This document shows, piece by piece, positions 1 through 64,000 of a stretch of 64,000 nucleotides of DNA. The stretch is from the NCBI RefSeq assembly GCF_963921235.1, contig NC_086097.1, positions 11,532,001-11,596,000 on the forward strand. The letters run 5' to 3'. The notes below the pieces were generated by a model, which saw nothing but the letters and a program-made list of their open reading frames with translations, was not told the DNA's origin and did not search any database. Source of the DNA: Mobula hypostoma (Eukaryota). Every line of letters starts with the position of its first letter. Position 1 is the stretch's first letter. The translations under genes and the position numbers were made by a program.

Positions 1-39
1 TATTTATGTCAGGATATCCCAAAGCATTTTTTTACAGCC

Positions 40-358
40 AATTAAGAAGGTAGAGGGAGGGAGAGGAATACAAGCTGACAGGTGATAGGTGAAACAAGGT
101 GAGGGGAGTGTGTGGGAAGGGGAATGAAGTAAGAAGCTGAGAAGGAAAAGGTGAAAGAGGTAAAGAGCTAAAGAAGAAGGAACCTAGTAGGCGAGGAGAG
201 TGATTCATGAAGAAAGGAAAGGAAGAAGGCAACCAAAGAGGGGTGATGGGCAGGTGAGGAGAAGAGAAGGGATGAGAGGGTAACCAGAATGGGGAATGGA
301 AAAAGAGAGGAAGGAGGGTGTGGAAAGTTACTAGAAGTTAGAGAAATTGATGTTCTTC
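40..358 (-). mobile_element. Penelope-like element 3' remnant (purine-rich tract plus endonuclease-terminal motif)
   Basis: Reverse complement of 341-356 (gaacatcaatttctct) matches the end of the Penelope ORF at ~9918-9935. The AG-rich tract resembles 15540-15810. Confidence 0.55.
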
Positions 359-369
359 TCTCCCCCCCC

Positions 370-540
370 CCCACCGACCTTAATATTTTGGTGTCTGCCC
401 CCTTTCCAGTTCTGATGAAGGAACTTGACCCAAAACATCAACTCTTTATTCCCCTCCATTGATTCTGTCTGACTTGCTGAGTTCCTCCAGCCATACTGTA
501 TGTGCTGCTGAAGATTTCCAGCATCTGCAAAATCCCTTGT
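370..540 (+). mobile_element. Penelope-associated terminal repeat with degenerate minimal hammerhead
   Basis: cagttCTGATGAaggaacttgacccaaaacatcaactc at 407-444, followed by the ...gctgagttcctccagc...ttccagcatctgca tail that recurs across the window. Confidence 0.6.
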
Positions 541-654
541 GTTTATAATGAGAGCATGGTCTTTCTTGGAATTATTCAGCTGCTCAGAATGATTCAGGCT
601 TTGGCTGATGCTCTTTCATTAGACCAGTTTATTAGTGCATTAGCAACTCAAAGC

Positions 655-950
655 TCTAAACCAGTGGGGATAGTTTCACTCAACGTTGCTTGCTCCATCA
701 CTGTTCCCACAAACTTGGACTCAGTTTCAAAGAGTCTTTATCTAATGTTCATGATATTTATTACTATTGTTTCCTTTTTATTAGCACAGTTTGTTGTGTT
801 TTACACATTGGTTGTTTATCCATCCTGTTGGATGTGGTCTTTCCTTGATTTTACTATGTCTCTTGGATTTTCTGAGTGTACCTGCGAGAAAACGAATCTC
901 AGAGTTGCATATGGTGACTTTGCTAATAAATTTACTTTGAATTTTGATTA
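655..950 (+). mobile_element. Rex1/Babar-type LINE 3' UTR fragment
   Basis: Ends gaaaacgaatctcagagttgcatatggtgac...aataaatttactttgaa. The same tail follows Rex1-type coding sequence at 39490-40260 and 42590-43160. Confidence 0.6.
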
Positions 951-1367
951 ACCTTCATGTGGTTTCTGAGGGAATGTCATTGGTTTAGACTGCAGGGGAC
1001 TCTTGGGAATTGTGCTTTGAGACCTTGCAGAAAATCTGCCTCAACTAAATTCCTCATCCAAAACTGAGCATCGTTATAGCCAGAGGCACTAATATTTCTA
1101 ATTATTCATGCACTCTTAAGTGCTTTTTCTGAAAACCACTCTTTGTATTTAGATTAAGTTTCATATGGGATGTTTGCACCCATGTCACTTTGTTTTGGGA
1201 CCTAATGACAGTTTTTAGTCAAAAGCTCTATTTAGGTAATTCTCAACTTGATAAAATGCTTGCTGAATGTAGGCTTTTGCTTTTCCTTCTAATGTTTAGC
1301 ACTTGTAAATGTATATACAAGCAGAGAGCATGTCTCTCACTTGTATGAAGGGTACAGTCTCTTAAGA

Positions 1368-1560
1368 ATCGGAATCAGATTTAATATCACCAGCATATGG
1401 TGTGAAATTTGTTAACTTTCCGGCAGCTGTCTGCCTGCGGTCTCTTGCAACAAGACCCGATGTGAGCACGAGATACAATGCAATACACGACAATAAATAA
1501 ACTGTGAATTACAGTAAGTATATATGTACATTAAATAGTTAAATAAGTAGTGACAAAATC
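1368..1560 (-). mobile_element. Rex1/Babar-type LINE 3' end fragment
   Basis: Starts gaatcggaatcagatttaatatcacc, shared with 5727, 43735 and 50883; the 50883 copy is attached to Rex1 RT sequence. Confidence 0.55.
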
Positions 1561-1599
1561 AAATGCTGGAGAGGAAAAGGAAGAGAAAGAAGTGTGAAG

Positions 1600-2020
1600 T
1601 GGACAATCCATTTCCATCGCCTTCAAGGAAACCCTTCCAACAGATGCATACCACACCCTTCACTTTTCAGTATTTCAAAAGGGGCCATTTTCTTTGACTC
1701 ATTGGTTTGTTCTGTCATCTCCACCGACTTCCACTTCCATCTTCCCTTGGAACTGCATTTCCTTCCCACCATCTCAAGACATTAATGATCCCACAGGGTA
1801 ACAAAGTGCAGGTTGGAATAGATAATTAAAGTGCAGTCTATTCTCACCTTTAAGTTACTGGCCACTTGAAATCTGCATACAGCCTCCACTCTGACCTGTC
1901 TGTCTGCCGTCTCTTGCACTGCTCTAACAAGACCCGATCTGAGCTTGAGGAACAGCACCTAATCTTCTGTCTGTCTGTAGTGCAGGTATTCAAACTCAGT
2001 ATCAAACTTTACAATTTCAG
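1600..2020 (+). mobile_element. Degraded Penelope-like RT C-terminus / GIY-YIG remnant
   Basis: Similar to 9390-9935, e.g. gaggaacagcacctaatcttc versus ggagcaacaccttgtattcc. Confidence 0.5.
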
Positions 2021-2296
2021 ATAAATGCATATTTGTTCTGACTGAAGATGTAATATTGGTTCAGTTCGTCTCTCATTGACACAGCCTGATCAGTTAGGCA
2101 TGGACTACACGTTTGCATTTTGAAAACTACATTACTTCCTTTGCGTGCTCTCTTTGTAACTGTTTCATTCAGATTCTTACTCTCACTGTACCCATTAAAG
2201 GATCAGCTGGGCGACCTCATTTGAAATTTGTCCTTACACCAAGTCTGGCCTCACTAAGTTTGTCCTGTCCATCTCTACCATACCATCCTGTATTTA

Positions 2297-2515
2297 ATTT
2301 ATTTAAAATACAGCACAGAACAAGCCCTCCTGGCTCAACAAAGCTCACTGCCCAGCATCCCACCTAATCAACACTAGCCTAATCACAGGACAATTTACAA
2401 TGAGCAATCAACCTACTAACTGGTATGTCTTTGGACTGTGGGAGGAAACCCACGCGTGTCATGGGGGAACACATTCCAACTGTAATAACATCACACTAAA
2501 CGCTATGCCGCTGTT
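2297..2515 (-). mobile_element. tRNA-derived SINE (degraded)
   Basis: Shares ctaatcacaggacaatttacaa...tctttggactgtgggaggaaacc with the SINE at 20869-21183. Confidence 0.65.
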
Positions 2516-4512
2516 AAAACCAATTTGTTCTCTCTCTTAGATCTGACAAAGGGTCATTGACTGAAACACTAACTTTGTTTCTCTTTTCACAGGTGGTACC
2601 TGACTGCGGAGTCTTTCCGGCACTTTTTGATTTTATTTCAGATTTTCAATTTTTTTTTGTTTTTTCAATAAGAACAGCTTAGTTAATATTACTCGATTTT
2701 TGATCATGAATACTCAGTTCATTCCTGCTGTTTCTGCATTTCAGTTCCACAGATTTCTGTACACTTTCTAAAAGACTATTAATTTTATTGTTTTTTTTCA
2801 CTCTTATCAGAAAGCTTTTTTACTGGTGTAAAGCAGAACTATTACTGCAGGCAAACATTTCCTTTCACTTGACGTGGTTTTAATAGAAAACCACAATGCA
2901 GCTGATGGCAATCAAATCTTGTTTCTATGAAGTAGGAGTTTTATTATGGTCTTCCCCTCTCATAGGAGGTTTTGTTCTGGGTGTAAACTCACCTAGCTTG
3001 ATTTCACACTGCCGCAGTCATTCTCCCCCCATCTTGTCTGCAGTTAGCAAGGGTGGCTTTGGTGATCTCACTTCAAAGGTCTGAGTTGACTACAACTGCC
3101 TTTGGTTGTTCTTGCATGGATGTTATCTTTAACCCTTGCCTTACCACAATGTCCACCTGCACTTTTAATTAATCTTCTCCACTGGAATAAAAGATAATTA
3201 GTTTGATCCACAGAACACTGATATTTACAAACTAATCTTTCTGCAAATTCCCGGAAAATGCTATGCTCTGACGTATAAGGATTTTGTTTTTATAGTGTCT
3301 AATCCATAAGCAAGCTTTTTGGTCCTTTTGTTTAAAACATGGATTTTAAGTATTTTTAGAACAGAAAATGCTTGAAACACTCAGCAGATCAACACATGAA
3401 GAGTGGTAGAGTTGGCTCTCAATGACCTTTCATCTGAAAACTCATCAAAATGTAATTTTAAAAGCCTTCATTTCCACTTTTGTCTCAATTGATTAAAGGC
3501 ATTAATTTTTGTTTTGCATTCAGTTTGGTATTTAAAATGCAAGATTAAATAATATATGCTAAATGAAAATCCATTTAAGGCAGGTGGTTCAGGAAAGTCC
3601 CAGAAAAAATATTGGGCCTTGCCTTCCTCTGTACTCCTGAGGCACAGGCTTGGCATGGATCCCATGAGTGCCTGGTGACAGCTTCCTACTGACAGTTTTT
3701 TTTTTAATATCGTTGCTCTTCCTGTCCTTGTCAGCTTTTTGGTTGGAAAGTCAGCATGTGGCATGTTAATGAAGCCTAGCCAATGAAGATTGGCCAAGCC
3801 TTCTGCTTTTGAGTGGGCATGTGGTTGGTTAATGTGTTCCCATTTAGGTGTTGAAATTGAGCTCATGACATCCAAGTAGATGAGAATGAAAAGACCAGTG
3901 AAAGTACATTTTCCAACCAGATCGTTGTCACCTCCATTTTGTTTTAATTTATATTTCTTCAAAAATATTCCAAAAACCTACAAATATATTAATTTATATT
4001 AAATGCTGGCATCCACTATATATTTCTTAGTGTAGTGCTAGAATAAGTAATAATTAATAATTTTAATAATTGCAGCACTTTATTACATAAAAGTTTTTGG
4101 GTATTTGCTGTAGCAAGCACCTTTATAGCTTGTTGAGTGAGTTGTGGGCAATTTTCTGCTTTGGAATTTTCAACGAATTTGTGCTCCTCATTCTATTGTG
4201 TTTCTTTATATTTACTATGAATGTCCACAAGAAAATGAATTTCAGGCTACTACATGGTGACATACAGTATGTACTTTGATAACAAATTTTCTTGGAACTT
4301 TGAACTTGTACTAGTATCAAAACCTGCTCTATAGGTGCACAATGCACCGCTCAAATATGTAAAGTGCTTACTATTTATAAAATCCTGGATTGTGTGTTAC
4401 CTATTCCTGAAAGCTGTTTGGACTGTTCATTTAAATCTCGAGTAGTTGATTTTAAAATGATCACCAAAATATTCTCAAAAGTAATTGAATATTTTTCACT
4501 TTTTGTTTAAAG

Positions 4513-4606
4513 AAACGTCATATTTCTAAGCCAAATGATGATCCTGAGGGCAACAATTCAGACTCAGAGTTAAAGAGTGGAAAGAGAGTAAAAAAAACAC
4601 CAAAGG
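4513..4606 (+). CDS. Penultimate coding exon of an unidentified host gene (KRHISKPNDDPEGNNSDSELKSGKRVKKTPK + 1 nt)
   Basis: Acceptor ttttcactttttgtttaaAG (4511-4512) and donor G|GTAAGA (4607). 94 nt, open in frame 0, phase-compatible with the next exon, non-repetitive sequence. Confidence 0.75.
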
Positions 4607-4846
4607 GTAAGAGCTTTCCATATCACCCATCACATGAGGAACTGTAGCGTGTAGTGCTTATGTTGAACTATCAGCTAAGACATCTCTGTTGACCTGGTGC
4701 TTAGTTTGCAGCTGTGTTGGCAGTGGTTGATGTTTCCTACAGATAAGATATAGCTACATTTTACCAAACTGTTGCTCTTTATAATGAAGCAGGATTCATC
4801 ATGAAGTGTATTTGCTGATTAATGTGTAATATCTATTTATTTACAG

Positions 4847-4956
4847 TCAAGAAGCCAACAAGAAAGAATTCGAAGAAGGTAGTGACAGTTGAAATAGGTA
4901 CTCAGACATCACCGCTTGCCATGACAAGTCCTAGCAGAAAAAAAACATCTAAATAA
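4847..4956 (+). CDS. Terminal coding exon (VKKPTRKNSKKVVTVEIGTQTSPLAMTSPSRKKTSK*)
   Basis: Branch-like gctgat at ~4814 and acceptor tatttatttacAG (4845-4846). G|TC gives Val in frame; stop TAA at 4954-4956; AT-rich 3' UTR follows. Confidence 0.75.
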
Positions 4957-5616
4957 ATGGTTACATGCAGAAAAAGAAACTTCCTTATTCTTTGCATTTA
5001 GTTCAAGTCTGACAATTTTGAAAGAAGTTATTCTGAATATAGTTCTCATTGTTTAAAAAAACATGCAGGATCTCTTTCATTTTTTACTAGATTTTGTATG
5101 TTGTACATTTTTGTTGTGAAAATTTAAAAAGTTAAATACTGAAACTTTGCTTTTTACACAATGCAGACTTTGTCATTTTTCTGCTACTTCAGTCAAAGAG
5201 CTGTGCAGTATCATGAAATTACAACATGTAAAATGGTAGGAAGCAATGAGAAAAATTATACCCTCTTTTGAGGGAAAAGAGAAAAGAAGTCTTGTTAAAT
5301 TTGCAAATAATGCAGGATTTAGTGTTTTATACTGTGGAGTAGGCGATCGTGCTCATGATTTGTCAGGACATTTGTTAACAATGGCATAAGTACCTGGTTG
5401 TATATCCAGAAGAATATATGTTCCCTTATTATGGTTTTTACCTGGAGCTAACATTGTGCTTATTAATTTTAAATGTACTATAATATTGTAAACCCTGACA
5501 TGTTTCAGTTGTCTTACTTGAATGACATAAATTTCTATACTTTTTTCTGATCACTTGAAAGGATAGCATAATTTTAAAGCTTTTTGCAAAATGAGCTTGT
5601 TAAATGTTCTCAGCAA

Positions 5617-5691
5617 AATAAAGAATTTTCCATGAAAGTGTTCTCTATGTCAGACTATATTGTATACTTTATGTATTTGTGTGTTTGTGTG
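5617..5691 (+). terminator. Candidate polyadenylation signal of the host gene
   Basis: AATAAA at 5617-5622 followed by a GT/T-rich element (tgtatttgtgtgtttgtgtg, ~5672-5691), just before repeats resume. Confidence 0.5.
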
Positions 5692-6826
5692 CACCTCGGT
5701 ATTCCAAAATCTTATTTCTGGGCATCTGAATCAGAATGAGATTTAATATCACTGGCATATGTCGTGAAATTTGTTGTTTTGCAGCCGCAGTACAATCCAA
5801 TACATAATAAAATAAACTAAACAATAAGGAATATATATTTTTTTAATTAAATAAGTAGTGAAAAAAGAGCAAACATGAAAAAAAATCATGAAGGCTATGT
5901 CCATTGTCCTTTTAGAAACTTGATGGCGGAGGGGAAGAAGCTGTTCCTAAAACAATGAGTGTGTGTCTTCAGGCAGAAGTAGGCTCCTAAACCCTTAGCT
6001 GCAGCCTTGGCATCAACTGAGAATGTATTTGTAACTTGTTGAGTTGTATATTCTGCATAACTTCAGAAAAAAATAGTAATTCTGAAACAAAGTATATAGA
6101 TCTGCAATTTGTTGTCAGTCTTTAAAGTAGTTATGAACCAAAATAGCCTATTACAGTGACAGAAAGTTAGAAAATATCTTTCATTCTTTGCAGATGGAGA
6201 GTTAAACCCAGGTATTAAAAGTGTTCTTCTCAAACAATATTGATAGTGCTATTAGCAGCTTACAAGTTTATTTTTAAAATCACTAAAATCTTTAGAGCAC
6301 CACTGTTACATATCTAGAGATTCACTGGTCACAATGGCTCACAATTTTTTTTCTTCTGTTTCACTTTATGGCCATACTAACCCTGAGGAATGTATTATTA
6401 CCTGTAATGCCTCTAATTGGAAAGTATTATTTAGAGGCAAAAGTATAAATTGAGGTATTTCCAAATGGAGCTAAGGATATGGAGTAAATCTTCAACTGGT
6501 ATGAGAGGAAATTCTGGGCACTGCCTGAGATTGAAGATGGAATAAGAATACAGTTTAGACCATAAGATTACAGAAGCAGCATTAGGCCATTTTGCTTATA
6601 GAGTCTGCTCTGTCATTTCATCATGGCTGATCCATATTCGTCCATTCTCACATCTGCAAAGAATGAAAGGTGCTTTATAACTTTCTGTCACTGTAATAGG
6701 CTATTTTGGTTCATAACTACTTTAAAGATTGACAACAAATTGCAGATCTATATACTTTGTTTTAGAATCACTGCTTTTTTTGAAGCAGACCGTACGACCC
6801 CATTTAAATCAGTGGTGCGCAAGTAG

Positions 6827-7530
6827 AACAGGTCAAAAGCTTTAAGTTCCTCGGGGTCAATATCACAAATGACCTGACTTGGTCCAGCCAAGCAGAGTAC
6901 ACTGCCAAGAAGGCCCACCAGCGCCTTTACTTCCTGAGAAAACTAAAGAAATTTGGCCTGTCCCCTAAAACCCTCACTAATTTTTATAGATGCACCATAA
7001 AAATCATTCTTCTAGAGTGCACCACAAACTTGTATGGAAGTTGTCCTGTCCAAGACCAGAAGAAGCTGCAGAAGATCATGAACACAGCCCAGCACTTCAC
7101 ACAAACCAATCTTCTGTCCTTGGACTCACTTCACACAGCACGCTGTTGGAGCAGTGCTGCCAGGATAATCAAGGACATGACCCACCCAACCAACACACTT
7201 TTCGTCCCTCTTCCCTCTGGGAGAAGGCTCAGGAGCTTGAAGACTCGTACGGCCAGATTTGGGAACAGCTTCTTTCCAACTGTGATAAGACTGCTGAACA
7301 AATCCTGACCCGGATCTGGGCCGTACCCTCCAAATATCTGGACCTGCCTCTCGATTTTTTTTTGCACTACCTTACTTTCCCTTTCCTATTTTCTATTTAT
7401 GATTTATAATTAAATTTTTTAATATTTACTATTGATTTGTACTCCAGGGAGCGTGAAGTGCAGAATCAATTATCACTGATGATTGTACGTTCTAGTAACA
7501 ATTGTTTGGCAACAATAAAGTATAAAGTAT
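6827..7530 (+). mobile_element. Rex1/Babar LINE, 5'-truncated (RT C-terminus and 3' UTR)
   Basis: Translates to FKFLGVNITNDLTWSS...AHQRLYFLRKLKKFGLS...KKLQKIMNTAQ...PLPSGRRLRSLKTRTARFGNSFFP; tail aataaagtataaagtat. Confidence 0.85.
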
Positions 7531-7537
7531 ATTCCCT

Positions 7538-8026
7538 CTCAGCCCCAATCTCCTCCTTTCTCTCTGTAGCTCTTCATGCCCTGACTGATCATGAATCTAT
7601 CAACCTCTGCCTTAAATATATTCAATGACTTTGCCTCCATAGCCACCTGTGGCAATGAATTCCACAGATTCACCACTACCTGGCTAAAGAAATTCCTCCT
7701 CATCTCTGTTCTAAAAGGATGCCCCTCTATTCTAAGGCTATGTCCTCTGGTCTTATACCCTCCCACCAAAGGAAGCATCTCTCCATACCCATTCGGTCGA
7801 GGCTCTTCAACATTTGATAGGTTTCAATGAGATCACTCATAGTTCTGAATCTCAGTTAGTATCAAACACTCTTCAAATGACAAGGCTTTCAATCCCAGAA
7901 TCGTTTTCATGAACCTCTTTTGAACTCTCTGCAATGTCAGCACATCCTTTCTTAGATAAGGAGCCCAAAACTGCTCACAATACTCCAAGTGAGGCCTTAC
8001 CAGTGCTTTATAAAGTTTCAATGTTA
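7538..8026 (-). mobile_element. CR1 LINE 3' fragment
   Basis: LYKALVRPHLEYCEQFWAP and TRGHSLRIEGHPFRTEMRRNFFSQ are CR1 ORF2 C-terminal motifs. Confidence 0.9.
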
Positions 8027-9945
8027 CTGCTCAGGTCTTCTGCCTGCTCTGGATGTTTTCATTACTAACTGCCGATGGGACATCAACAGTCCCAACTTCA
8101 CCTCTCCTCTCTCCAATTCCACCCTCACTCCTTACAAACATACTGCTCTCCACTCTTTCTGCACTAATCCTAACCTCACCATCAAACCCACAGATAAGGG
8201 GGGGGGGATGTTGGGGGATGCTATAATAGTCTGGCAGACTGACCTCTATCTTGCTGAGGCCTGGCAACAACTGTCAGACATGTCCACTTACTTAACCCTC
8301 AAACAGGACCCCACTAAGGAGCACCAGGCCATTGTCTTCCAAACCATCACTGACTTAATTAACTCTGGGGATCTCACATCCACTGCCACCAAACTCAATG
8401 TTGCCTCACCCCACACCTCCCATTTCTACCTCCTACCCAAGATCCACAAACCTGCCTATCCAGGTAGACTAGTTCCTGCCCTAATGAACTTGACTCAGTT
8501 TTATACCCCCTGCTTCAGTCCCTTCTTACCTACATCCACGACACTTCACATGCTTTTAATCTTTTCAATGATTTCAAGTTCCCCGGCCCCATTCATCTTA
8601 TTTTCACCATGGATACACAGTCCCGATACACCTCCATCCCCCACTAGGAAGGCCTCAAAGCTTTGTTTCTTTCTGGACCTGACCCAGCCAGTTTCCCTCC
8701 ACCACCATTCTCCATCTGGCAGAACTTGTCCTCACTCACAATAATTTGTCTATCAGCTCCTCCCACTTGCTTCAAACAAAAGACATAGCCATGGGCACTC
8801 GCAGCTGTTCCTGCCTGTTCGTTGACTACATGGAACAGTCTATGTTCCAAGCCTACACTGGTATCACTCCCCAACTTTTCCTACGCTACATCGATGACTG
8901 CATTGGTGCTGCTTCCTGCACCCATGAGAAGCTTGTTGACTTCATCAACTTTGTCTCCACCTTTCACCCCGCCCTAAAATTTACCTGGTTCATTTCCAAC
9001 ACCCACCCCCCCCCCCGCCCCGATCTCACTGTCTCTATCTCTGGCGACAGCTTATCTTCTGATGTTTATTATAAACCCACTGAATCTCGCAGCTACCTGG
9101 ACTATTCCTCTTCCAATCCTGTTACTTGCAAAAATGCCATCCCCTTCTCTCAATTCCTTCGTCTCTGCTGCATCTGCTGTCGGGATGAGGCTTTTCATTC
9201 TAGAAATAAGATGTCCTCCTTTTTCAAAGAAAGAGGCTTCTCTTCATCCATCAGCAATGCTGCTCTCAACTGCATCTTTTCCATTTCGCGCACATCTCCC
9301 CTCACCCCATCCTCCTGCCACCCCACCAAGGATAGGGTTCCTCTTGTCCTCACCTTCCACCATACCAGCCTCCATGTCTGGTACATAATTCTCTGAAACT
9401 TCCACCATCTCCAACGGGATCCCACCACCAAGCACATCTTTCCCTCCCCCCAACCTTCTGCTTTCCCCACGGATCGTTCCTCATGCGACTCCCTTGTCCA
9501 TTCTTCCCTCTCCACTGATCTCCCTCCTGGCAATTACCCTTGCAAGTGGAACAAGTTCTACGCCTAACCCTACACCTTCTCCCTCGCTGTCATTCAGGGC
9601 CCCAAACAGTCCTTCCAAGTGAGGCAACACTTCACCTGTGAGTCTGATGGGGTCATCTGCTGTATCCAGTGCTCCTGGTGTGGCCTCGGGTATACCGGTG
9701 AGACCTGAGGTAGATTGGGAAATCGCTTTGCCAAGCACTTATGCTCCGTCTGCCAGAAAACGCGGGATCTCCCAGTGGCCACCCACTTTAATTCCACTTC
9801 CCATTCCCATTCCAACATGTCAGTCCATGGCGGCCTCTACTGTCGCAATGAGGCTGCACTCAGGTTGGCGGAGCAACACCTTGTATTCCATATGGGTTGC
9901 CCACAACTTGATGGCATGAACATTGATTTCTAGAACTTCCGGTAA
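8027..9945 (+). mobile_element. Penelope-like retroelement (RT plus GIY-YIG endonuclease), disrupted
   Basis: IKPTDKGG, FYLLPKIHK, IAMGT, FLRYIDD, YKPT and AIPFSQFLRL; endonuclease region FTCESDGVICCIQC..CGLGYTGET and HFNSTSH. Frameshifts and stops present. Confidence 0.9.
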
Positions 9946-12845
9946 TAAGTCTATAACATAGGAGCAGAATTAGCCCATTTGGCCCATCAAGTCTGCTATG
10001 CCATTCAATCATGGCTGATCCTTTTTCCCTCTCCTCAGCACCACTCCCAGGCCTTCTCCCCGTAACTTTTGATGCCATGTCCAATCAAGTGCCTTAAATA
10101 CACCCTATGACCTGGCCACCACAGCCACCTGTGGTAACCAATTCCACAAATTCACCACCCTCTGGCTAAAGAAATTTCTCCGCATCTGTTTTAAAGGGAG
10201 GCCCTCTATCCAGAGGCTGTGCCCTCTTCTCCTAGACTCCTCCACCACGGGAAACATCCTTTCCTATCTACTTTGTCTAGGCCATTCAACATTTGAAAAT
10301 TTGCAATGAGATCCCCCTTCATCCTTCTAAATTGCAGTGAGTACAGCCCCAGAGCCATCAAAGAGATTAAGAGTCACGATGTAATGACACAGCTCTATAA
10401 AACTCTGGTTAGGCCACACTTGGAGTATTGTGTCCAGTTCTGGTCACCTCACTATAGGAAGGATGTGGAAGCATTGGAAAAGGTACAGAGGAGATTTACC
10501 AGGATGCTGCCTGGTTTAGAGAATATGCATTATGATCAGAGATTAAGGGAGCTAGGGCTTTACTCTTTGGAGAGAAGGAGGATGAGAGGAGACATGATAG
10601 AGGTGTACAAGATAATAAGAGGAATAGATAGAGTGGATAGCCAGCGCCTCCTCCCCAGGGCACCACTGCTCAATACAAGAGGACATGGCTTTAAGGTAAG
10701 GGGTGGGAAGTTCAAGGGGGATATTAGAGGAAGGTTTTTTACTCAGAGAGTGGCTGGTGCGTGGAATGCGCTGCCTGAGTCAGTGGTGGAGGCAAATACA
10801 CTAGTGAAGTTTAAGAGACTACTAGACAGGTATATGGAGGAATCTAAGGTGGGGGCTTACATGGGAGGGACGGTTTGAGGGTCGGCACAACATTGTGGGC
10901 CGAAGGGCCTGTACTGTGCTGTACTATTCTATGTTCTATGTTCTATGTTCTAAATGTTCTTTGTATGATAACCCTTTCATTCCCAGAAACATCTCTGTGA
11001 ACCATCTCTGAGCCCTTTCCAATGCCAGCACATCTTTTCTTAGATGAGCTCAAAACTTTCATGATACTCAAGGTGCCGCCTCACCAGTGCCTTATAAAGC
11101 TCCACGTCAGATCCCTGCTCTTGTATTCTAGTCCTCTTGAAGTGAATGTTAACATTTCATTTGCCTTCCTCACCACCGACTCAAGCTGCAAATTAACCTC
11201 TAGGGTGTTCTGCACAAGAAATCCCAAGTCCCTTTGCATCTCAGATTTTTGGATTTTCTTCCCGTTTATAAAATAGTGTGCACATTTATTTCTAGTACCA
11301 ACGAGCATGACTATGCACTTTCCAACATTGTATTTAATTTGCCACTTTCTTGCCCATTCTCCCAATCTGTCTAAATTCTTTTGCAGCCTTCCTCTTTCTT
11401 CAACACTACCTGCCCCTCCACAAATCTTTGTATCATCTGCGAACTTGGCAAAAAAAACATCTATTCCGTCATCTAAATCATTTATATACAGCATAAAAAG
11501 AAGTGGTCCCAACACCGAACCCTGCGAAGCATCACGAGTCAGTGGCAGCCAAACAGAAAAGGATCCTTTTTTCTCACTCGCTGCCTCTTACCAATCAGCC
11601 AATCCTCCAACCATGCCAGTAATACCATGGGCTCTTAATGTGGTAAGCAACCTCGTGTGGCACCTTGTCAAAGGCCTTCTGAAAGTCCAAAAATACAACA
11701 AACCCCACTGCATCACCTTTATCTATCCTACTTGTAATCTCCTTAAAGAATTCCAGCAGGCTTGTCAGTACTCCATAATCTCATCCTTAACAATTGACTC
11801 CAACATCTTCCCAGCCACTGTGGTTAGGCCAACTGGTCCATAATTTCCTTTCTGCTGCCTTCCTCCTTTCTTAAAGAGTGGAGTGACATTTGCAATTTTC
11901 CAGTCATCCGGCACCATGCCAGAGTCCGATAATTTTTGAAAGGTCATTACTAATGTCTCCACAATCTCAACCGTTACTTCTTTCAGTACTCTAGGGTGCA
12001 GTTTGTCTGGTCCGGGTGACTTATATTCCCTTAGGTCTTTCAGTTTTTTGTGCACAACCTCCCTTGTAATAGTAACTGCACTCACTTCTCTTCCCTCACA
12101 CACTGCAACACCTGGCACACTGCTGGTGTTTTACACAGTGAAGACTGATGCAAAATACTAATTTAGTTCATCTGCCATCTGCTTGGCCTGCATTATTATT
12201 TCTCTGGCTTCATTTTCTACTGTTCCTATATCCACTCTGAGCTCTCTTTTGCTTTATACGTACTTGAAAAAGCTTTTACTATCCACTTTGATATGGCTTG
12301 CTTTCAAATTTCACCTTTTGCCTCCTAATGATTCTTCTAGTTGCTCTCTGTAGGTTTTTAAAAGCTTTCCAACTCTACTATTTCGCTGATTTTGTTTTGT
12401 TGTATGCCCTCTCTTTTGCTTTTACATTAGCTTTGACTTCCCTTGTCAGCCACGGTGGTACTATTTTGTCATTTTTGCCTTTGTTTTTGGAATGCATCTA
12501 TCTGCATCTTCCTCATTTTAACCAGAAACTCATACCATTGCTGCTCTGCTGTCATCCCTGCCAGCATCTCCTTTCAATTTATTTTGGCTAGCTCCTCTCT
12601 CATACCACTGTAATTTCCTTTGCTCTGTTGAAATACAGCTACGTCAGACTTTACCTTCTCCCTATCAAATTTCAAGTTGAACTCAATCATATTGTGATCA
12701 CTGCCTTCTATCGGTTCTTTTACCTTAAGCTCTCTAATCACCTCCAGTTCATTACATAACACCCAATGCAGTATAGCTGATCCCCTATTAGGCTCAACAA
12801 GCTGCTCTAAAAAAGCCATCTTGTAGTCATTCAACAAAGTCATTG
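9946..12845 (-). mobile_element. CR1 LINE ORF2 (EN C-terminus to 3' UTR), degraded, interrupted at 10363-10951
   Basis: SDHNMIEF, KSPGPDKLHPRVLKE, WKIANVTPLFKKG, LGPLLFMLYINDLD, KFADD; 3' UTR ggagcagaattagcccatttggccc. Confidence 0.9.
10363..10951 (+). mobile_element. Younger 5'-truncated CR1 inserted antisense into the older CR1
   Basis: Open frame LYKTLVRPHLEYCVQFWSP...; (TTCTATG)n tail at 10927-10952. Host sequence agagccatcaaa|tgttc resumes after the insert. Confidence 0.9.
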
Positions 12846-13535
12846 ACATGTAACATAAAAAGAAACGGTCCTAACGCAGACCCCAGTGGAACACCAGTAG
12901 TCACTGGCAGCCAACCAGAAAATGTTCCCTTTATTCCCACTTTTTGCCTCCTACCACTGTTAGTAGTATCTTTCCTGTAATACCATGAGCTCTTAACCTG
13001 TTAAGCAGCTTCAAGAGTGGCTCCTTGTCAAAGGCCTTCTGAAAATCCAAGTACACAACATCAGTTGATTCTCCTTTCTCTACCCTGCTTGTTATTTCTT
13101 CAAAGAATACTAGCAGATTTGTCAGGCAAGATTTTCCCTTGAGGAAACTATACTGACTACAGCCTATTTTATCATGTGCCTCCACACACTTCTGCTCCCA
13201 GACACTCTCAAATTTCTGGCATAATGCTAGTGTCCTCCACAGTGATGACTGATGTAAAATGCTTAATCAGTTCATCCACCATTTCCTTATCCCCCATTAT
13301 TACTTCTCCAGCGTTATTTTCAAGCAATCCGATATCCACTCTTGCCTCCCTTTTACACTTTATGTATCTGAAGAACTTTTGGTATCCTATTTAATACTGG
13401 CTAGCTCACCTCTCTAAACAATTCTGGTTCACTACACAACACCCAATCCCCCAAGTGGGCTCAACCACGAGCTGCTCCAAGAAGCCATTTGGAAGCATTC
13501 TAGACAGTCCGCCATTTGGGATCCAGCACTTACCT
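12846..13535 (-). mobile_element. CR1 RT fragments
   Basis: KSCLTNLLVFFEE and DVVYLDFQKAFDK. Confidence 0.8.
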
Positions 13536-13744
13536 GGAAAAGAAGGAAAATAATCATGTACAGTCAGAATATATTTAGTTTATAACTGGGCAGACATCAT
13601 TGGCCCTGGCCTGGTCCTTTGCTGTACTGTTTTATATTGCATTTGAAGTCCAAAATTTAGTTAGATAGTCTTGTAGTTGGCCTTTGTTTGTTCTTATGGG
13701 TAATACCTTTTATCTAAAACTTTGGCAATCTTCTATACAGTAGA

Positions 13745-14262
13745 TGTGTAGTGGAGAGTCTAGTGACTGATTACAAATCAGCCTGGTATGGAAACACCAA
13801 TGCCCGTGAACAGACGTCAGGGATCGCTAGCACCCAGACGATGCTCTCTTCTCACTGCTGCCATCAGGTAGAAGGTACAAGAGCCTCAAGACTCAGACCA
13901 CCAGGTTCAAGCACAGTTACTAACTCTCAATGATCAGGATCCGGAACAAAAGTTGGTAACTTCACTTGCCCCATCATTGAAATGTTCCCTTAACCAATGG
14001 ACTTTCTTTTAAGGACTCTTTGTCTCTTGTTCTTGGTATTTATTGCTATTTATTTATTTTTGCATTTAGACAGTTAGTTGTCTTCTGCTCTCTGGTCAAA
14101 CACTTTAGTTAGGTGGTCTTTCATTGATCCTGTCACAGTTAGTGTTCTATAGATTTGTTAAGTAGGCCCATAAGAAAATGAATCTTAGGGATGTAAATGG
14201 TGACATATACTGTATGTACAATGATAATAAAATTTACTTAGAATGTCAAACTTTTGACTTTG
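13745..14262 (+). mobile_element. Rex1/Babar-derived internally deleted copy
   Basis: AWYGNTNA motif and the family 3' tail gataataaaatttactt. Confidence 0.7.
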
Positions 14263-14456
14263 AAAGCAAACATCAGGATGAACTACACCAAACTCCTTGT
14301 GTAAGTACAAAGAATGAATAGTCTACCTCGAGTATTTCAAAAAAAAACTCTTTCTTAATAGATCATTGGACAAATTAAGCACTCTAGTGATTATATCTGA
14401 ATGACAACCCAAATGCCTCAGGGAAATAAAGGTTTCATTAGTGGAATATGAGAGTT

Positions 14457-14676
14457 TGTGGCTACCCACTTTCTACACAAGCAAACCGGCTCACAAGCTA
14501 GCCCGGGCGCGGGGAGAGACTTTTGTAATGCACCTCTGACGTCATTTCCGCCCAGAGAGGGGCTGGAGGGGAACTGCTTAAAAGCCAGTGCCGCGAAGTT
14601 TGAATAAACGAGTCTCGAGTGCAACTTACAGACTGCGTGTCGTTATTTCTAGCTCTGTGTGTAGCACATCGCTACA
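14457..14676 (+). mobile_element. Solo LTR, 220 bp (Gypsy-like)
   Basis: TGTGGCTA...TCGCTACA imperfect terminal inverted repeats; flanks AGTT/AGAT (4-bp TSD with one mismatch). CRE at 14537-14544, TATA-like cttaaaa at ~14577, AATAAA at 14603-14608; CpG-rich. Confidence 0.75.
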
Positions 14677-15091
14677 AGATCTTTTTAAATCTTTCGATTT
14701 TTGCTTCCTTCTAAGGGCCCTGTTGTCATATTTACTAATCTAGAACCCACATGATTTCCTCTTCTATTACCAACAAATAGCTGAGAGCATTGGATATCAC
14801 AAAAAGCTTTAGGATCAAAGATCTGCACAGCTGTGATGCATCTCCAACCAAGTCATTCCACTGCAGTTACAACAATGACACAAATCTGACAATGGATAAT
14901 TGTCCACGTATGTTCACAAACAGAAGGACAAATCCCTTCTGGTTAATTAACTTCACTTCAGTCTGCTTTCAATCGTCAGTAAAACAGTGTTGTCAACAGT
15001 GCTATCAAGTGGCAATTGCACATCCACAGCTTGCTCAGTGAAGTTTAGTTTGGATTTCATCAGAACTACAATGCTGTATTTGACAATGGTG

Positions 15092-15232
15092 TCAGGGAGC
15101 CCTGGAAATAGAGTTGGAAATCCCTCTTGTGACTGGAGTCATGCCTCCTGTGAAGAATTTTGGCTGAGAATTTTGTTCATCATTCCAGCCATTGATATCA
15201 CAGCTGGAATTCATCGGGGCAGTGCCGTAGAG
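15092..15232 (-). other. Candidate terminal exon of a minus-strand spliced transcript
   Basis: Minus-strand acceptor ttctcctgtgttgcacAG. Two frames are open: (A)LRHCPDEFQL* (stop ends 15198) or LYGTAPMNSS...SRAP* (stop ends 15092). Confidence 0.3.
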
Positions 15233-15434
15233 CTGTGCAACACAGGAGAATGCCTTTCGACCCAGACAGTCCACGAGATGAATCAGACTCTCATTTACAG
15301 TACTCTTACACTAACCACGTTTCATTCTCCCCACATTTTCATCAACTCCCCAGTTTGTACCACTCACCTACATGGGCAATTTACAGTGCCTGACTAGCAT
15401 AATGGCCTGCACATTTCTGGGATGTGGGAGGGTT

Positions 15435-15830
15435 AAGAGGCACAAACAGAAAATGCTGGAGGAACTCTGCAGGTCCGGCAGAACCCAAATGAATAAGCGG
15501 TCAACAATTTGGGCCAAGACCTTTCAATAGGACTGGAAAGGAAAGGAGGATGAATCTAGAATAAGAAGTTCTGGGAGGGAGGGGGAATGAAGTAAGAAGT
15601 TGGGGGGTGAGAGGTGAAAACGGTAGAGGGCTGGAGAAGAAAGAATCTGATAGAAGAGGAGAGTGGACCATGAGAGAAAGGGAAGGAGGGAAAGGCACCA
15701 GAGGGAGCTGGTAGGCAGGTGAGGAGTGCAGAAGAGGGAAGAGCAGGACCAGAGTGGGGAATTGAAGAAAAGGGAAGGAGGAGGAGGAAAAATTACCAGA
15801 ACTGGGAGATATTGATGTCTTCTCGCATGG
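15435..15830 (-). mobile_element. Penelope-associated terminal repeat with degenerate hammerhead
   Basis: Reverse complement reads cagtcctattgaaaggtcttggcccaaattgttgaccg; purine-rich tract as at 40-358. Confidence 0.6.
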
Positions 15831-16769
15831 TGACAAGAAGTTTGCAAGTAAATTGCCAAGAACGATTCAATTCAATCATCAACCACCAGAGCTACATATC
15901 TTCTGAATTATTTCCACCTAGACAAGTATTTTAATGCTTGCTCTATTCTGTTCCAGTAAATGTAATTTTAAGTAGATAATTGGTGCTTATGTCTTTCTGT
16001 CTATATGGGCCGGATCTGAGAACCTTTTCTTGTAACAAAACAAAGCCAATGCTCATTTGTGTTTGGATTTGTGAAATCAATATGTAATGAGTTATTCCTG
16101 TAAGTATCAAGAACTTGATGACATTATTGGCCACATAAGTGGGGCTGGGGAGAAGTAGATACGGGTGAGGTAGGGGAATGGAGAGGAGAAAATTGATGGG
16201 GGAATCAAGGGGATTCACTAGAGTTCTGGAGGTGGAGGTAGGTTTGGGGGAATTGTGCAGCGAAATGAGGCAGAGAGTATAGAGAGAGAAGAAGAGAGGA
16301 GGATGGAATGTGGGAGGAGAAAAAAGTAAAAGGGAAAGCTGGGAGGGAGTACAGGAGTGAGATATTGAGGGAAGGAGGTGGGATTATGAGAGTGGAGGAA
16401 ATGGTGTTCACAGTGCCAGAAATTAAACTCTTACTTCCTGAGTTGGTAATAAGATAGAAAACTTTCCAGTCAATACATACAACCTAGAATAATACAACAC
16501 AATCCATGATGATGTGTTGACCTACATAACCCTATTTCACAATCAATCTAACTCTTCTCTCCTACATGACCCATAAGCCTCCATTTTTTGACATCCATGT
16601 ACTAATCTAAGAGTCTCTTATACAGTATGTCCCTAATGTATATCGTGTCCACGGATGCTGCCCGACCTGCTGAGTTCCTCCAGCGTGTTGTGAGTGTTGC
16701 TTTGACCCCAGCACCTGCAGAGTATTTTGTGTCCCTAATGTATATGCCTCACCACCAACAACTACTACC

Positions 16770-17052
16770 CTTCAACCTTCACTCACCTCAACCCTGAACT
16801 GATTCCACAGCCTATGGACTCAAGGTCTCAACAACTCGTGTTCTCAGAATAATGCATTTATTATTATTATTTGTTTTTTTTTGTATTTGCACAGTTTGAC
16901 TTCTTTTGCAGATTGGCTGTCAGTTTTTGCATGTAGTTTTTCATTGATTCTGTTGCATTAATTTGTTCTACTGTGAATACCTGCAAGAAGATGAATCTAA
17001 GAGTAGTATATGATGACATGTATGTACTTCTTTATTAAACTTACTTTGAACT
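16770..17052 (+). mobile_element. Rex1/Babar 3' UTR fragment
   Basis: Same tail as 655-950. Confidence 0.6.
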
Positions 17053-17349
17053 TGTGAAATTACGATGAGGGATAAGGTCAGCTTTTCCAGAGATGCTCAT
17101 GTTCTGTAAATTATTGCTTTAAATATTTAGAAGGGCTTGATGTTTAAATGACTTACTTACGTTTGTAAAGTATCTGATATTGTTTAAGTATCCTATTTTC
17201 TTATCTTACATCAACAGAAATGTGGTGTGACACCAATTGTAAATTTTTTTGCTACTTTCTTCCTCTTTATGCTAGATCTTCCATCATTACTAAGGGCATA
17301 TTCTCTGTCCTTTTAGGTGATTGTTTTATTACTTTTTTATTCATTCATC

Positions 17350-18067
17350 AGAACATAGAATATAGAAATCTACAGCACATTACAGGCCCTTCAGCCCACA
17401 ATGTTGTGCTGACCATGTAACCTACTCTAGAAGCTGCCTAGAATTTCCCAACTGCAGAGCCCTCTATTTTTCTATTATCCATGTTCTTATCTAAGAGTCT
17501 CTTAAAAGACCCTATTGTATCCGCCTCTACCACTGGTGCAGGCAGTGCACTCCATGCACCCAGTAGTCTCTGTGAGAAAAACTTACTTCTGACATCCCCC
17601 TTGTACCTACTTCCAAGCACCTGAAAACTATTCAACTCATGTTAGCCATTTCAGCCCTGCGAAAAAGCCTCTGACTATCCACACGATCAATGCCTCTCAT
17701 CATCTTATACACCTCTGTCAGGTCCCCTCTCATCCTCTGTAGCTAGATGGAGAAAAAGCCAAATTCCCTCAACCTATTCTCATAAGGCATGCTCCCCAAT
17801 CCAGGCAACATCCTTGTAAATCTCCTCTGCCCTCTCTCTATAGTATCCACACCCTTCCTGTACTGAGGTGACCAGAAACAAACACAGTACTCCAAGTGGA
17901 GTTTGTCCAGGTTTCGATATAGCTGTCACATTACCTCTCGGCTCTTGAACTCAGTCCCACGGTTGATGAATGCCAACACACCATACGCCTTCTTAACCAC
18001 ACTATCAACCTGCAGAGCAGCTTTGAGCATCCTGTGGACATGGACCCCAAGATCTCGCTGATCCTGG
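17350..18067 (-). mobile_element. CR1 3' fragment
   Basis: DQRDLGVHVHR...KKAYGVLAFINRG; tail agaacatagaatatagaaa. Confidence 0.9.
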
Positions 18068-18295
18068 AATGATGGGAGGGGTATGGATAGGTAAATGATG
18101 GGAGGGGTATGGATAGGTAAATGATGGGAGGGATATGGATAGGTAAATGATGGGAGGGATATGGATAGGTAAATGGTGGGAGGGGTATGGATAGGTAAAT
18201 GATGGGAGGGGTATGGATAGGTAAATGATGGGAGGGGTATGGATTGGTAAATGATGGGAGAGATATAGATAGGTAAATGGAAGGGATATGGATAG
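18068..18295. repeat. 26-bp minisatellite, ~8.8 copies (aatgatgggaggggtatggataggta)
   Basis: Direct tandem units visible in the sequence; explains the repetitive ORFs at 17926-18363. Confidence 0.95.
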
Positions 18296-19680
18296 AAACA
18301 TAGAAACATAGAAAAGCTACAGCACAATACAGGCCATTCGGACCATAAAGTTGTGCCACACATGTCTCTACTTTAGAAATTACTAGGCCTAACTAAAGCC
18401 CTCTATTTTTCTAAGCTCCATGTACCTATCCAAAAGCCTCTTAAAAGACCCTATCGTATCCACCTCTACCACCGTTGCCGGCAGCCCATTCCATGCACTC
18501 ACCACACTCTCAGTAAAAAACTTACCCCTGACATCCCCTCTGTACCTACTCCCCAGCACCCTAAACCTGTGTCCTCTTGTGGCAACCATTTCAGCCCTGG
18601 GAAAAAGCCTCTGACTATCCACACAATCAATGCCTCTCATCATCTTATACACCTCTATCAGGTCATCTCTCATCCTCCATCACTCCAAGGAGAAAAGTAT
18701 GAGTTCACTCAGCCTATTCTCATAAGACATGCTCCCCAATCCAGGCAACATCCTTGTAAGTCTCCTCTGCACCCTTTCTATGGCTTCCACATCCTTCCTG
18801 TTGTGAGACGACCAGAACTGAGCACAGTACTCCAAGTGGGGTCTGACCAGGGTCCTATATAGCTGCAACATTACCCCTCGGCTCTTAAATTCAATCCCAT
18901 GGTTAATGAAGGCCAATGCACCGTATGCCTTCTTAACCACAGAGTCAACCTGCAGAGCAGCTTTGAATGTCCTATGGACTCGGACCCCAAGATCCCTCTG
19001 ATCGTCCACACTGCCAGGAGTCTTACCATTAATACTATATTCTGCCATCATATTTGACCCACCAAAATGAACCACTTCACACTTATCTGGGTTGAACTCC
19101 ATCTGCCACTTCTCAGCCCAGTTTTGCATCCTATCAATGTCCCGCTGTAAACTTTGACAGCCCTCCACTCTATTCGCAACACCTCCAACCTTTGTGTCAT
19201 CAGTAAATTTACTAACCCATCCCTGCACTTCCTCATCCAGGTCATTTATAAAAATCACGAAGAGTAAGGGTTCCAGAACAGATCCCTGAGACATTCCACT
19301 GGTGACCAGCCACCATGCAGAATATGACCCGTCTACAACCACTCTTTGCCTTCTGTGGGCAAGCCAGTTCTGGATCCCCTTGGATCTTACTTTCTCCATA
19401 AGCTTTGCATGGGGTACCTTATCAAATGCCTTGCTGAAATCCATATACACATATCTACTGCTCTTCCTTCATCAATGTGTTTAGCCACATCCTCAAAAAA
19501 TTCAATCAGGCTCGTAAGGCACAACCTGCCCTTGGAAAAGCCATGCTGACTATTCCTAATCATATTATACCTCTCCATATGTTCATAAGTCCTGCCCCTC
19601 AGGATCTTCTCCATCAACTTATCAACCACTGAGGTAAGACTCACTACTCCATAATTTCCTAGACTGTCTCTACTCCCTAT
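18292..19680 (-). mobile_element. CR1 RT plus 3' end
   Basis: YMDFSKAFDKVPH, QGSVLEPLLFVIFINDLD, KFTDD; (AGAAACAT)n tail. Confidence 0.92.
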
Positions 19681-19684
19681 CTCT

Positions 19685-20845
19685 ACTTCTGTGGGCAAGC
19701 CAATTCTGGATTGACAAAGCAAGATGTCCTCCTTACATTCTGAATGAGCCTTGAATAGGGAACCTTATCAAATCCTTACTGATATCTATATACACTACAC
19801 CCACTGCTCTACCTTCATCAATGTGTATTGTTACATCCTCAAAGAATTCATTCGGGCTCATAAGGCACGACCTGCCCTTGACAAAGTCATGCTGACTATC
19901 CCTCATCAGATTATGTCTCTCCAAATGCTCATAAATCCTGTTTCTCAGGATCTCCTTCAACAACTTGCCCACCACTGAAGTAAGACTCACTGGTCTATAA
20001 TTTCCTGAGTTATCGCTACTCTCTTTCTTGAACAAGGGAACAACATTTGCAACCTTCCCATCCTCTGGTACTTCTCCTGTCCCAATTGATGATGCAAAGA
20101 TCATCGCCAGAGGCTCTGCAGTCTCCTCCCTCACTTCCCACAAGTAGCGTGGTGTATATCTCATCCAGTCTCGGCGACTTATCTAACTTAATACCATTCA
20201 AAAGCTCCAGCACGTCCTCTTTCTTAATGTCTATACACTTAAGCATTTCAGTCTGCTGTAAGTCAACCCCACAATTACCAAGGTGCTCTTCACTGGTGAA
20301 TACTGAAAAATTAAGTACCTCCGCTACCTCTTCCGACTCCATGCACATGCTTCCACTGTTGGACCTGATCGGTCCTATTCTCACACAGCTCATCCTCTTG
20401 CTCTTCCCATGCTTGTAGAACGCCTTGGGCCTTTCCTTAATCCTGCTCACCGAGACCTTCTCATGGCCCCTTCTAACTCTCCTAATTTCATTCTTAAGCT
20501 ACTTCCTGGAAACCCTATAATTTTCTAGAGCTGTAATAGTACCTTTTGAACCTTTTGTAAGCTTTTCTATTCTTCTTAACTAGATTTTCTACATCCTTTG
20601 CACACTATGGTTCTTTTACCCTACCATCCTTTCCCTGCCTCAATGGAACGTATCTATGCAGAACGCCATGCAAATGTTCCCTGAACATTTGCCACATCTC
20701 TGCCATGCATTTCCCTGGGACCATCTGCTTCCAATTTATGCTCCCAAGTTTCTGCCTGATAGTATCGTATTTCCCCTTACCCCAATTAAACGTTTTCCTA
20801 AATTGCTTGCACCTGTCCTCTCCAGCGCTATTGGAAAGGATTGAT
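19685..20845 (-). mobile_element. CR1 ORF2 internal fragment
   Basis: KSPRLDEIY, VANVVPLFKK, NYRPVSLTSVVGK. Confidence 0.88.
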
Positions 20846-20868
20846 AAAGCGCTATGATAAATTCCTTC

Positions 20869-21183
20869 ATCTACCTATCTATCGATCTATCCATCTATTT
20901 GGAGGTCAGGGCAGAACAGGCCTTTCCGGCCAAATGAGCCACACAGCCCAGCGACCCACCTATTTAACCTTAGCCTAATCACAGGACAATTTACAACGAG
21001 CAGCCTACTAACTAGTATATCTTCGGTCTGTGGGAGGAAACCGGAGCACCCGGAAGAAACCCATGTGGTCACGGGGATAACATACAAATTCCTTACAGAC
21101 GGCACCGGAATTTGAACTCCCGTCTCCGGAACGCCCCGAGCTGTTAATAACATCACACTAACCGCTACGCTGCCATGGTGCCC
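20869..21183 (-). mobile_element. tRNA-derived SINE, fairly complete
   Basis: Minus-strand head ggcaccatggcagcgtagcggttag (A-box-like) and gagttcaaattcc (B-box, ~21107-21119); LINE-like 3' part and (AGAT)n tail. Confidence 0.8.
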
Positions 21184-21357
21184 AAGTTCTTTGACTTTGA
21201 TACTGAACCTGCCAAATAAAGTTACTTAACTTTTCAAATTAGCTTGTTAAGCAACATTTGTTTCAATTCAGGATCCATCCACTTTGTCGCAACAAGTTAC
21301 TACATCACAATTTACTTCCAAACAAGCTGCTGAGTGCAGTTTCTCTTAGGAACTGAC

Positions 21358-21442
21358 CTTGCGTGATTTTGAGAAATTGCAGCTTTTGACTATGTGGGAA
21401 ATGACACCAGACCAATGTTTTAGGGGCAGCAAGGATAGAATG
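21358..21442 (-). other. Candidate internal exon (85 nt) of a minus-strand transcript
   Basis: Acceptor ttttttcctcttgtattttcattaaaccAG and donor AAG|GTCAGT; two open frames. Confidence 0.35.
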
Positions 21443-22399
21443 CTGGTTTAATGAAAATACAAGAGGAAAAAATCTCATAATGTTCCATTGAGAGCAGTTA
21501 CCTGAAGTTACTTGGGTTGCCAATGTAATTGCATGGCTCAACAGATGCAAGGTGAAGTAGTTCTATTGCACAATAGTGTCGACCCTCAGCCTAATGAACA
21601 CCAGAAATGCAAGCCATTTGGCCTGAGTTAAAGGTGGTGTGATGAGCATCCCATTTTCCATCTTGACTGACCAGATTGTGCTGAGAGAGGGGAATGGAAT
21701 AGCAGCCTGCCATCTGCTAGATTGGGATCAAATAATAGGTTTCTAAGTCCCTAATTAAACAAAATTGCTGTCTCTCTGCCAACTCTGACCACACAGTATT
21801 AAATTTGGCCTGAGAGAACTTCCAGTGGAGCAGCCAATGACAGATGGCAGGTTGTTATACCTTGGGAGAAAGTCAAGTAAAAAGTCCAATGTCAGGTATC
21901 AAAAGTCAAATGTAATGGCTGATGAAAACAGCACATCCCCAAGAGAGCATCAAAACGTTAAACACCTTCAGCTCAGTGATATGTATCTTTTGTATTTTAA
22001 TTTAATGTGGTTAAAAGCAATGTGAGGTGAGATTCACCTTGGGCGCAGCATAAAAATGAGCAACAGAGTGAATGAACAGCCATTCTGGGGTTTGAAACAT
22101 ATAAAACAGAACGCTGAGTAGCTGCTCTCATTTTGCATTTAAAATTACATTTTACATTTTACCAAAGAAAAATTCGCTCCAAGTTTTAAAAGTAATTGAG
22201 TGCATAACATCAGCTATCTTTTTTGCAAAAGCTTTATACCAAAGTGTATGCCAATGGAATTTTGTTCTCTCAGTACCAAGAAAGCGCAGCAGTTAGCATG
22301 AAGTTATTATCGATGGGGACGTCAGAGTTTACAGTTCAACTCTGACAACATCCATCTCTGAGCTGGACAATCCACACCAGGGGTGCATGAATAGAGCTA

Positions 22400-25280
22400 A
22401 TTTTTAATCAGGGTGGCGATCGAGATTTCAAAAGCAGATTTTTGCAGCAGATTTTCTGATTTGAGGAGCGACCAACCAGCAAGAGGGATTCATTGGAAAG
22501 GACCAGCAAAAATAATTCAAGGTCAACCAGAGCAGGCATTCGTTTGGAGTGTACCAGTCTTTAGAGTGGCTTTGGCTCATCAGACTTAGGCAAGATCAGG
22601 CTTAGGTGAGGTAGGTTATCTTGTAAGTTACTCTCTTTGTGTTCTTACGTGTTTGTTCCTCATCTATTAGCGGAGAGTAGATCAGTGAGAATGGCTCCAG
22701 AGGCAGTATTTTGTACTGTGTGTGGGACCTTCAGTCTCTCAGATAAACACATCTACATCAGGTGCACCAGGCTCTGAGAGAACGTATTAAGGAAATGGAG
22801 CTGCAGCTTGATGACCTTCAACTGATGCAGGAGAATAAGGAGGTGATAGACAGGAGCTATAGGGAGATAGCCACCCCTAGGTTGCAGGAGACAGGTAACT
22901 GGGTGACTGTCAGGAGAATGAGGTGAAATACACAGCCAGTGCAGAGTACACCTGCGGCAGTTCCACTCAATAATAAGTATATAACTTTAGTTACTATTAA
23001 AGGGTACGACCTACCCAAGGGCAAAGCTCGGAGTCTGGGTCTCTGGCACTCAGTCTGGTGATGTGGGTCATAAGAGCAGAGAGGTGAAGAGGACTGCAGT
23101 GTTGATAGGAGGTTCTTTAGCTCTGTGGGCACGATAGAGACACCCAGATGGTATGTTGCCTCCCTGGTGCCAGGATTAGGGATGCTTTGAATTGTGTCCA
23201 TGGCATTCTCAAGGGTGAGGGTGAGCAGCCAGAAGTGTTGGTACATATTGGCACTAATGACATAGGTAGACAAGATAAGGATGTCCTGAAGAGAGATTTT
23301 AGGGAGCTGGGTAGAAAGCAGAGAAACAGGATCTCCAGGGTATTAATCTCTGGATTGCTGCCTGTGCCACGTGCCATTGCGGGTAAGAATAGGATGATCT
23401 GGCAGGTGAATGCATGGCTGAGGAATTGCCACTGGGGCAAGGGTTCAAATTCGTGGATCACTTGAATCTCTTCTGGGGAAGGTATGACCCATACAAAAGG
23501 GATGGGTTACACCTAAACCCAAGGGGTTCTAATATCTTTGCGAGCAGGTTGGCAAGAGTTATTCAGGTGAGTTTAAACTAATTTGGCAGGGAGATGGGAA
23601 CTGGGGTTATGGTGCTGAAGATAAGGAAGTTGGGTTATAAAAAGAGGCAAGGTGCTGTGAGACTCCTCACCAGGAAAGGCTGATGATGAGGCAACGTTAC
23701 AACATTGAAGTTAAACAAAATTGAAAAAGGTGAATGCAGGACTGAAGGTGTTATATTTGAATGCACACAGTATATAGAATAAAGTCAATGAACTTACAAC
23801 ACAGTTATTTATTGGCAAGTATGATGTTGTAGGCATCACCGAATCATGGCTGGAAGAAGATTAGAGCAGGGAGCTTTATGTCCAAATGTACACATTGCAT
23901 TGAAAGGATAGGCAGGAAGGCAGAAGGGTGGCCTGGCTCTGTTGGTGAAACATGAAAATAAATCATTAGAAAGAGGTGAAATAGGGTTGGAAGGTATTGA
24001 ATTGGTCTTGATAGAGCTAAGGACTGCGAAGGTAAAAAATACCCTGATGGTTGTTATATACAGATCCCCAAACAGTACTAAGAATGTAGTCTACAAGTTA
24101 CAATGGGGGATAGAAATGCATGTCAAAAGGGCAATGTTACAATAGTCATGCCAAGTATTACAATAATATTTTAATATGCAGGTAGATTGGGAAAATCTAC
24201 TGGACCTGTACACCCCAGGGTTCTGAAAGAGGAGTCTGATGAAATTATGGAGGCATTAGTAATGATGAGGAATGGGTCCAGGAGAATGGAAAAATGCAAA
24301 TGTCACTCCACTCTTCAAAAAGGGAGAGAGGCAGAACAAAGGAAATTATAGGCCAGTTGGTCTGACCTCAGTGGTTGGGAAGATGTTGGAGTTGATATTT
24401 AAGGATGTGGTTTCGGGGTACTTGACTTAATAAAATAAGCCATAGTCAGCATGGTTTCCTCAAGGAAAAATCTTGCCTGTCAAATCTGTTGTAATTCTTT
24501 GAAGAAATAACAAGCAGAAAAGATAGAGGAGATTTGGTTGATTGGTTGGTTGGATTTTCAGCAGGCCTTTGACAAGGTGCCACACATGAGGCTGCTTACC
24601 ATGCTACGAACCTATGGTATTACAGGAAGGATTCTAGCATGGATAAAGCAGTGGCTGATTGGCAGGAGGCAACAAAATGGAGCCTTTTCTGGTTGGCTGC
24701 TGGTGACTAGTGGTGTACTAGTGGTGTTCCAGTGGGTTCTGTGTTAGGACCGCTTCTTTTCACATCATTCATCAATGATTTAGATGATGGAATTGATAGC
24801 TTTGTTGCAAAGTTTGCAGACGATATGAAGATAGGTGGAGGAGCAAGTAGTTTTGAGGAAATAGAGAGGCTTAGGAAGACTTAGACAGATTAGGAACATG
24901 GACAAACAAGTGGCAGATGGATTATAATGTTGGGAAAGGTATGGTCGTGCATTTTGGTAGAAGAAATGAAAATGTTGACTATTTTCTAAATGGAGAAAAA
25001 ATACAAGAATCTGAGGCACGAAGGGATTTGGGATTTCCTGTGCAGAATACACCAAAGGTAAGTTTGTGGGTTGAGTCTATGTTGAAGAAGGCAAATGAAA
25101 ACAGTTTTTGGCCTCTTATCTTAGAAAGGATGTGCTGAAACAGGAGAGGCTTTGAAGGAAGTTCACAAAAATGATTCCAGGATTGAATGCCCTCGCATAT
25201 GAAGACCATTTGATGGCTCTGGGCCTGTGTTCACTGGAATTCAGAAGAATGAGAGGTATCCTCATTGAAACCTATCGAAT
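22400..25280 (+). mobile_element. Degraded near full-length CR1 with ORF1 (SGNH/GDSL esterase) and internally deleted ORF2
   Basis: ORF1 MAPEAVFCTVC..., CLPGARIRD, VHIGTNDIG, ISGLLPVP, DGLHLN; gtttaaacta junction at ~23570; EN (LYLNAHSI, VIYRSPNS) and RT (LDFQQAFDKVPH, KFADD). Confidence 0.85.
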
Positions 25281-25391
25281 GGAACATCATGGGAGGTTTG
25301 GCAGAGAAAGAGTGCCAGAGGCGGTGCATGTTGTGGGTGCAGACACACACAGTCCTGAGATGCCAGGCAAGGTCATTTGATCTCAAACGAA

Positions 25392-26700
25392 TGTCTGTCT
25401 GGTGCTTCCCAAAACTGCATACAATACTCCAAGTGTGATCTCATGAGTGCCTTAAAGAGCCTCAACATCACATCCCTGCTCTTATATTCTATACCTCTAG
25501 AAATGAATGTCAACATTGCATTCGCCTTCTTCACCACTGATTCAACCTAGAGGTTAATCTTTAGGGTATCCTGCACAAGGACTCCCAAGTCCCTTTGTAT
25601 CTCTTCATTTTGAATTGTCTCCCCATCTAAATAATAGTCTGCCCGTTTATTTCTTCCACCAAAGTGCATGACCAAACACTTTGCAACATTGTATTTCATT
25701 TGCCACTTCTTTGCCCATTCCCCTAAACTATCTAAGCCTGTCTGCAGCTCTCTATTTCCTCAACACTACCCGCTCCTCCTCCTATCTTTGGATCATCGGC
25801 GAATTTATCCACAAATCGATTAATACTGTAGTCTTGACATACATCGTAAAAAGCAGTGGTCCCAACACTGACCCCTGTGGAACTCCACTGGTAACCGGCA
25901 GCCAGCCAGAATAGGATCCCTTTATTCCCACTCTCTGTTTTCTGCTAATCAGCCAATGCTCCACCCATGCTAGTAACTTCCCTGTAATTCCATGGGCTCT
26001 TATCTTGCTAAGCAGCCTCAGGTGTGACACCTTGGGAAAGGCCTTCTGAAAATCCAAGTACACCACATCTACTGCATCTTCTTTATCTACCCTGCTTGTA
26101 ATTTCCTCAAAAAATTGCAGTAGGTTAGTCAGGCAGGATTTTTCTTTCAGGAAACCATGCTGGGTTTGGCCTATCTTGTCATGTGCCTCCAGGTACTCCA
26201 TAATCTCATCCCTATCAATCGATTCCAACAACCTCCCAACCACTGATGTCAAGTTAACAGGTCTATAGTTTCCTTTCTGCTGCCTCCGTATCTAGTGGAG
26301 TAACATTTGCAATTTCCAGTCATCTGGTACAATGCCAGAATCTATCGATTTTTGAAAGATCATTGTTAATGCCTCCGCAATCTCTCCAGCTACTTCCTTC
26401 AGAACCCAAGGGTACATTTCATCAGGTCCAGGAGATTTATCCACCCTCAGACCATTAAGTTTCCTGAACACCTTCTCAGTCGTATTTTTCATTGCACATA
26501 CTTCATTTCCCTGACACTCTTGAATGTCTAGTATACTGAAAATGTCTTCAACTGTGAAGACTGATGCAAAATATGCATTCAGTTCCTCTGCCATCTCTCT
26601 GTCTCTCATTACAAATATCTTCAGCATCAGTTTTTATTGGTTCTATATGTACCCTCAACTTTCTTTTACCCTTTATATACTTAAAAGAGCTTTTAGTATC
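25392..26700 (-). mobile_element. CR1 ORF2 RT fragment
   Basis: [41 protein letters not shown]. Confidence 0.9.
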
Positions 26701-26701
26701 T

Positions 26702-28440
26702 TAGAAACATAGAAACATAGAAAACCTACAGCACAATACAGGCCCTTCGACCCACAAAGCTGTGCCAAACATGTTCTTACCTTAGAACTACCTAGGCTTA
26801 CCCACAGCCGTCTATTTTTCTAAGCTCCATGTACCTATCCAGGAGTATCTTAAAAGACCACCACCGCTGCCAGCAGCCCATTCCACCAACTCACCACTCT
26901 CTGCGTAAAAATCTTACCCCTGACACCTCCTCTGTACCTACTTCCAAGCACCTTAAAACTAGCCATTTTAGCCCTGGGAAAAAGCCTCTGACTATCCACA
27001 TGATCAATGCCTCTCATTATCTTGTACACCTCTATCAGGTCACCTCTCATCCTCCGTCACTCCAAGGAGAAAAGGCCGAGTTCACTCAACCTATTCTCAT
27101 AAGGCATTCTTCTCAATCCAGGCAACATCCTTGAAAATCTCCTTTGCACCCTTTCTATGGTTTCCATGTCCTTCTTGTAGGGAGGCAACCAGAACTGAGC
27201 ACAGTACTCCAAGTGGGGTCTGACCAGGGTCCTATATAGCTGCAACATTACCTCTTGGCTCCTAAACTCAATCTCATGGTTAATGAAGGCCAATGCACTG
27301 TATGCCTTCATAACCACAGAGACAAACTGCGTAGCAGCTTTGAGTGTCCTATGGACTCAGACCCCAATATCTCTCTGATCATCCACACTCCCAAGAGTCT
27401 TATCATTAATGCCATCATATTAGACCTACCAAAATGAACCACCTCACACTTACCTGGGTTGAACTCCATCTGCCACTTCTCAGCCCAGTTTTGCATTCTA
27501 TCAATGTCCGGCTGTAACCTCTGACAGCCCTCCACAATCTCCACAACACTCCCAACCTTTGCATCATCAGCCAATTTACCAACCCATCCCTTCACTTCCC
27601 CATCCAGGTCATTTATAAAAATCACAAAGAGTAAAGGTCCCTGAGACACATCACTGGTCACCGACCTCCATGCAGAATATAGCCCATCTACAACCACTCT
27701 TTGCCTTCTATGGGCAAACCAGTTCTGGATCAACAAAGTAATGTTCCCTTGGATTCCATGCCTCCTTACTTTCTCAATAAGCTTTGCAATGGGTACCTTA
27801 TCAAATGTCTTGCTGAAATCCATATACACTACCTCTACAGTTCTACCTTCATCAACGTGTTTAGTCACATCCTCAAAAAATTCACTCAGGCTCATAAGGC
27901 ACAACCTGCCTTTGACAAAGCCATGCTGTCTATTCCTAATCATATTATACCTCTCCAAATGTTCATAAATCCTGCCTCTCAGGATCTTGTCCATCAATTT
28001 ACCAATCACTGTAGTAAGACTCACTGGTCTTTAATTTCCTGGGCTGTCTCTACTCCCTTTCTTGAATAAGGGAACCCTCTAATCCTCTGGACCCTCTCCT
28101 GTCCTCATTGATGATGCAAAGATTATTACCAGAGGCTCAGCAATCTCCTCCCTTGCTTCCCACAGCAGCCTGGGGTACATCCCATCCAGTCACGGTGACT
28201 TATCCAACTTGATGCTTTCCAGAAGCTCCAGCACATCCTCTTCCTTAATATCTATGTGCTCAAGCTTTTCAGTCTGCTGCAAGCCATTCCTACAATCTCT
28301 ACGATCCTTTTCTATAGTGAATACTGAAGTAAACTATTCATTAATTACCTCTGCTATCTCCTCCGGTTCCATACACAGTTTTCCACTGTCACACTTGATT
28401 AGTCCTATTCTCTCCTGTCTTATCCTCTTGCTCTTCACCT
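26702..28440 (-). mobile_element. CR1 RT plus 3' end (similar to 18292-19680)
   Basis: HGFVKGRLCL, YMDFSKTFDKVP, KLADD; (AGAAACAT)n tail at 26702-26722. Confidence 0.9.
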
Positions 28441-28755
28441 ACAAGGTAGCCATTTGCTGCTACCTTGAGTTGGGAACTGTCTCTGTGTCTACGCCTTCGC
28501 TAGGTAGGTCTGGCTGTTTGCTGCTACCTTGTGTTGAGAACCGTCTCTGTGTCCACGCCTGTACTAGGTAGGTCTGGCCATTTGCCGCTACCTTGTGTTG
28601 GGAACTGTCTCTCTATGTTCTGCATTCCTGTCTCCCAAGACCACCAAGGTTCTGTGTTCTGCGTCCCTGTTTCCCAAGACACAACTAGTCCTGTTCCTTG
28701 TACTTCAGTGTCTATGTCTTGCATTTGGGTCTGCCTTCAGTGCCCTACTATGACA
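28441..28755 (+). mobile_element. Probable partial LTR with ~64-bp internal tandem repeats
   Basis: Three copies of ttTGCyGCTACCTTG at ~28450, ~28515 and ~28578. Ends tgcatttgggtc...tatgaCA, resembling the 3' end of a fish LTR. Confidence 0.5.
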
Positions 28756-30830
28756 CTCTTTTTTGATATTAGACGTCATATCTTCACAAGACAAGATTTC
28801 ACAAGACAAAGGAGCAGAAGTAGGCCATTCGGCCCATCGAATCTGCTCCGCAGCTCCCCCATGAGCTAAACTATTCACCCATCTAGTTTCAATTTCTGGC
28901 TTTTTCCCCATATCCCTTGATATCCTGACTAATTAGATACCTGTCAATTTCCTCCTTAAACACCCTCAATGATCGGGCCTCCACAGCTGTATGTGGCAAC
29001 GAATTCCACAAATCCACGACCCTCTGGCTAAAAAAATTTCTCCTCATCTCTGTTTTAACTGGGTACCCTCTAATTCTAATACTATGGCCTCTTGCCCTGG
29101 ACTCACCCACCAAGGGAAACAGCCTTTGCACATCTACTCTGTCCAACCCTTTCAACATTCAAGATGACTCTATGAGATTTTCTCTCATTCTTCTATACTC
29201 TAATGAATACAATCCAAGAGCCGACAAACACTTCTCATATGTTAGCCCCTGCATTCCAGGAATCATCCTCGTAAATCTTCTCTGAACTCTCTCCAACATC
29301 AGTACATCCCTTCTAAGATAGGGGGCCCAAAACTGCACACAGTATTCCAAATGAGGTCTCACTAATGCCCCATAGAACCTCATCAACACCTCCTTACTCT
29401 TATACACTATTCCTCTTGAAATGAATGCCAACAAATGAATGCTTTCCTTACCGCCGATCCAACTTCGTGGGCAACCTTTAGGGTATCCTGTACGAGGACC
29501 CCCAAGTCCCTTTGCACTTCTGATTTTTGAATTTTCTCCCCATCTGAATAATAATCTGCCCGATTATTTCTTCTTCCAAAATGTACAACCGTACATTTGT
29601 CAACATTGTATCTCATCTGCCATTTCTTTGCCCACTCTCCTAAACTGACTAAGTCTCTCTGCAACCTCTCCGTTTCTTCAACATTTCCTGCTCCTCCACC
29701 TATCTTGATGTCATCTGCAAATTTTGCCACAAAACCATTTAATCCATAATCCAAATCATCGATATACATCGTAAAAAGAAGCAGCCCCAACACCGATCCC
29801 TGCGGAACACCACTAGTAACCGGCAACCAATCAGAATAGGATCCCTTTATTCCCACCCTTTGCTTTCTGCCTATCAGCCAATGCTCCACCCATTTCAATA
29901 CCTTTCCTATAATTCCATGGGCTCTCATCTTATTAAGCAGCCTCATATGCGGCACCTTATCAAAGGCCTTTTGAAAATCCAAATACACAACATCCACAGC
30001 CTCTCCCTTGTCAATCTTATTCGAGATTACCTCAAAAAATTCCAATAGGTTGGTGAGACAGGATCTTCCCTTCATGAAACCATGCTGGCTTCAGCCTATT
30101 TTGTCATGCACCTCGAGGTATTTCATAACCTCGTCCTTGAGGATTGACTCCAATATCTTTCCAACTGCCGATGTCAGACTAATAGGTCTGTAATTTTCTT
30201 TTTGCTGCCTCCTTCCTTTCTTAAATAACGGAACTACATTTGTGACCTTCCAGTCCTCCGGAACCATGCCAGAGTCTATTGATTCCTGGAAGATCATTTC
30301 TAATGCTTCCACAATCTCCAAAGCCACTTCCTTCAGAACCCTTGGGTGCACCTCATCTGGACTGGGAGACTTATCTATTCTTAGTTCACTTAGCTTCCCA
30401 AACACTTTCTCTCTAGATCTTCTTTGATCTTAGGTGACAGCTTCCTTTCATAATTCATCTTTTCTTTCATAATGACCTTCTTAGTTTCCTTCTGCAGGTC
30501 ATTAAAAGCTTCCCAGTCCTCTATCTTCCCACTAGCTTTGGCTTCCTTGTATGCCGTCTCTTTTGCTTTTACTTTGGCTCTGACTTCACTTGTCAGCCAC
30601 AGTGGTGTCCTGCTTCCATTTGAGAATTCCTCATTTGGAATATATCTGTCTTGCACTTCCCTCATTTTTCGCAGAAACTCCAGCCATTGCTGTTCTGCTG
30701 TCCTTCCTGTTAGAGTCCCTTTCCAGTCAACCTTGGCCAGTTCCCCTCTCATGCCACTGCAATTTCCATTTTTCCACTGAAATACTGACATATTGGAATT
30801 TAGTTTCTCCTCAAATTTCAGAGTGAACAT

Positions 30831-31249
30831 TGTGCTGTCCTTAAGGCATTTATTTGACTTTGTTGGGTCTACGTTTTAATTGATTTGTTTGTAACTATTT
30901 TCTAGTTTAAGCTAAAGGTTGATAATTAAGTTACAGTATAACAAAGGTAAATTCATTGTTTATGGTATATCGTGGCAGGTGATGACGTCACTTCTGGTTT
31001 CGCCGCGTCTTACGTGTAACCTCTGGTTCAGGAAGGTGTAAAGGTGGGTGCCATGTGTGCAGCATGATCGTGAAGAGCTCCGTGTCTATCTACAAAAAAA
31101 CATTATAGAAGCAACGCCTTTTCACCATACGATGTTAATGTGGAAGAGTGAACAGTAAATGGTTAACCTTACTACGACTCTGTCTTCATTGGCTCCGGTT
31201 TAACTTGGTGTTTAATCAGAGTTTCAACACACTGCACGAGAACACTGCA
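30831..31249 (-). mobile_element. Solo LTR-like insertion, 419 bp
   Basis: TG...CA termini with perfect 5-bp flanks AACAT (30826-30830, 31250-31254), interrupting CR1 coding sequence. Minus-strand AATAAA at 30849-30854; CRE at 30983-30990. Confidence 0.65.
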
Positions 31250-31723
31250 AACATATTGTGATCACTGTTCCCTCAGGGTTCCTTAACCTTAAGCTCTCTG
31301 ATCTCCTCCGGATTATTGCACAACACTCAATCCAGCACAGCTGACCCCCTCGTAGGCTCAACAACAAGCTGTTCTAAAAAGTCATTCCTTAGTCATTCTA
31401 CAATCCATTTGTAGAATGGATTGGGCCTGGTTTTCCCAATCCACTTTCATGTTAAAATCCCCAACGGTTATCATGATATTGCCTTTCTGACACGCCTTTT
31501 CTATCTCCTGCTGTAATTTGTAATCCACATCCCAGCTGCTGTTTGGAGGCCTGTATACAACTGCCATTCGGGTCTTTTTACGCTTGCCATTTCTTAACTC
31601 AATCCATAGAGACTCTACAATTTCTGATCCTATGTCATCCCTTTCTAATGATTTAATATTATTTCTTATACACAGGGCCACACCACCCCCTCTGCCTACG
31701 AACCTATCTTTCCGATACACCTT

Positions 31724-34720
31724 AAAAGTGGCAGGCCGACAAATCCAGGGCAAGCATTAAAAAGGGCCACTTTTCAACATAATTGTATAAGGGCTAAGAG
31801 AGTTGTAAAAGAGCGCCTGAAGGCTTTATGTGTCAATGCAAGGAGCATTCGTAATAAGGTGGATGAATTGAAAGTGCAGATTGTTATTAATGATTATGAT
31901 ATAGTTGGGATCACAGAGACATGGCTCCAGGGTGACCAGGGATGGGAGCTCAACGTTCAGGGATATTCAATATTCAGGAGGGATAGACATGAAGGAAGGG
32001 GAGGTGGGGTGGCGTTGCTGGTTAAAGAAGAGATTAACGCAATAGAAAGGAAGGACATAAGCCGGGAAGATGTGGAATCGATATGGGTAGAGCTGCGTAA
32101 CACTAAGGGGCAGAAGACGCTGGTGGGAGTTGTGTACAGGCCACCTAACAGTAGTAGTGAGGTCGGAGATGGTATTAAACAAGAAATTAGAAATGTGTGC
32201 AATAAAGGAACAGCAGTTATAATGGGTGACTTCAATCTACATGTAGACTGGGTGAACCAAATTGGTAAAGGTGCTGAGGAAGAGGATTTCTTGGAATGCA
32301 TGCGGGATGGTTTTTTGAACCAACATGTCGAGGAACCAACTAGAGAGCAGGCTATTCTGGACTGGGTTTTGAGCAATGAGGAAGGGTTAATTAGTGATCT
32401 TGTCGTGAGAGGCCCCTTGGGTAAGAGTGACCATAATATGGTGGAATTCTTCATTAATATGGAGAGTGACATAGTTAATTCAGAAACAAAGGTTCTGAAC
32501 TTAAAGAGGGGTAACTTTGAAGGTATGAGATGTGAATTAGCTAAGATAGACTGGCAAATGACACTTAAAGGATTGACAGTGGATATGCAATGGCAAGCAT
32601 TTAAAGGTTGCATGGATGAACTACAACAATTGTTCATCCCAGTTTGGCAAAAGAATAAATCAAGGAAGGTAGTGCACCCGTGGCTGACAAGAGAAATTAG
32701 GGATAGTATCAATTCCAAAGAAGTAGCATACAAATTAGCCAGAGAAAGTGGCTCACCTGAGGACTGGGAGAAATTCAGAGTTCAGCAGAGGAGGACAAAG
32801 GGCTTAATTAGGAAGGGGAAAAAAGATTATGAGAGAAAACTGGCAGGGAACATAAAAACGGACTGTAAAAGCTTTTATAGATATGTAAAAAGGAAAGACT
32901 GGTAAAGACAAATGTAGGTCCCCTGCAGACAGAAACAGGTGAATTGATTATGGGGAGCAAGGACGTGGCAGACCAATTGAATAATTACTTTGGTTCTGTC
33001 TTCACTAAGGAGGACATAAATAATCTTCCAGAAATAGTAAGGGACAGAGGGTCCAGTGAGATGGAGGAGCTGAGTGAAATACATGTTAGTAGGGAAGTGG
33101 TGTTAGGTAAATTGAAGGGATTGAAGGCAGATAAATCCCCAGGGCCAGATGGTCTGCATCCTAGAGTGCTTAAGGAAGTAGCCCAAGAAATAGTGGATGC
33201 ATTAATGATAATTTTTCAAAACTCGTAAGATTCTGGACTAGTACCTGAGGATTGGAGGGTGGCTAATGTAACCCCACTTTTTAAAAAAGGAGGGAGAGAG
33301 AAACCGGGGAATTATAGACCGGTTAGCCTAATGTCGGTGGTGGGGAAACTGCTGGAGTCAGTTATCAAGGATGTGATAACAGCACATTTGGAAAGCGGTG
33401 AAATGATCGGACAAAGTCAGCATGGATTTGTGAAAGGAAAATCATGTCTGACGAATCTCATAGAATTTTTTGAGGATGTAACTAGTAGAGTGGATAGGGG
33501 AGAACCAGTGGATGTGGTATATTTGGATTTTCAAAAGGCTTTTGACAAGGTCCCACACAGGAGATTAGTGTGCAAACTTAAAGCACACGGTATTGGGGGT
33601 AAGGTATTGGTGTGGGTGGAGAATTGGTTAGCAGACAGGAAGCAAAGAGTGGGAATAAACGGGACCTTTTCAGAATGGCAGGCGGTGACTAGTGGGGTAC
33701 CGCAAGGCTCAGTGCTGGGACCCCAGTTGTTTACAATATATATTAATGACTTGGATGAGGGAATTAAATGCAGCATCTCCCAGTTTGCGGATGACACGAA
33801 GCTGGGTGGCAGTGTTAGCAGTGAGGAGGATGCTAAGAGGATGCAGGGTGACTTGGATAGGTTGGGTGAGTGGGCAAACTCATGGCAGATGCAATTTAAT
33901 GTGGATAAATGTGAAGTTATCCACTTTGGTGGCAAAAATAGGAAAACAGATTATTATCTGAATGGTGGCCGATTAGGAAAAGGGGAGGTGCAACGAGACC
34001 TGGGTGTTATTATACACCAGTCATTCAAAGTAGGCATGCAGGTACAGCAGGTGGTGAAAAAGGCGAATGGTATGCTGGCATTTATAGCAAGAGGATTCGA
34101 GTACAGGAGCAGGGAGGTACTACTGCAGTTGTACAAGGCCTTGGTGAGACCACACCTGGAGTATTGTGTGCAGTTTTGGTCCCCTAATCTGAGGAAAGAC
34201 ATCTTTGCCATAGAGGGAGTACAAAGAAGGTTCACCAGATTGATTCCTGGGATGGCAGGACTTTCATATGAAGAAAGACTGGATGAACTGGGCTTGTACT
34301 CGTTGGAATTTAGAAGATTGAGGGGGGATCTGATTGAAACGTATAAGATCCTAAAGGGATTGGACAGGCTAGATGCAGGAAGACTGTTCCCGATGTTGGG
34401 GAAGTCCAGAACGAGGGGTCACAGTTTGAGGATAGAGGGGAAGCCTTTTAGGACCGAGATTAGGAAAAACTTCTTCACACAGAGAGTGGTGAATCTGTGG
34501 AATTCTCTGCCACAGGAAACTGTTGAGGCCAGTTCATTGGCTATGTTTAAGAGGGAGTTAGATATGGCCCTTGTGGCTACAGGGGTCAGGGGGTATGGAG
34601 GGAAGGCTGGGGCGGGGTTCTGAGTTGGATGATCAGCCATGATCATAATAAATGGTGGTGCAGGCTCGAAGGGCCGAATGGCCTACTTCTGCACCTATTT
34701 TCTATGTTTCTATGTTTCTA
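31724..34720 (+). mobile_element. Young CR1 with near-intact ORF2 (APE endonuclease plus RT)
   Basis: CVNARSIRNK, GITETWL, GDFN, SDHN, QGSVLGP, QFADD. One frameshift (~32890) and one in-frame TAA (33226-33228); 3' UTR hairpin and (TTCTATGT)n tail. Confidence 0.97.
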
Positions 34721-35062
34721 TCCTTGGTCATTCAACTCCCAATGGCAGCCATCCTTTAGCCAAGTTTCAGAGATGGCCACAACATCATACTTGCCAATCT
34801 GTAGCTGAATTTCAAGATGATCCGTTTTATTTCTTATGCTACGTACATTCAAATACAACACTCTCAGTCCAGTATTTATTGCTTTCTGTTTTAACTGCCC
34901 CATGCCTATATTGCCCTGTAACTCATCCCAATGGCTATGATTATGCCTCATCTCCTGCCTGTCCTTTCTATCATCTCTGTTGCACGCTATCTTTGATTTA
35001 TTTCTGTTTTCCCCTTCCTCAGCCCTATCACTCGAGTTCCCATCACCCTGCCAAATTAGTTC

Positions 35063-36330
35063 AAAGAGTAAAAGGGAGGAGAGATTTAACATGGGACCAC
35101 CGGAAAATGATGCTAGTGGGGTAGTAATGGGGACAAAGAAATGGTAGATGAACTTAATGAGTACTTTGCATCACTCTTCACTGTGGAAGACACTAGCAGT
35201 GGGTCGAAGGACTGTGAGTGTCAGGGAGCGTGAGTGAGTGCCATTGTTATTACAAAGGAAAAAGTGCTAGCCAAACTCAAAAGTCTTAAGGTGGATAAGT
35301 CACCTAGACCAGATGGACTACATCCCAGAGTCCCAGAGAGAGGTTGCTGAAGAGATAATGGATGCATTGGTCATGATCTTTCAAGAATCACTTGATTCTT
35401 GCATGGTCCCGAAGGACTGGGAGATTGTGAATGTCACTCTACTCTTTCAGAAGGGGGGAAGGAAATTATAGGCCAGTTAGCCTAACCTCAGTGGTTGGGA
35501 AAGTTGTTGGAGTCTATTATTAAGGATGAGGTTTCATAGTACTTGGAGACTAATGATAAAATAGGTCAAAGTTAGCGTAGTTTCTGTGAAGGGAAATCTT
35601 GCCTGAAAAATCTGTTCGAATTCTTCAAGGAAGAAACCAGTAGGGTGGACAAAGGAGATGTAGTAGATGTCATTTACTTAGATTTCCAGAAAGCATTTAA
35701 TAAGGTGCCACACATGAGGTTGCTTAACAAGATAAAATCCTATGCCATTACAGGAACGATATTGGCATGGATAGAGGAATGGCTGACAGGCAGGAGGCAG
35801 TGAGTGGGAGTAAAGGGAACCTTTTATGGTTGGCTGCCTGTGACTAGTGGTGTTCCTTAGGGCTTAGTATTGTGATCGTTACTTTTCGCATTATTTGTTA
35901 ATGATTTGGATAACGGAACTTATGGTTTTGTGGCAAAGTTTGCGGATAATATGAAGATAGTTGGAAGGGTTGGTAGTGCTGAGGAAGCAATGCTATTGCA
36001 GCAGGACTTAGAAAAATTGGAAGAATGGGGAAAAAGTTGGCAGATGGAATACAGTGTTGGGAAATGGACGATAAAGCATTTTGGTAAAAGGAACAATTGT
36101 GCAGAGTAAAATGTGGCGGGGGGGGGGGAGGGTTCAAATACCAGAGGTACAGAAGGATTTGGGAGTTCTTGTGCAGGTCTCCCAGAAGGCTGATTTGCAG
36201 GTTATGTCTGTGGTGAAGAAGGCAGATGTATGGGATTGAATGGGATTGGAGATCAGCTGTGATGGAGTGGTGGAGTGGACTCGATGGATTGAATGGCCTA
36301 ATTCCGCTCCTATGTCTTATGGTCTCGTGA
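35063..36330 (+). mobile_element. Degraded CR1 RT plus 3' end
   Basis: DKSPRPDGLHPRV, YLDFQKAFNKVPH, KFADN; CR1 3' UTR at 36250-36325. Confidence 0.85.
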
Positions 36331-36780
36331 TGGAACTATGACAAAAAACACACACACAAGAAATGTGCACAATTTTCAACCATAAATTTTTAGTTGGGAG
36401 TAAATTCAGTTATATGGTAAAATAATAAAAAGGTACTTTTGTGTGGCTATAACATGCCGTCAGAATAACGGTGTAGGTAATGGTGCTTGCAATGATATAT
36501 TAGCAGGTATTAAAGCAGCTCTTCAGTTGAGTGGTAGATGTGTGGTTAAATGCAGTTGGGATGTGCTACTCCACAGCTAATTTTGGAGAAATGATATCTC
36601 ACTGCCTAATGTCCACAACATTATGCAATGAATCTCGTGAAATTACTGCATTTGCAAACTGGATATAACTGAACACCCATGAAGTTACTGTAAGTCTTGT
36701 CCATTTCAATCTCTGTTACCTTCCATTGAAGTAAGTTTTATTAAGGTCTGTTTTCCCCTCTGGCACTGCAACACTAACTA

Positions 36781-37690
36781 TTAATGGAATTGATGGCTTT
36801 GTGGCCAAGCTTGTGGACGGTATAATGATAGGTGGAGGGACAGAAAGTGCTGAGGAAGCAGGGAGTCTGCAAAATGTCTTAGACAGATTAGGAGAATAAT
36901 TGATAGATGGAATACAGTGTCCGGGAATGTATGGTCATGCACTTTGTAAGCAGGATTCAAAATCATTGGTTATTTTCTGAATGGGCAGAATATTCAAAAA
37001 TTTGAAGTGCAAATGGCTTGAGAGACCCTGTGCAGGATTCCACAAAGGTTAACTTGCAGGTTGAGTCGATAGTGACTAGAATGTAAAAACAAGAATGTAA
37101 TGCTGTAACTTTATAAGGCATTGGTGAGGCCTCACTTGGAGCATTATGAGCAGTTTTAGAAAGGATGTGCTGACATTGAAGAGTGTTCAGACGAGCTTCA
37201 CAAGGATGAATCCAGGAATGAAAGTCTTGCATGAGGAGCATTTGATGGCTCTGGGACTGTACTTGCTATAGTTTAGAAGAATGGGGGGAGGGCAGATATC
37301 TCATTGAACTCTATTAAATATTGAAAGGCCTAGATAGAGTAGAAGTGAAGAGAGTATGTTCTCTATAGTGGGAGAGTCTAGGACCAAAGGGCACAGACTC
37401 AGAATAGAGGGATGTCCACTGAGAATGGAGATGAGGAGGAATTTCTTTAGCTAGAGAGTGGTGAGTCTGTGGAATTCATTGCACAGGTGGCTGTGGAGCC
37501 CAAGTCATAGGGTATATTTCAGGCAGAGATTGATAGATTATTGATTAGTCAGGGTCTGAAGAGATGTGAAGAGAAGGCAGGAGATTGGGTCTGAGAGGGA
37601 AATGGATCAGCCATGAGGAAATGGTGGAGCAAACTTGATGGGCCAAATGATCTAGTTCTTCTCCTATCTCTTATGGTCTTATGACCTATT
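36781..37690 (+). mobile_element. Degraded CR1 3' part
   Basis: LYKALVRPHLEH and EMRRNFFS-like remnants; 3' UTR ending cttatggtcttatga. Confidence 0.85.
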
Positions 37691-38076
37691 ACAAGTGTGG
37701 AGGTTCACTCCTACTTTTAGCATCTTTACTGTTTCTGTTGCGTATTTTGCAATCAATCAATATTTTCCTCTTTTTCCATACCTGATTTGACTTTTTTTAT
37801 CTGGTCTTTCAGTTTTCTTGCTGTTACTTTTTACAAACTTTCAGACTGAAAGTATAAGGAGGCATTCAGCTGATATCTGTATATGTTCAAGTCTTGATAA
37901 ATCTACTTCTGTTGTGTTGGTCTAATCACCTTGGACTTAAAGAACTTAGAAATTGTAGAAATTTTCTATAAGTACAGAAATGATAGAAAATTATAGAAAC
38001 GCAAATTTACAAGGCCAAGTGGAATAGAAAATACTATGAGTTGACAAGCCAGAGGCTGGTAACTATCGGCAACATA

Positions 38077-39040
38077 CATTCAATGGCCACTTTATTAGGT
38101 AGACTGTACACCTGTTCATTAATGCAAATATCTAATCAGCAGCTCAATGCATAAAAACATACAGACATGACCAAGGAGTGCAGTTGTTATTCAGACCAAA
38201 CATCAGAATAGGGAAGAAATGTGATCTAAGTGACTTTGACCGTGGACCATCATCAGGGACCCCCACCACACAAGCTGTGCTCATCTTCCACTGATGCCAT
38301 CAGGAAGAAGATACAGGAGGCTCAAGACTCACGCTTAATGGTTCAAGGGCAGTTATTACCCCACAACCATCAGGTTCTTGACCAGAGGGGATAACTTCAC
38401 TCAACTTCACTTGCTTACCACTGAAATATTTCACAACCTATGGGCTCACTTTCAAGGACTCTTCATCTCATGTTCTCAATATTTATTGCTTATCTATTTA
38501 TTATTATTGTTGTGTTCTTTTTGCATTCGCATAGATTTTTTTGGCTTTTGCACACTAGTTGTGTGTCCAGTTGGTGAGGTCTATTATGTTTATTGGGTTT
38601 ATTGAGTGTGCCCACAAGAAAATGAATCTCAGAGCTGTATATGGGGATGTATGTGTACTTTGATAATAAATACTTTGAACTTTGAATAATTGTTATTGCC
38701 AGATGGGGAGGTTTGAGTATCTCAGAAACTGCATAATTCCTGGAGATTTTCAGTCTCTGGAGTTTACAAAGGATGGTGTGAAAAACTAAAAAGACATCTA
38801 AAGAGCAACAGTTCTGTGGGTGAAAATGCCTTGTTCATGAGAGAGGCCAGAGCAGAATGGCTAGGCTGGTTCAAGCCCACAGGATGATGACAGTAACTGA
38901 AATAATTGTGTGTTCCAATAGTGGTGTGCCAAAGGGTATCTCTGAATGCACAGTATGTAGAAACTTGAAGAGGATGAGCTACAACAGCAGGAGACCACAC
39001 CAGGTTCCAGTCCTGTACCTAATAAAGTGGCCACTGAGTT
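38077..39040 (+). mobile_element. Tc1/mariner non-autonomous element containing a Rex1 fragment (~38246-38686)
   Basis: TA|cattcaatggccactttattaggt ... acctaataaagtggccactgagt TIRs; transposase HTH remnant MARLVQAHR..TVTEI...ISECTVCRNLKRMSYNSRRP. Confidence 0.85.
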
Positions 39041-39144
39041 TTTATAAAAACATTACAACAGTACAATCTTTTTGACTCAGATTATAACATCCTTCATAAA
39101 TAGACTGGGTGAATTCCTAATTGGGATTTTAGATTTTGTTTACT

Positions 39145-39395
39145 TTAACTTAGAGATGCAGCACAGTAACACGCCCTTCCAGCCCAATGAGTTTGCGCCC
39201 CCAATTACACCCATGTGACTGATTAAACTACTAACCGGCATGTCTTTGGACTGTGAGAGGAAGCCAGAGTACCAGGAGGAAACCCACGCGGGCGTGAGGA
39301 AATACACACAAACTCTTTACAGACAACAGCGGGAAATGAACCCGGCTTACTGGCGGTGCAATGGTGTTACACTGATGGGATACTATCATGCCACC
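39145..39395 (-). mobile_element. tRNA-derived SINE
   Basis: Similar to 20869-21183. Confidence 0.65.
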
Positions 39396-39489
39396 TCACA
39401 GTTTTTGTACTTTGAAGTCGTTACTGGATTTAATCTGTTGAATTAAGAGATCGCAATGGTGGTAAACTATATTTCAGAGGTAAAAAGGG

Positions 39490-40260
39490 ATCAGAGGTGC
39501 AGAGGTCAGCAACTTTAAATTCCTTGGTGTTATCATTTCAGAGAATCTGTCCTGAGCCCAGCACGTAAGTGCAATTATGAAGAAACCACAGCAGTGCCTT
39601 TACTTCCTTAGAAGTTTGCAAAGATTCAGATTGACATCTAAAACTTTGTCAAACTTTGTGTAGTGGAGAGTATCTTGACTGGTTGCATCACAGCCTGGTA
39701 TGGAAACACCAATGCTCTTGAATGGAAAATCCTATAAAAAGTAGTGGATACAGCCCAGTCCATTATGGCTAAAGCCCTCCCCATCGCTGAGGCGGCTCTA
39801 CCTAATTTCTGATGGCAGCAGCAAGAAGAGAGCATGACCTGGGTGGTGGGGGGGGTCCGTGATGATAGATGCTGCTTTCTTGCTAGGTTCATTACAGTTA
39901 GTACCCCTTACCAACAGGCTCCCAAACCTGTGAGGATAACTTCACTCAACTTCACATGCCCAATCACTGAACTATTCCCACAGACTATGGACTCACTTTC
40001 AATGGCTCTTCATCTCCTGTTCTAGATATTTATTGCTTATTTAATTTTTATTATTATTTTTGTTTTCTTCTGTATTTGCAGAGTTTGTTGCTTTTTGCAT
40101 ATTGGCTGTTTGTCTATCCCGTTTGATGCGGTCTTTCATTGATTTTACTGAGTTGCTTGGATTGACTGAGTTTGCCCGCAAGAAAACTAATCTCAGGATG
40201 GTATATGGTGACGTGTATATACTTTGTAATAAATTTACTTTGAATTTTGAACTTCAAACT
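39490..40260 (+). mobile_element. Rex1/Babar fragments (rearranged)
   Basis: FKFLGVII, ESILTGCITAWYGNTNA, family 3' tail. Confidence 0.8.
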
Positions 40261-40807
40261 TTAAAGAATGGTGGGAATCATACAAGAGAGCAGCAAAAAA
40301 ACCACAATCCCACACCATACTCTGACTTTGCTCTGACTTCTCATCTCCTTTTCCAGTCCTGATGAAGGGTAGAGTGTTTACTTGTTTCAATTGATGCTGC
40401 CAGGCCTGCTGAGATCCTCTAGCATTTTGTGTGAGTTGCTTGAATTTGCAGTACTTGAAGATTTCTCTTGTTTATCCCACATCATGTATAGTGTCTGCCT
40501 ATTCTGTAACCATTAGGCAAGAGCTTCATCTACAGCTCGTTGTTGTCTTTATGTCAAGTATAGCAGCACAATAATTTCCTCCATTTGTTTTTTAACTGGT
40601 TTATTTGACTGTAAAGTTGCTATAGGTCCCCTGCTTTTTATTTATAAAGCAAGACTTCCTGGGCCATGTTTAGTTCTGATCATTTGCGGATGCTTTAATA
40701 GAATTTTTTAAAATTTATTGTATGCATACTTACAAGCCATGCTTTCTCATTTATTACTGCTTGGATGACATGTTGACTGAATCGTCTCTTTTTTTTTCTT
40801 CTGTCAG

Positions 40808-40890
40808 AAGTCTAGCCATGTGTTGTGCATGAACCATTTGGTTGGATTGAAGACTCGGAAAAGCAGTTATGTAGTGTTCAGTCGACAGAG
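40808..40890 (+). other. Candidate isolated exon (83 nt)
   Basis: Strong acceptor tctctttttttttcttctgtcAG and donor AG|GTAATT; one open frame KSSHVLCMNHLVGLKTRKSSYVVFSRQ. Confidence 0.3.
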
Positions 40891-41604
40891 GTAATTTACT
40901 GGGAAGAATATTGATGAAATTACATCTTGATAGGGCAATTTGAAAGCAGGGTGAAAAATTATGTGACCTTGAGTCTGATAACATTGAGTACATTCTCATA
41001 TGCTGGAATCCTGCCTTCCTCTTGTCAGGTACATCACTTTTTATTGTTTTATCTCTTTATGACAGAGAGTGGAGGATAAATGGAACACCAGAGTTCATTC
41101 ACTCTTTACTCTTTAACAGAAATGGACTATGCTGAGTGACCTTTTCGGTTCAATCGAATTGGACTGACTGAGGAGTTGCAATAATTAAATCCTCCGGGGA
41201 CTGTGTGAACATTTCTAGACCATGTCCAAAAATGACAGGCTCAATTTTTTTTCCAGTTTATTCAAGAAACAGCGATTAAGTGCGTAGTATCCCTTTACAC
41301 AGCCTGTCTTTTTTATAAGGTCGTACACTGCAGTTTCCCTTCACAACACCTGAAATTCCATCTCAGGTTTAACACCTCAGAATTCATTTCCAAAAATTGT
41401 TACTTCAGATATTTTAATTTGCAATGACGATGTTCTGATTCTCTTTGTTTAAGCTGTTTTCTCGCACGAAGTACGACCCGACAGAAGGTAATAAAAACTG
41501 CTGAGAGGGTCACAGGGGTCTTCCTCCCTCGATATGTGATATTTTCTTGGAGAGTTGTGCACAGAAGGCCCAAAGCATTGTTAAGGATCCAAACAACCCA
41601 TCCC

Positions 41605-42044
41605 TGTATATTGGAAGCAGGTTCACAGGTTTGGTGAGTGAGATGGAAAATACTGACTACGAATAAACATATGAATCGTTTATTTACAAAAAGTAAAAGA
41701 TTTAACCAAGCATGTGCTGTAAGTTCTCCCAAGTTACACAAACTACAAAACTAAATATTCAACAAACAGATACCTAGCTATCATGCGTGCGGAGTGTACC
41801 TTCCCAATGGTCTGTGAAGCGTGCCCTTGGGGCAAAAGGAAGCAGAGAGCAGGCCTCCAGCACGTCCTATTCTTATACCCAGGGCGTTTGAAACTGGACA
41901 CCAGAGCTGTACCACTCAAAGCAACCGATGGCAAAAAGATAGATTTCTTTAGGTTTCAAACTATAGATTTCAAACAGGCCAAACAACGACTGACATGGCG
42001 GAAGTGGCTTTTGACTGGCAAACAAGCCATACCCTCACTTGACA
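41605..42044 (-). mobile_element. Solo LTR, 440 bp, inserted in a Rex1-type fragment (41480-42295)
   Basis: TGT...ACA termini with perfect 5-bp TSD ATCCC (41600-41604, 42045-42049). Minus-strand TATAA at 41873-41877 and AATAAA at 41679-41684. Confidence 0.85.
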
Positions 42045-42589
42045 ATCCCCCAATCTCCTTGAAGGAGGTACAGGAGCATCAGGATTAGGAAATGACAGAC
42101 TGGGTAACAGCTTCTTCCCTCAGGCTGTGAGATTAATGAATACTCTGCCACCACCGCCATCTTGTCTCTAGGACAGCAAGCTGTTTACTGTACTGTTTAC
42201 CTGTGCTGCACACTACATCCATTTTGAAATATATTTCATTACGTCATTTTATTTGTTTCTGCAGACGGATGACGAAAAAACTTGAACTTGAACTTTGGAA
42301 AATATTCCAACTCTTTCTTGTTGTGGTTGATTGGATATTTGTCAAGAAGTTTGATTTCATCTCTACCACTGCAAAATAACATTAAAGATATACAACGAGA
42401 CATAACAGAAATATATCATTATTTTTTATTTTGCCATTTCAGCTAGTGACTCCTTGCCATTTCTTTCTAGAAGGTAATGTGCCTTCAATGATCCCAAAGT
42501 TCAAAGTATATTTATTATCAAAGAATGTATACATTATGCAACCTTGTGATTTGTCAAAACAAAGAAACTCAATAGAACCTATTATAAAC

Positions 42590-43160
42590 CTTTGACTGTC
42601 TTCTATAGATGTGTGGTGGAAAGTGTGCTGACTGGCTGCATTACGGCCTAGTATGGGAATACCAATGCCTTTGAGTGGAAAATCTGACAAAAGATAGTAG
42701 ATTCAGCCCAGTACATCACCGGTAAAGCACTCCCAACCATTGAGACATTCCTGTAGAAAAGCAGCATCCATCATCAAAGATCCTCACCATCCAGGCCATG
42801 CTCCTTTCTTGCTGCTGCCATCAGGTAGAAGGTAGAAGTGCCTCGGGACTCCTGCCACCAGGTTAAAGAAGAGTTACTACCTCTCAACCAACAGGCTCTT
42901 GAACAAAAGGGAATAACTACACTCTTTCTATTTCTGGTGCTCTTACAATCGATGATCTCAATTTAAGGACTCTTTATCTCGTTATTCCAAGTTCTCATTA
43001 TTTATTGCTATTTATTTATATTTGCATTTGCACAGTTTGTTGTTCATTAATTCTGTCTACAGTTACTGTTCTATAGATCTGCTAAGTATGCCAGTAGGAA
43101 AAAGAAATTCATGATTGCATGTGGTGACATGTATGTACTCTATAATAAAATTTACTTTGA
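42590..43160 (+). mobile_element. Rex1/Babar 3' fragment
   Basis: FYRCVVESVLTGCITA, IIKDPHHPGHA, LLPSGRR; family tail. Confidence 0.8.
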
Positions 43161-43734
43161 CCCTTATGAAAAGAAGACTGTCAAACACCATATGTGCGGA
43201 TAGAAAAAAAGAACATATCATGCAAACAATGAAAGTAAGCGATTAGCATTCAGAACGAAAGAGAAGCTGGAGCAGGTCACAACCTCAGTTCAGTGCAAAG
43301 CCGAGTAAACATCATGGAGCAGCGAGCAGAACCGACCTCTTGTCCCAACACCCTGTCTTTTCAATCTGGCCTGGTGTTTAAATCGTCCAAACATCCGGTA
43401 ATTCCTCACTCTAGGAACTGAGTTCTGTTGCTTCAATATGCTCTGAACCTGGATCCTACTGCCACGTTTCGACCTGTGCCCAACCTATCCAAACTGGCTA
43501 GGTGCTCGGATTGATCAAACCTTGAGTCTTTCCTTGCTCTCCATTCTGGTGGACACGATACGTCTTGATATTGCCTTGACCTCACCTCCAGTTGCCTTGA
43601 CATCACTTGTGGTGACCTTTTGCCAGATATTTTACCAGAAATTTACCAGAAATTTTATCAAGCCCAATGCTCCACCAACCATATGTCTTTCTAATGTAGC
43701 AAGCTGTCTGAGGCATTTCACGGGAGAGTCATGA

Positions 43735-44230
43735 AATCTGAATCAGGCTTCGTATCACCAGCATACGTCATGAAATGTGCTGTTTTGCAGCAGAAGTACA
43801 GTGCAATTCATAATAGTAAAAATAGCTATAAATTACAATAATAAATATATTATAAAAATTAAATTAAATAGGAAGTGCAAAAAGTGATCAAAAAATGAGG
43901 AGGTAGTGTACATGGGTTCATTGTCCATTGAGAAATCTGATGGTGGAGGGAAAAAAGCTGTTCCTGAGACACTGAGAGTGTGCCTTCAGGCTCTTCTACC
44001 TCTATCTTGATGGTAGCAATGGGAAGAGGGCATGTCCTGGGTGATGGGGATCTTTAATGATGGATGCCACCTTTTTGGGGCATCGCCTTCTAAGATGTCC
44101 TCGATGCTGAGAAGGCTAGTGCCTAAGATGGAGACGGCTGGGTTTGCAATATCCTACAGCTTTTTCCGATCCTGTGCAAATGTCTTCTATAGCAGATGGT
44201 GACGCAACCAGTTAGAATGTATTCCCTGAT
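43735..44230 (-). mobile_element. Rex1/Babar 3' fragment
   Basis: Same subfamily as 50883-52288. Confidence 0.75.
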
Positions 44231-44699
44231 ATGAAGTGAGACAGGGGCTACCAAAGAACTAGGTTATTCTGTTATCCTGCTCTATATTCTGTTACTGTTT
44301 TTCTGCTCTACTACTACAATGTACTTACGTTGTGAAATGATCTGTATGGATGGCACACAAAACTAAAGTTTTCAGTTTCTCTGTACGTGTGACACGAATA
44401 AACCAATTTGAAGAGTAAGGTTTTAGGTGTTTCTGGAAAGGAGAAAGGCTGTTTTAAAAAAAATTAAGCAAGGACTTCTTGAGCATAGTAATTAGTTGAA
44501 GGGGTGCAACCAACAGTGGGAGCTAAAGGGAGTGTTCAGCTTCCTTCCAGAATTGGAAGGGCATGAATACACTGGAGGCTGGTAGAGATTCGAGAGAGGA
44601 AGGGGGAAAGCAGAATTTTGATTTTATAACAAGGGTGAGAATTTTTTAATCATAATTTAACTGAGTTGGAAGTCTCATGAACATGGAAATGAGTAAGAT

Positions 44700-44950
44700 T
44701 TTTTTATTATTTAGAAATATGGTACAGTGACACGCCCTTCTGGCCAAATTAGACTGCACCATCCAATTACACGCCGGGTGACCAATTAACCTACTAACCT
44801 CTAGATCTTTGGACTGTGGGAGGAAACCAGAGCACTGCACAGAGTCATGCAGAGAACATACAAACTCCTTTCAGACACTGGAGGGAATTGAGCACGGGTT
44901 GCTAGCGCTGTAATAGGATTATGCTAACTGATCTGCTACCATGCTGCCCA
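44700..44950 (-). mobile_element. tRNA-derived SINE
   Basis: Similar to 20869-21183. Confidence 0.65.
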
Positions 44951-45316
44951 ATGGGATGCATGTTTGGACAGGGACAGTAGCTTTTGATGACTTCAACTCT
45001 ATAGAGGTGGAAAATTGGAACTTTGCCCAAATGCCATTACATATGTAAAAGCGTAAACCGCATATTACAAAAAAGCTAATATGATCAAGGTGGTAGAGCA
45101 AAAGAACAGAGGCTGATGTTGTCCTTGGCCCATTTCTGAGCACAGCAGGGAAAACCCTGCAGTGACTGTGACAGATTAACTTCCAGTTAACCAAGTTTTC
45201 AAGGCCAACTACAGAATACTTTCTTCCATCTTCGTTAATCAGAGTTTTTGTCAACTACTCAATGTACAAGTAAATCAAAACTTTATTTCCTATAAGGACT
45301 TCATTATGTTTTTAAG

Positions 45317-45396
45317 CAAAGGTTCCCAACTGTTTTTTTGTCCTGATCCAATACCATTAAGCAAGGGGTTCTTGGATCCTAGGTAGGGAATCTCTG
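45317..45396. mobile_element. 80-bp hAT-type MITE
   Basis: TIRs caaaggttcccaac / gtagggaatctctg; 8-bp flanks tttttaag / ttctaaag. Inverted relative of 50740-50819. Confidence 0.65.
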
Positions 45397-46654
45397 TTCT
45401 AAAGGGTGGTGAATCCGAGGAGGCTAAGTCATTGGGTATATTTAAAGCGGAGGTTGATAGGTTCTTAATTAATCAGTGTGTCAAGGTTACAGGGAGGAGA
45501 AAGAAGAATACGGTTGAGACAGATAATAGATCAGCCATAATAGAATGGTGGAGCAAATTCGATCTGCTGAATGGCCAAATTATGTTCCTATGTGGTGTTA
45601 TGTTCAGAACATCCATATTGGATTTTTAAGCAATGACTTCCTTTTGTTTCTTAACGGTGACTTCCTCTCTTCCATCTGGAGTCCAGAGGACAGGTTTTGA
45701 CTGGCAACATCAACTGTCCATTTTCCTCCACAGATGCTAGCTGACCCATTGAGTTGCTACAGTAGCTGCAGATTCCAGTATCTGCAATCTCGTTTTTCTG
45801 TATGCTCCCCTTTCCCATGACTGACAGAACAGGCAACTGCATCTTCTCAATTGCACACTCCTCCCCATCTCAACTTTTCATCCTGGCTTGACCAAAGATA
45901 GGGTTTCCCTGGTCCCTGTCTTCATGTTCATTGGATCCTCTCATAATTTCTGTCACCTTCAATGGGCAGCAACCACCATACAATATTGTATTATATAGTA
46001 CTATACAAATGCCTTAAGTGCATACATGTAGCTAGGGTGGCTAAAACTTTTACACATACTGTAGGAATTTTATGTATTGCACTGTTCTGATGTCACACAA
46101 ACAAAAAAACAAATTTCATGATATATGTGAGTGATGATAAACCTGATTCTGATATGGGTCTTTATTGTGGACTGAGAGTGGGAAGGGGGCAGGGAGAGGG
46201 GAATCATGGTTGGGAAAAGGGAAATGGAAAGAGGAGGGAATGGGAAGCACCAGAGAGACATTCTGTAATGAACAATAAACCATTTGTATGGAATCAAATG
46301 ACCTTGCCTGGTGTCTCAGGCTGGGTGTGTCTGCACCTATGCCACCCTCTCACACCTGTCCCAAATCCCTCCCACGGAAATCCACCATCACCATTCCCAA
46401 GATCCTTTGCTCACCAACACTCATCAAAAGGGAGGAACACCACATGAGGCAGAGAGGCCTACCCACCTGCCACAGCGATAGATCACTCACGCATTCCTTC
46501 TCCAGTAGCAGAACGTCGACTGCACCTCTTCCTAGAGATGCTGCCTGGCCTGCTGCATTCACCAGCAACTTTTATGTGTGTTGCTTGAATTTCCAGCATC
46601 TGCAGAATTCCTGTTGTTTACATTGGAAGAGTGTTGATTTTATTTATTTCATTA

Positions 46655-46920
46655 TTTTATTTAGAGATACAGCACGGAACAGGCCTTCTGGACTTTCAAG
46701 CTTTGTTGGGTAGCAGTCCTATTTAACCATAGCATAATCACAGGAAAATTTACAATAACCAGTTAAGTTGCTAACCAGCACATCTTAGAACTCTGGGAGG
46801 TAACTGGAGCACCATACGTGCTCAAAGGAAAGATACACAAACTTCTTACAGAGGCCACCGGAATTGAACTCTGAATTCTGAACTCTAATAGCGTTGCACT
46901 ATCCACTAAGTTACCATTGA
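46655..46920 (-). mobile_element. tRNA-derived SINE
   Basis: Similar to 20869-21183; B-box-like ggaattgaactc on the plus strand. Confidence 0.65.
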
Positions 46921-47271
46921 TCCCCGTTCCTATGCTCAGCTTCAGGAGGGAAAATCTTTATTTTGCTGGCAAAGAAAATATCCTCTGGTGTTGAAAACGG
47001 TGATGGTCATCCATTGTATCCGACGATGACAGTGGTTCTTGTGCAGCTCATATGCAATGGACTGGAAGGTGGGTGTGGAATTCAAGTCTTGAGCAGCAAG
47101 CTTGCTGGCAGTGAGGGCAGGGGAACTGTCCGGAGGCAGCTAGAAGAATTGCTGCGGCAGCTTCCCGTCGTTATTAAGCAGCCAGCGGGTCTGCACGATG
47201 CCTCTCCTCAGTTATTGTAGCCTATTGGACTATGGCCTAAACTGTAACTGATTTCCGCTCTGTATCCTTAC

Positions 47272-47310
47272 AGCAACATAGCATTGATTTCTATTAACAT
47301 TTTGTCTAAC
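47272..47310 (-). other. Candidate 39-nt exon of a minus-strand transcript
   Basis: Acceptor gcttttttcccttgtAG and donor CT|GTAAGG; reads VRQNVNRNQCYVA or LDKMLIEINAML. Confidence 0.3.
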
Positions 47311-48977
47311 CTACAAGGGAAAAAAGCATTGATCTTAAGCATGTGCTGTCGTTTTTTCTGAAAGCTCGATAAATTGATATTAATAAAAAGATAAAATAAT
47401 TTTTACCTCCTTTGAGGATGTATATCCAACTAATTCTATTAACTATTCCCATGAGGCAAAAATTCTAACCTCTTCTATCCTGAAGTTGACCATTATTTGA
47501 AATGAGTAAGTAATCAAAAGAATTGACTCTACAAGTCATTCAATTCACTGAAACTTCTCGACAGGAAGACGTGTCACCTCCAGGTTCTTTGGTACCTTTA
47601 GGTTCTTTTGTATGAGGTATACTAAGCTAGTGCATTATCTGCAGGTTATTAAAACAAAATTCTTAGCCTGATAAAGTTGGATCATGAACATGACCAATTT
47701 AGCATTTAATGCAGATGAGAATTATGGTATCTGAAAAGGATTAGGCTATAAAGATGCCAACTAGGCCCTTGGTGCTAATATGTTTCATTAGGTAATATAG
47801 ACCCTGCTTTAAACTAATATATACCGTAATTGGAAATAATATAGTTCTCTTCCATTACATTTTCTCTTTCTGGTCTCAACTACAAAAGCTCCTGAAATGC
47901 CAACTGTCAAAATATTTTCATTGGTACATCATGAGAATATGGCTGTCAGTTAAACCCTAACATTTTGTCTAATACGATTTCAAAGTTTAATGTTGTAACA
48001 TTCATTATTTCCCTCATTCCATGCAAAGTCTTCAAGGAGTTATTCATATACAGTACTTAAAGACCTAGGCATGTGCTGAGTTCCTTATGCAGGTTGACTG
48101 CTGGTGAATGGCCAGGGTGAAGTACTAATCAAATGTAGGAGGGCTAAACTCACCATTCCATATATTATTTTACATGAAGCATTTTATTTTGTAAAAGTAC
48201 TGTTTCTAGCCAATCAATTCTACAAAAGACATTTTCTCCAATAATCTGATTTCAAAAGTTTTCTCAACCAATAGTGAAACACACTAAATGCAACAGGTAT
48301 CATTAATGAAAAGCTCAGATGCCACAAGTCACCTTAGCTACTGTATCTTAGCCACCTTAGTCTACATTCACAGTTAATGTGCACAAGAATGGATAAAGCC
48401 ATCAGGAAACTTGCCTAATCAATGCTCATTACTAGTGAATATCTAAATGGACTGGACAGGAAAATCTAAATTTCAAGTTCAAGTTCAAATTTATTGTCAT
48501 TCAGCCGAATACATGTATATCGCCAAATGAAACAATGTCCTCTGGATGAAGGTGAACAGCACACTACGTAGAACTCGCACACAACACATTCTGACAACAT
48601 TTAAAATGTGAACAGTATAATGCTACTGGCACCTCATGCATGGTGAGACCTGGATGGTGGCAGGGGATCCAGTCTGAGAGAAGAAGCTGTTCCCCATCCC
48701 AAGAGTCCTTGTCCTAATGCTAACGTACCTCCTGCCTAATGGTAGGTGCTACATTTTGTAATTGCAAAACATCAAAACTAATTGAAATAAAAACATGGAG
48801 CCAGGAATAATGTGTCTAACTTTATTTTTACATTTAGCGAGGTATGTCCGTATGATTCGGTGGCATGAGGATGTGTGCCATTCATGTACTTTTACATATA
48901 ACCCACAATGAGTTATTTAAATGAACAAATAAGGCTTAATATATTTATAATATTATTCAAACACATATTACTGAAAT

Positions 48978-49530
48978 TTTTTGTGTTCGTCCATCGTTGA
49001 CGTCGATGAGGACCTCGACACCATTATGATGGTGTTGGGACTAGCGCGTCATTTGGATTTAAGTGAGGGAGAGTTGTGCAGTGTCAGCCTCACTCTCTCT
49101 TCCCAATTCCCATCTGGATCCAGTGGCAAGACAGAGTCGAGACGGCTGCAGAGGGGACTAGGCGCAGTGGATGACCAGGACATCTGCTGTGTCTTGTCCT
49201 GCTGTACACGTTCCACGACGCTGGCAGAGACTGCCTTCTTGACTGTTGGACCTTCCATTGGTCTCGGCCGCTCAATCCGCTGGAGTCTGTCTTCACATGC
49301 TGGGATAGACAACTCCGTATCTCACCAGTCGGCTACCCTCACCTGGTTTTTTCGGCTTGTCGAAGCTGTTGCCCGGGGTGTGGCCGCCGTCACATGCAAA
49401 CGGCTACGGGGAGCCACAGGTGAGAGCTGAGTGCCAGGTGGGGACCAAAGGTGGGTCTAACCGCCTTGAAAAGGATACAACATGCTCCCCCACCAGAGGT
49501 GCTACCCCTCCCTGACACCCCATACACCCC
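48978..49530 (-). mobile_element. Non-autonomous non-LTR retroposon (~550 bp), possibly derived from an RTE- or Ingi/Vingi-type LINE
   Basis: TSD CTGAAAT (48971-48977, 49530-49536), short A-tail, GC/CpG-rich structured body, no RT coding; inserted in the Gypsy 3' LTR. Confidence 0.75.
49335..49530 (-). ncRNA. HDV-like self-cleaving ribozyme fold at the element 5' end
   Basis: P1 GGGGUGU/ACACCCC; P2 GCUCUCACCUG/CAGGUGAGGGU; P3 GGC/GCC; L3 UCCCCGU; P1.1 CC/GG; GGGCAACA junction; P4 GCUU-CGAC-AAGC; J4/2 CGAAAAAA. Folded by eye. Confidence 0.7.
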
Positions 49531-49805
49531 TGAAATATTAAACACTCAGAATTCTTCCCTGCTTAGCTATAAACTCCAACTTCATATAGAATGCATCACA
49601 ACTTATATATAATACATATATATAATACAACTACTAGATAGACATCCATAGCATAGTAAATTTTAAATTGACCTTTTAAGGCCTAAAGTTTTAATCACTG
49701 TGTAGGATTTCTTACACTTGTGGGATAACGTCTTTCCAGATAAAAGAGGATCACTCTGCTTGGCAGGTGACTCTTGTGACTTTGAAACAATCTCGGGCTC
49801 TGGGA

Positions 49806-49901
49806 CAACACGCACAAAATTCTGGAGGAACTCAGCAGGTCAGGCAGCATCTATGGAAATGAATAGACAGTCGCCGTTTCAGGCCAAGATCCTTCTTCAG
49901 G
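49806..49901 (-). mobile_element. Short Penelope-associated repeat with hammerhead core, inserted in Gypsy
   Basis: Reverse complement cCUGAAGA-AGG-aucuugg-CCU-GAAAc-ggc-gacug; flanks gctctggg / gttctggg resemble a TSD. Confidence 0.6.
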
Positions 49902-50739
49902 TTCTGGGGCCTTCTCCATGCTGGTTGTAAGAGTTTAATCTGAGCCTTCAGGAAGTGGTTTTGACAGCTTTGGACATCTTTCTTCTGGACATGTTGGTAA
50001 CCCAAACAGTGCATGGCAAGCTGCTTGTTCTGCTGAATCCCAGGCTGCCAGTCAGATCCTTAAACCAATGCTTTCATTCTGACCACACCTTGATGATAAG
50101 CATGTTGCTCTTCTAAAACTTTAGCTCTGGTACAGCAACTTTCAATCCCCATCTAAGGCAACCCTCGTCAAGGGCAAGTTCATCCCGGCTCTGGTAAAAA
50201 TGGAAGAAGTCGAGTTTCTGCGGCATCTTTTAGCCATTTTGGGTAGACCTGAAACAGTGAGGTTTTTTCTGGTTTCCCTTTAGATCCTCTCTGCTGTAAT
50301 GGGGAGATTTTCTATTTGCGTTAGAGAGAATACGTAAAAAGGAGTGTCCACTTTTGTATATTTTTCAAGTATTTGCTTTCCAAGAGTAAATTGGACAATG
50401 CATCAGCATTTCCATGATTAGTTGTCCTTTTGAATTTGACCTTGTAATTGTCAGGGTACAGCGTATGACGTCACTATTTCCTTTAGCTTTAGAAAGCCGC
50501 CTCACACTGCTTTGTCCATTGCCATTTCTTCCTAATCTGTAGTAGTCAGTTCAAGAAGTGTAGCACAGTAGCCAGGTTTGGCAGGAACCTACTATAGTAA
50601 TTGACAAATCCTAAAAAGGACATGACTGTGATACATCCTCTGGTCTTGGGGCACCCACAACTGCTTGAATTTTCACAGAATATTTGTGTAATTTTGTACA
50701 TAAATGCTGTGACCACAGTAAGTGATGCTTGGTTTAAAT

Positions 50740-50819
50740 CAGAGATTCCCAACTAGGGGTCCATGGACCTCTCGGGTAATGGTAGGGGTCCATGACATAA
50801 AAAAGGTTAGGAACCCCTG
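50740..50819. mobile_element. 80-bp hAT-type MITE
   Basis: TIRs cagagattcccaac / gttaggaacccctg; 8-bp TSD gtttaaat / gtttaaag. Confidence 0.75.
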
Positions 50820-50882
50820 GTTTAAAGAATTCACACTTGTTGCTTTGTGCTCTCAGCCAATAATCTTCCAATCTTTTTCATA

Positions 50883-52288
50883 ATCAGAATCAGGTTTCAT
50901 ATCACCAACATATATCGTGAAGTTTGTTAACTCATTGGCACCAGTTCAAGGTAATACATAATAAATATCGAAAAAAGGTAAATCAATTACAATAAGCATA
51001 TATATGTATACTAAATAGTTAAATTTAAAATAATGCAAAAACAGAAATAATAAAAAAGTGAGGTAGTGTTCATGGGTTCAATGTCATTTACGAGTCAAAT
51101 GGGATAGGGAAGAAGCTGTTTCAGATTTGCTGAGTGTGTGCCTTTAGGCTTCTGTACCTCTTTCGTGCTGTTAACAATGAGAAGAGGGCGTGTCCTGGGT
51201 GATGGGAGTCTTTAATAATGGACGCCACCTTTCTGAGGCACCACTCCTTGAAGATGTCTTGGATACTATGGAGGCTAGTACCCAAGATGGAAAAATGTCT
51301 AAGTTTACAACTTTCTGAGGCTTCTTTGGATCCTGTGCAGTAGCGTCCCTCTCCCATGCAGCCTGTCAGAATGCTTTCCAAATGTTTTAGGTGACAAACC
51401 AAATCTCCTCAACTCCTAATGAAATATTGCTGCTGTCATACCTTCTTTAAAGCTGCATCAGTAAGTTGGGACCAGGTTAGATCCTCAGAGATCTTGTCAC
51501 TCAGGAACTTGAAACTGCCTCACTCTCCACTTCTGATCCTTCTTTGAGGATTGGTTTGTGTTCCCTTGTCCTATACTTTCCTAAGTCCACAATCTGCTCT
51601 TTGGTCTTGCTCACATTGAATACAAAGTTGTGGCTGCGTCACACTCAACTAACTGTATAGGTATATCTCGCTTCTATACACCCTCTCATCTCTATCTCAG
51701 ATTCTGCCAACAATGTTTGCATCATCAGCTAATTTATAGATGGCACTTGAGCTATACCTGGCCACACTGTCTTGGGTATAGACAGAGTAGAGCAGTGGGC
51801 TAAGCACACATCCCTGAGGTGCACCAGCTTTGATTGTTAGCGAGAAGGAGGTATTTTTACCCATCTGAGCAGATTGTGGTCTTCCAGTTAGGAAGTTAAG
51901 GATCCAATTGCAGAAGAGGTACAGAGGCCCAGGTTCTGGACTGTAGGAATGATGGTGTTAAACGCCGAACTATAGCCAATGAACAGCATCCTGACATAAG
52001 TGTTTGTGTTGCCCAGGTGACCTAAGCCCATGTGAAGGGCTATTGAGATTGTGTCTGCCGTAGACCTATTGAAGCGATAAGCCAATTTCAGTGGGTCCAG
52101 GTTCTTGCTGAGGCAGGAGTTGATTCTAGCCATGACCAACCTGTCAAAGCATTTCAACAATGTAGACATGAGCGCTATTTGATGATAGTCACTGAGGCAG
52201 CTCACACTGCCCTTATTGGGCACTGGTATAGTTTTTGGCCTTTTGAAGCAGGTGGGAACTTCGGACTGTAGCAGTGTGAGGTTGAACA
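50883..52288 (-). mobile_element. Rex1/Babar LINE (RT plus 3' UTR) inserted in Gypsy pol
   Basis: [50 protein letters not shown]. Confidence 0.88.
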
Positions 52289-52820
52289 GTGTTGTGATTT
52301 TGGAGATTTTCCTTGTCATCTTTACTGGTAACGATGATGCCATCCAGGTAACACTGAGTGCCTGGCAACTTAGCAGCACCTGGTCCAGGGGCTTCTGCCA
52401 GAGTGCAGGTTCAGATGCCTCTCCAAAAAATAAGCCTATTACTGTATAGTGATAAAGCCCTTTATGAGCGTTTATGGTGAGAAATACCTCAAACTCTTCT
52501 TCCATCTCCATCTGTAGGTAGGCCTCAGCTAAGTCTACTTTACTTAAGTGTTTCCCTCCAGAAACATTCTCAAAGATATCCTGTATCCTCAGCAGAGGGT
52601 ATTGATTGAGCTTTAGTGCTGAGTTGATGGTGACTTTAAAATCACCACAGATCCTGACAGGCCCATTTTTCTTGGCTACTAGGACCACTGGCTTTGCTAA
52701 TGAAAGAATTCCTTCAGCCTCCATGAAATATAGCTCACTGGCTACTTTATCACGGATGGTATAGGAACTAGATGGGCTTTGCTAAACTTGGGTGTGGCAT
52801 TTTCATTTAACACTATTATA

Positions 52821-55800
52821 CAGGTCAGGTCAGGTCAGGGCCTTGCACCACGTAGCCCAGTACTACCTGTCTTGGGTCGGGTTGTCAGCGACTCAGCCGG
52901 CACACCCCCTGGTGCACTTTGGTTAACCAGAGAGGAGGGTGTGTAGGCACCCAGTAGGACTAAAAACAAAACCTGTCAAAGGGCAGATGAACTCTTTGTG
53001 AGTCAACGGCCACCTACTGTCTGTGTGAGGAGTGGCGCACCACACAGTCTTCCATTTCGCGCCTTGTAAGGCATTATGATGACAGACAACCCAACAAACC
53101 CTATACTTCCAGACCCGGGAGTGCTCAGGAACTCCACAGAACGCCCAGACCCTGGCCGAGACAGGCAGTATGAAGATGCAACCACAAATCCTACGGAGAG
53201 GGTTAAGTCCGACAAGGGGGCTGAGCGAACTGCGCCTCTTTTGCATTGTAAGGTAAAAACGATCATATCAACCTTCAACATAAACACCATCTGCCTCTTG
53301 CCTCGAAGCACAGAGTTGGCATCACAGGCAAGCAGATATGAGATCTCTATCCTGGGGATCCAAGAACACTGTCATGTACACCCTGACGAAGAAATAAGGT
53401 TCACAGAGGTAGAGGGGATGCACCTCATCACCTCATCCGCATGGAGAGAGCTGATGACGATGTCAGCACAAGGTGGAGCAGGGCTGATGGTGAACAGCAA
53501 GGCGAAGGAGGCACTGAGGGGCGTCGTCTCAGTCTGTGACAGAATCCTTACTACAGAATTCGACGGAAACCCGGCGACCTCTGTCATCACCTGTTACTCC
53601 CCGCACAACCGCAGCGAGGAGAAGGAGGTGGAGGCCTTCTACAGTAAACTTCACGAAGCTGTCACTTCAATACCGGCACATAACTTCCTGGCTGTGCTCA
53701 GCGCTTTTAATGCCCAGGTCAGACTGGAAGATGTTCCATACTCATACCAAGACTTTACCAACAGAAGTGGACAATATCTAGTTGATTTCATCCAGGAACA
53801 CAGTCTCATTGCCGCCAACACACAATTCAAGAAGCGAGCTGGTAAACTGTGAACGTACGAACACAGAGCCTCCATCTACAGGAAACAGGTCGATTACATC
53901 CTCGTTAAGAACAAAATGGCGTAATTGTGTGATCAACACAGAAGCCTACAGCACCTTCAACTCGGTCAGTTCTGATCACAGAGTAGTGTCAATGCAAGTG
54001 AGACTGAGCCTGCGGCAACCCAAAGCCACAGGTCCCAAGGAGAAGATAGACTGGAAGGCATTCTCCTCACAACTTGTTCTTCAAGCCCAGTACACAGTGG
54101 GGGTGAGAAATTGCTTCAGCCCACCGGAAAGGGGGGGAGGAAGAGACTGCCACTGACCACTATCAATGGCTCATAGACGCACACACAGATGCAACAAAGA
54201 GTTTCCCTACTGTGAAGCGAATCAAGAAGAGTCAGATCTCAAAACATCCTGATGTCGTCGCAGCAAGAAGTGTGGTCCATGCTTGTCATGCTGAACTTAG
54301 AAGGAGTGAAACAGAGGAGCTAAGAGATAAGTTCAAGACAGCAAAGAAGAATCTCTTTGCCACCTACGACTGACTGAAGGAAGAGGAACTAGCTGAGAGG
54401 ATTAGAGAGACAGAAGCTGCTAATGAAGACATGCAGCATGGAGAAGCATGGTGCCTAGTCAATGAGATCAGTAGACGGAAGAAGTCCCCATTAGATCAAA
54501 TAAGTGGTAAAACAGCAGAAGACCGCGTCCTGACATGGTTTACCCACTTTAAGAACCTGCGGGGAAGCCCTCCAATGATCACGGAAGAAGAAGACATACG
54601 CACGATACTAACGCAAGTCGACATCGATGACAGCCCATTCACTATTGAGGAACTGAAGAAGGCCAACTATGTGCTCAAACAGGGCAGGAGCACTGGACCA
54701 GATCGGATACCACCAGATGTCCTGAAGAACTGCGACCTGGATGACATCTTGCTGGACATATGTAATACGGCATTGCGTAAAAAGCCGACAAACCAGAACA
54801 GTGGTCACTCTCAAACATTATCCCAGTCCCCAAGTCTGGATCCCTCACAAAGACAGATAACTACTGCGGTATCAGCTTGACCTGCATTTTAGCAAAATTA
54901 TACAATCGGATGATCTTGAACAGGATTCGCACCGCCATTGACCCTAAGCTAAGATTAAATCAGAATTGTTTTCGGCAGAAGCGCACAACAGTAATGCAAA
55001 TACTTGCTCTCCGTAGGATCATTGAGGAAGTCAAGAAGAACAACCTACCAGCCATGCTTACTTACATCGATTTTCGCAAAGCTTTTGACTCCATTCATCG
55101 AGGTAAAATGCTGAAGATCCTGAAAGCTTACGGAGTGCCAGGCCATCTACTGAGGGCAATAGAGCCCAGCTATACCAAGACAATGGCGAAAGTTGTATCA
55201 CCAGACAGAGAAGCAGCAGTGTTCGAGCTCCTAGCTGGTGTGCTGCAAGGAGACACTCTGGCACCCTACATCTTTATAATCGTCCTTGATTACGCTCTGC
55301 GTCAAGCTACCAAAGATCATGACAAGCTTGGTTTTACTATAAAACCAGGGCGAACCAAAAGGGTCAGACCAGTTACGCTCACAGATCTCGATTTTGCAGA
55401 TGACAAAGTCCTGCTCTCTGACCAGATGGAGGAAGCACAGCAGCTACTGACAAAAGTGGAAAAGTGCAATAAAGTTGAACTTCACCCAAACGCTAAAAAG
55501 ACAATGGTGTTTAGCTGGGACAAAGGTACTCTCAAGACCATAGAGAATGATACCATTAAGAAAGTCTTTGACTATAAGTACCTTGGGTCAAGAATGATGA
55601 GTTCAGGGAAGGACATAAAGGTACGGAAGGCGCTGGCGTGAAGGGCTATGAACGACATGAAGGAAATCTGGAAGTCAAACCTGACCAGAGGGCTTAAAAG
55701 GAGGATTTTCATAGCAGTCACAGAGTCCATTCTCACATACGGATGCGAGACGTGGACACTCACCAAGACGATGCGAAAGTCTCTAGATGGTTGCTATACA

Positions 55801-56155
55801 CGAATGCTCCAGATGGCTCTTGATGTGAGTTGGCAACAGCACATGACGAACGTTGAGCTCTATAACAACCTACCGATGCTCTCCACTAAAATCGAGGCGA
55901 GAAGACTGCAATTAGCGGGGCACTGTCTACGCCACCCCGAGCTACCTGCCAGCCTAGTCATCATATGGGAGCCCAAGAATGGTAGGATGAACCCTGGGTG
56001 CCCTCCCAAGACTATGGTCTACACGCTCCTAGAAGACAGCGGTGTGGCTAATGTAGATGAACTGAACACACTGATGAGGGAAAAGGAGAAGTGGAGGGTC
56101 TGTCATCGTGCCCGACGCCGGCCCCCGGGCCTGAGTCGACATAGTGGTAGTAGTA
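52821..56155 (+). mobile_element. Near full-length RTE-superfamily LINE (single EN-RT ORF, disrupted)
   Basis: 5' UTR; EN ISTFNINT, LGIQEH, CYSPHN, FNAQV, SDHR; RT FRQKRTT, DFRKAFDSI, GVLQGDTLAP, DFADD, YLGS; (AGT)n tail. Gypsy sequence resumes at 56156. Confidence 0.92.
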
Positions 56156-56209
56156 CCCTTGATAATTTTGAGTTTTCCACTGCCATCTTTGAATGCTGCT
56201 GTGTCACGT

Positions 56210-57351
56210 TAGAAACATAGAAACATAGAAAACAGGTGCAGGAGTAGGCCATTCGGCCCTTCGAGCCTGCACCACCATTTATTATGATCATAGAAACATA
56301 GAAACATAGAAAATAGGTGCAGGAGTAGGCCATTCGGCCCTTCGAGCCTGCACCGCCATTTATTATGATCATAGAAACATAGAAAATAGGTGCAGGAGTA
56401 GGCCATTTGGCCCTTCAAGCCTGCACCGCCATTTATTATGATCATGGCTGATCATCCAACTCAGAACCCCGCCCCAGCCTTCCCTCCATACCCCCTGATC
56501 CCCGTAGCCACAAGGGCCATATCTAACTCTCTCTTAAATATAGCCAATGAACTGGCCTCAACTGTTTCCTGTGGCAGAGAATTCCACGGATTCACCACTC
56601 TCTGTGTGAAGAAGTTTTTCCGAATCTCGGTCCTAAAAGGCTTCCCCTTTATCCTCAAACTGTGACCCCTTGTTCTGGACTTCCCCAACATCGGGAACAA
56701 TCTTCCTGCATCTAGCCCGTCCAATCCTTTTAGGATTTTATACGTTTCAATCAGATCCCCCCTCAATCTTCTAAATTCCAACGAGTACAAGCCCAGTTCA
56801 TCCAGTCTTTCTTCATATGAAAGTCCTGCCATCCCAGGAATCAATCTGGTGAACCTTCTTTGCACTCCCTCTATGGCAAGAATGTCTTTCCTTAGATTAG
56901 GGGACCAAAACTGCACACAATACTCCAGGTGTGGCCTCACCAAGGCCTTGTACAACTGCAGTAGTACCTCCCTGCTCCTGTACTCGAATCCTCTCGCTAT
57001 AAATGCCAGCATACCATTCGCCTTTTTCACCACCTGCTGTACCTGCATGCCCACTTTCAATGACTGGTGTATAATGACACCCAGGTCTCGTTGCACCTCC
57101 CCTTTTCCTAATCGGCCACCATTCAGATAATAATCTGTTTTCCTATTTTTGCCACCAAAGTGGATAACTTCACATTTATCCACATTAATTTGCATCTGCC
57201 ATGAATTTGCCCACTCACCCAACCTATCCAAGTCACTCTGCATCCTCTTAGCATCCTCCTTACAGCTAACACTGCCACCCAGCTTCGTGTCATCCGCAAA
57301 CTTGGAGATGCTGCATTTAATTCCCTCATCCAAGTCATTAATATATATTGT
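56210..57351 (-). mobile_element. Young 5'-truncated CR1 with triplicated 3' terminus
   Basis: 290-aa open frame nearly identical to the C-terminal part of ORF 33259-34623; three copies of the terminal ~75-80 nt at 56210-56444. Confidence 0.95.
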
Positions 57352-59289
57352 TGACTCTTTTGCTGGGGATGTGACATGCTAATGGTGGATAGATCTGCAG
57401 TGAAATTGTACTTGACTCAGCCAATCCAGGCCCCTCCATGCTGGCCCTCCTGTATTTACCACAAATAAACCCAATATGGTTTGTCAGTTATTCTATTTCA
57501 CTGTTAAATATGTCATTCTCACAGGAGTTACCTTTTCCCCCATGTAAGTTTTCGGTTGGACATCTGCAAACTTCAGTTCAGTATCTTTGAAATGCTATTC
57601 AAACTCATTTTGTGAAATGTCTGAAACAGCCGAGCCAGTGTCCAACTCCATTTTAATTAATATGCCGTTTACTTCCATATTGCTTGACTATTGTTAGTTT
57701 TCACACGTAAATCTTAAAGCTTCACAGTTCTGTGTCATTCTCATCCTTATCAGATTTTTCATCAAGAGCATGCAGATTAGTGTTCATTTGACTTTTTAGC
57801 TGTTTCTCGGGGGGGGGGCAAAGAGATTGTTGGATGGATGGGAGAAGTCACTGATGATGTTAAGGGCCCTCTGTATGCAGCGTTTCTGATAATATCTGAT
57901 CTGAAAGTACTTTCCTGGAATATAACTTAAAGTATAAACCTTCCTATACCAACTTGAATGCTGGATGTTTTAAATTTTATGTTATGGCAGAACATTTCCA
58001 AGTCAAACTACATTTTGAATAACAAAAAAAGTGGCAATGTTGTTAACTGCATTTTTCGCGTGAAGCTGCTATTTTATCGCAGTACTGAAGATCTTGAGGA
58101 GCTGTTGGATTGATTCTTTTGTTGCTTATAATATGTGCATTTCAGAGAGAACTAAATACAGATGGAGATGGAAGTAAAAGGATGGATGAGCTATGGATTG
58201 ATGCTTTCAGACCCCAGGGGAACTCAGTGATATTCGTCTGAAACAGCAGATAAGAAACACAAGCATGTGTCATCTGTAAAGCACAAGAACAGCGAGTTTA
58301 ACCTTTTAAAAATAGCAGAACCATTCCTCCAAAAAATATATACAATATTTGGTTTATTCAGGACATACGTTGTGAAAGTGGAAATATACTGCAACCGTGT
58401 AGATTTTCAAAATTCAACAATAGCAAGATTAAAGATATCCAATTAGTAGCAGTAATAATAGAAAACATGAATATTTCGAAAGCTGCAAAAGAAATTAACT
58501 ACATCAAGGATTAATGGATTTGATGAACAGATTGCTGGCCTATATATGATGTGCAGAAAGTGATCCGTCAAGGTCAGTATGCACAGGGTATTTCAGACAT
58601 TAGTTTACATTAAATGAATCAGCTGTTGGTTCTTAAAGTGATTTTTTTTGTGCATGTGTGATCACCGAAGTAAAGGACATTGATACCGTGAGATTGATTT
58701 TTTTTTTACACACATTTCATCCAGTCATAGCATTGTGCACACATTTAGATCAGGGATGACTTTCAGTTATCAGCAATATCAAATTTGCTCTTAGAAGTGT
58801 CCAACTATTCCATGCTCATCAGTGTGGATCCATTCTTACTCAGAACAGATTTATACACTCAGTGTCCACTTTATTAGGTACACCTTTATACCTGCTTGTT
58901 AATTCAAAAACAATACTGCTTTACATTCAGCATTGAAATCCAGCTAATCAGGAAGTAAGAGCAGTACTACCATCTGCTATCAATATCCTGATGCTTTTTT
59001 ATAATTTAAAGAATAACATCTGATTTTTTTTTTTGTAAAGTGATTTAGGTGAATTTCTGAGCCTACCCATGTAAGATCCTGAAGGAGTCATTATAACTAA
59101 ATCAGTAAAAAAAAAATCAAAGGATTACAGTCATGTTTGTCAATTAACAAGAAGAATACTTTGGTGGCTGACATAATATCAAAATCATTTTTCTGATATT
59201 TTTAAATGCTTTATAAGTCAAGCTCTAGAAATATCAGTTAATTAAATTTCATTAATGTGAATGACCTATAGAGATCAGTAGCCCCTCCA

Positions 59290-60745
59290 TATCAAAGTTC
59301 AAAGTAAATTTATCAAAGTGCATAGGCATCACCATAAACAACTAAGAGATTCATTTTCTTGTAGGCATTCACAGTAACCACAAGAAACACAATAGAATCA
59401 ATGTAAGACCATACCCAATAAGATGGACAACAACCAATGGGGCAAAAACAACAAACTGTGCAAATATAAAAAGAAAAAGAAAATAATAATAATAGTAATA
59501 ATAATAATAATAATAACAACAACAATAATAATAATAAAAATAATAATGATAGTAATTGTAATAGTGAAATGAAGGCTCTTTGAAAGTGAGTCCAGAGGTT
59601 GTGGGAACAGTCAGTGATAGGATGAGTGAAGATCAGTGAATTTATCCCATCTAGTTCAAGAGCCTGATTGTTGAGGGGTAATAACTGTTCCTGAACTTGG
59701 TGGTACCAGTCTTGAGGCTCCTGTACCTCCTTCCAGATAGCAGCAACGAGAACAGAACATGGCCTGGATGGTGCTTTCCAGCGACAGTGCTCCACGTAGA
59801 TGTGCTCAGTGGTAGATAGAGCTTCACCCATAATGGACTAGGCTGTATCCACTACTTTTTATAGCTTCTGCATAAAACAGCATTGGTGTTTTCATACCAG
59901 GCCATGATATAACCAGTCTATATACTGTCCACCCAACACTTATAAAAATTTGTCAAAGTTTTAGAGGGCATGCCAAATCGTTGGAAACCTCTAAGAAAGT
60001 AGAGGCGGTTCTGCTTCTTCGTAAATGGAACTTACTTGCTGGACCTCTGAAATGATAACCCCGAGGAATTTAAGTTGACGACTTTCTCCGCCTCTGATCG
60101 GCAGATGAGGAATGGATCATGGACCTCTGTTTTCCTCCTCCTGAAGTCAGTGATCATCTCCATGGTCTTGCTGACATTGAATGAGTAGTTGTTGTTGTTG
60201 CATGGCTCAACCAGATTTTCAGTCTCCTTCCTATGTGCAGATTCATCGTCACCTTTGACTCTGTCAATGAGAGTGGTGTTGTTGACTAGTTTAAATACAG
60301 AATTGGAGCTGTGCTTACCCTCAAAGTCATAAGTATAAAGTGAGTACAGCAGAGCTCACAGCCTTGTGGTGCACCTATGCTGAGAGAGATTGGGGAGGGG
60401 AGATGTCAGACCATGATGCAACCAGTTAGAACTATCTCCATGGTACATATGTAGAAATTTGCCAGTCTTTGATGACATACCAAGTTTCCTCGAGCACCTA
60501 ATAAAATATATCCACTGTTGTGCCTTCCTTGTAATTGCATCCATATGTTGGGCTCAAGATAGATCTTCAGGGATGTTGACACCAAGGAGCTTGAAGCTCT
60601 TCACTCTTTCCACAGCTGATCCATCAAGGAGGACTGGTGTGTGTTGCCTCGACTTCCCCTTCCTGAAGTCGTCAATCATTTCCTTGGTCTTACAGGCATT
60701 GAGTGCAAGGTTGTTGTTGTGACACCACTCAATCAGCTAATCTAT
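59290..60745 (-). mobile_element. Cluster of Rex1/Babar fragments
   Basis: Family tail (plus strand aagttcaaagtaaatttatc) and KAQQWIYFIRCSRKLG-type remnants. Confidence 0.75.
59482..59563. repeat. (AAT)n imperfect microsatellite
   Basis: aataataataatagtaataataat...; source of the poly-Leu run in ORF 59313-59831. Confidence 0.9.
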
Positions 60746-60994
60746 CTTACTGAACCTGGTGGTGCAGGTCTTGAGGCTTCTTGAGGTGCTTGTGCAGAAG
60801 TGAGATACCATAGTGTAGTAGGAGTTATCATATCTATTTTAAAACCAACTGATCAAAATGGTGACTGATGAAAAGTTTGCCCTTGATGTACTTGTATAAA
60901 AGACATGCTTCACTATGGTAACAATGGAAAAGTAATGATTTATCTGAAATAATAATCATAGTTTTCAATTATGCAGCTGTCACCTGAATACTAA

Positions 60995-61521
60995 AATATA
61001 CCCTCTTGTACCTGATAAAAGCACCTCCTAGTGTATGTATGTGGTCTTTTGCTGTAGCCCACCCACTTCAAGCTTCGATGTGTTGCATGTTCAGAGATGT
61101 TCTCCACACTGGTGTTGTAATGTGTAGTTATTTCAGTTTCTGTCACACTCCTGTCAGCTTGAACCAGTTTGGATATTCTGGTCTGACCTCTCTCATTAAA
61201 GGGCATTTTCATCCACAGAATTGACACTCACTGAATGTTTCTTGTTTCTCTCATCATTCTCTGTAAACTCGAGAGATGGCTATGCATGAAAATCCCAGGA
61301 GATCAGCAGTTTCTGAGATACTCAAACCACCCTGTCTGGCACCAGCAATCATTCCATGGTCAAAGTCCACAGATCGCATTTCTTCCCCAATCAGATGAAT
61401 AACAGCTGATCTTCTTGACCATGGCTGCATGTTTTTAGGCCTTGAGTTGCTGCCACATGATTAGCTGATTAGATATTTGCATTACTGAGCAGGTGTATCT
61501 AATAAAGTGACCGCTGACTGT
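60995..61521 (-). mobile_element. Tc1/mariner non-autonomous element (same family as 38077-39040)
   Basis: TIR remnant tctaataaagtgaccgctgactg|ta; transposase remnant ERGQTRISKLVQADRSVT..EITTHYN. A further TIR fragment lies at 58856-58905. Confidence 0.8.
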
Positions 61522-62104
61522 ATGAAAATTCTGTGGAGCTCATTATATGAATTGAAAGATGGCATGGCGTGGATGAAAGGAAAATGCAGAAAATTCTGCT
61601 TCCATGATTTCCTTGGCGTAAAAGTAATTGCTTGGACTGACTGAATTGGTAAGTCTCAAGTTCAACATCTCAGCTGGCAGGCCAGTCCACTGTTAGGGGA
61701 GTGGAGTACTCTCAATGATGGCACCTTTTGAATGCAATGTTCAACCAAGGCCCAGTCTAACTGCACTGAAGGTAAATGATCCCACAGAATGCTACTTTGA
61801 AGAAGATCAGGAAAGTTACTCCCAAACCTGAGCAGTATTTATCCACTTACTGACATTGAGTTGTTGAAGAAATAGTACATACAGAAAGGTGCCAGAGAAA
61901 GGTACCATCATGAAGCATTCCCACCCACCCTGCTCATGGAGGGGGCTACATAGCATGCACGCCAGGACCACTGGACTCAAAAACAGTTACTTTCCCCAAG
62001 TAGTAACACTGATCAACACCTCCACCAACTGACTCATCCCATCACCACCCCAACCACCACAACTTTATCATTACCTGTCATAGTCACCTCACAAGTCCAT
62101 AAGA

Positions 62105-62748
62105 CATTGAATTGAATTGACTTTATCTCTTACATCCTTCGCATACATGAAGAGCAAAAATCTTTACGCTACGTCTCCGTCTAAATGTGCAATGTGCAAT
62201 CATAGTAATTTATAATAATTTATAATAAATAGAACAGGCAATGTAAGATAGAAATACACTCCAGAGTGAGTTAATCAGTCTGATGGCCTGGTGGAAAAAG
62301 CTGTCCTGAAACCTGTTGGTCCTGGCCTTTATGCTGCGGTTCCCGTTTCCCAGATATTAGCAACTGGAATAGATTGTAGTTGGGGTGACTCGGGTCCCCA
62401 CTGATCCTTCGGGCCCTTTTTTCACACCTGTTTTGTAAGTGTCCTGATTCATGGGAAGTTCACAACTACAGATGCGCTGGGCTGTCCGCACCACTCTCTG
62501 CGGAATCCTATGATTAAGGGAGGTACAGTTCCCGTACCAGGCAGTGATGCAGACAGTCAGGATGCTCTCAATTATGCCCCTGTAGAAAGTTCTTAGGATC
62601 TGGGGGTACATACCAAACTTCCTCAATCATCTGAGGTGAAAGAGGCGTTGTTGTGGCTTTTCACCACACAGCTGGTGTGTACAGACCACATGAGGTCCTC
62701 AGTGATGTGGATGCCGAGCAACTTAAAGCTGTTTACCCTTTCAACTCT
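62105..62748 (-). mobile_element. Rex1/Babar 3' fragment
   Basis: RKFGMYPQILRTFYRGIIESILTVCITAWYGNC; (ATTGA)n tail. Confidence 0.85.
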
Positions 62749-62749
62749 A

Positions 62750-63225
62750 AAACCTCATCCTTAATAACACTTCCCCAGCCACTGAGGTTAGATTAACTGG
62801 CCTATAATTTCCTCTCTTTTGCCTTCCTTCTTAAATAGTGGAGTGACATTTGCAAATTTTCCATTCCTCTGGGACCTTGCAAGTATCAAGTGATTATTGA
62901 AAGATCATGACTAATGCATCCATTATCTCTTCAGCAACCTCTTTCAGGGTTCTGGGATGTCGTCCATCTGGACCAGGTGAATTACCCACCTTAAGAGTTT
63001 CAGTCTGCCTAGCCCTTTTTCCTTTGTAATAGCAATGGAACTCACTTCCACTCCCTGATACTCACAGACCTCTGGAATATAGCTGTTATCTTCCATAGCA
63101 AAGACTGAAGTAAAGTTCTTATTAAGTTCATCTGCCATTTCTTTGTTCTCCATTACTACCTCATCAGTATCATTTTCCAGTGGTCCAATATAAACTCTCA
63201 CCTCCCTTTTACTCTTTATATAACA
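62750..63225 (-). mobile_element. CR1 ORF2 fragment
   Basis: IGPLENDTDEVVMENKEMADELNKNFTSVF. Confidence 0.85.
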
Positions 63226-63298
63226 GTAACTTTACATACTTTTTATATAACTATTATGTACAGACACTCTTGTGCCTAGACTCATTTAATGAACATAC

Positions 63299-63604
63299 TA
63301 CTACTACTACATCGACTCAGGCCTAGGGGACCGGCGTTGGGCACGATGACGGACTCTCCACTTCTCCCTCTCCTTCATCAGTGTGTTCAGTTCATTTACA
63401 TTAGCCGCGCCGCTGTCTTCTAGGAGCGTGTTGACCATAGTCTTGAGAGGGTGCCCAGGGTTCATCCTCCCGTGCTTGGGCTCCCATATGATGACTAGGC
63501 TGGCAGGTAGCTTGGGGTGGCGTAGACAGTGCCCCGCTAATTGCAGTCTTCTCACCTCGATTTTAGTGGTGAGCATCGGTAGGTTGTTATAGAGCTCAAC
63601 GTTT
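63299..63604 (-). mobile_element. 5'-truncated copy of the RTE family at 52821-56155
   Basis: NVELYNNLPMLTTKIEVRRLQLAGHCLRHP; (AGT)n tail; 10-bp TSD ATGAACATAC (63289-63298, 63605-63614). Confidence 0.92.
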
Positions 63605-64000
63605 ATGAACATACAATCAATCTATGTATATAAACTCTCTTATCTATTTACATTTATTGTTTTTTTATTATTGTGTTTCTTATCTTATTGTTTTTTTTTG
63701 GGCTGCCTCGGATCTGGAGTCACAATTAGATTATGAAGACACGCAGTCCTCTTTTATTGTCATTTAGTAATGCATGCATTAAGAAATGATACAATATTCC
63801 TCCAGTGTGAAATCACAAAACACAGGACAGACCAAGACTGAAAAAACTAACAAAACCACATAATTATAACGTATGGTTACAACAACAATTATTTTGTTCT
63901 CCTTTACACCTATGTACTGGAAATGACATTAAACAATCTTGAATCTTGAACAGAGAAGTCGACTCAGCCCATTATATCCCCTGGCACATTGTGGATGTCC

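What the first reader, a model, noticed from the sequence alone, without database searches (positions are those of the whole stretch)
49335..49530. HDV-like ribozyme fold, with an extra hairpin in L3, at the exact 5' end of a short retroposon
Seen (minus strand): P1 GGGGUGU (49530-49524) pairs with ACACCCC (49381-49375). J1/2 is a long stem-loop closed by GGGUGUCAGG/CCUGGCACUC. P2 is 11 bp (49427-49417 with 49345-49335). P3 is GGC (49415-49413)/GCC (49384-49382). L3 begins UCCCCGU, matching HDV U20-C21-C22-x-C24-G25. P1' is followed by GGGCAACA as in genomic HDV, and P4 is GCUU-CGAC-AAGC. The predicted cleavage site coincides with the TSD-defined element boundary. Known: HDV-like ribozymes process the 5' ends of R2, RTE and L1Tc/ingi non-LTR elements. 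Unusual: a GCCGU/ACGGC hairpin (49404-49386) sits at the position equivalent to HDV U27, and its GCC is a competing P3' partner, so it could act as a conformational switch (inference). J4/2 reads CGAAAAAA, so either C49354 is the catalytic C or this copy has lost it.
Basis: partly seen in the sequence, partly recalled or inferred. Interest (0 to 1): 0.85.

Follow-up and report, generated by a model that had tools for sequence, protein, structure and literature searches.

The report
Self-cutting ribozyme heading a short retroposon
A 547-base jumping-gene copy begins with an RNA fold of the hepatitis-delta self-cutting type that would trim the element's own 5' end; this copy has lost the catalytic base, but thousands of sister copies keep it, along with an unusual extra hairpin in the core loop.

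Summary
The stretch is the 5' end of a 547-nt non-LTR retroposon (49530-48984) with a 6-nt target-site duplication and a short A/C-rich tail.

The genome (3.48 Gb) holds 3,719 matches to the family's core and 636 to a diverged sister family; reversed controls gave 0. Copies picked by their 3' ends start within 4 nt of G1 in 20 of 29 and 21 of 30 cases.

The two families differ at 143 of 349 aligned downstream positions. They differ at 0 of 54 columns of P1, P2, P3, P1.1 and J4/2. P4 carries a compensatory G-C to C-G change.

The likely catalytic C (in GGCUAAA) is present in 72 of 74 and 13 of 13 sister copies, but is A in the window copy (GAAAAAA), so this copy is probably dead.

The L3 hairpin is real and conserved in both families. 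The proposed "switch" is not supported. Rfam does not recognise the fold. Cleavage and expression are untested, and no partner LINE was found.

Verdict: a new structural variant of a known kind of ribozyme.

The parts
48984..49530 (-). Whole retroposon copy (547 nt), family F1. It lacks 15 nt that sister copies have just after the ribozyme, between 49328 and 49327.
   Evidence: blastn of the region against 29 sister loci: alignments run from GGGGTGT to ...GATGGACGAACA; alignment.
49531..49536 (-). 5' target-site duplication, ATTTCA
   Evidence: Read; the same hexamer follows the tail.
48972..48977 (-). 3' target-site duplication, ATTTCA, after the short tail CAAAAA (48983-48978)
   Evidence: Exact TSDs of 6-13 nt were found in 35 of 63 full-length sister copies.
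49524..49530 (-). P1 5' strand, GGGGUGU; the predicted cleavage site is immediately 5' of G49530
49429..49520 (-). J1/2: a 92-nt stem-loop closed by a 10-bp stem (49520-49511 with 49438-49429)
   Evidence: Family F2 has one extra C-G pair inserted in this stem.
49417..49427 (-). P2 5' strand
   Evidence: 97.7% of cells paired in 88 copies.
49413..49415 (-). P3 5' strand, GGC
49385..49412 (-). L3, 28 nt: UCCCCGU A, then a hairpin (49404-49386, 5 bp plus a 9-nt loop), then G. U49412, C49411, C49410 and G49407 stand at the places of HDV U20, C21, C22 and G25.
   Evidence: The hairpin is conserved in F1 and F2.
49382..49384 (-). P3 3' strand, GCC
49375..49381 (-). P1 3' strand, ACACCCC
49373..49374 (-). 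GG of P1.1 (pairs with C49411/C49410), followed by J1.1/4 GCAAC (49372-49368)
49354..49367 (-). P4 hairpin: 4 bp in this copy (A49367.C49354 mismatch), 5 bp in most sister copies
   Evidence: outer pair GC 55, CG 11 of 88.
49346..49353 (-). J4/2, GAAAAAAC. Position 49351 is A where the family has the likely catalytic C (family: GGCUAAAC).
   Evidence: C in 72 of 74 F1 and 13 of 13 F2 copies.
49335..49345 (-). P2 3' strand
48984..48995 (-). Conserved 3' terminus GATGGACGAACA. In sister copies it is followed by (ACA)n or (ACCA)n tails of varying length.

Best explanation
The stretch is the 5' module of a non-autonomous non-LTR retroposon family, and it encodes an HDV-like self-cleaving ribozyme.

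Inferred mechanism, following the published model for R2, RTE, baggins and L1Tc:
1. A copy is transcribed as part of a longer host or read-through transcript.
2. The RNA folds into the nested double pseudoknot (P1-P2-P3-P1.1-P4).
3. The C of GGCUAAA in J4/2 acts as general acid, with a metal ion held by the L3 U/G pair.
4. The chain is cut immediately 5' of G1.
5. The element RNA is released with its exact 5' end, and every full-length daughter copy again carries the complete ribozyme.
6. The 3' end (stem-loop plus GATGGACGAACA and an (ACA)n tail) is then used by the reverse transcriptase of an unidentified LINE for target-primed reverse transcription.

Shown here: the fold, its place at nucleotide 1, the sharp clustering of copy 5' ends, and its selective conservation between two diverged families.

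Inferred: cleavage itself, co-transcription, and the partner.

The window copy has lost the catalytic C and is most likely an inactive relic.
For: 1. All helices and core nucleotides are present in HDV order at nucleotide 1 of the element. P3' abuts P1', and GG follows P1' directly.

2. The family is large. The F1 core pattern has 3,719 matches and the F2 pattern 636, each within 3 mismatches, with 0 for the reversed controls.

3. Among copies picked by their 3' part, 20 of 29 start at positions 1-4 and 6 more at 7-16. Among copies picked by their last 65 nt, 21 of 30 start at or before position 4. In another organism's contigs, the unlike flanks begin at the same two edges (table 7, run X9).

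4. F1 and F2 majority states differ at 0 of 54 columns of P1, P2, P3, P1.1 and J4/2. They differ at 16 of 71 columns in the J1/2 interior and at 143 of 349 downstream (Fisher 6e-5 and 7e-12).

5. What does vary is what the HDV fold tolerates:
- L3 positions 4-5 (CC, AA, CU, UC).
- The J1.1/4 letters.
- The P4 outer pair, G-C to C-G (55 against 11 of 88 copies).
- U-A to U.G changes in P4.
- One inserted C-G pair in the J1/2 stem.

6. U, CC and G of L3, the GG, and the C of GGCUAAA are kept in at least 69 of 74 F1 and at least 12 of 13 F2 copies.

7. The only Rfam family reaching E <= 10 on the 3' half of an intact copy is an HDV ribozyme: RF02682, 10.8 bits, E 5.6, aligned over GGCAACGG...CCGGCUAA.

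8. Published precedent (passages read):
- R4, Dong, baggins and L1Tc ribozymes cut at the element's 5' end, and J1/2 loops reach 498 nt (PMC3774820).
- LINEs and non-autonomous SINEs use HDV-like ribozymes (PMC6765202).
- The R2 core is CCUCCUCGUGG (PMC5035012); here the core reads GGC UCCCCGU ... GCC.
Against: - No Rfam family reaches its gathering score. The full ribozyme gives no HDV hit at E <= 10. The one partial hit is far below its threshold (10.8 against 44 bits).
- There is no compensatory change in P1, P2 or P3. They are invariant, so their pairing rests on conservation and on analogy.
- The first P1 pair is G-C. The HDV cleavage site has a G.U wobble that contacts the catalytic metal ion (title of Chen et al. 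2009, seen in the reference list of PMC13635239).
- L3 is 28 nt rather than the 7-8 nt I recall for described members. Whether the core tolerates this is untested.
- J4/2 has 5 nt after the C, against 3 in HDV as I recall it.
- The F2 copies were picked with a pattern that covers P1.1 to J4/2, so their conservation in that stretch is partly by selection.
- The variant list is truncated (25 rows not shown).
- Neither cleavage nor transcription was shown. All sequencing runs were contigs.
- The window copy lacks the catalytic C.
Confidence: 0.72

Rival explanations
1. The fold is a relic. The family inherited an HDV-like 5' module from a LINE ancestor, but the L3 insertion, the G-C closing pair and the longer J4/2 have made it catalytically dead. 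The precise 5' end comes from an internal promoter that starts transcription at G1. The conservation would then reflect promoter function or protein binding. In L1Tc/NARTc the same first 77 nt are both promoter and ribozyme.
For: - There are three departures from the canonical core.
- Rfam is silent.
- There is no covariation in P1, P2 or P3.
- Precedent for a dual promoter/ribozyme 5' end: PMC3383444 (abstract only).
- The R2 protein binds a pseudoknot within its ribozyme (PMC6765202, passage).
Against: The pattern of what is kept matches ribozyme needs position by position. U, CC and G of L3, the GG, the C of J4/2, and both strands of every helix are kept. L3 positions 4-5 and the J1.1/4 letters drift, and P4 changes compensate. 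A promoter would not need both strands of three helices spaced 90-150 nt apart to stay complementary.
Confidence: 0.15
2. The conserved 5' region is a structured RNA with another role, such as a binding site for the partner's reverse transcriptase, a stability element or an export element. Its likeness to HDV ribozymes would be coincidental.
For: - The long J1/2 stem-loop and the L3 hairpin are conserved, yet no described HDV-like ribozyme needs them.
- The nested fold energy is not unusual.
Against: My strict descriptor hits the window once, against at least one hit in 11 of 500 shuffles, and that single hit falls exactly on nucleotide 1 of the element. The 3' half shares GGCAACGG...CCGGCUAA with an Rfam HDV model. 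P3'/P1'/GG are contiguous, as in HDV.
Confidence: 0.08
3. It is a chance match: a reader hunting for helices in a G+C-rich repeat found an HDV-like arrangement with no biological meaning.
For: - A loose descriptor gives about 1.3 hits per shuffled window.
- Minimum-free-energy z-score is -0.21.
Against: - 0 of 54 helix and core columns differ between families that are about 40% diverged.
- 93.9% of cells pair, against 33-47% when partners are slid.
- The strict descriptor is rare in shuffles.
- Copy 5' ends sit at the predicted cut.
Confidence: 0.03

Closest known systems
[quoted passage not shown]
   Same: Both have the nested double-pseudoknot order, a 7-bp P1 starting at element nucleotide 1, and a variable, sometimes very long J1/2. 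The role is release of the element RNA from a co-transcript. Basis: PMC3774820 passages; PMC6765202 passages.
   Different: L3 here carries a 21-nt insertion (A, hairpin, G) after the canonical seven letters. The first P1 pair is G-C. The carrier is a 547-560-nt non-coding element, not a LINE. No reverse-transcriptase-encoding partner with this ribozyme was found.
Non-autonomous elements that keep their LINE's HDV-like ribozyme: R2 SIDEs of Drosophila, and NARTc/SIDER of trypanosomatids
   Same: These are short, non-coding derivatives with the ribozyme at the 5' end and an RT-recognition sequence at the 3' end. Basis: PMC3414825 and PMC3383444 abstracts; PMC8190864 abstract.
   Different: SIDEs sit in rDNA and NARTc in trypanosomes. 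This family is dispersed, with several thousand copies in a 3.5-Gb animal genome, and sequencing runs under five other organism labels also hold it. It has TSDs of 6-13 nt and tri- or tetranucleotide tails.
R2 ribozyme core (CCUCCUCGUGG) and the HDV ribozymes
   Same: L3 begins UCCCCGU, against UCCUCGU in R2 (PMC5035012 passage). A variant reading UCCUCGU makes up about 30% of depth in one organism (place 1404 C>T in X9). GGCUAA in J4/2 and GGGCAAC after P1' resemble antigenomic and genomic HDV; that resemblance is from recall only.
   Different: There is no rDNA target and no upstream-shifted cleavage site. The L3 hairpin is extra. J4/2 is two letters longer (by recall of HDV).
RTE-clade LINEs (candidate partner, by inference only)
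   Same: RTE insertions are not site-specific, have TSDs of 6-12 bp, and have short 3' UTRs that often end in di- or trinucleotide repeats (PMC2887409 passage). RTEs carry HDV-like ribozymes and lack their own promoters (PMC6765202 passage).
   Different: No RTE sequence was linked to this element in any call. The LINE fragments in the window share no similarity with its head or tail.

Membership tests
HDV-like self-cleaving ribozymes | Nested double pseudoknot in the order P1 - J1/2 - P2 - P3 - L3 - P3' - P1' - P1.1 - P4 - J4/2 - P2' | tested here: met
   All helices are present in this order. 93.9% of 3,776 cells pair in 88 copies, against 33-47% with slid partners. The structure was derived from these sequences, so the slid control is lenient.
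HDV-like self-cleaving ribozymes | P1 of about 7 bp starting with G at the cleavage site, with P3' contiguous to P1' | tested here: met
   GGGGUGU/ACACCCC is 7 bp and GCC abuts ACACCCC. Element copies begin at this G.
HDV-like self-cleaving ribozymes | G.U wobble as the first pair of P1 (as in HDV; its necessity for the wider family is from recall) | tested here: not met
   The pair is G-C in 56 of 88 copies and G.U in 7. Most of the rest are 5'-truncated copies or decayed CpG sites.
HDV-like self-cleaving ribozymes | L3 with U, CC (for P1.1) and G (reverse wobble with U) at positions 1, 2-3 and 6 | tested here: met
   U is kept in 74/74 F1 and 13/13 F2 copies. C is kept in 72/74 and 12/13; the second C in 74/74 and 13/13; G in 69/74 and 13/13. 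G25 binds the metal ion and G25A impairs cleavage (PMC13635239 passage).
HDV-like self-cleaving ribozymes | Short L3 (7-8 nt in described members, by recall; the R2 core CCUCCUCGUGG implies 7) | tested here: not met
   L3 is 28 nt, with a conserved 5-bp hairpin inserted after the seventh letter.
HDV-like self-cleaving ribozymes | P1.1: two G directly after P1' pairing with the CC of L3 | tested here: met
   Pairs are C-G in 85 and 82 of 88 copies (helix 5).
HDV-like self-cleaving ribozymes | Catalytic cytosine in J4/2 | tested here: inconclusive
   The family meets it: C of GGCUAAA in 72/74 F1 and 13/13 F2 copies (the F2 copies were picked with a pattern containing it). The window copy does not: A at 49351.
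HDV-like self-cleaving ribozymes | Match to a curated covariance model (Rfam HDV families) at gathering score | tested here: not met
   There were 0 hits at gathering score and none at E <= 10 on the full region. On the 3' half, RF02682 scores 10.8 bits against a gathering score of 44. The 92-nt J1/2 and the 21-nt L3 insertion probably explain the miss (inference).
HDV-like self-cleaving ribozymes | Divalent-metal-dependent self-cleavage giving 5'-OH and 2',3'-cyclic phosphate ends | not testable with these tools
   This needs a bench assay.
Non-autonomous non-LTR retroposon (SINE-like / internally deleted LINE derivative) | Dispersed copies with variable target-site duplications, 5' truncations, a 3' tail and no coding capacity | tested here: met
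   - Exact TSDs of 6-13 nt in 35 of 63 full-length copies; (ACA)n or (ACCA)n tails.
- 5' truncations and 5' inversions.
- The upstream DNA of truncated copies is unrelated.
- The 112-codon open frame shows no codon-position bias (48/46/40) and has no homologues.
Non-autonomous non-LTR retroposon (SINE-like / internally deleted LINE derivative) | An autonomous LINE that shares its 3' end (and possibly its 5' ribozyme) | tested here: inconclusive
   None was found among the 40 best of 1,170 candidates for the last 65 nt or in the window's own LINE fragments. The genome search scores only the best candidates, so a rarer or diverged LINE could not surface.

The most novel reading that the evidence does not exclude
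The conserved hairpin inserted in L3, at the place of the extruded U27 of HDV, may be a working part of the ribozyme rather than a passenger. It could be a protein-binding site, a folding element, or an RNA-RNA contact; its loop carries the 6-nt palindrome GCAUGC in the family majority. Any of these could gate self-cleavage or couple it to reverse transcription. If so, this would be a structurally distinct subclass of HDV-like ribozymes that current descriptors and Rfam models cannot see, and similar hidden ribozymes could head many other vertebrate retroposon families.
Probability: 0.25. Interest if true: 0.7.

Novelty: new variant of a known kind. Interest (0 to 1): 0.5.

Why it matters
HDV-like ribozymes at retrotransposon 5' ends are well established, so the principle is not new. 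Three points give this case value.

1. It shows such a ribozyme driving a family of several thousand dispersed, non-coding copies in a large animal genome. Sequencing runs under five other organism labels also hold the element.

2. The core carries a conserved 21-nt hairpin inside L3 and a G-C pair at the cleavage site. No model in Rfam detects it. It therefore tests how much the HDV active site tolerates, and it warns that descriptor-based censuses undercount these ribozymes.

3. The family offers a natural mutant series for bench work: 33 of 74 sampled copies keep every core feature, while others, like the window copy, have lost the catalytic C.

Tried and rejected
- **Rfam.** At gathering score on the whole window: nothing. 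At E <= 10 on 49200-49650 and on an intact copy: no HDV family, only chance-level HIV-1_SD and PVT1_3 matches.
- **Nested MFE folding.** z = -0.21, uninformative for a pseudoknot. Energy bookkeeping of partial structures was not comparable and is not used.
- **Partner LINE.**
  - A search with the last 65 nt gave only the short element and plain 5' truncations.
  - No partial matches turned up in 160 kb of window plus flanks.
  - The window's own RT/APE fragments share nothing with the element's head or tail.
  - The element's 112-codon frame found no longer protein (552 candidates, none at E <= 0.001).
- **Third ribozyme family.** One odd P4 variant seen proved to be a single copy.
- **Tandem arrays (retrozyme-like).** One pair of same-strand copies 576 nt apart is two separate copies with 67 nt between them, the first 3'-truncated.
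- **Expression and RNA 5' ends.** All 23 runs offered are kept as contigs, and the 'RNA?' label of X15 is a guess. Nothing can be said about transcription or cleavage in vivo.
- **Earlier notes of this scan.** None for this genome or sequence. A word search gave only phage and transposon cases.
- **Papers.** Webb & Luptak 2011 and Ruminski et al. 2011 are not held, so I could not read the family's defining descriptor. A search for 'HDV-like ribozyme' + 'L3 loop' + 'insertion' found one paper, seen as listing and abstract start only, on dimerisation in CPEB3 ribozyme crystal structures. 'HDV-like' + 'ribozyme' + 'shark' gave two papers: passages of one were read (PMC5035012), the other seen by listing only, and nothing seen in either bears on this element. 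I tried to recognise the host clade from LINE protein motifs, from memory only, and dropped it.

Full report
**Observation.**
- P1 is GGGGUGU (49530-49524) with ACACCCC (49381-49375).
- A 92-nt J1/2 stem-loop is closed by a 10-bp stem.
- P2 has 11 bp: 49427-49417 with 49345-49335.
- P3 is GGC/GCC.
- L3 starts UCCCCGU and then holds a 5-bp hairpin (49404-49386).
- GG follows directly after P1' and can form P1.1 with the CC of L3.
- P4 is GCUU-CGAC-AAGC, and J4/2 reads GAAAAAAC.
- P3' abuts P1', as in the HDV architecture.

**Chance.**
A descriptor of my own hits the 64-kb window only at this site. It requires a 7-bp P1 with at least 6 Watson-Crick pairs, a 3-bp P3, L3 = UCCNNG of 6-32 nt, GG after P1', and a P2 of at least 9 bp. 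The hit is at 49530, plus an alternative register at 49521 made possible by a second GGGGUGU at nt 10-16. The descriptor hit at least once in 11 of 500 block shuffles. A looser version is unspecific, with 1.26 hits per shuffle, and it misses this copy because it demands a C in J4/2. The nested MFE is unremarkable (z = -0.21), as expected for a pseudoknot.

**The element.**
The stretch is the head of a 547-nt retroposon copy, 49530-48984. It is flanked by ATTTCA at 49536-49531 and 48977-48972, and it ends in GATGGACGAACA plus a short tail. The genome is 3.48 Gb in 200 contigs.

Whole-genome pattern counts are:

| Pattern | Matches | Reversed control |
|---|---|---|
| 30-nt core of the main family (F1), up to 3 mismatches | 3,719 | 0 |
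| 30-nt core of a diverged sister family (F2), up to 3 mismatches | 636 | 0 |
| Exact composite pattern, P3' through P2' | 1,467 | 0 |

Exact target-site duplications of 6-13 nt were found in 35 of 63 full-length copies. The other 28 had none by my exact-match rule. Tails are (ACA)n, (ACCA)n or just AC.

Five-prime ends are sharply defined:
- Among copies chosen by their 3' part, 20 of 29 start at positions 1-4, 6 at 7-16, 2 are truncated at 79 and 212, and 1 has a 5' inversion.
- Among copies chosen by their last 65 nt, 21 of 30 start at or before position 4, 2 at 12-14, and 7 are truncated at 180 or beyond (four of these 30 repeat loci already fetched).
- In contigs of another organism, unlike flanks begin at the same two edges (table 7, X9).

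**The window copy is a dead copy.**
Where it reads GAAAAAAC, the family reads GGCUAAAC. The C is present in 72 of 74 F1 copies and in 13 of 13 F2 copies, and is A only here. From memory, this GGCUAA resembles the J4/2 of the antigenomic HDV ribozyme, and it is aligned to GGCUAA of Rfam's RF02682 consensus. The window copy also lacks 15 nt just after the ribozyme. Of 74 F1 copies, 33 keep all of the following: a 7-bp P1, at least 10 bp of P2, P3, P1.1, and the U, G and C core letters. Another 28 fail only in P1, mostly through loss of a few 5' nucleotides or CpG decay.

**Comparative evidence.**
I aligned 88 ribozyme regions: the window copy, 74 F1 and 13 F2. I then counted the pairs of the full pseudoknotted structure.
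- 93.9% of 3,776 cells pair, against 33-47% when partners are slid. This control is lenient because the structure was read from these sequences.
- Covariation is sparse. The P4 outer pair is G-C in 55 copies and C-G in 11, and one hairpin pair is U-A in 85 and C-G in 1 (the window copy; both sides are CpG sites, so this is weak).
- P1, P2 and P3 do not vary. That is silent on pairing but telling on constraint.
- The majority states of F1 and F2 differ at 0 of 54 columns of P1, P2, P3, P1.1 and J4/2. They differ at 16 of 71 columns of the J1/2 interior and at 143 of 349 aligned downstream positions (Fisher 6e-5 and 7e-12).
- Caveats: the F2 downstream majority rests on 6 copies, and the F2 copies were picked with a pattern spanning P1.1 to J4/2.
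- The differences that do occur are L3 positions 4-5 (CC to AA), three letters of J1.1/4, the compensatory P4 pair, U-A to U.G in P4, and an inserted C-G pair in the J1/2 stem.

In contigs of four runs under four organism labels, the variants listed at 10% or more in the core fall in a few places. They are L3 positions 4-5, the hairpin (C to U, keeping G.U), its loop CpG, the linker before P3', the third G after P1', and one P4 position (A to G, keeping U.G). None is listed in P1', P2, P3 or the catalytic C, but 25 rows were not shown.

**Databases.**
Rfam gives nothing at gathering score and no HDV family at E <= 10 on the whole ribozyme. On the 3' half of an intact copy, the only family at E <= 10 is the HDV ribozyme of F. 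prausnitzii: RF02682, 10.8 bits against a gathering score of 44, E 5.6. The alignment runs over GGCAACGG...CCGGCUAA. This is a lead, not a membership proof. I infer that the 92-nt J1/2 and the 21-nt L3 insertion are why the models fail.

**Mechanism.**
The best reading (about 0.72) is the published one for retrotransposon HDV-like ribozymes. A copy is transcribed within a longer RNA, the double pseudoknot forms, and the chain is cut 5' of G1. The released RNA then carries the complete ribozyme into every full-length daughter copy.

Passages I read in support:
- R4, Dong, baggins and L1Tc cut at the element's 5' end, and J1/2 loops reach 498 nt (PMC3774820).
- RTEs and baggins lack promoters and rely on co-transcription, and LINEs and non-autonomous SINEs use HDV-like ribozymes (PMC6765202).
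- The L3 G binds the metal ion and G25A impairs cleavage (PMC13635239).

Shown here: the fold, its position, 5'-end clustering and selective conservation. Not shown: cleavage, transcription and the partner.

**Departures from the canon.**
1. L3 is 28 nt. After UCCCCGU (R2 has UCCUCGU; PMC5035012) come A, a 5-bp hairpin with a 9-nt loop, and G. The hairpin is as conserved between F1 and F2 as the core, with 1 of 21 columns differing, at a loop CpG. It sits where, from memory, HDV's U27 is flipped out into solvent, so an insertion there is sterically plausible. That is inference.
2. The first P1 pair is G-C, not G.U.
3. J4/2 has two more letters after the C than HDV (recall).

That triplet is GCU in 85 of 88 copies, so I do not adopt it.

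**Partner.**
I found no LINE sharing the head or the tail. TSDs of 6-13 nt and trinucleotide tails fit what is written of RTE elements (PMC2887409). RTEs are known ribozyme carriers (PMC6765202). This remains a guess.

**Novelty and limits.**
The kind is known: a ribozyme-headed non-LTR element, including non-autonomous ones such as R2 SIDEs and NARTc (abstracts). The new parts are the conserved L3 hairpin, the G-C cleavage-site pair, and the scale and spread of the family. Runs under six organism labels hold the element, the one with the largest share probably being the window's own species. My searches for an L3 insertion in print were narrow: one search found one paper, seen as listing and abstract start only, on dimerisation in CPEB3 ribozyme crystals. 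The two key family papers were not held, so I cannot say the variant is unreported, only that I did not find it.

Noticed in passing
window 49515-49521 (minus strand; nt 10-16 of the element): A second GGGGUGU lies 9 nt after the first and can also pair with ACACCCC. This gives an alternative P1 register whose cut would fall 9 nt inside the element. Copy 5' ends do not pile up there.
   Followed up: partly
L033:1416-1421 (family majority); window 49393-49398: The 9-nt loop of the L3 hairpin contains the 6-nt palindrome GCAUGC in most F1 copies. The window copy has GCAUGU after CpG decay. A palindromic loop could support kissing-loop dimers; UGCAUG is also, from memory, the Rbfox-type motif. 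Chance is not excluded.
   Followed up: no
L033:1506-1841 (window about 49310-48986, minus strand): A 112-codon frame runs open to the very 3' end of the element with no stop. F1/F2 differences show no codon-position bias (48/46/40), indels are not in threes, and no homologue was found. It is probably not coding.
   Followed up: yes
L053:1971-2049 and L075/L076 (around 1185-1228 and 1838-1881): Three loci have an inverted 5' segment joined to a truncated copy, as in twin priming of LINE-1-type insertions. L075 and L076 look like one insertion in a duplicated segment.
   Followed up: no
window 18680-19468, 25782-28030, 29407-30090, 51888-52781, 56461-57378 (all -); 31652-35124 and 54374-56220 (+): The window is rich in LINE fragments. 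Open frames match RVT_1, and at 31652-32905 they match the AP-endonuclease families. None shares sequence with the element's head or tail.
   Followed up: partly
window about 8780 (minus strand): This is the single hit of my loose HDV descriptor. That descriptor gives 1.26 hits per shuffled window, so this is at chance level.
   Followed up: partly
L117 (G000:C1:21776150-21777500): Two F1 copies lie on the same strand, 67 nt apart, and the first is 3'-truncated at nt 523. This is not a tandem array.
   Followed up: yes
L065 and L069, upstream flanks; also L049: The flanks of three unrelated insertions share another repeat (72-80% identity over 112-141 nt). This is a different, unidentified interspersed repeat of this genome.
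   Followed up: no

Follow-up and report, generated by a model that had tools for sequence, protein, structure and literature searches.

A recurrent internal-loop RNA motif in RTE-type retroelement leaders and its possible role as a protein-binding kink

The window, a 64,000-nt stretch of Mobula hypostoma DNA that was analysed as a whole, contains two copies of a small RNA motif in which a purine-rich strand and a CAA strand face each other between two helices (Table 1). Judged by sequence, several RTE-type leaders hold one to three copies of the loop, in hosts that include this fish, cephalopods and crocodilians. The module takes up 30 bases; six of its positions are fixed, and its stems are interchangeable. 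The reading we favour, at a rough probability of 0.35, is that the module is a protein-stabilised kink that would help the probably ribozyme-cut, uncapped RTE RNA to recruit the translation machinery.

The two motif copies and their carriers

Both copies were read directly from the window sequence, one on each strand, as the first-pass annotation had described them. A scan of the whole window gave exactly these two matches. In 300 dinucleotide shuffles of the window the stemmed motif was not matched, and the loop letters alone gave 0.06 matches per window. This control is circular because the search pattern was fitted to the same two copies. The independent support for the motif is the consensi of other families, the copies in the RTE relative L003 and the contigs of the short-element family, not the shuffles.

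The loop had been annotated as a conserved 8x6 internal loop. Its letters are conserved, and a better drawing has a G.G mismatch, two C-G/G-C pairs and a 5x3 loop (GANGA/CAA). In a set of five copies (two in the window and three in the L003 leader) C2, G7, A8, C1', A2' and C4' are invariant, and the gap between the two conserved words is 13 to 18 bases. Most short-family contigs from four organisms read GCGGACGA/CAACGG. Copy 1 departs from this majority at two positions, 49267 (majority A, 99.9, 99.9, 99.8 and 97.9% of depth in four runs) and 49244 (majority G, 88, 91, 80 and 76%). The purine variation at the positions annotated as R is likely CpG decay, given these majority letters and a CpG observed/expected ratio of 0.29 in the window.

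Copy 1 lies in an extended hairpin that also has a C-G closing pair and what is left of a second CGG/GCGG element. Compared by eye, its layout matches the double motif of RTE-2_Croc-type leaders; the hairpin was drawn from the sequence, the family majority at 49281 and 49232, and this by-eye comparison to published consensi. The lack of flank similarity noted at first does not hold in general: the hairpin of the short element with its 3x3 loop is common to published RTE leaders. Copy 2 is enclosed by a longer helix (about 52953-52959 with 53013-53019).

Copy 1 is carried by a short element with the features of a bipartite RTE derivative: an RTE 5' UTR and an RTE 3' end, no ORF (longest sense ATG frame 69 codons) and a 6-bp target-site duplication (48972-48977 and 49531-49536). 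Its family contigs have loose ends at 49530 and 48984, the former in all four runs (132, 113, 136 and 62 contigs). By eye, the leader resembles RTE-2_CPB, RTE-11_PSi and RTE-3_PM and the 3' end resembles RTE-1_PSi. On these likenesses we class the element as a non-autonomous derivative of an RTE subgroup other than that of the long LINE.

The short element is headed by an HDV-like fold with a hairpin inserted in L3. P1 of 7 bp together with P2 of at least 8 bp was found in none of 500 shuffles, and any match in 6 of 500. The short-family majority shows J4/2 in canonical form, including the catalytic C, which the window copy has lost (49352-49350). The head is modelled as a putative ribozyme that is predicted to cut at the first base of the element. 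A strict HDV descriptor gave no match; one allowing the L3 insertion fitted the short element and did not fit the long element, L001 or L003. The motif starts about 60 bases behind the fold (fold end 49337, motif helix 49275), and a reading of it as part of the HDV-like core was rejected, as it lies outside P1-P4.

Copy 2 is carried by a long LINE, assigned to RTE by an apparent single ORF that combines an endonuclease and a reverse transcriptase. One broken frame runs from the ATG at 53076 and shows an RVT_1 match, and the C-terminal motifs of the protein are ones we take to be typical of RTE. Its related proteins are 882-1020 aa long, some with PF03372 and PF00078. The 5' end is approximate, and a target-site duplication was sought for this element and not found. 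The annotation of two different retroelements is therefore right as to two carriers and needs the qualifier that both have RTE-type leaders, so that the motif is most likely one inherited module rather than a case of convergence.

Table 1. Features of the window discussed in the text.
Feature	Positions	Strand	Details
Short bipartite non-autonomous RTE element	48978..49530	-	5' UTR fused to RTE 3' end; A tail
HDV-like nested double pseudoknot	49337..49530	-	heads the short element; P1 7 bp, P2 8-9 bp, P3 3 bp
Extended hairpin round copy 1	49231..49283	-	GGA/GAA 3x3 loop, 49278-49276 with 49238-49236
Motif copy 1	49239..49275	-	4-bp outer helix, 4-bp inner helix, 7-nt loop
Copy 1 strands	purine-rich 49271-49264; CAA 49248-49243	-	
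Decayed full-length RTE-type LINE	52835..56157	+	leader about 240 bases; short TAG-repeat tail
Motif copy 2	52981..53011	+	2-bp outer helix, 4-bp inner helix
Copy 2 strands	purine-rich 52983-52990; CAA 53004-53009	+	
Ten-base box	53028..53037	+	44-48 bases 5' of ATG; in long element, L001, L002 and L003

Copies in other RTE leaders and evidence for pairing

Seven metagenome loci of RTE relatives were found. L005, L006 and L007 were dropped since they have no leader, and L004 duplicates the upstream sequence of L001. L003, an independent RTE relative, has the loop three times in its leader, each time with new stems. In the L001/L002/L004 family a diverged hairpin replaces the motif, so one of the two relative families with a leader is without it, and the motif is not universal in RTE leaders. 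The motif or the diverged hairpin lies directly upstream of the ten-base box in the long element, L001, L002 and L003; the distance from motif to ATG is 67 bases in the long element and 62 in L003. Compared by eye, published RTE and SINE consensi contain the loop, sometimes twice head-to-head, and the arrangement (single, tandem or head-to-head) varies by family. The fragments of BovB, AviRTE and Ceph-type sequences that were compared lack it; CAAYGG words in BovB were left uncounted as they sit in a different hairpin.

The stems differ in sequence and keep their pairing, as had been noted for the two window copies, and compensating stems are seen again in L003 and the published consensi. An inner stem of at least 4 bp is present in all five copies of the set, and, by eye, an uninterrupted run of 4-7 inner pairs with differing letters is seen in 6 of 11 published consensi. 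None of 36 pattern matches from prokaryotes (33) and viruses (3) has such a stem; these were set aside as chance matches, having neither an RTE protein nor stems. A plasmid search with the motif pattern gave no match, and neither RTE relatives nor the double-motif pattern were found in the viral sequence collection. The compensating stems and the unpaired chance matches support the description as a conserved RNA element acting in cis in RTE-like LINEs; not every RTE leader examined has the motif.

Among the five copies, both sides changed at 4 of 8 scored pairs. None of 500 shuffles and none of the slid controls reached the covariation score of these five related and partly hand-picked sequences. 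G.U pairs in L003a, L003c, RTE-15_CPB and RTE-4_Croc favour an RNA read from the sense strand. Folding models back the motif weakly. Leader folding was not better than that of shuffles (z -1.15 and -0.97), the inner helix was well populated in one of five copies with 120 bases of flank, and forcing it cost 1.1-6.6 kcal/mol. With the small model R1, two bacterial chance matches (23.1 bits) outscored its own weakest member (19.0 bits), and further copies above 13 bits were not found in the window or L001-L007. In Rfam 15 the window gave no match at the gathering threshold, neither motif copy matched a described family at E<=10, and L001-L003 gave none at E<=5; with this last result a twister reading of the L001-L003 leaders was dropped.

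The same data bear on a DNA-level role. A promoter or transcription-factor site would fit short fixed words inside a 5' UTR, and Kojima 2018 (PMC5786205) speculated on such a role for conserved RTE 5' UTR sequence. We consider this highly unlikely: the stems compensate, in part through sense-strand G.U pairs, and the spacing of the two words is not constant. A mere remnant of an old leader duplication, with shared ancestry and no present function, is quite unlikely too. Both carriers are RTE-type, one close family lacks the motif and every copy of the five-copy set is decayed, but the stems have fully turned over with no loss of pairing and no change at the six loop positions.

Possible roles of the module

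Protein binding and translation initiation, both suggested in the first-pass annotation, would come together in the favoured reading. A read-through transcript would cut itself and so be left uncapped. Its module would place two tandem non-canonical pairs, G7.A2' and A8.C1', behind a G-A-N bulge, much like a non-standard k-turn. The module would be bound by an RNA-binding protein of the host, the first candidate being one of the L7Ae family, and this would promote initiation at the single ORF. Translation from a ribozyme-cut leader was reported for the RTE element Perere-3 (PMC8501958) and proposed for R2 and L1Tc (PMC6765202). Among the points against this reading, the short family and IdioSINE2 keep the module though they encode nothing, and neither the long element nor L003 could be made to fit the HDV-like fold. 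Non-coding derivatives may keep the module passively, or may use it to stay near ribosomes making the protein of the element. An AUG within the motif (52987; L003 317 and 427) was rejected as a start codon because it vanishes where N is A, C or G.

The retention of an intact module in mobile non-coding elements would also suit a site bound by the protein that the element itself encodes (endonuclease/reverse transcriptase), serving RNP assembly and template choice, with head-to-head copies binding two subunits. RTE is among the few clades that make bipartite derivatives retaining the 5' UTR (PMC5786205), the R2 protein binds its own 5' RNA (PMC6765202), and engineered RTE-1 templates use both UTRs (PMC13708176). 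On the other hand, WALLSI SINEs retain just that part of the leader which lies downstream of the motif position and have spread all the same, and the module is missing from the BovB, AviRTE and Ceph-type fragments. This role is possible and we hold it as a tentative second choice.

A purely architectural role, in which the module would bend or pack the leader or protect the uncapped 5' end against exonucleases with no specific protein partner, appears unlikely. The multiple copies and the adjoining GGA/GAA loop suggest a repeated building block, and k-turns often make tertiary contacts (PMC3985660), but intrinsic stability is weak in the folding models and copy number and arrangement vary between families, so that a modular binding site fits better than one fixed fold.

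More speculative is the full form of the favoured reading. In it, RTE elements would carry a previously undescribed k-turn of non-standard type, with A.C at 2b.2n and one extra base on the opposing strand, arranged in tandem or as pseudo-twofold pairs, that captures a host L7Ae-family protein and with it ribosomes on uncapped, ribozyme-cut RNA. If true, it would be the first defined cap-independent translation module of the clade, exploited also by non-coding parasites. The module may bear on how single-ORF RTE elements translate and package uncapped RNA, and its few fixed positions and exchangeable stems bring this question within direct reach of point mutation. RTE-1 UTRs are under empirical optimisation for gene-writing tools (PMC13708176). 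As a recurrent internal loop, the module would also be of a new type.

Comparison with known RNA elements

The first-pass annotation remarked that the loop recalls a hammerhead core without matching it, which agrees with our results, and suggested catalysis, which is not supported since U4, G12 and stem III of that core are missing. The GANGA-stem-NAA arrangement and its variable position are shared with the hammerhead, and the purine strand, stem and CAA strand align position by position with C3-A9, stem II and G12-A14 (PMC3088659). But the U4 position is G or U and the G12 position is C, A15 and the NUH site are also absent, and the C-A-A-C strand runs straight into the outer helix, giving a two-way loop instead of a three-way junction. 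The CUGANGA core was sought in three leaders and not found, and the ends of the element are already accounted for by the HDV-like fold. A catalytic RNA related to the hammerhead is thus very improbable. The HDV-like and twister leaders of non-LTR elements (R2, L1Tc, RTE and Perere-3) share with these elements a structured leader, a predicted cut at the first base and the proposal of cap-independent translation; the motif differs in being a separate module downstream of the ribozyme, outside its core.

A 5' UTR fragment of IdioSINE2, RTE-2_Croc and RTE-2_LCh (Kojima 2018, PMC5786205) holds the same loop twice, head-to-head. That study reported RTE 5' UTR sequence conserved across phyla, part of which the module would account for. 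Its main text treats the similarity by sequence only, proposes no RNA structure, leaves the conservation unexplained and does not tie the IdioSINE2 group to the two RTE subgroups of the window. A structural description of the motif was not found in the literature searched.

The motif appears to satisfy the k-turn rules only partly. As in Kt-23 and the protein-dependent box C/D k-turns, two helices flank an unpaired run of three bases that is led by a purine and has G and A next to it: G-A-N (U-A-U in two L003 copies) precedes G7 and A8 in all five copies, and the freely varying position takes the place of the third bulge base. The k-turn adenines at 1n and 2b correspond to A2' and A8, invariant in all five when the register is set so that the covarying stem is preserved. 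A G:C pair precedes the bulge; at -1b:-1n such a pair is reported as a mark of k-turns that need protein to fold (PMC5689011). Unlike k-turns, the motif has C instead of the standard G at 2n in all five copies, an extra base (A, C or G) between 1n and -1n on the strand opposite the bulge, and a G.G mismatch two pairs away. The non-standard Kt-23 accepts other bases at 2n (PMC3985660). The double k-turn of archaeal RNase P RNA (PMC5499556) resembles the motif pairs in having two kink-like units per hairpin arm; its k-turns overlap and share a helix, whereas a 4-bp helix and the GGA/GAA loop lie between the two facing motif units.

Two copies of the motif and their carriers

The first-pass annotation had described two stretches sharing one internal-loop RNA motif. 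Direct reading of the sequence located both, as described, in a short element (copy 1) and in the leader of a long element (copy 2). A scan of the window with the motif pattern returned these two copies and no others. The motif with its stems occurred in 0 of 300 shuffled windows; the pattern was built from the same two copies, and independent evidence was therefore sought. The loop is indeed conserved, but rather than an 8x6 loop it is better drawn as G.G, C-G and G-C followed by GANGA opposite CAA (N, a freely varying base), with outer and inner helices. Majority letters at 49267 and 49244 in four runs give GCGGACGA/CAACGG, and no further majority difference from the window copy is found in 49239-49275 among the rows listed (40 of 67). 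The window is CpG-depleted (observed/expected 0.29), and GCAG, GUGG, CAACAG and CAAUGG would be the forms expected from CpG decay.

Features of the window and of related leaders
Feature	Location	Strand	Remarks
Motif copy 1	49275-49239	minus	in short element
Motif copy 2	52981-53011	plus	in leader of long element
HDV-like fold	49337-49530	minus	double pseudoknot, 19-base hairpin inserted in L3
Short element	49530-48978	minus	without long frame; 6-bp target-site duplication
Long element	~52835-56157	plus	one broken frame, endonuclease and reverse transcriptase
Ten-base box	window 53028-53037; L001 3956; L002 479; L003 470		from leader comparison

The carriers had been taken for two different retroelements. 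They differ as a long LINE and a short element of another RTE subgroup, but both read as RTE-type. The long element is read as RTE-type. Among named proteins, those of Mobula rays come nearest to its endonuclease (83-87% identity), which makes a cartilaginous fish the likely host. By eye, the 3' half of the short element resembles the leaders of RTE-2_CPB, RTE-11_PSi and RTE-3_PM and also the 3' end of RTE-1_PSi, as printed in the accessible parts of the Kojima 2018 supplement (PMC5786205). Judged on these features, the short element is a bipartite non-autonomous RTE of a subgroup other than that of the long element. About 3,200 to 10,200 contigs per run (four organisms) fall on it; they depart from it at 49530 in 4/4 runs and at 48984 in all three runs with that end listed. 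Elsewhere in the window, 63296-63603 (minus) is a 3' fragment of the long element's RTE family (92% identical). LINE 3' ends at 33733-34714 and 56370-57351 are 97% identical in opposite orientation, the latter inserted immediately behind the long RTE, and a 26-base unit forms a tandem array of about ten copies at 18042-18301.

The 5' end of the short element is G1 of P1 of the HDV-like fold. About 60 bases separate this fold from the motif, which is downstream and outside it. The family majority has a canonical J4/2; in the L3-inserted hairpin it and the window copy differ by a compensatory change of one pair (49402 with 49388). In the window copy an A run (49350-49352) stands where the family has its three J4/2 bases, the catalytic C among them; this copy is likely a dead ribozyme. 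The P1 5' strand is present twice, at 49530 and 49521. A second related family, with two L3 changes (49408, 49409) that are dominant in run X15, shares the ribozyme core only, as seen from read depth at 49400-49455 and loose ends at 49453.

Independent copies in related leaders and published consensi

Metagenome contigs were scanned protein-first, giving seven loci; the leader is present in four, which form two families. L003, a full-length, decayed relative, has three motif copies, one at 278 found by the preset pattern and two found by eye at 313 and 423, which read GUAUGA/CACC. The third directly precedes the ten-base box, as does copy 2 in the window. The box is invariant and lies 44-48 bases ahead of the ATG in 4/4 leaders compared. 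The motif is counted in one of the two families, since L001, L002 and L004 carry a diverged hairpin at its position. In L003 the box closes a multi-branch junction containing the third motif copy. A short conserved RTE word (L003 236-260) stands immediately upstream of the first copy, an arrangement also found in IdioSINE2, where Kojima 2018, in the portion available, took the word as a leftover of another RTE. An upstream frame at L003 317-430, seen by eye, starts within the second motif copy and stops within the third; it is not conserved in other families.

The HDV-like descriptor fitted no complete ribozyme fold in the long element or L003. Parts that recall the HDV-like head, namely L3-like words and one J4/2-like word, occur in L003 (~76-170) and the window (52845-52915); these are probably decayed remnants.

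The motif was also found among published RTE consensi aligned to IdioSINE2, 10/15 of which cover its region (Kojima 2018 supplement, parts 11 and 12). Scored by eye together with IdioSINE2, six of the 11 show 4-7 uninterrupted inner pairs, four have 2-3 inner pairs or a broken stem, and one has a shortened purine strand. In the IdioSINE2-group leaders printed there, a second motif copy of opposite polarity is closed by a near-invariant 3-bp helix, and the two copies are set apart by a 4-bp helix plus a GGA/GAA 3x3 loop. This 3x3 loop recurs in the short element, whose 4-bp helix differs from that of the published leaders at all four pairs.

The conserved RNA element of RTE leaders, as first proposed, is real and extends beyond two examples to L003 and published consensi, with a patchy distribution. 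We conclude that RTE leaders carry the motif as a genuine RNA module of patchy occurrence, with a putative function. Comparison with Rfam gave no match. No description of this structure was found in the full-text literature accessible to the search; Repbase/Dfam entries, patents, subscription journals, Ruminski 2011 and bioRxiv supplements were outside its scope and may bear on novelty. In the parts available, the main text and supplement of Kojima 2018 print sequences without structure.

Controls, covariation and folding

Among 36 exact loop-letter matches in prokaryotic and viral sequences, none has a 4-bp inner helix (one has 3 bp), compared to 5/5 of our copies (two from the window, three from L003). 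When the five copies are aligned, pairing holds for 72.5% of the cells, with two-sided change at four of eight scored pairs. None of 500 shuffles and none of the slid versions reaches the covariation score. At least as many two-sided changes occur in 44/500 shuffles; the sequences are few, related to one another and in part selected by hand, and all five copies are decayed. A model built from them did not score its weakest member clear of the top chance matches. Also against the reading, folding of either leader, long or short, is no better than that of shuffles. With the full surrounding sequence included, the inner helix dominates in only one of the five copies, and forcing it costs 1.1-6.6 kcal/mol. 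Nearest-neighbour models give no credit to non-canonical loops.

Possible function and known RNA structures

Six loop positions are invariant in 5/5 copies; loop letters that stay constant while stems change freely, together with a varying copy number, would mark a modular recognition site. A putative host-protein site serving cap-independent translation is ranked first, at a probability of roughly one in three, because of the probably uncapped RNA and the similar ATG spacing in one subgroup. RTE elements are reported to contain HDV-like ribozymes, with IRES-like translation from leaders of this kind (PMC6765202), and translation of the RTE element Perere-3 is reported to depend on cleavage (PMC8501958), each in the text available. 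Recognition by the element's own protein, ranked second and rather unlikely, would fit the retention of the module in non-coding elements, but WALLSI SINEs, in the source as available, spread without it.

A loose likeness to the hammerhead core had been pointed out. The alignment is position-exact, but U4, G12 and stem III are missing when compared to the consensus (PMC3088659, accessible part), and a hammerhead is not supported. Permuted hammerheads retain CUGAnGA and GAAA (PMC10085705, accessible part). The motif would belong among the structured cis-elements of non-LTR leaders, and appears k-turn-like. In a k-turn reading, the bulge would be G-A-N and the tandem pairs G7.A2' and A8.C1' (purine-rich strand 1-8, CAA strand 1'-6'). 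The bulge is preceded by a G:C pair of the type that requires protein for folding, according to the available text of PMC3985660 and PMC5689011. By the same sources the motif departs from k-turns in two ways, with C at 2n and one additional base opposite the bulge, and is therefore not filed as one; it may nevertheless work like a k-turn.
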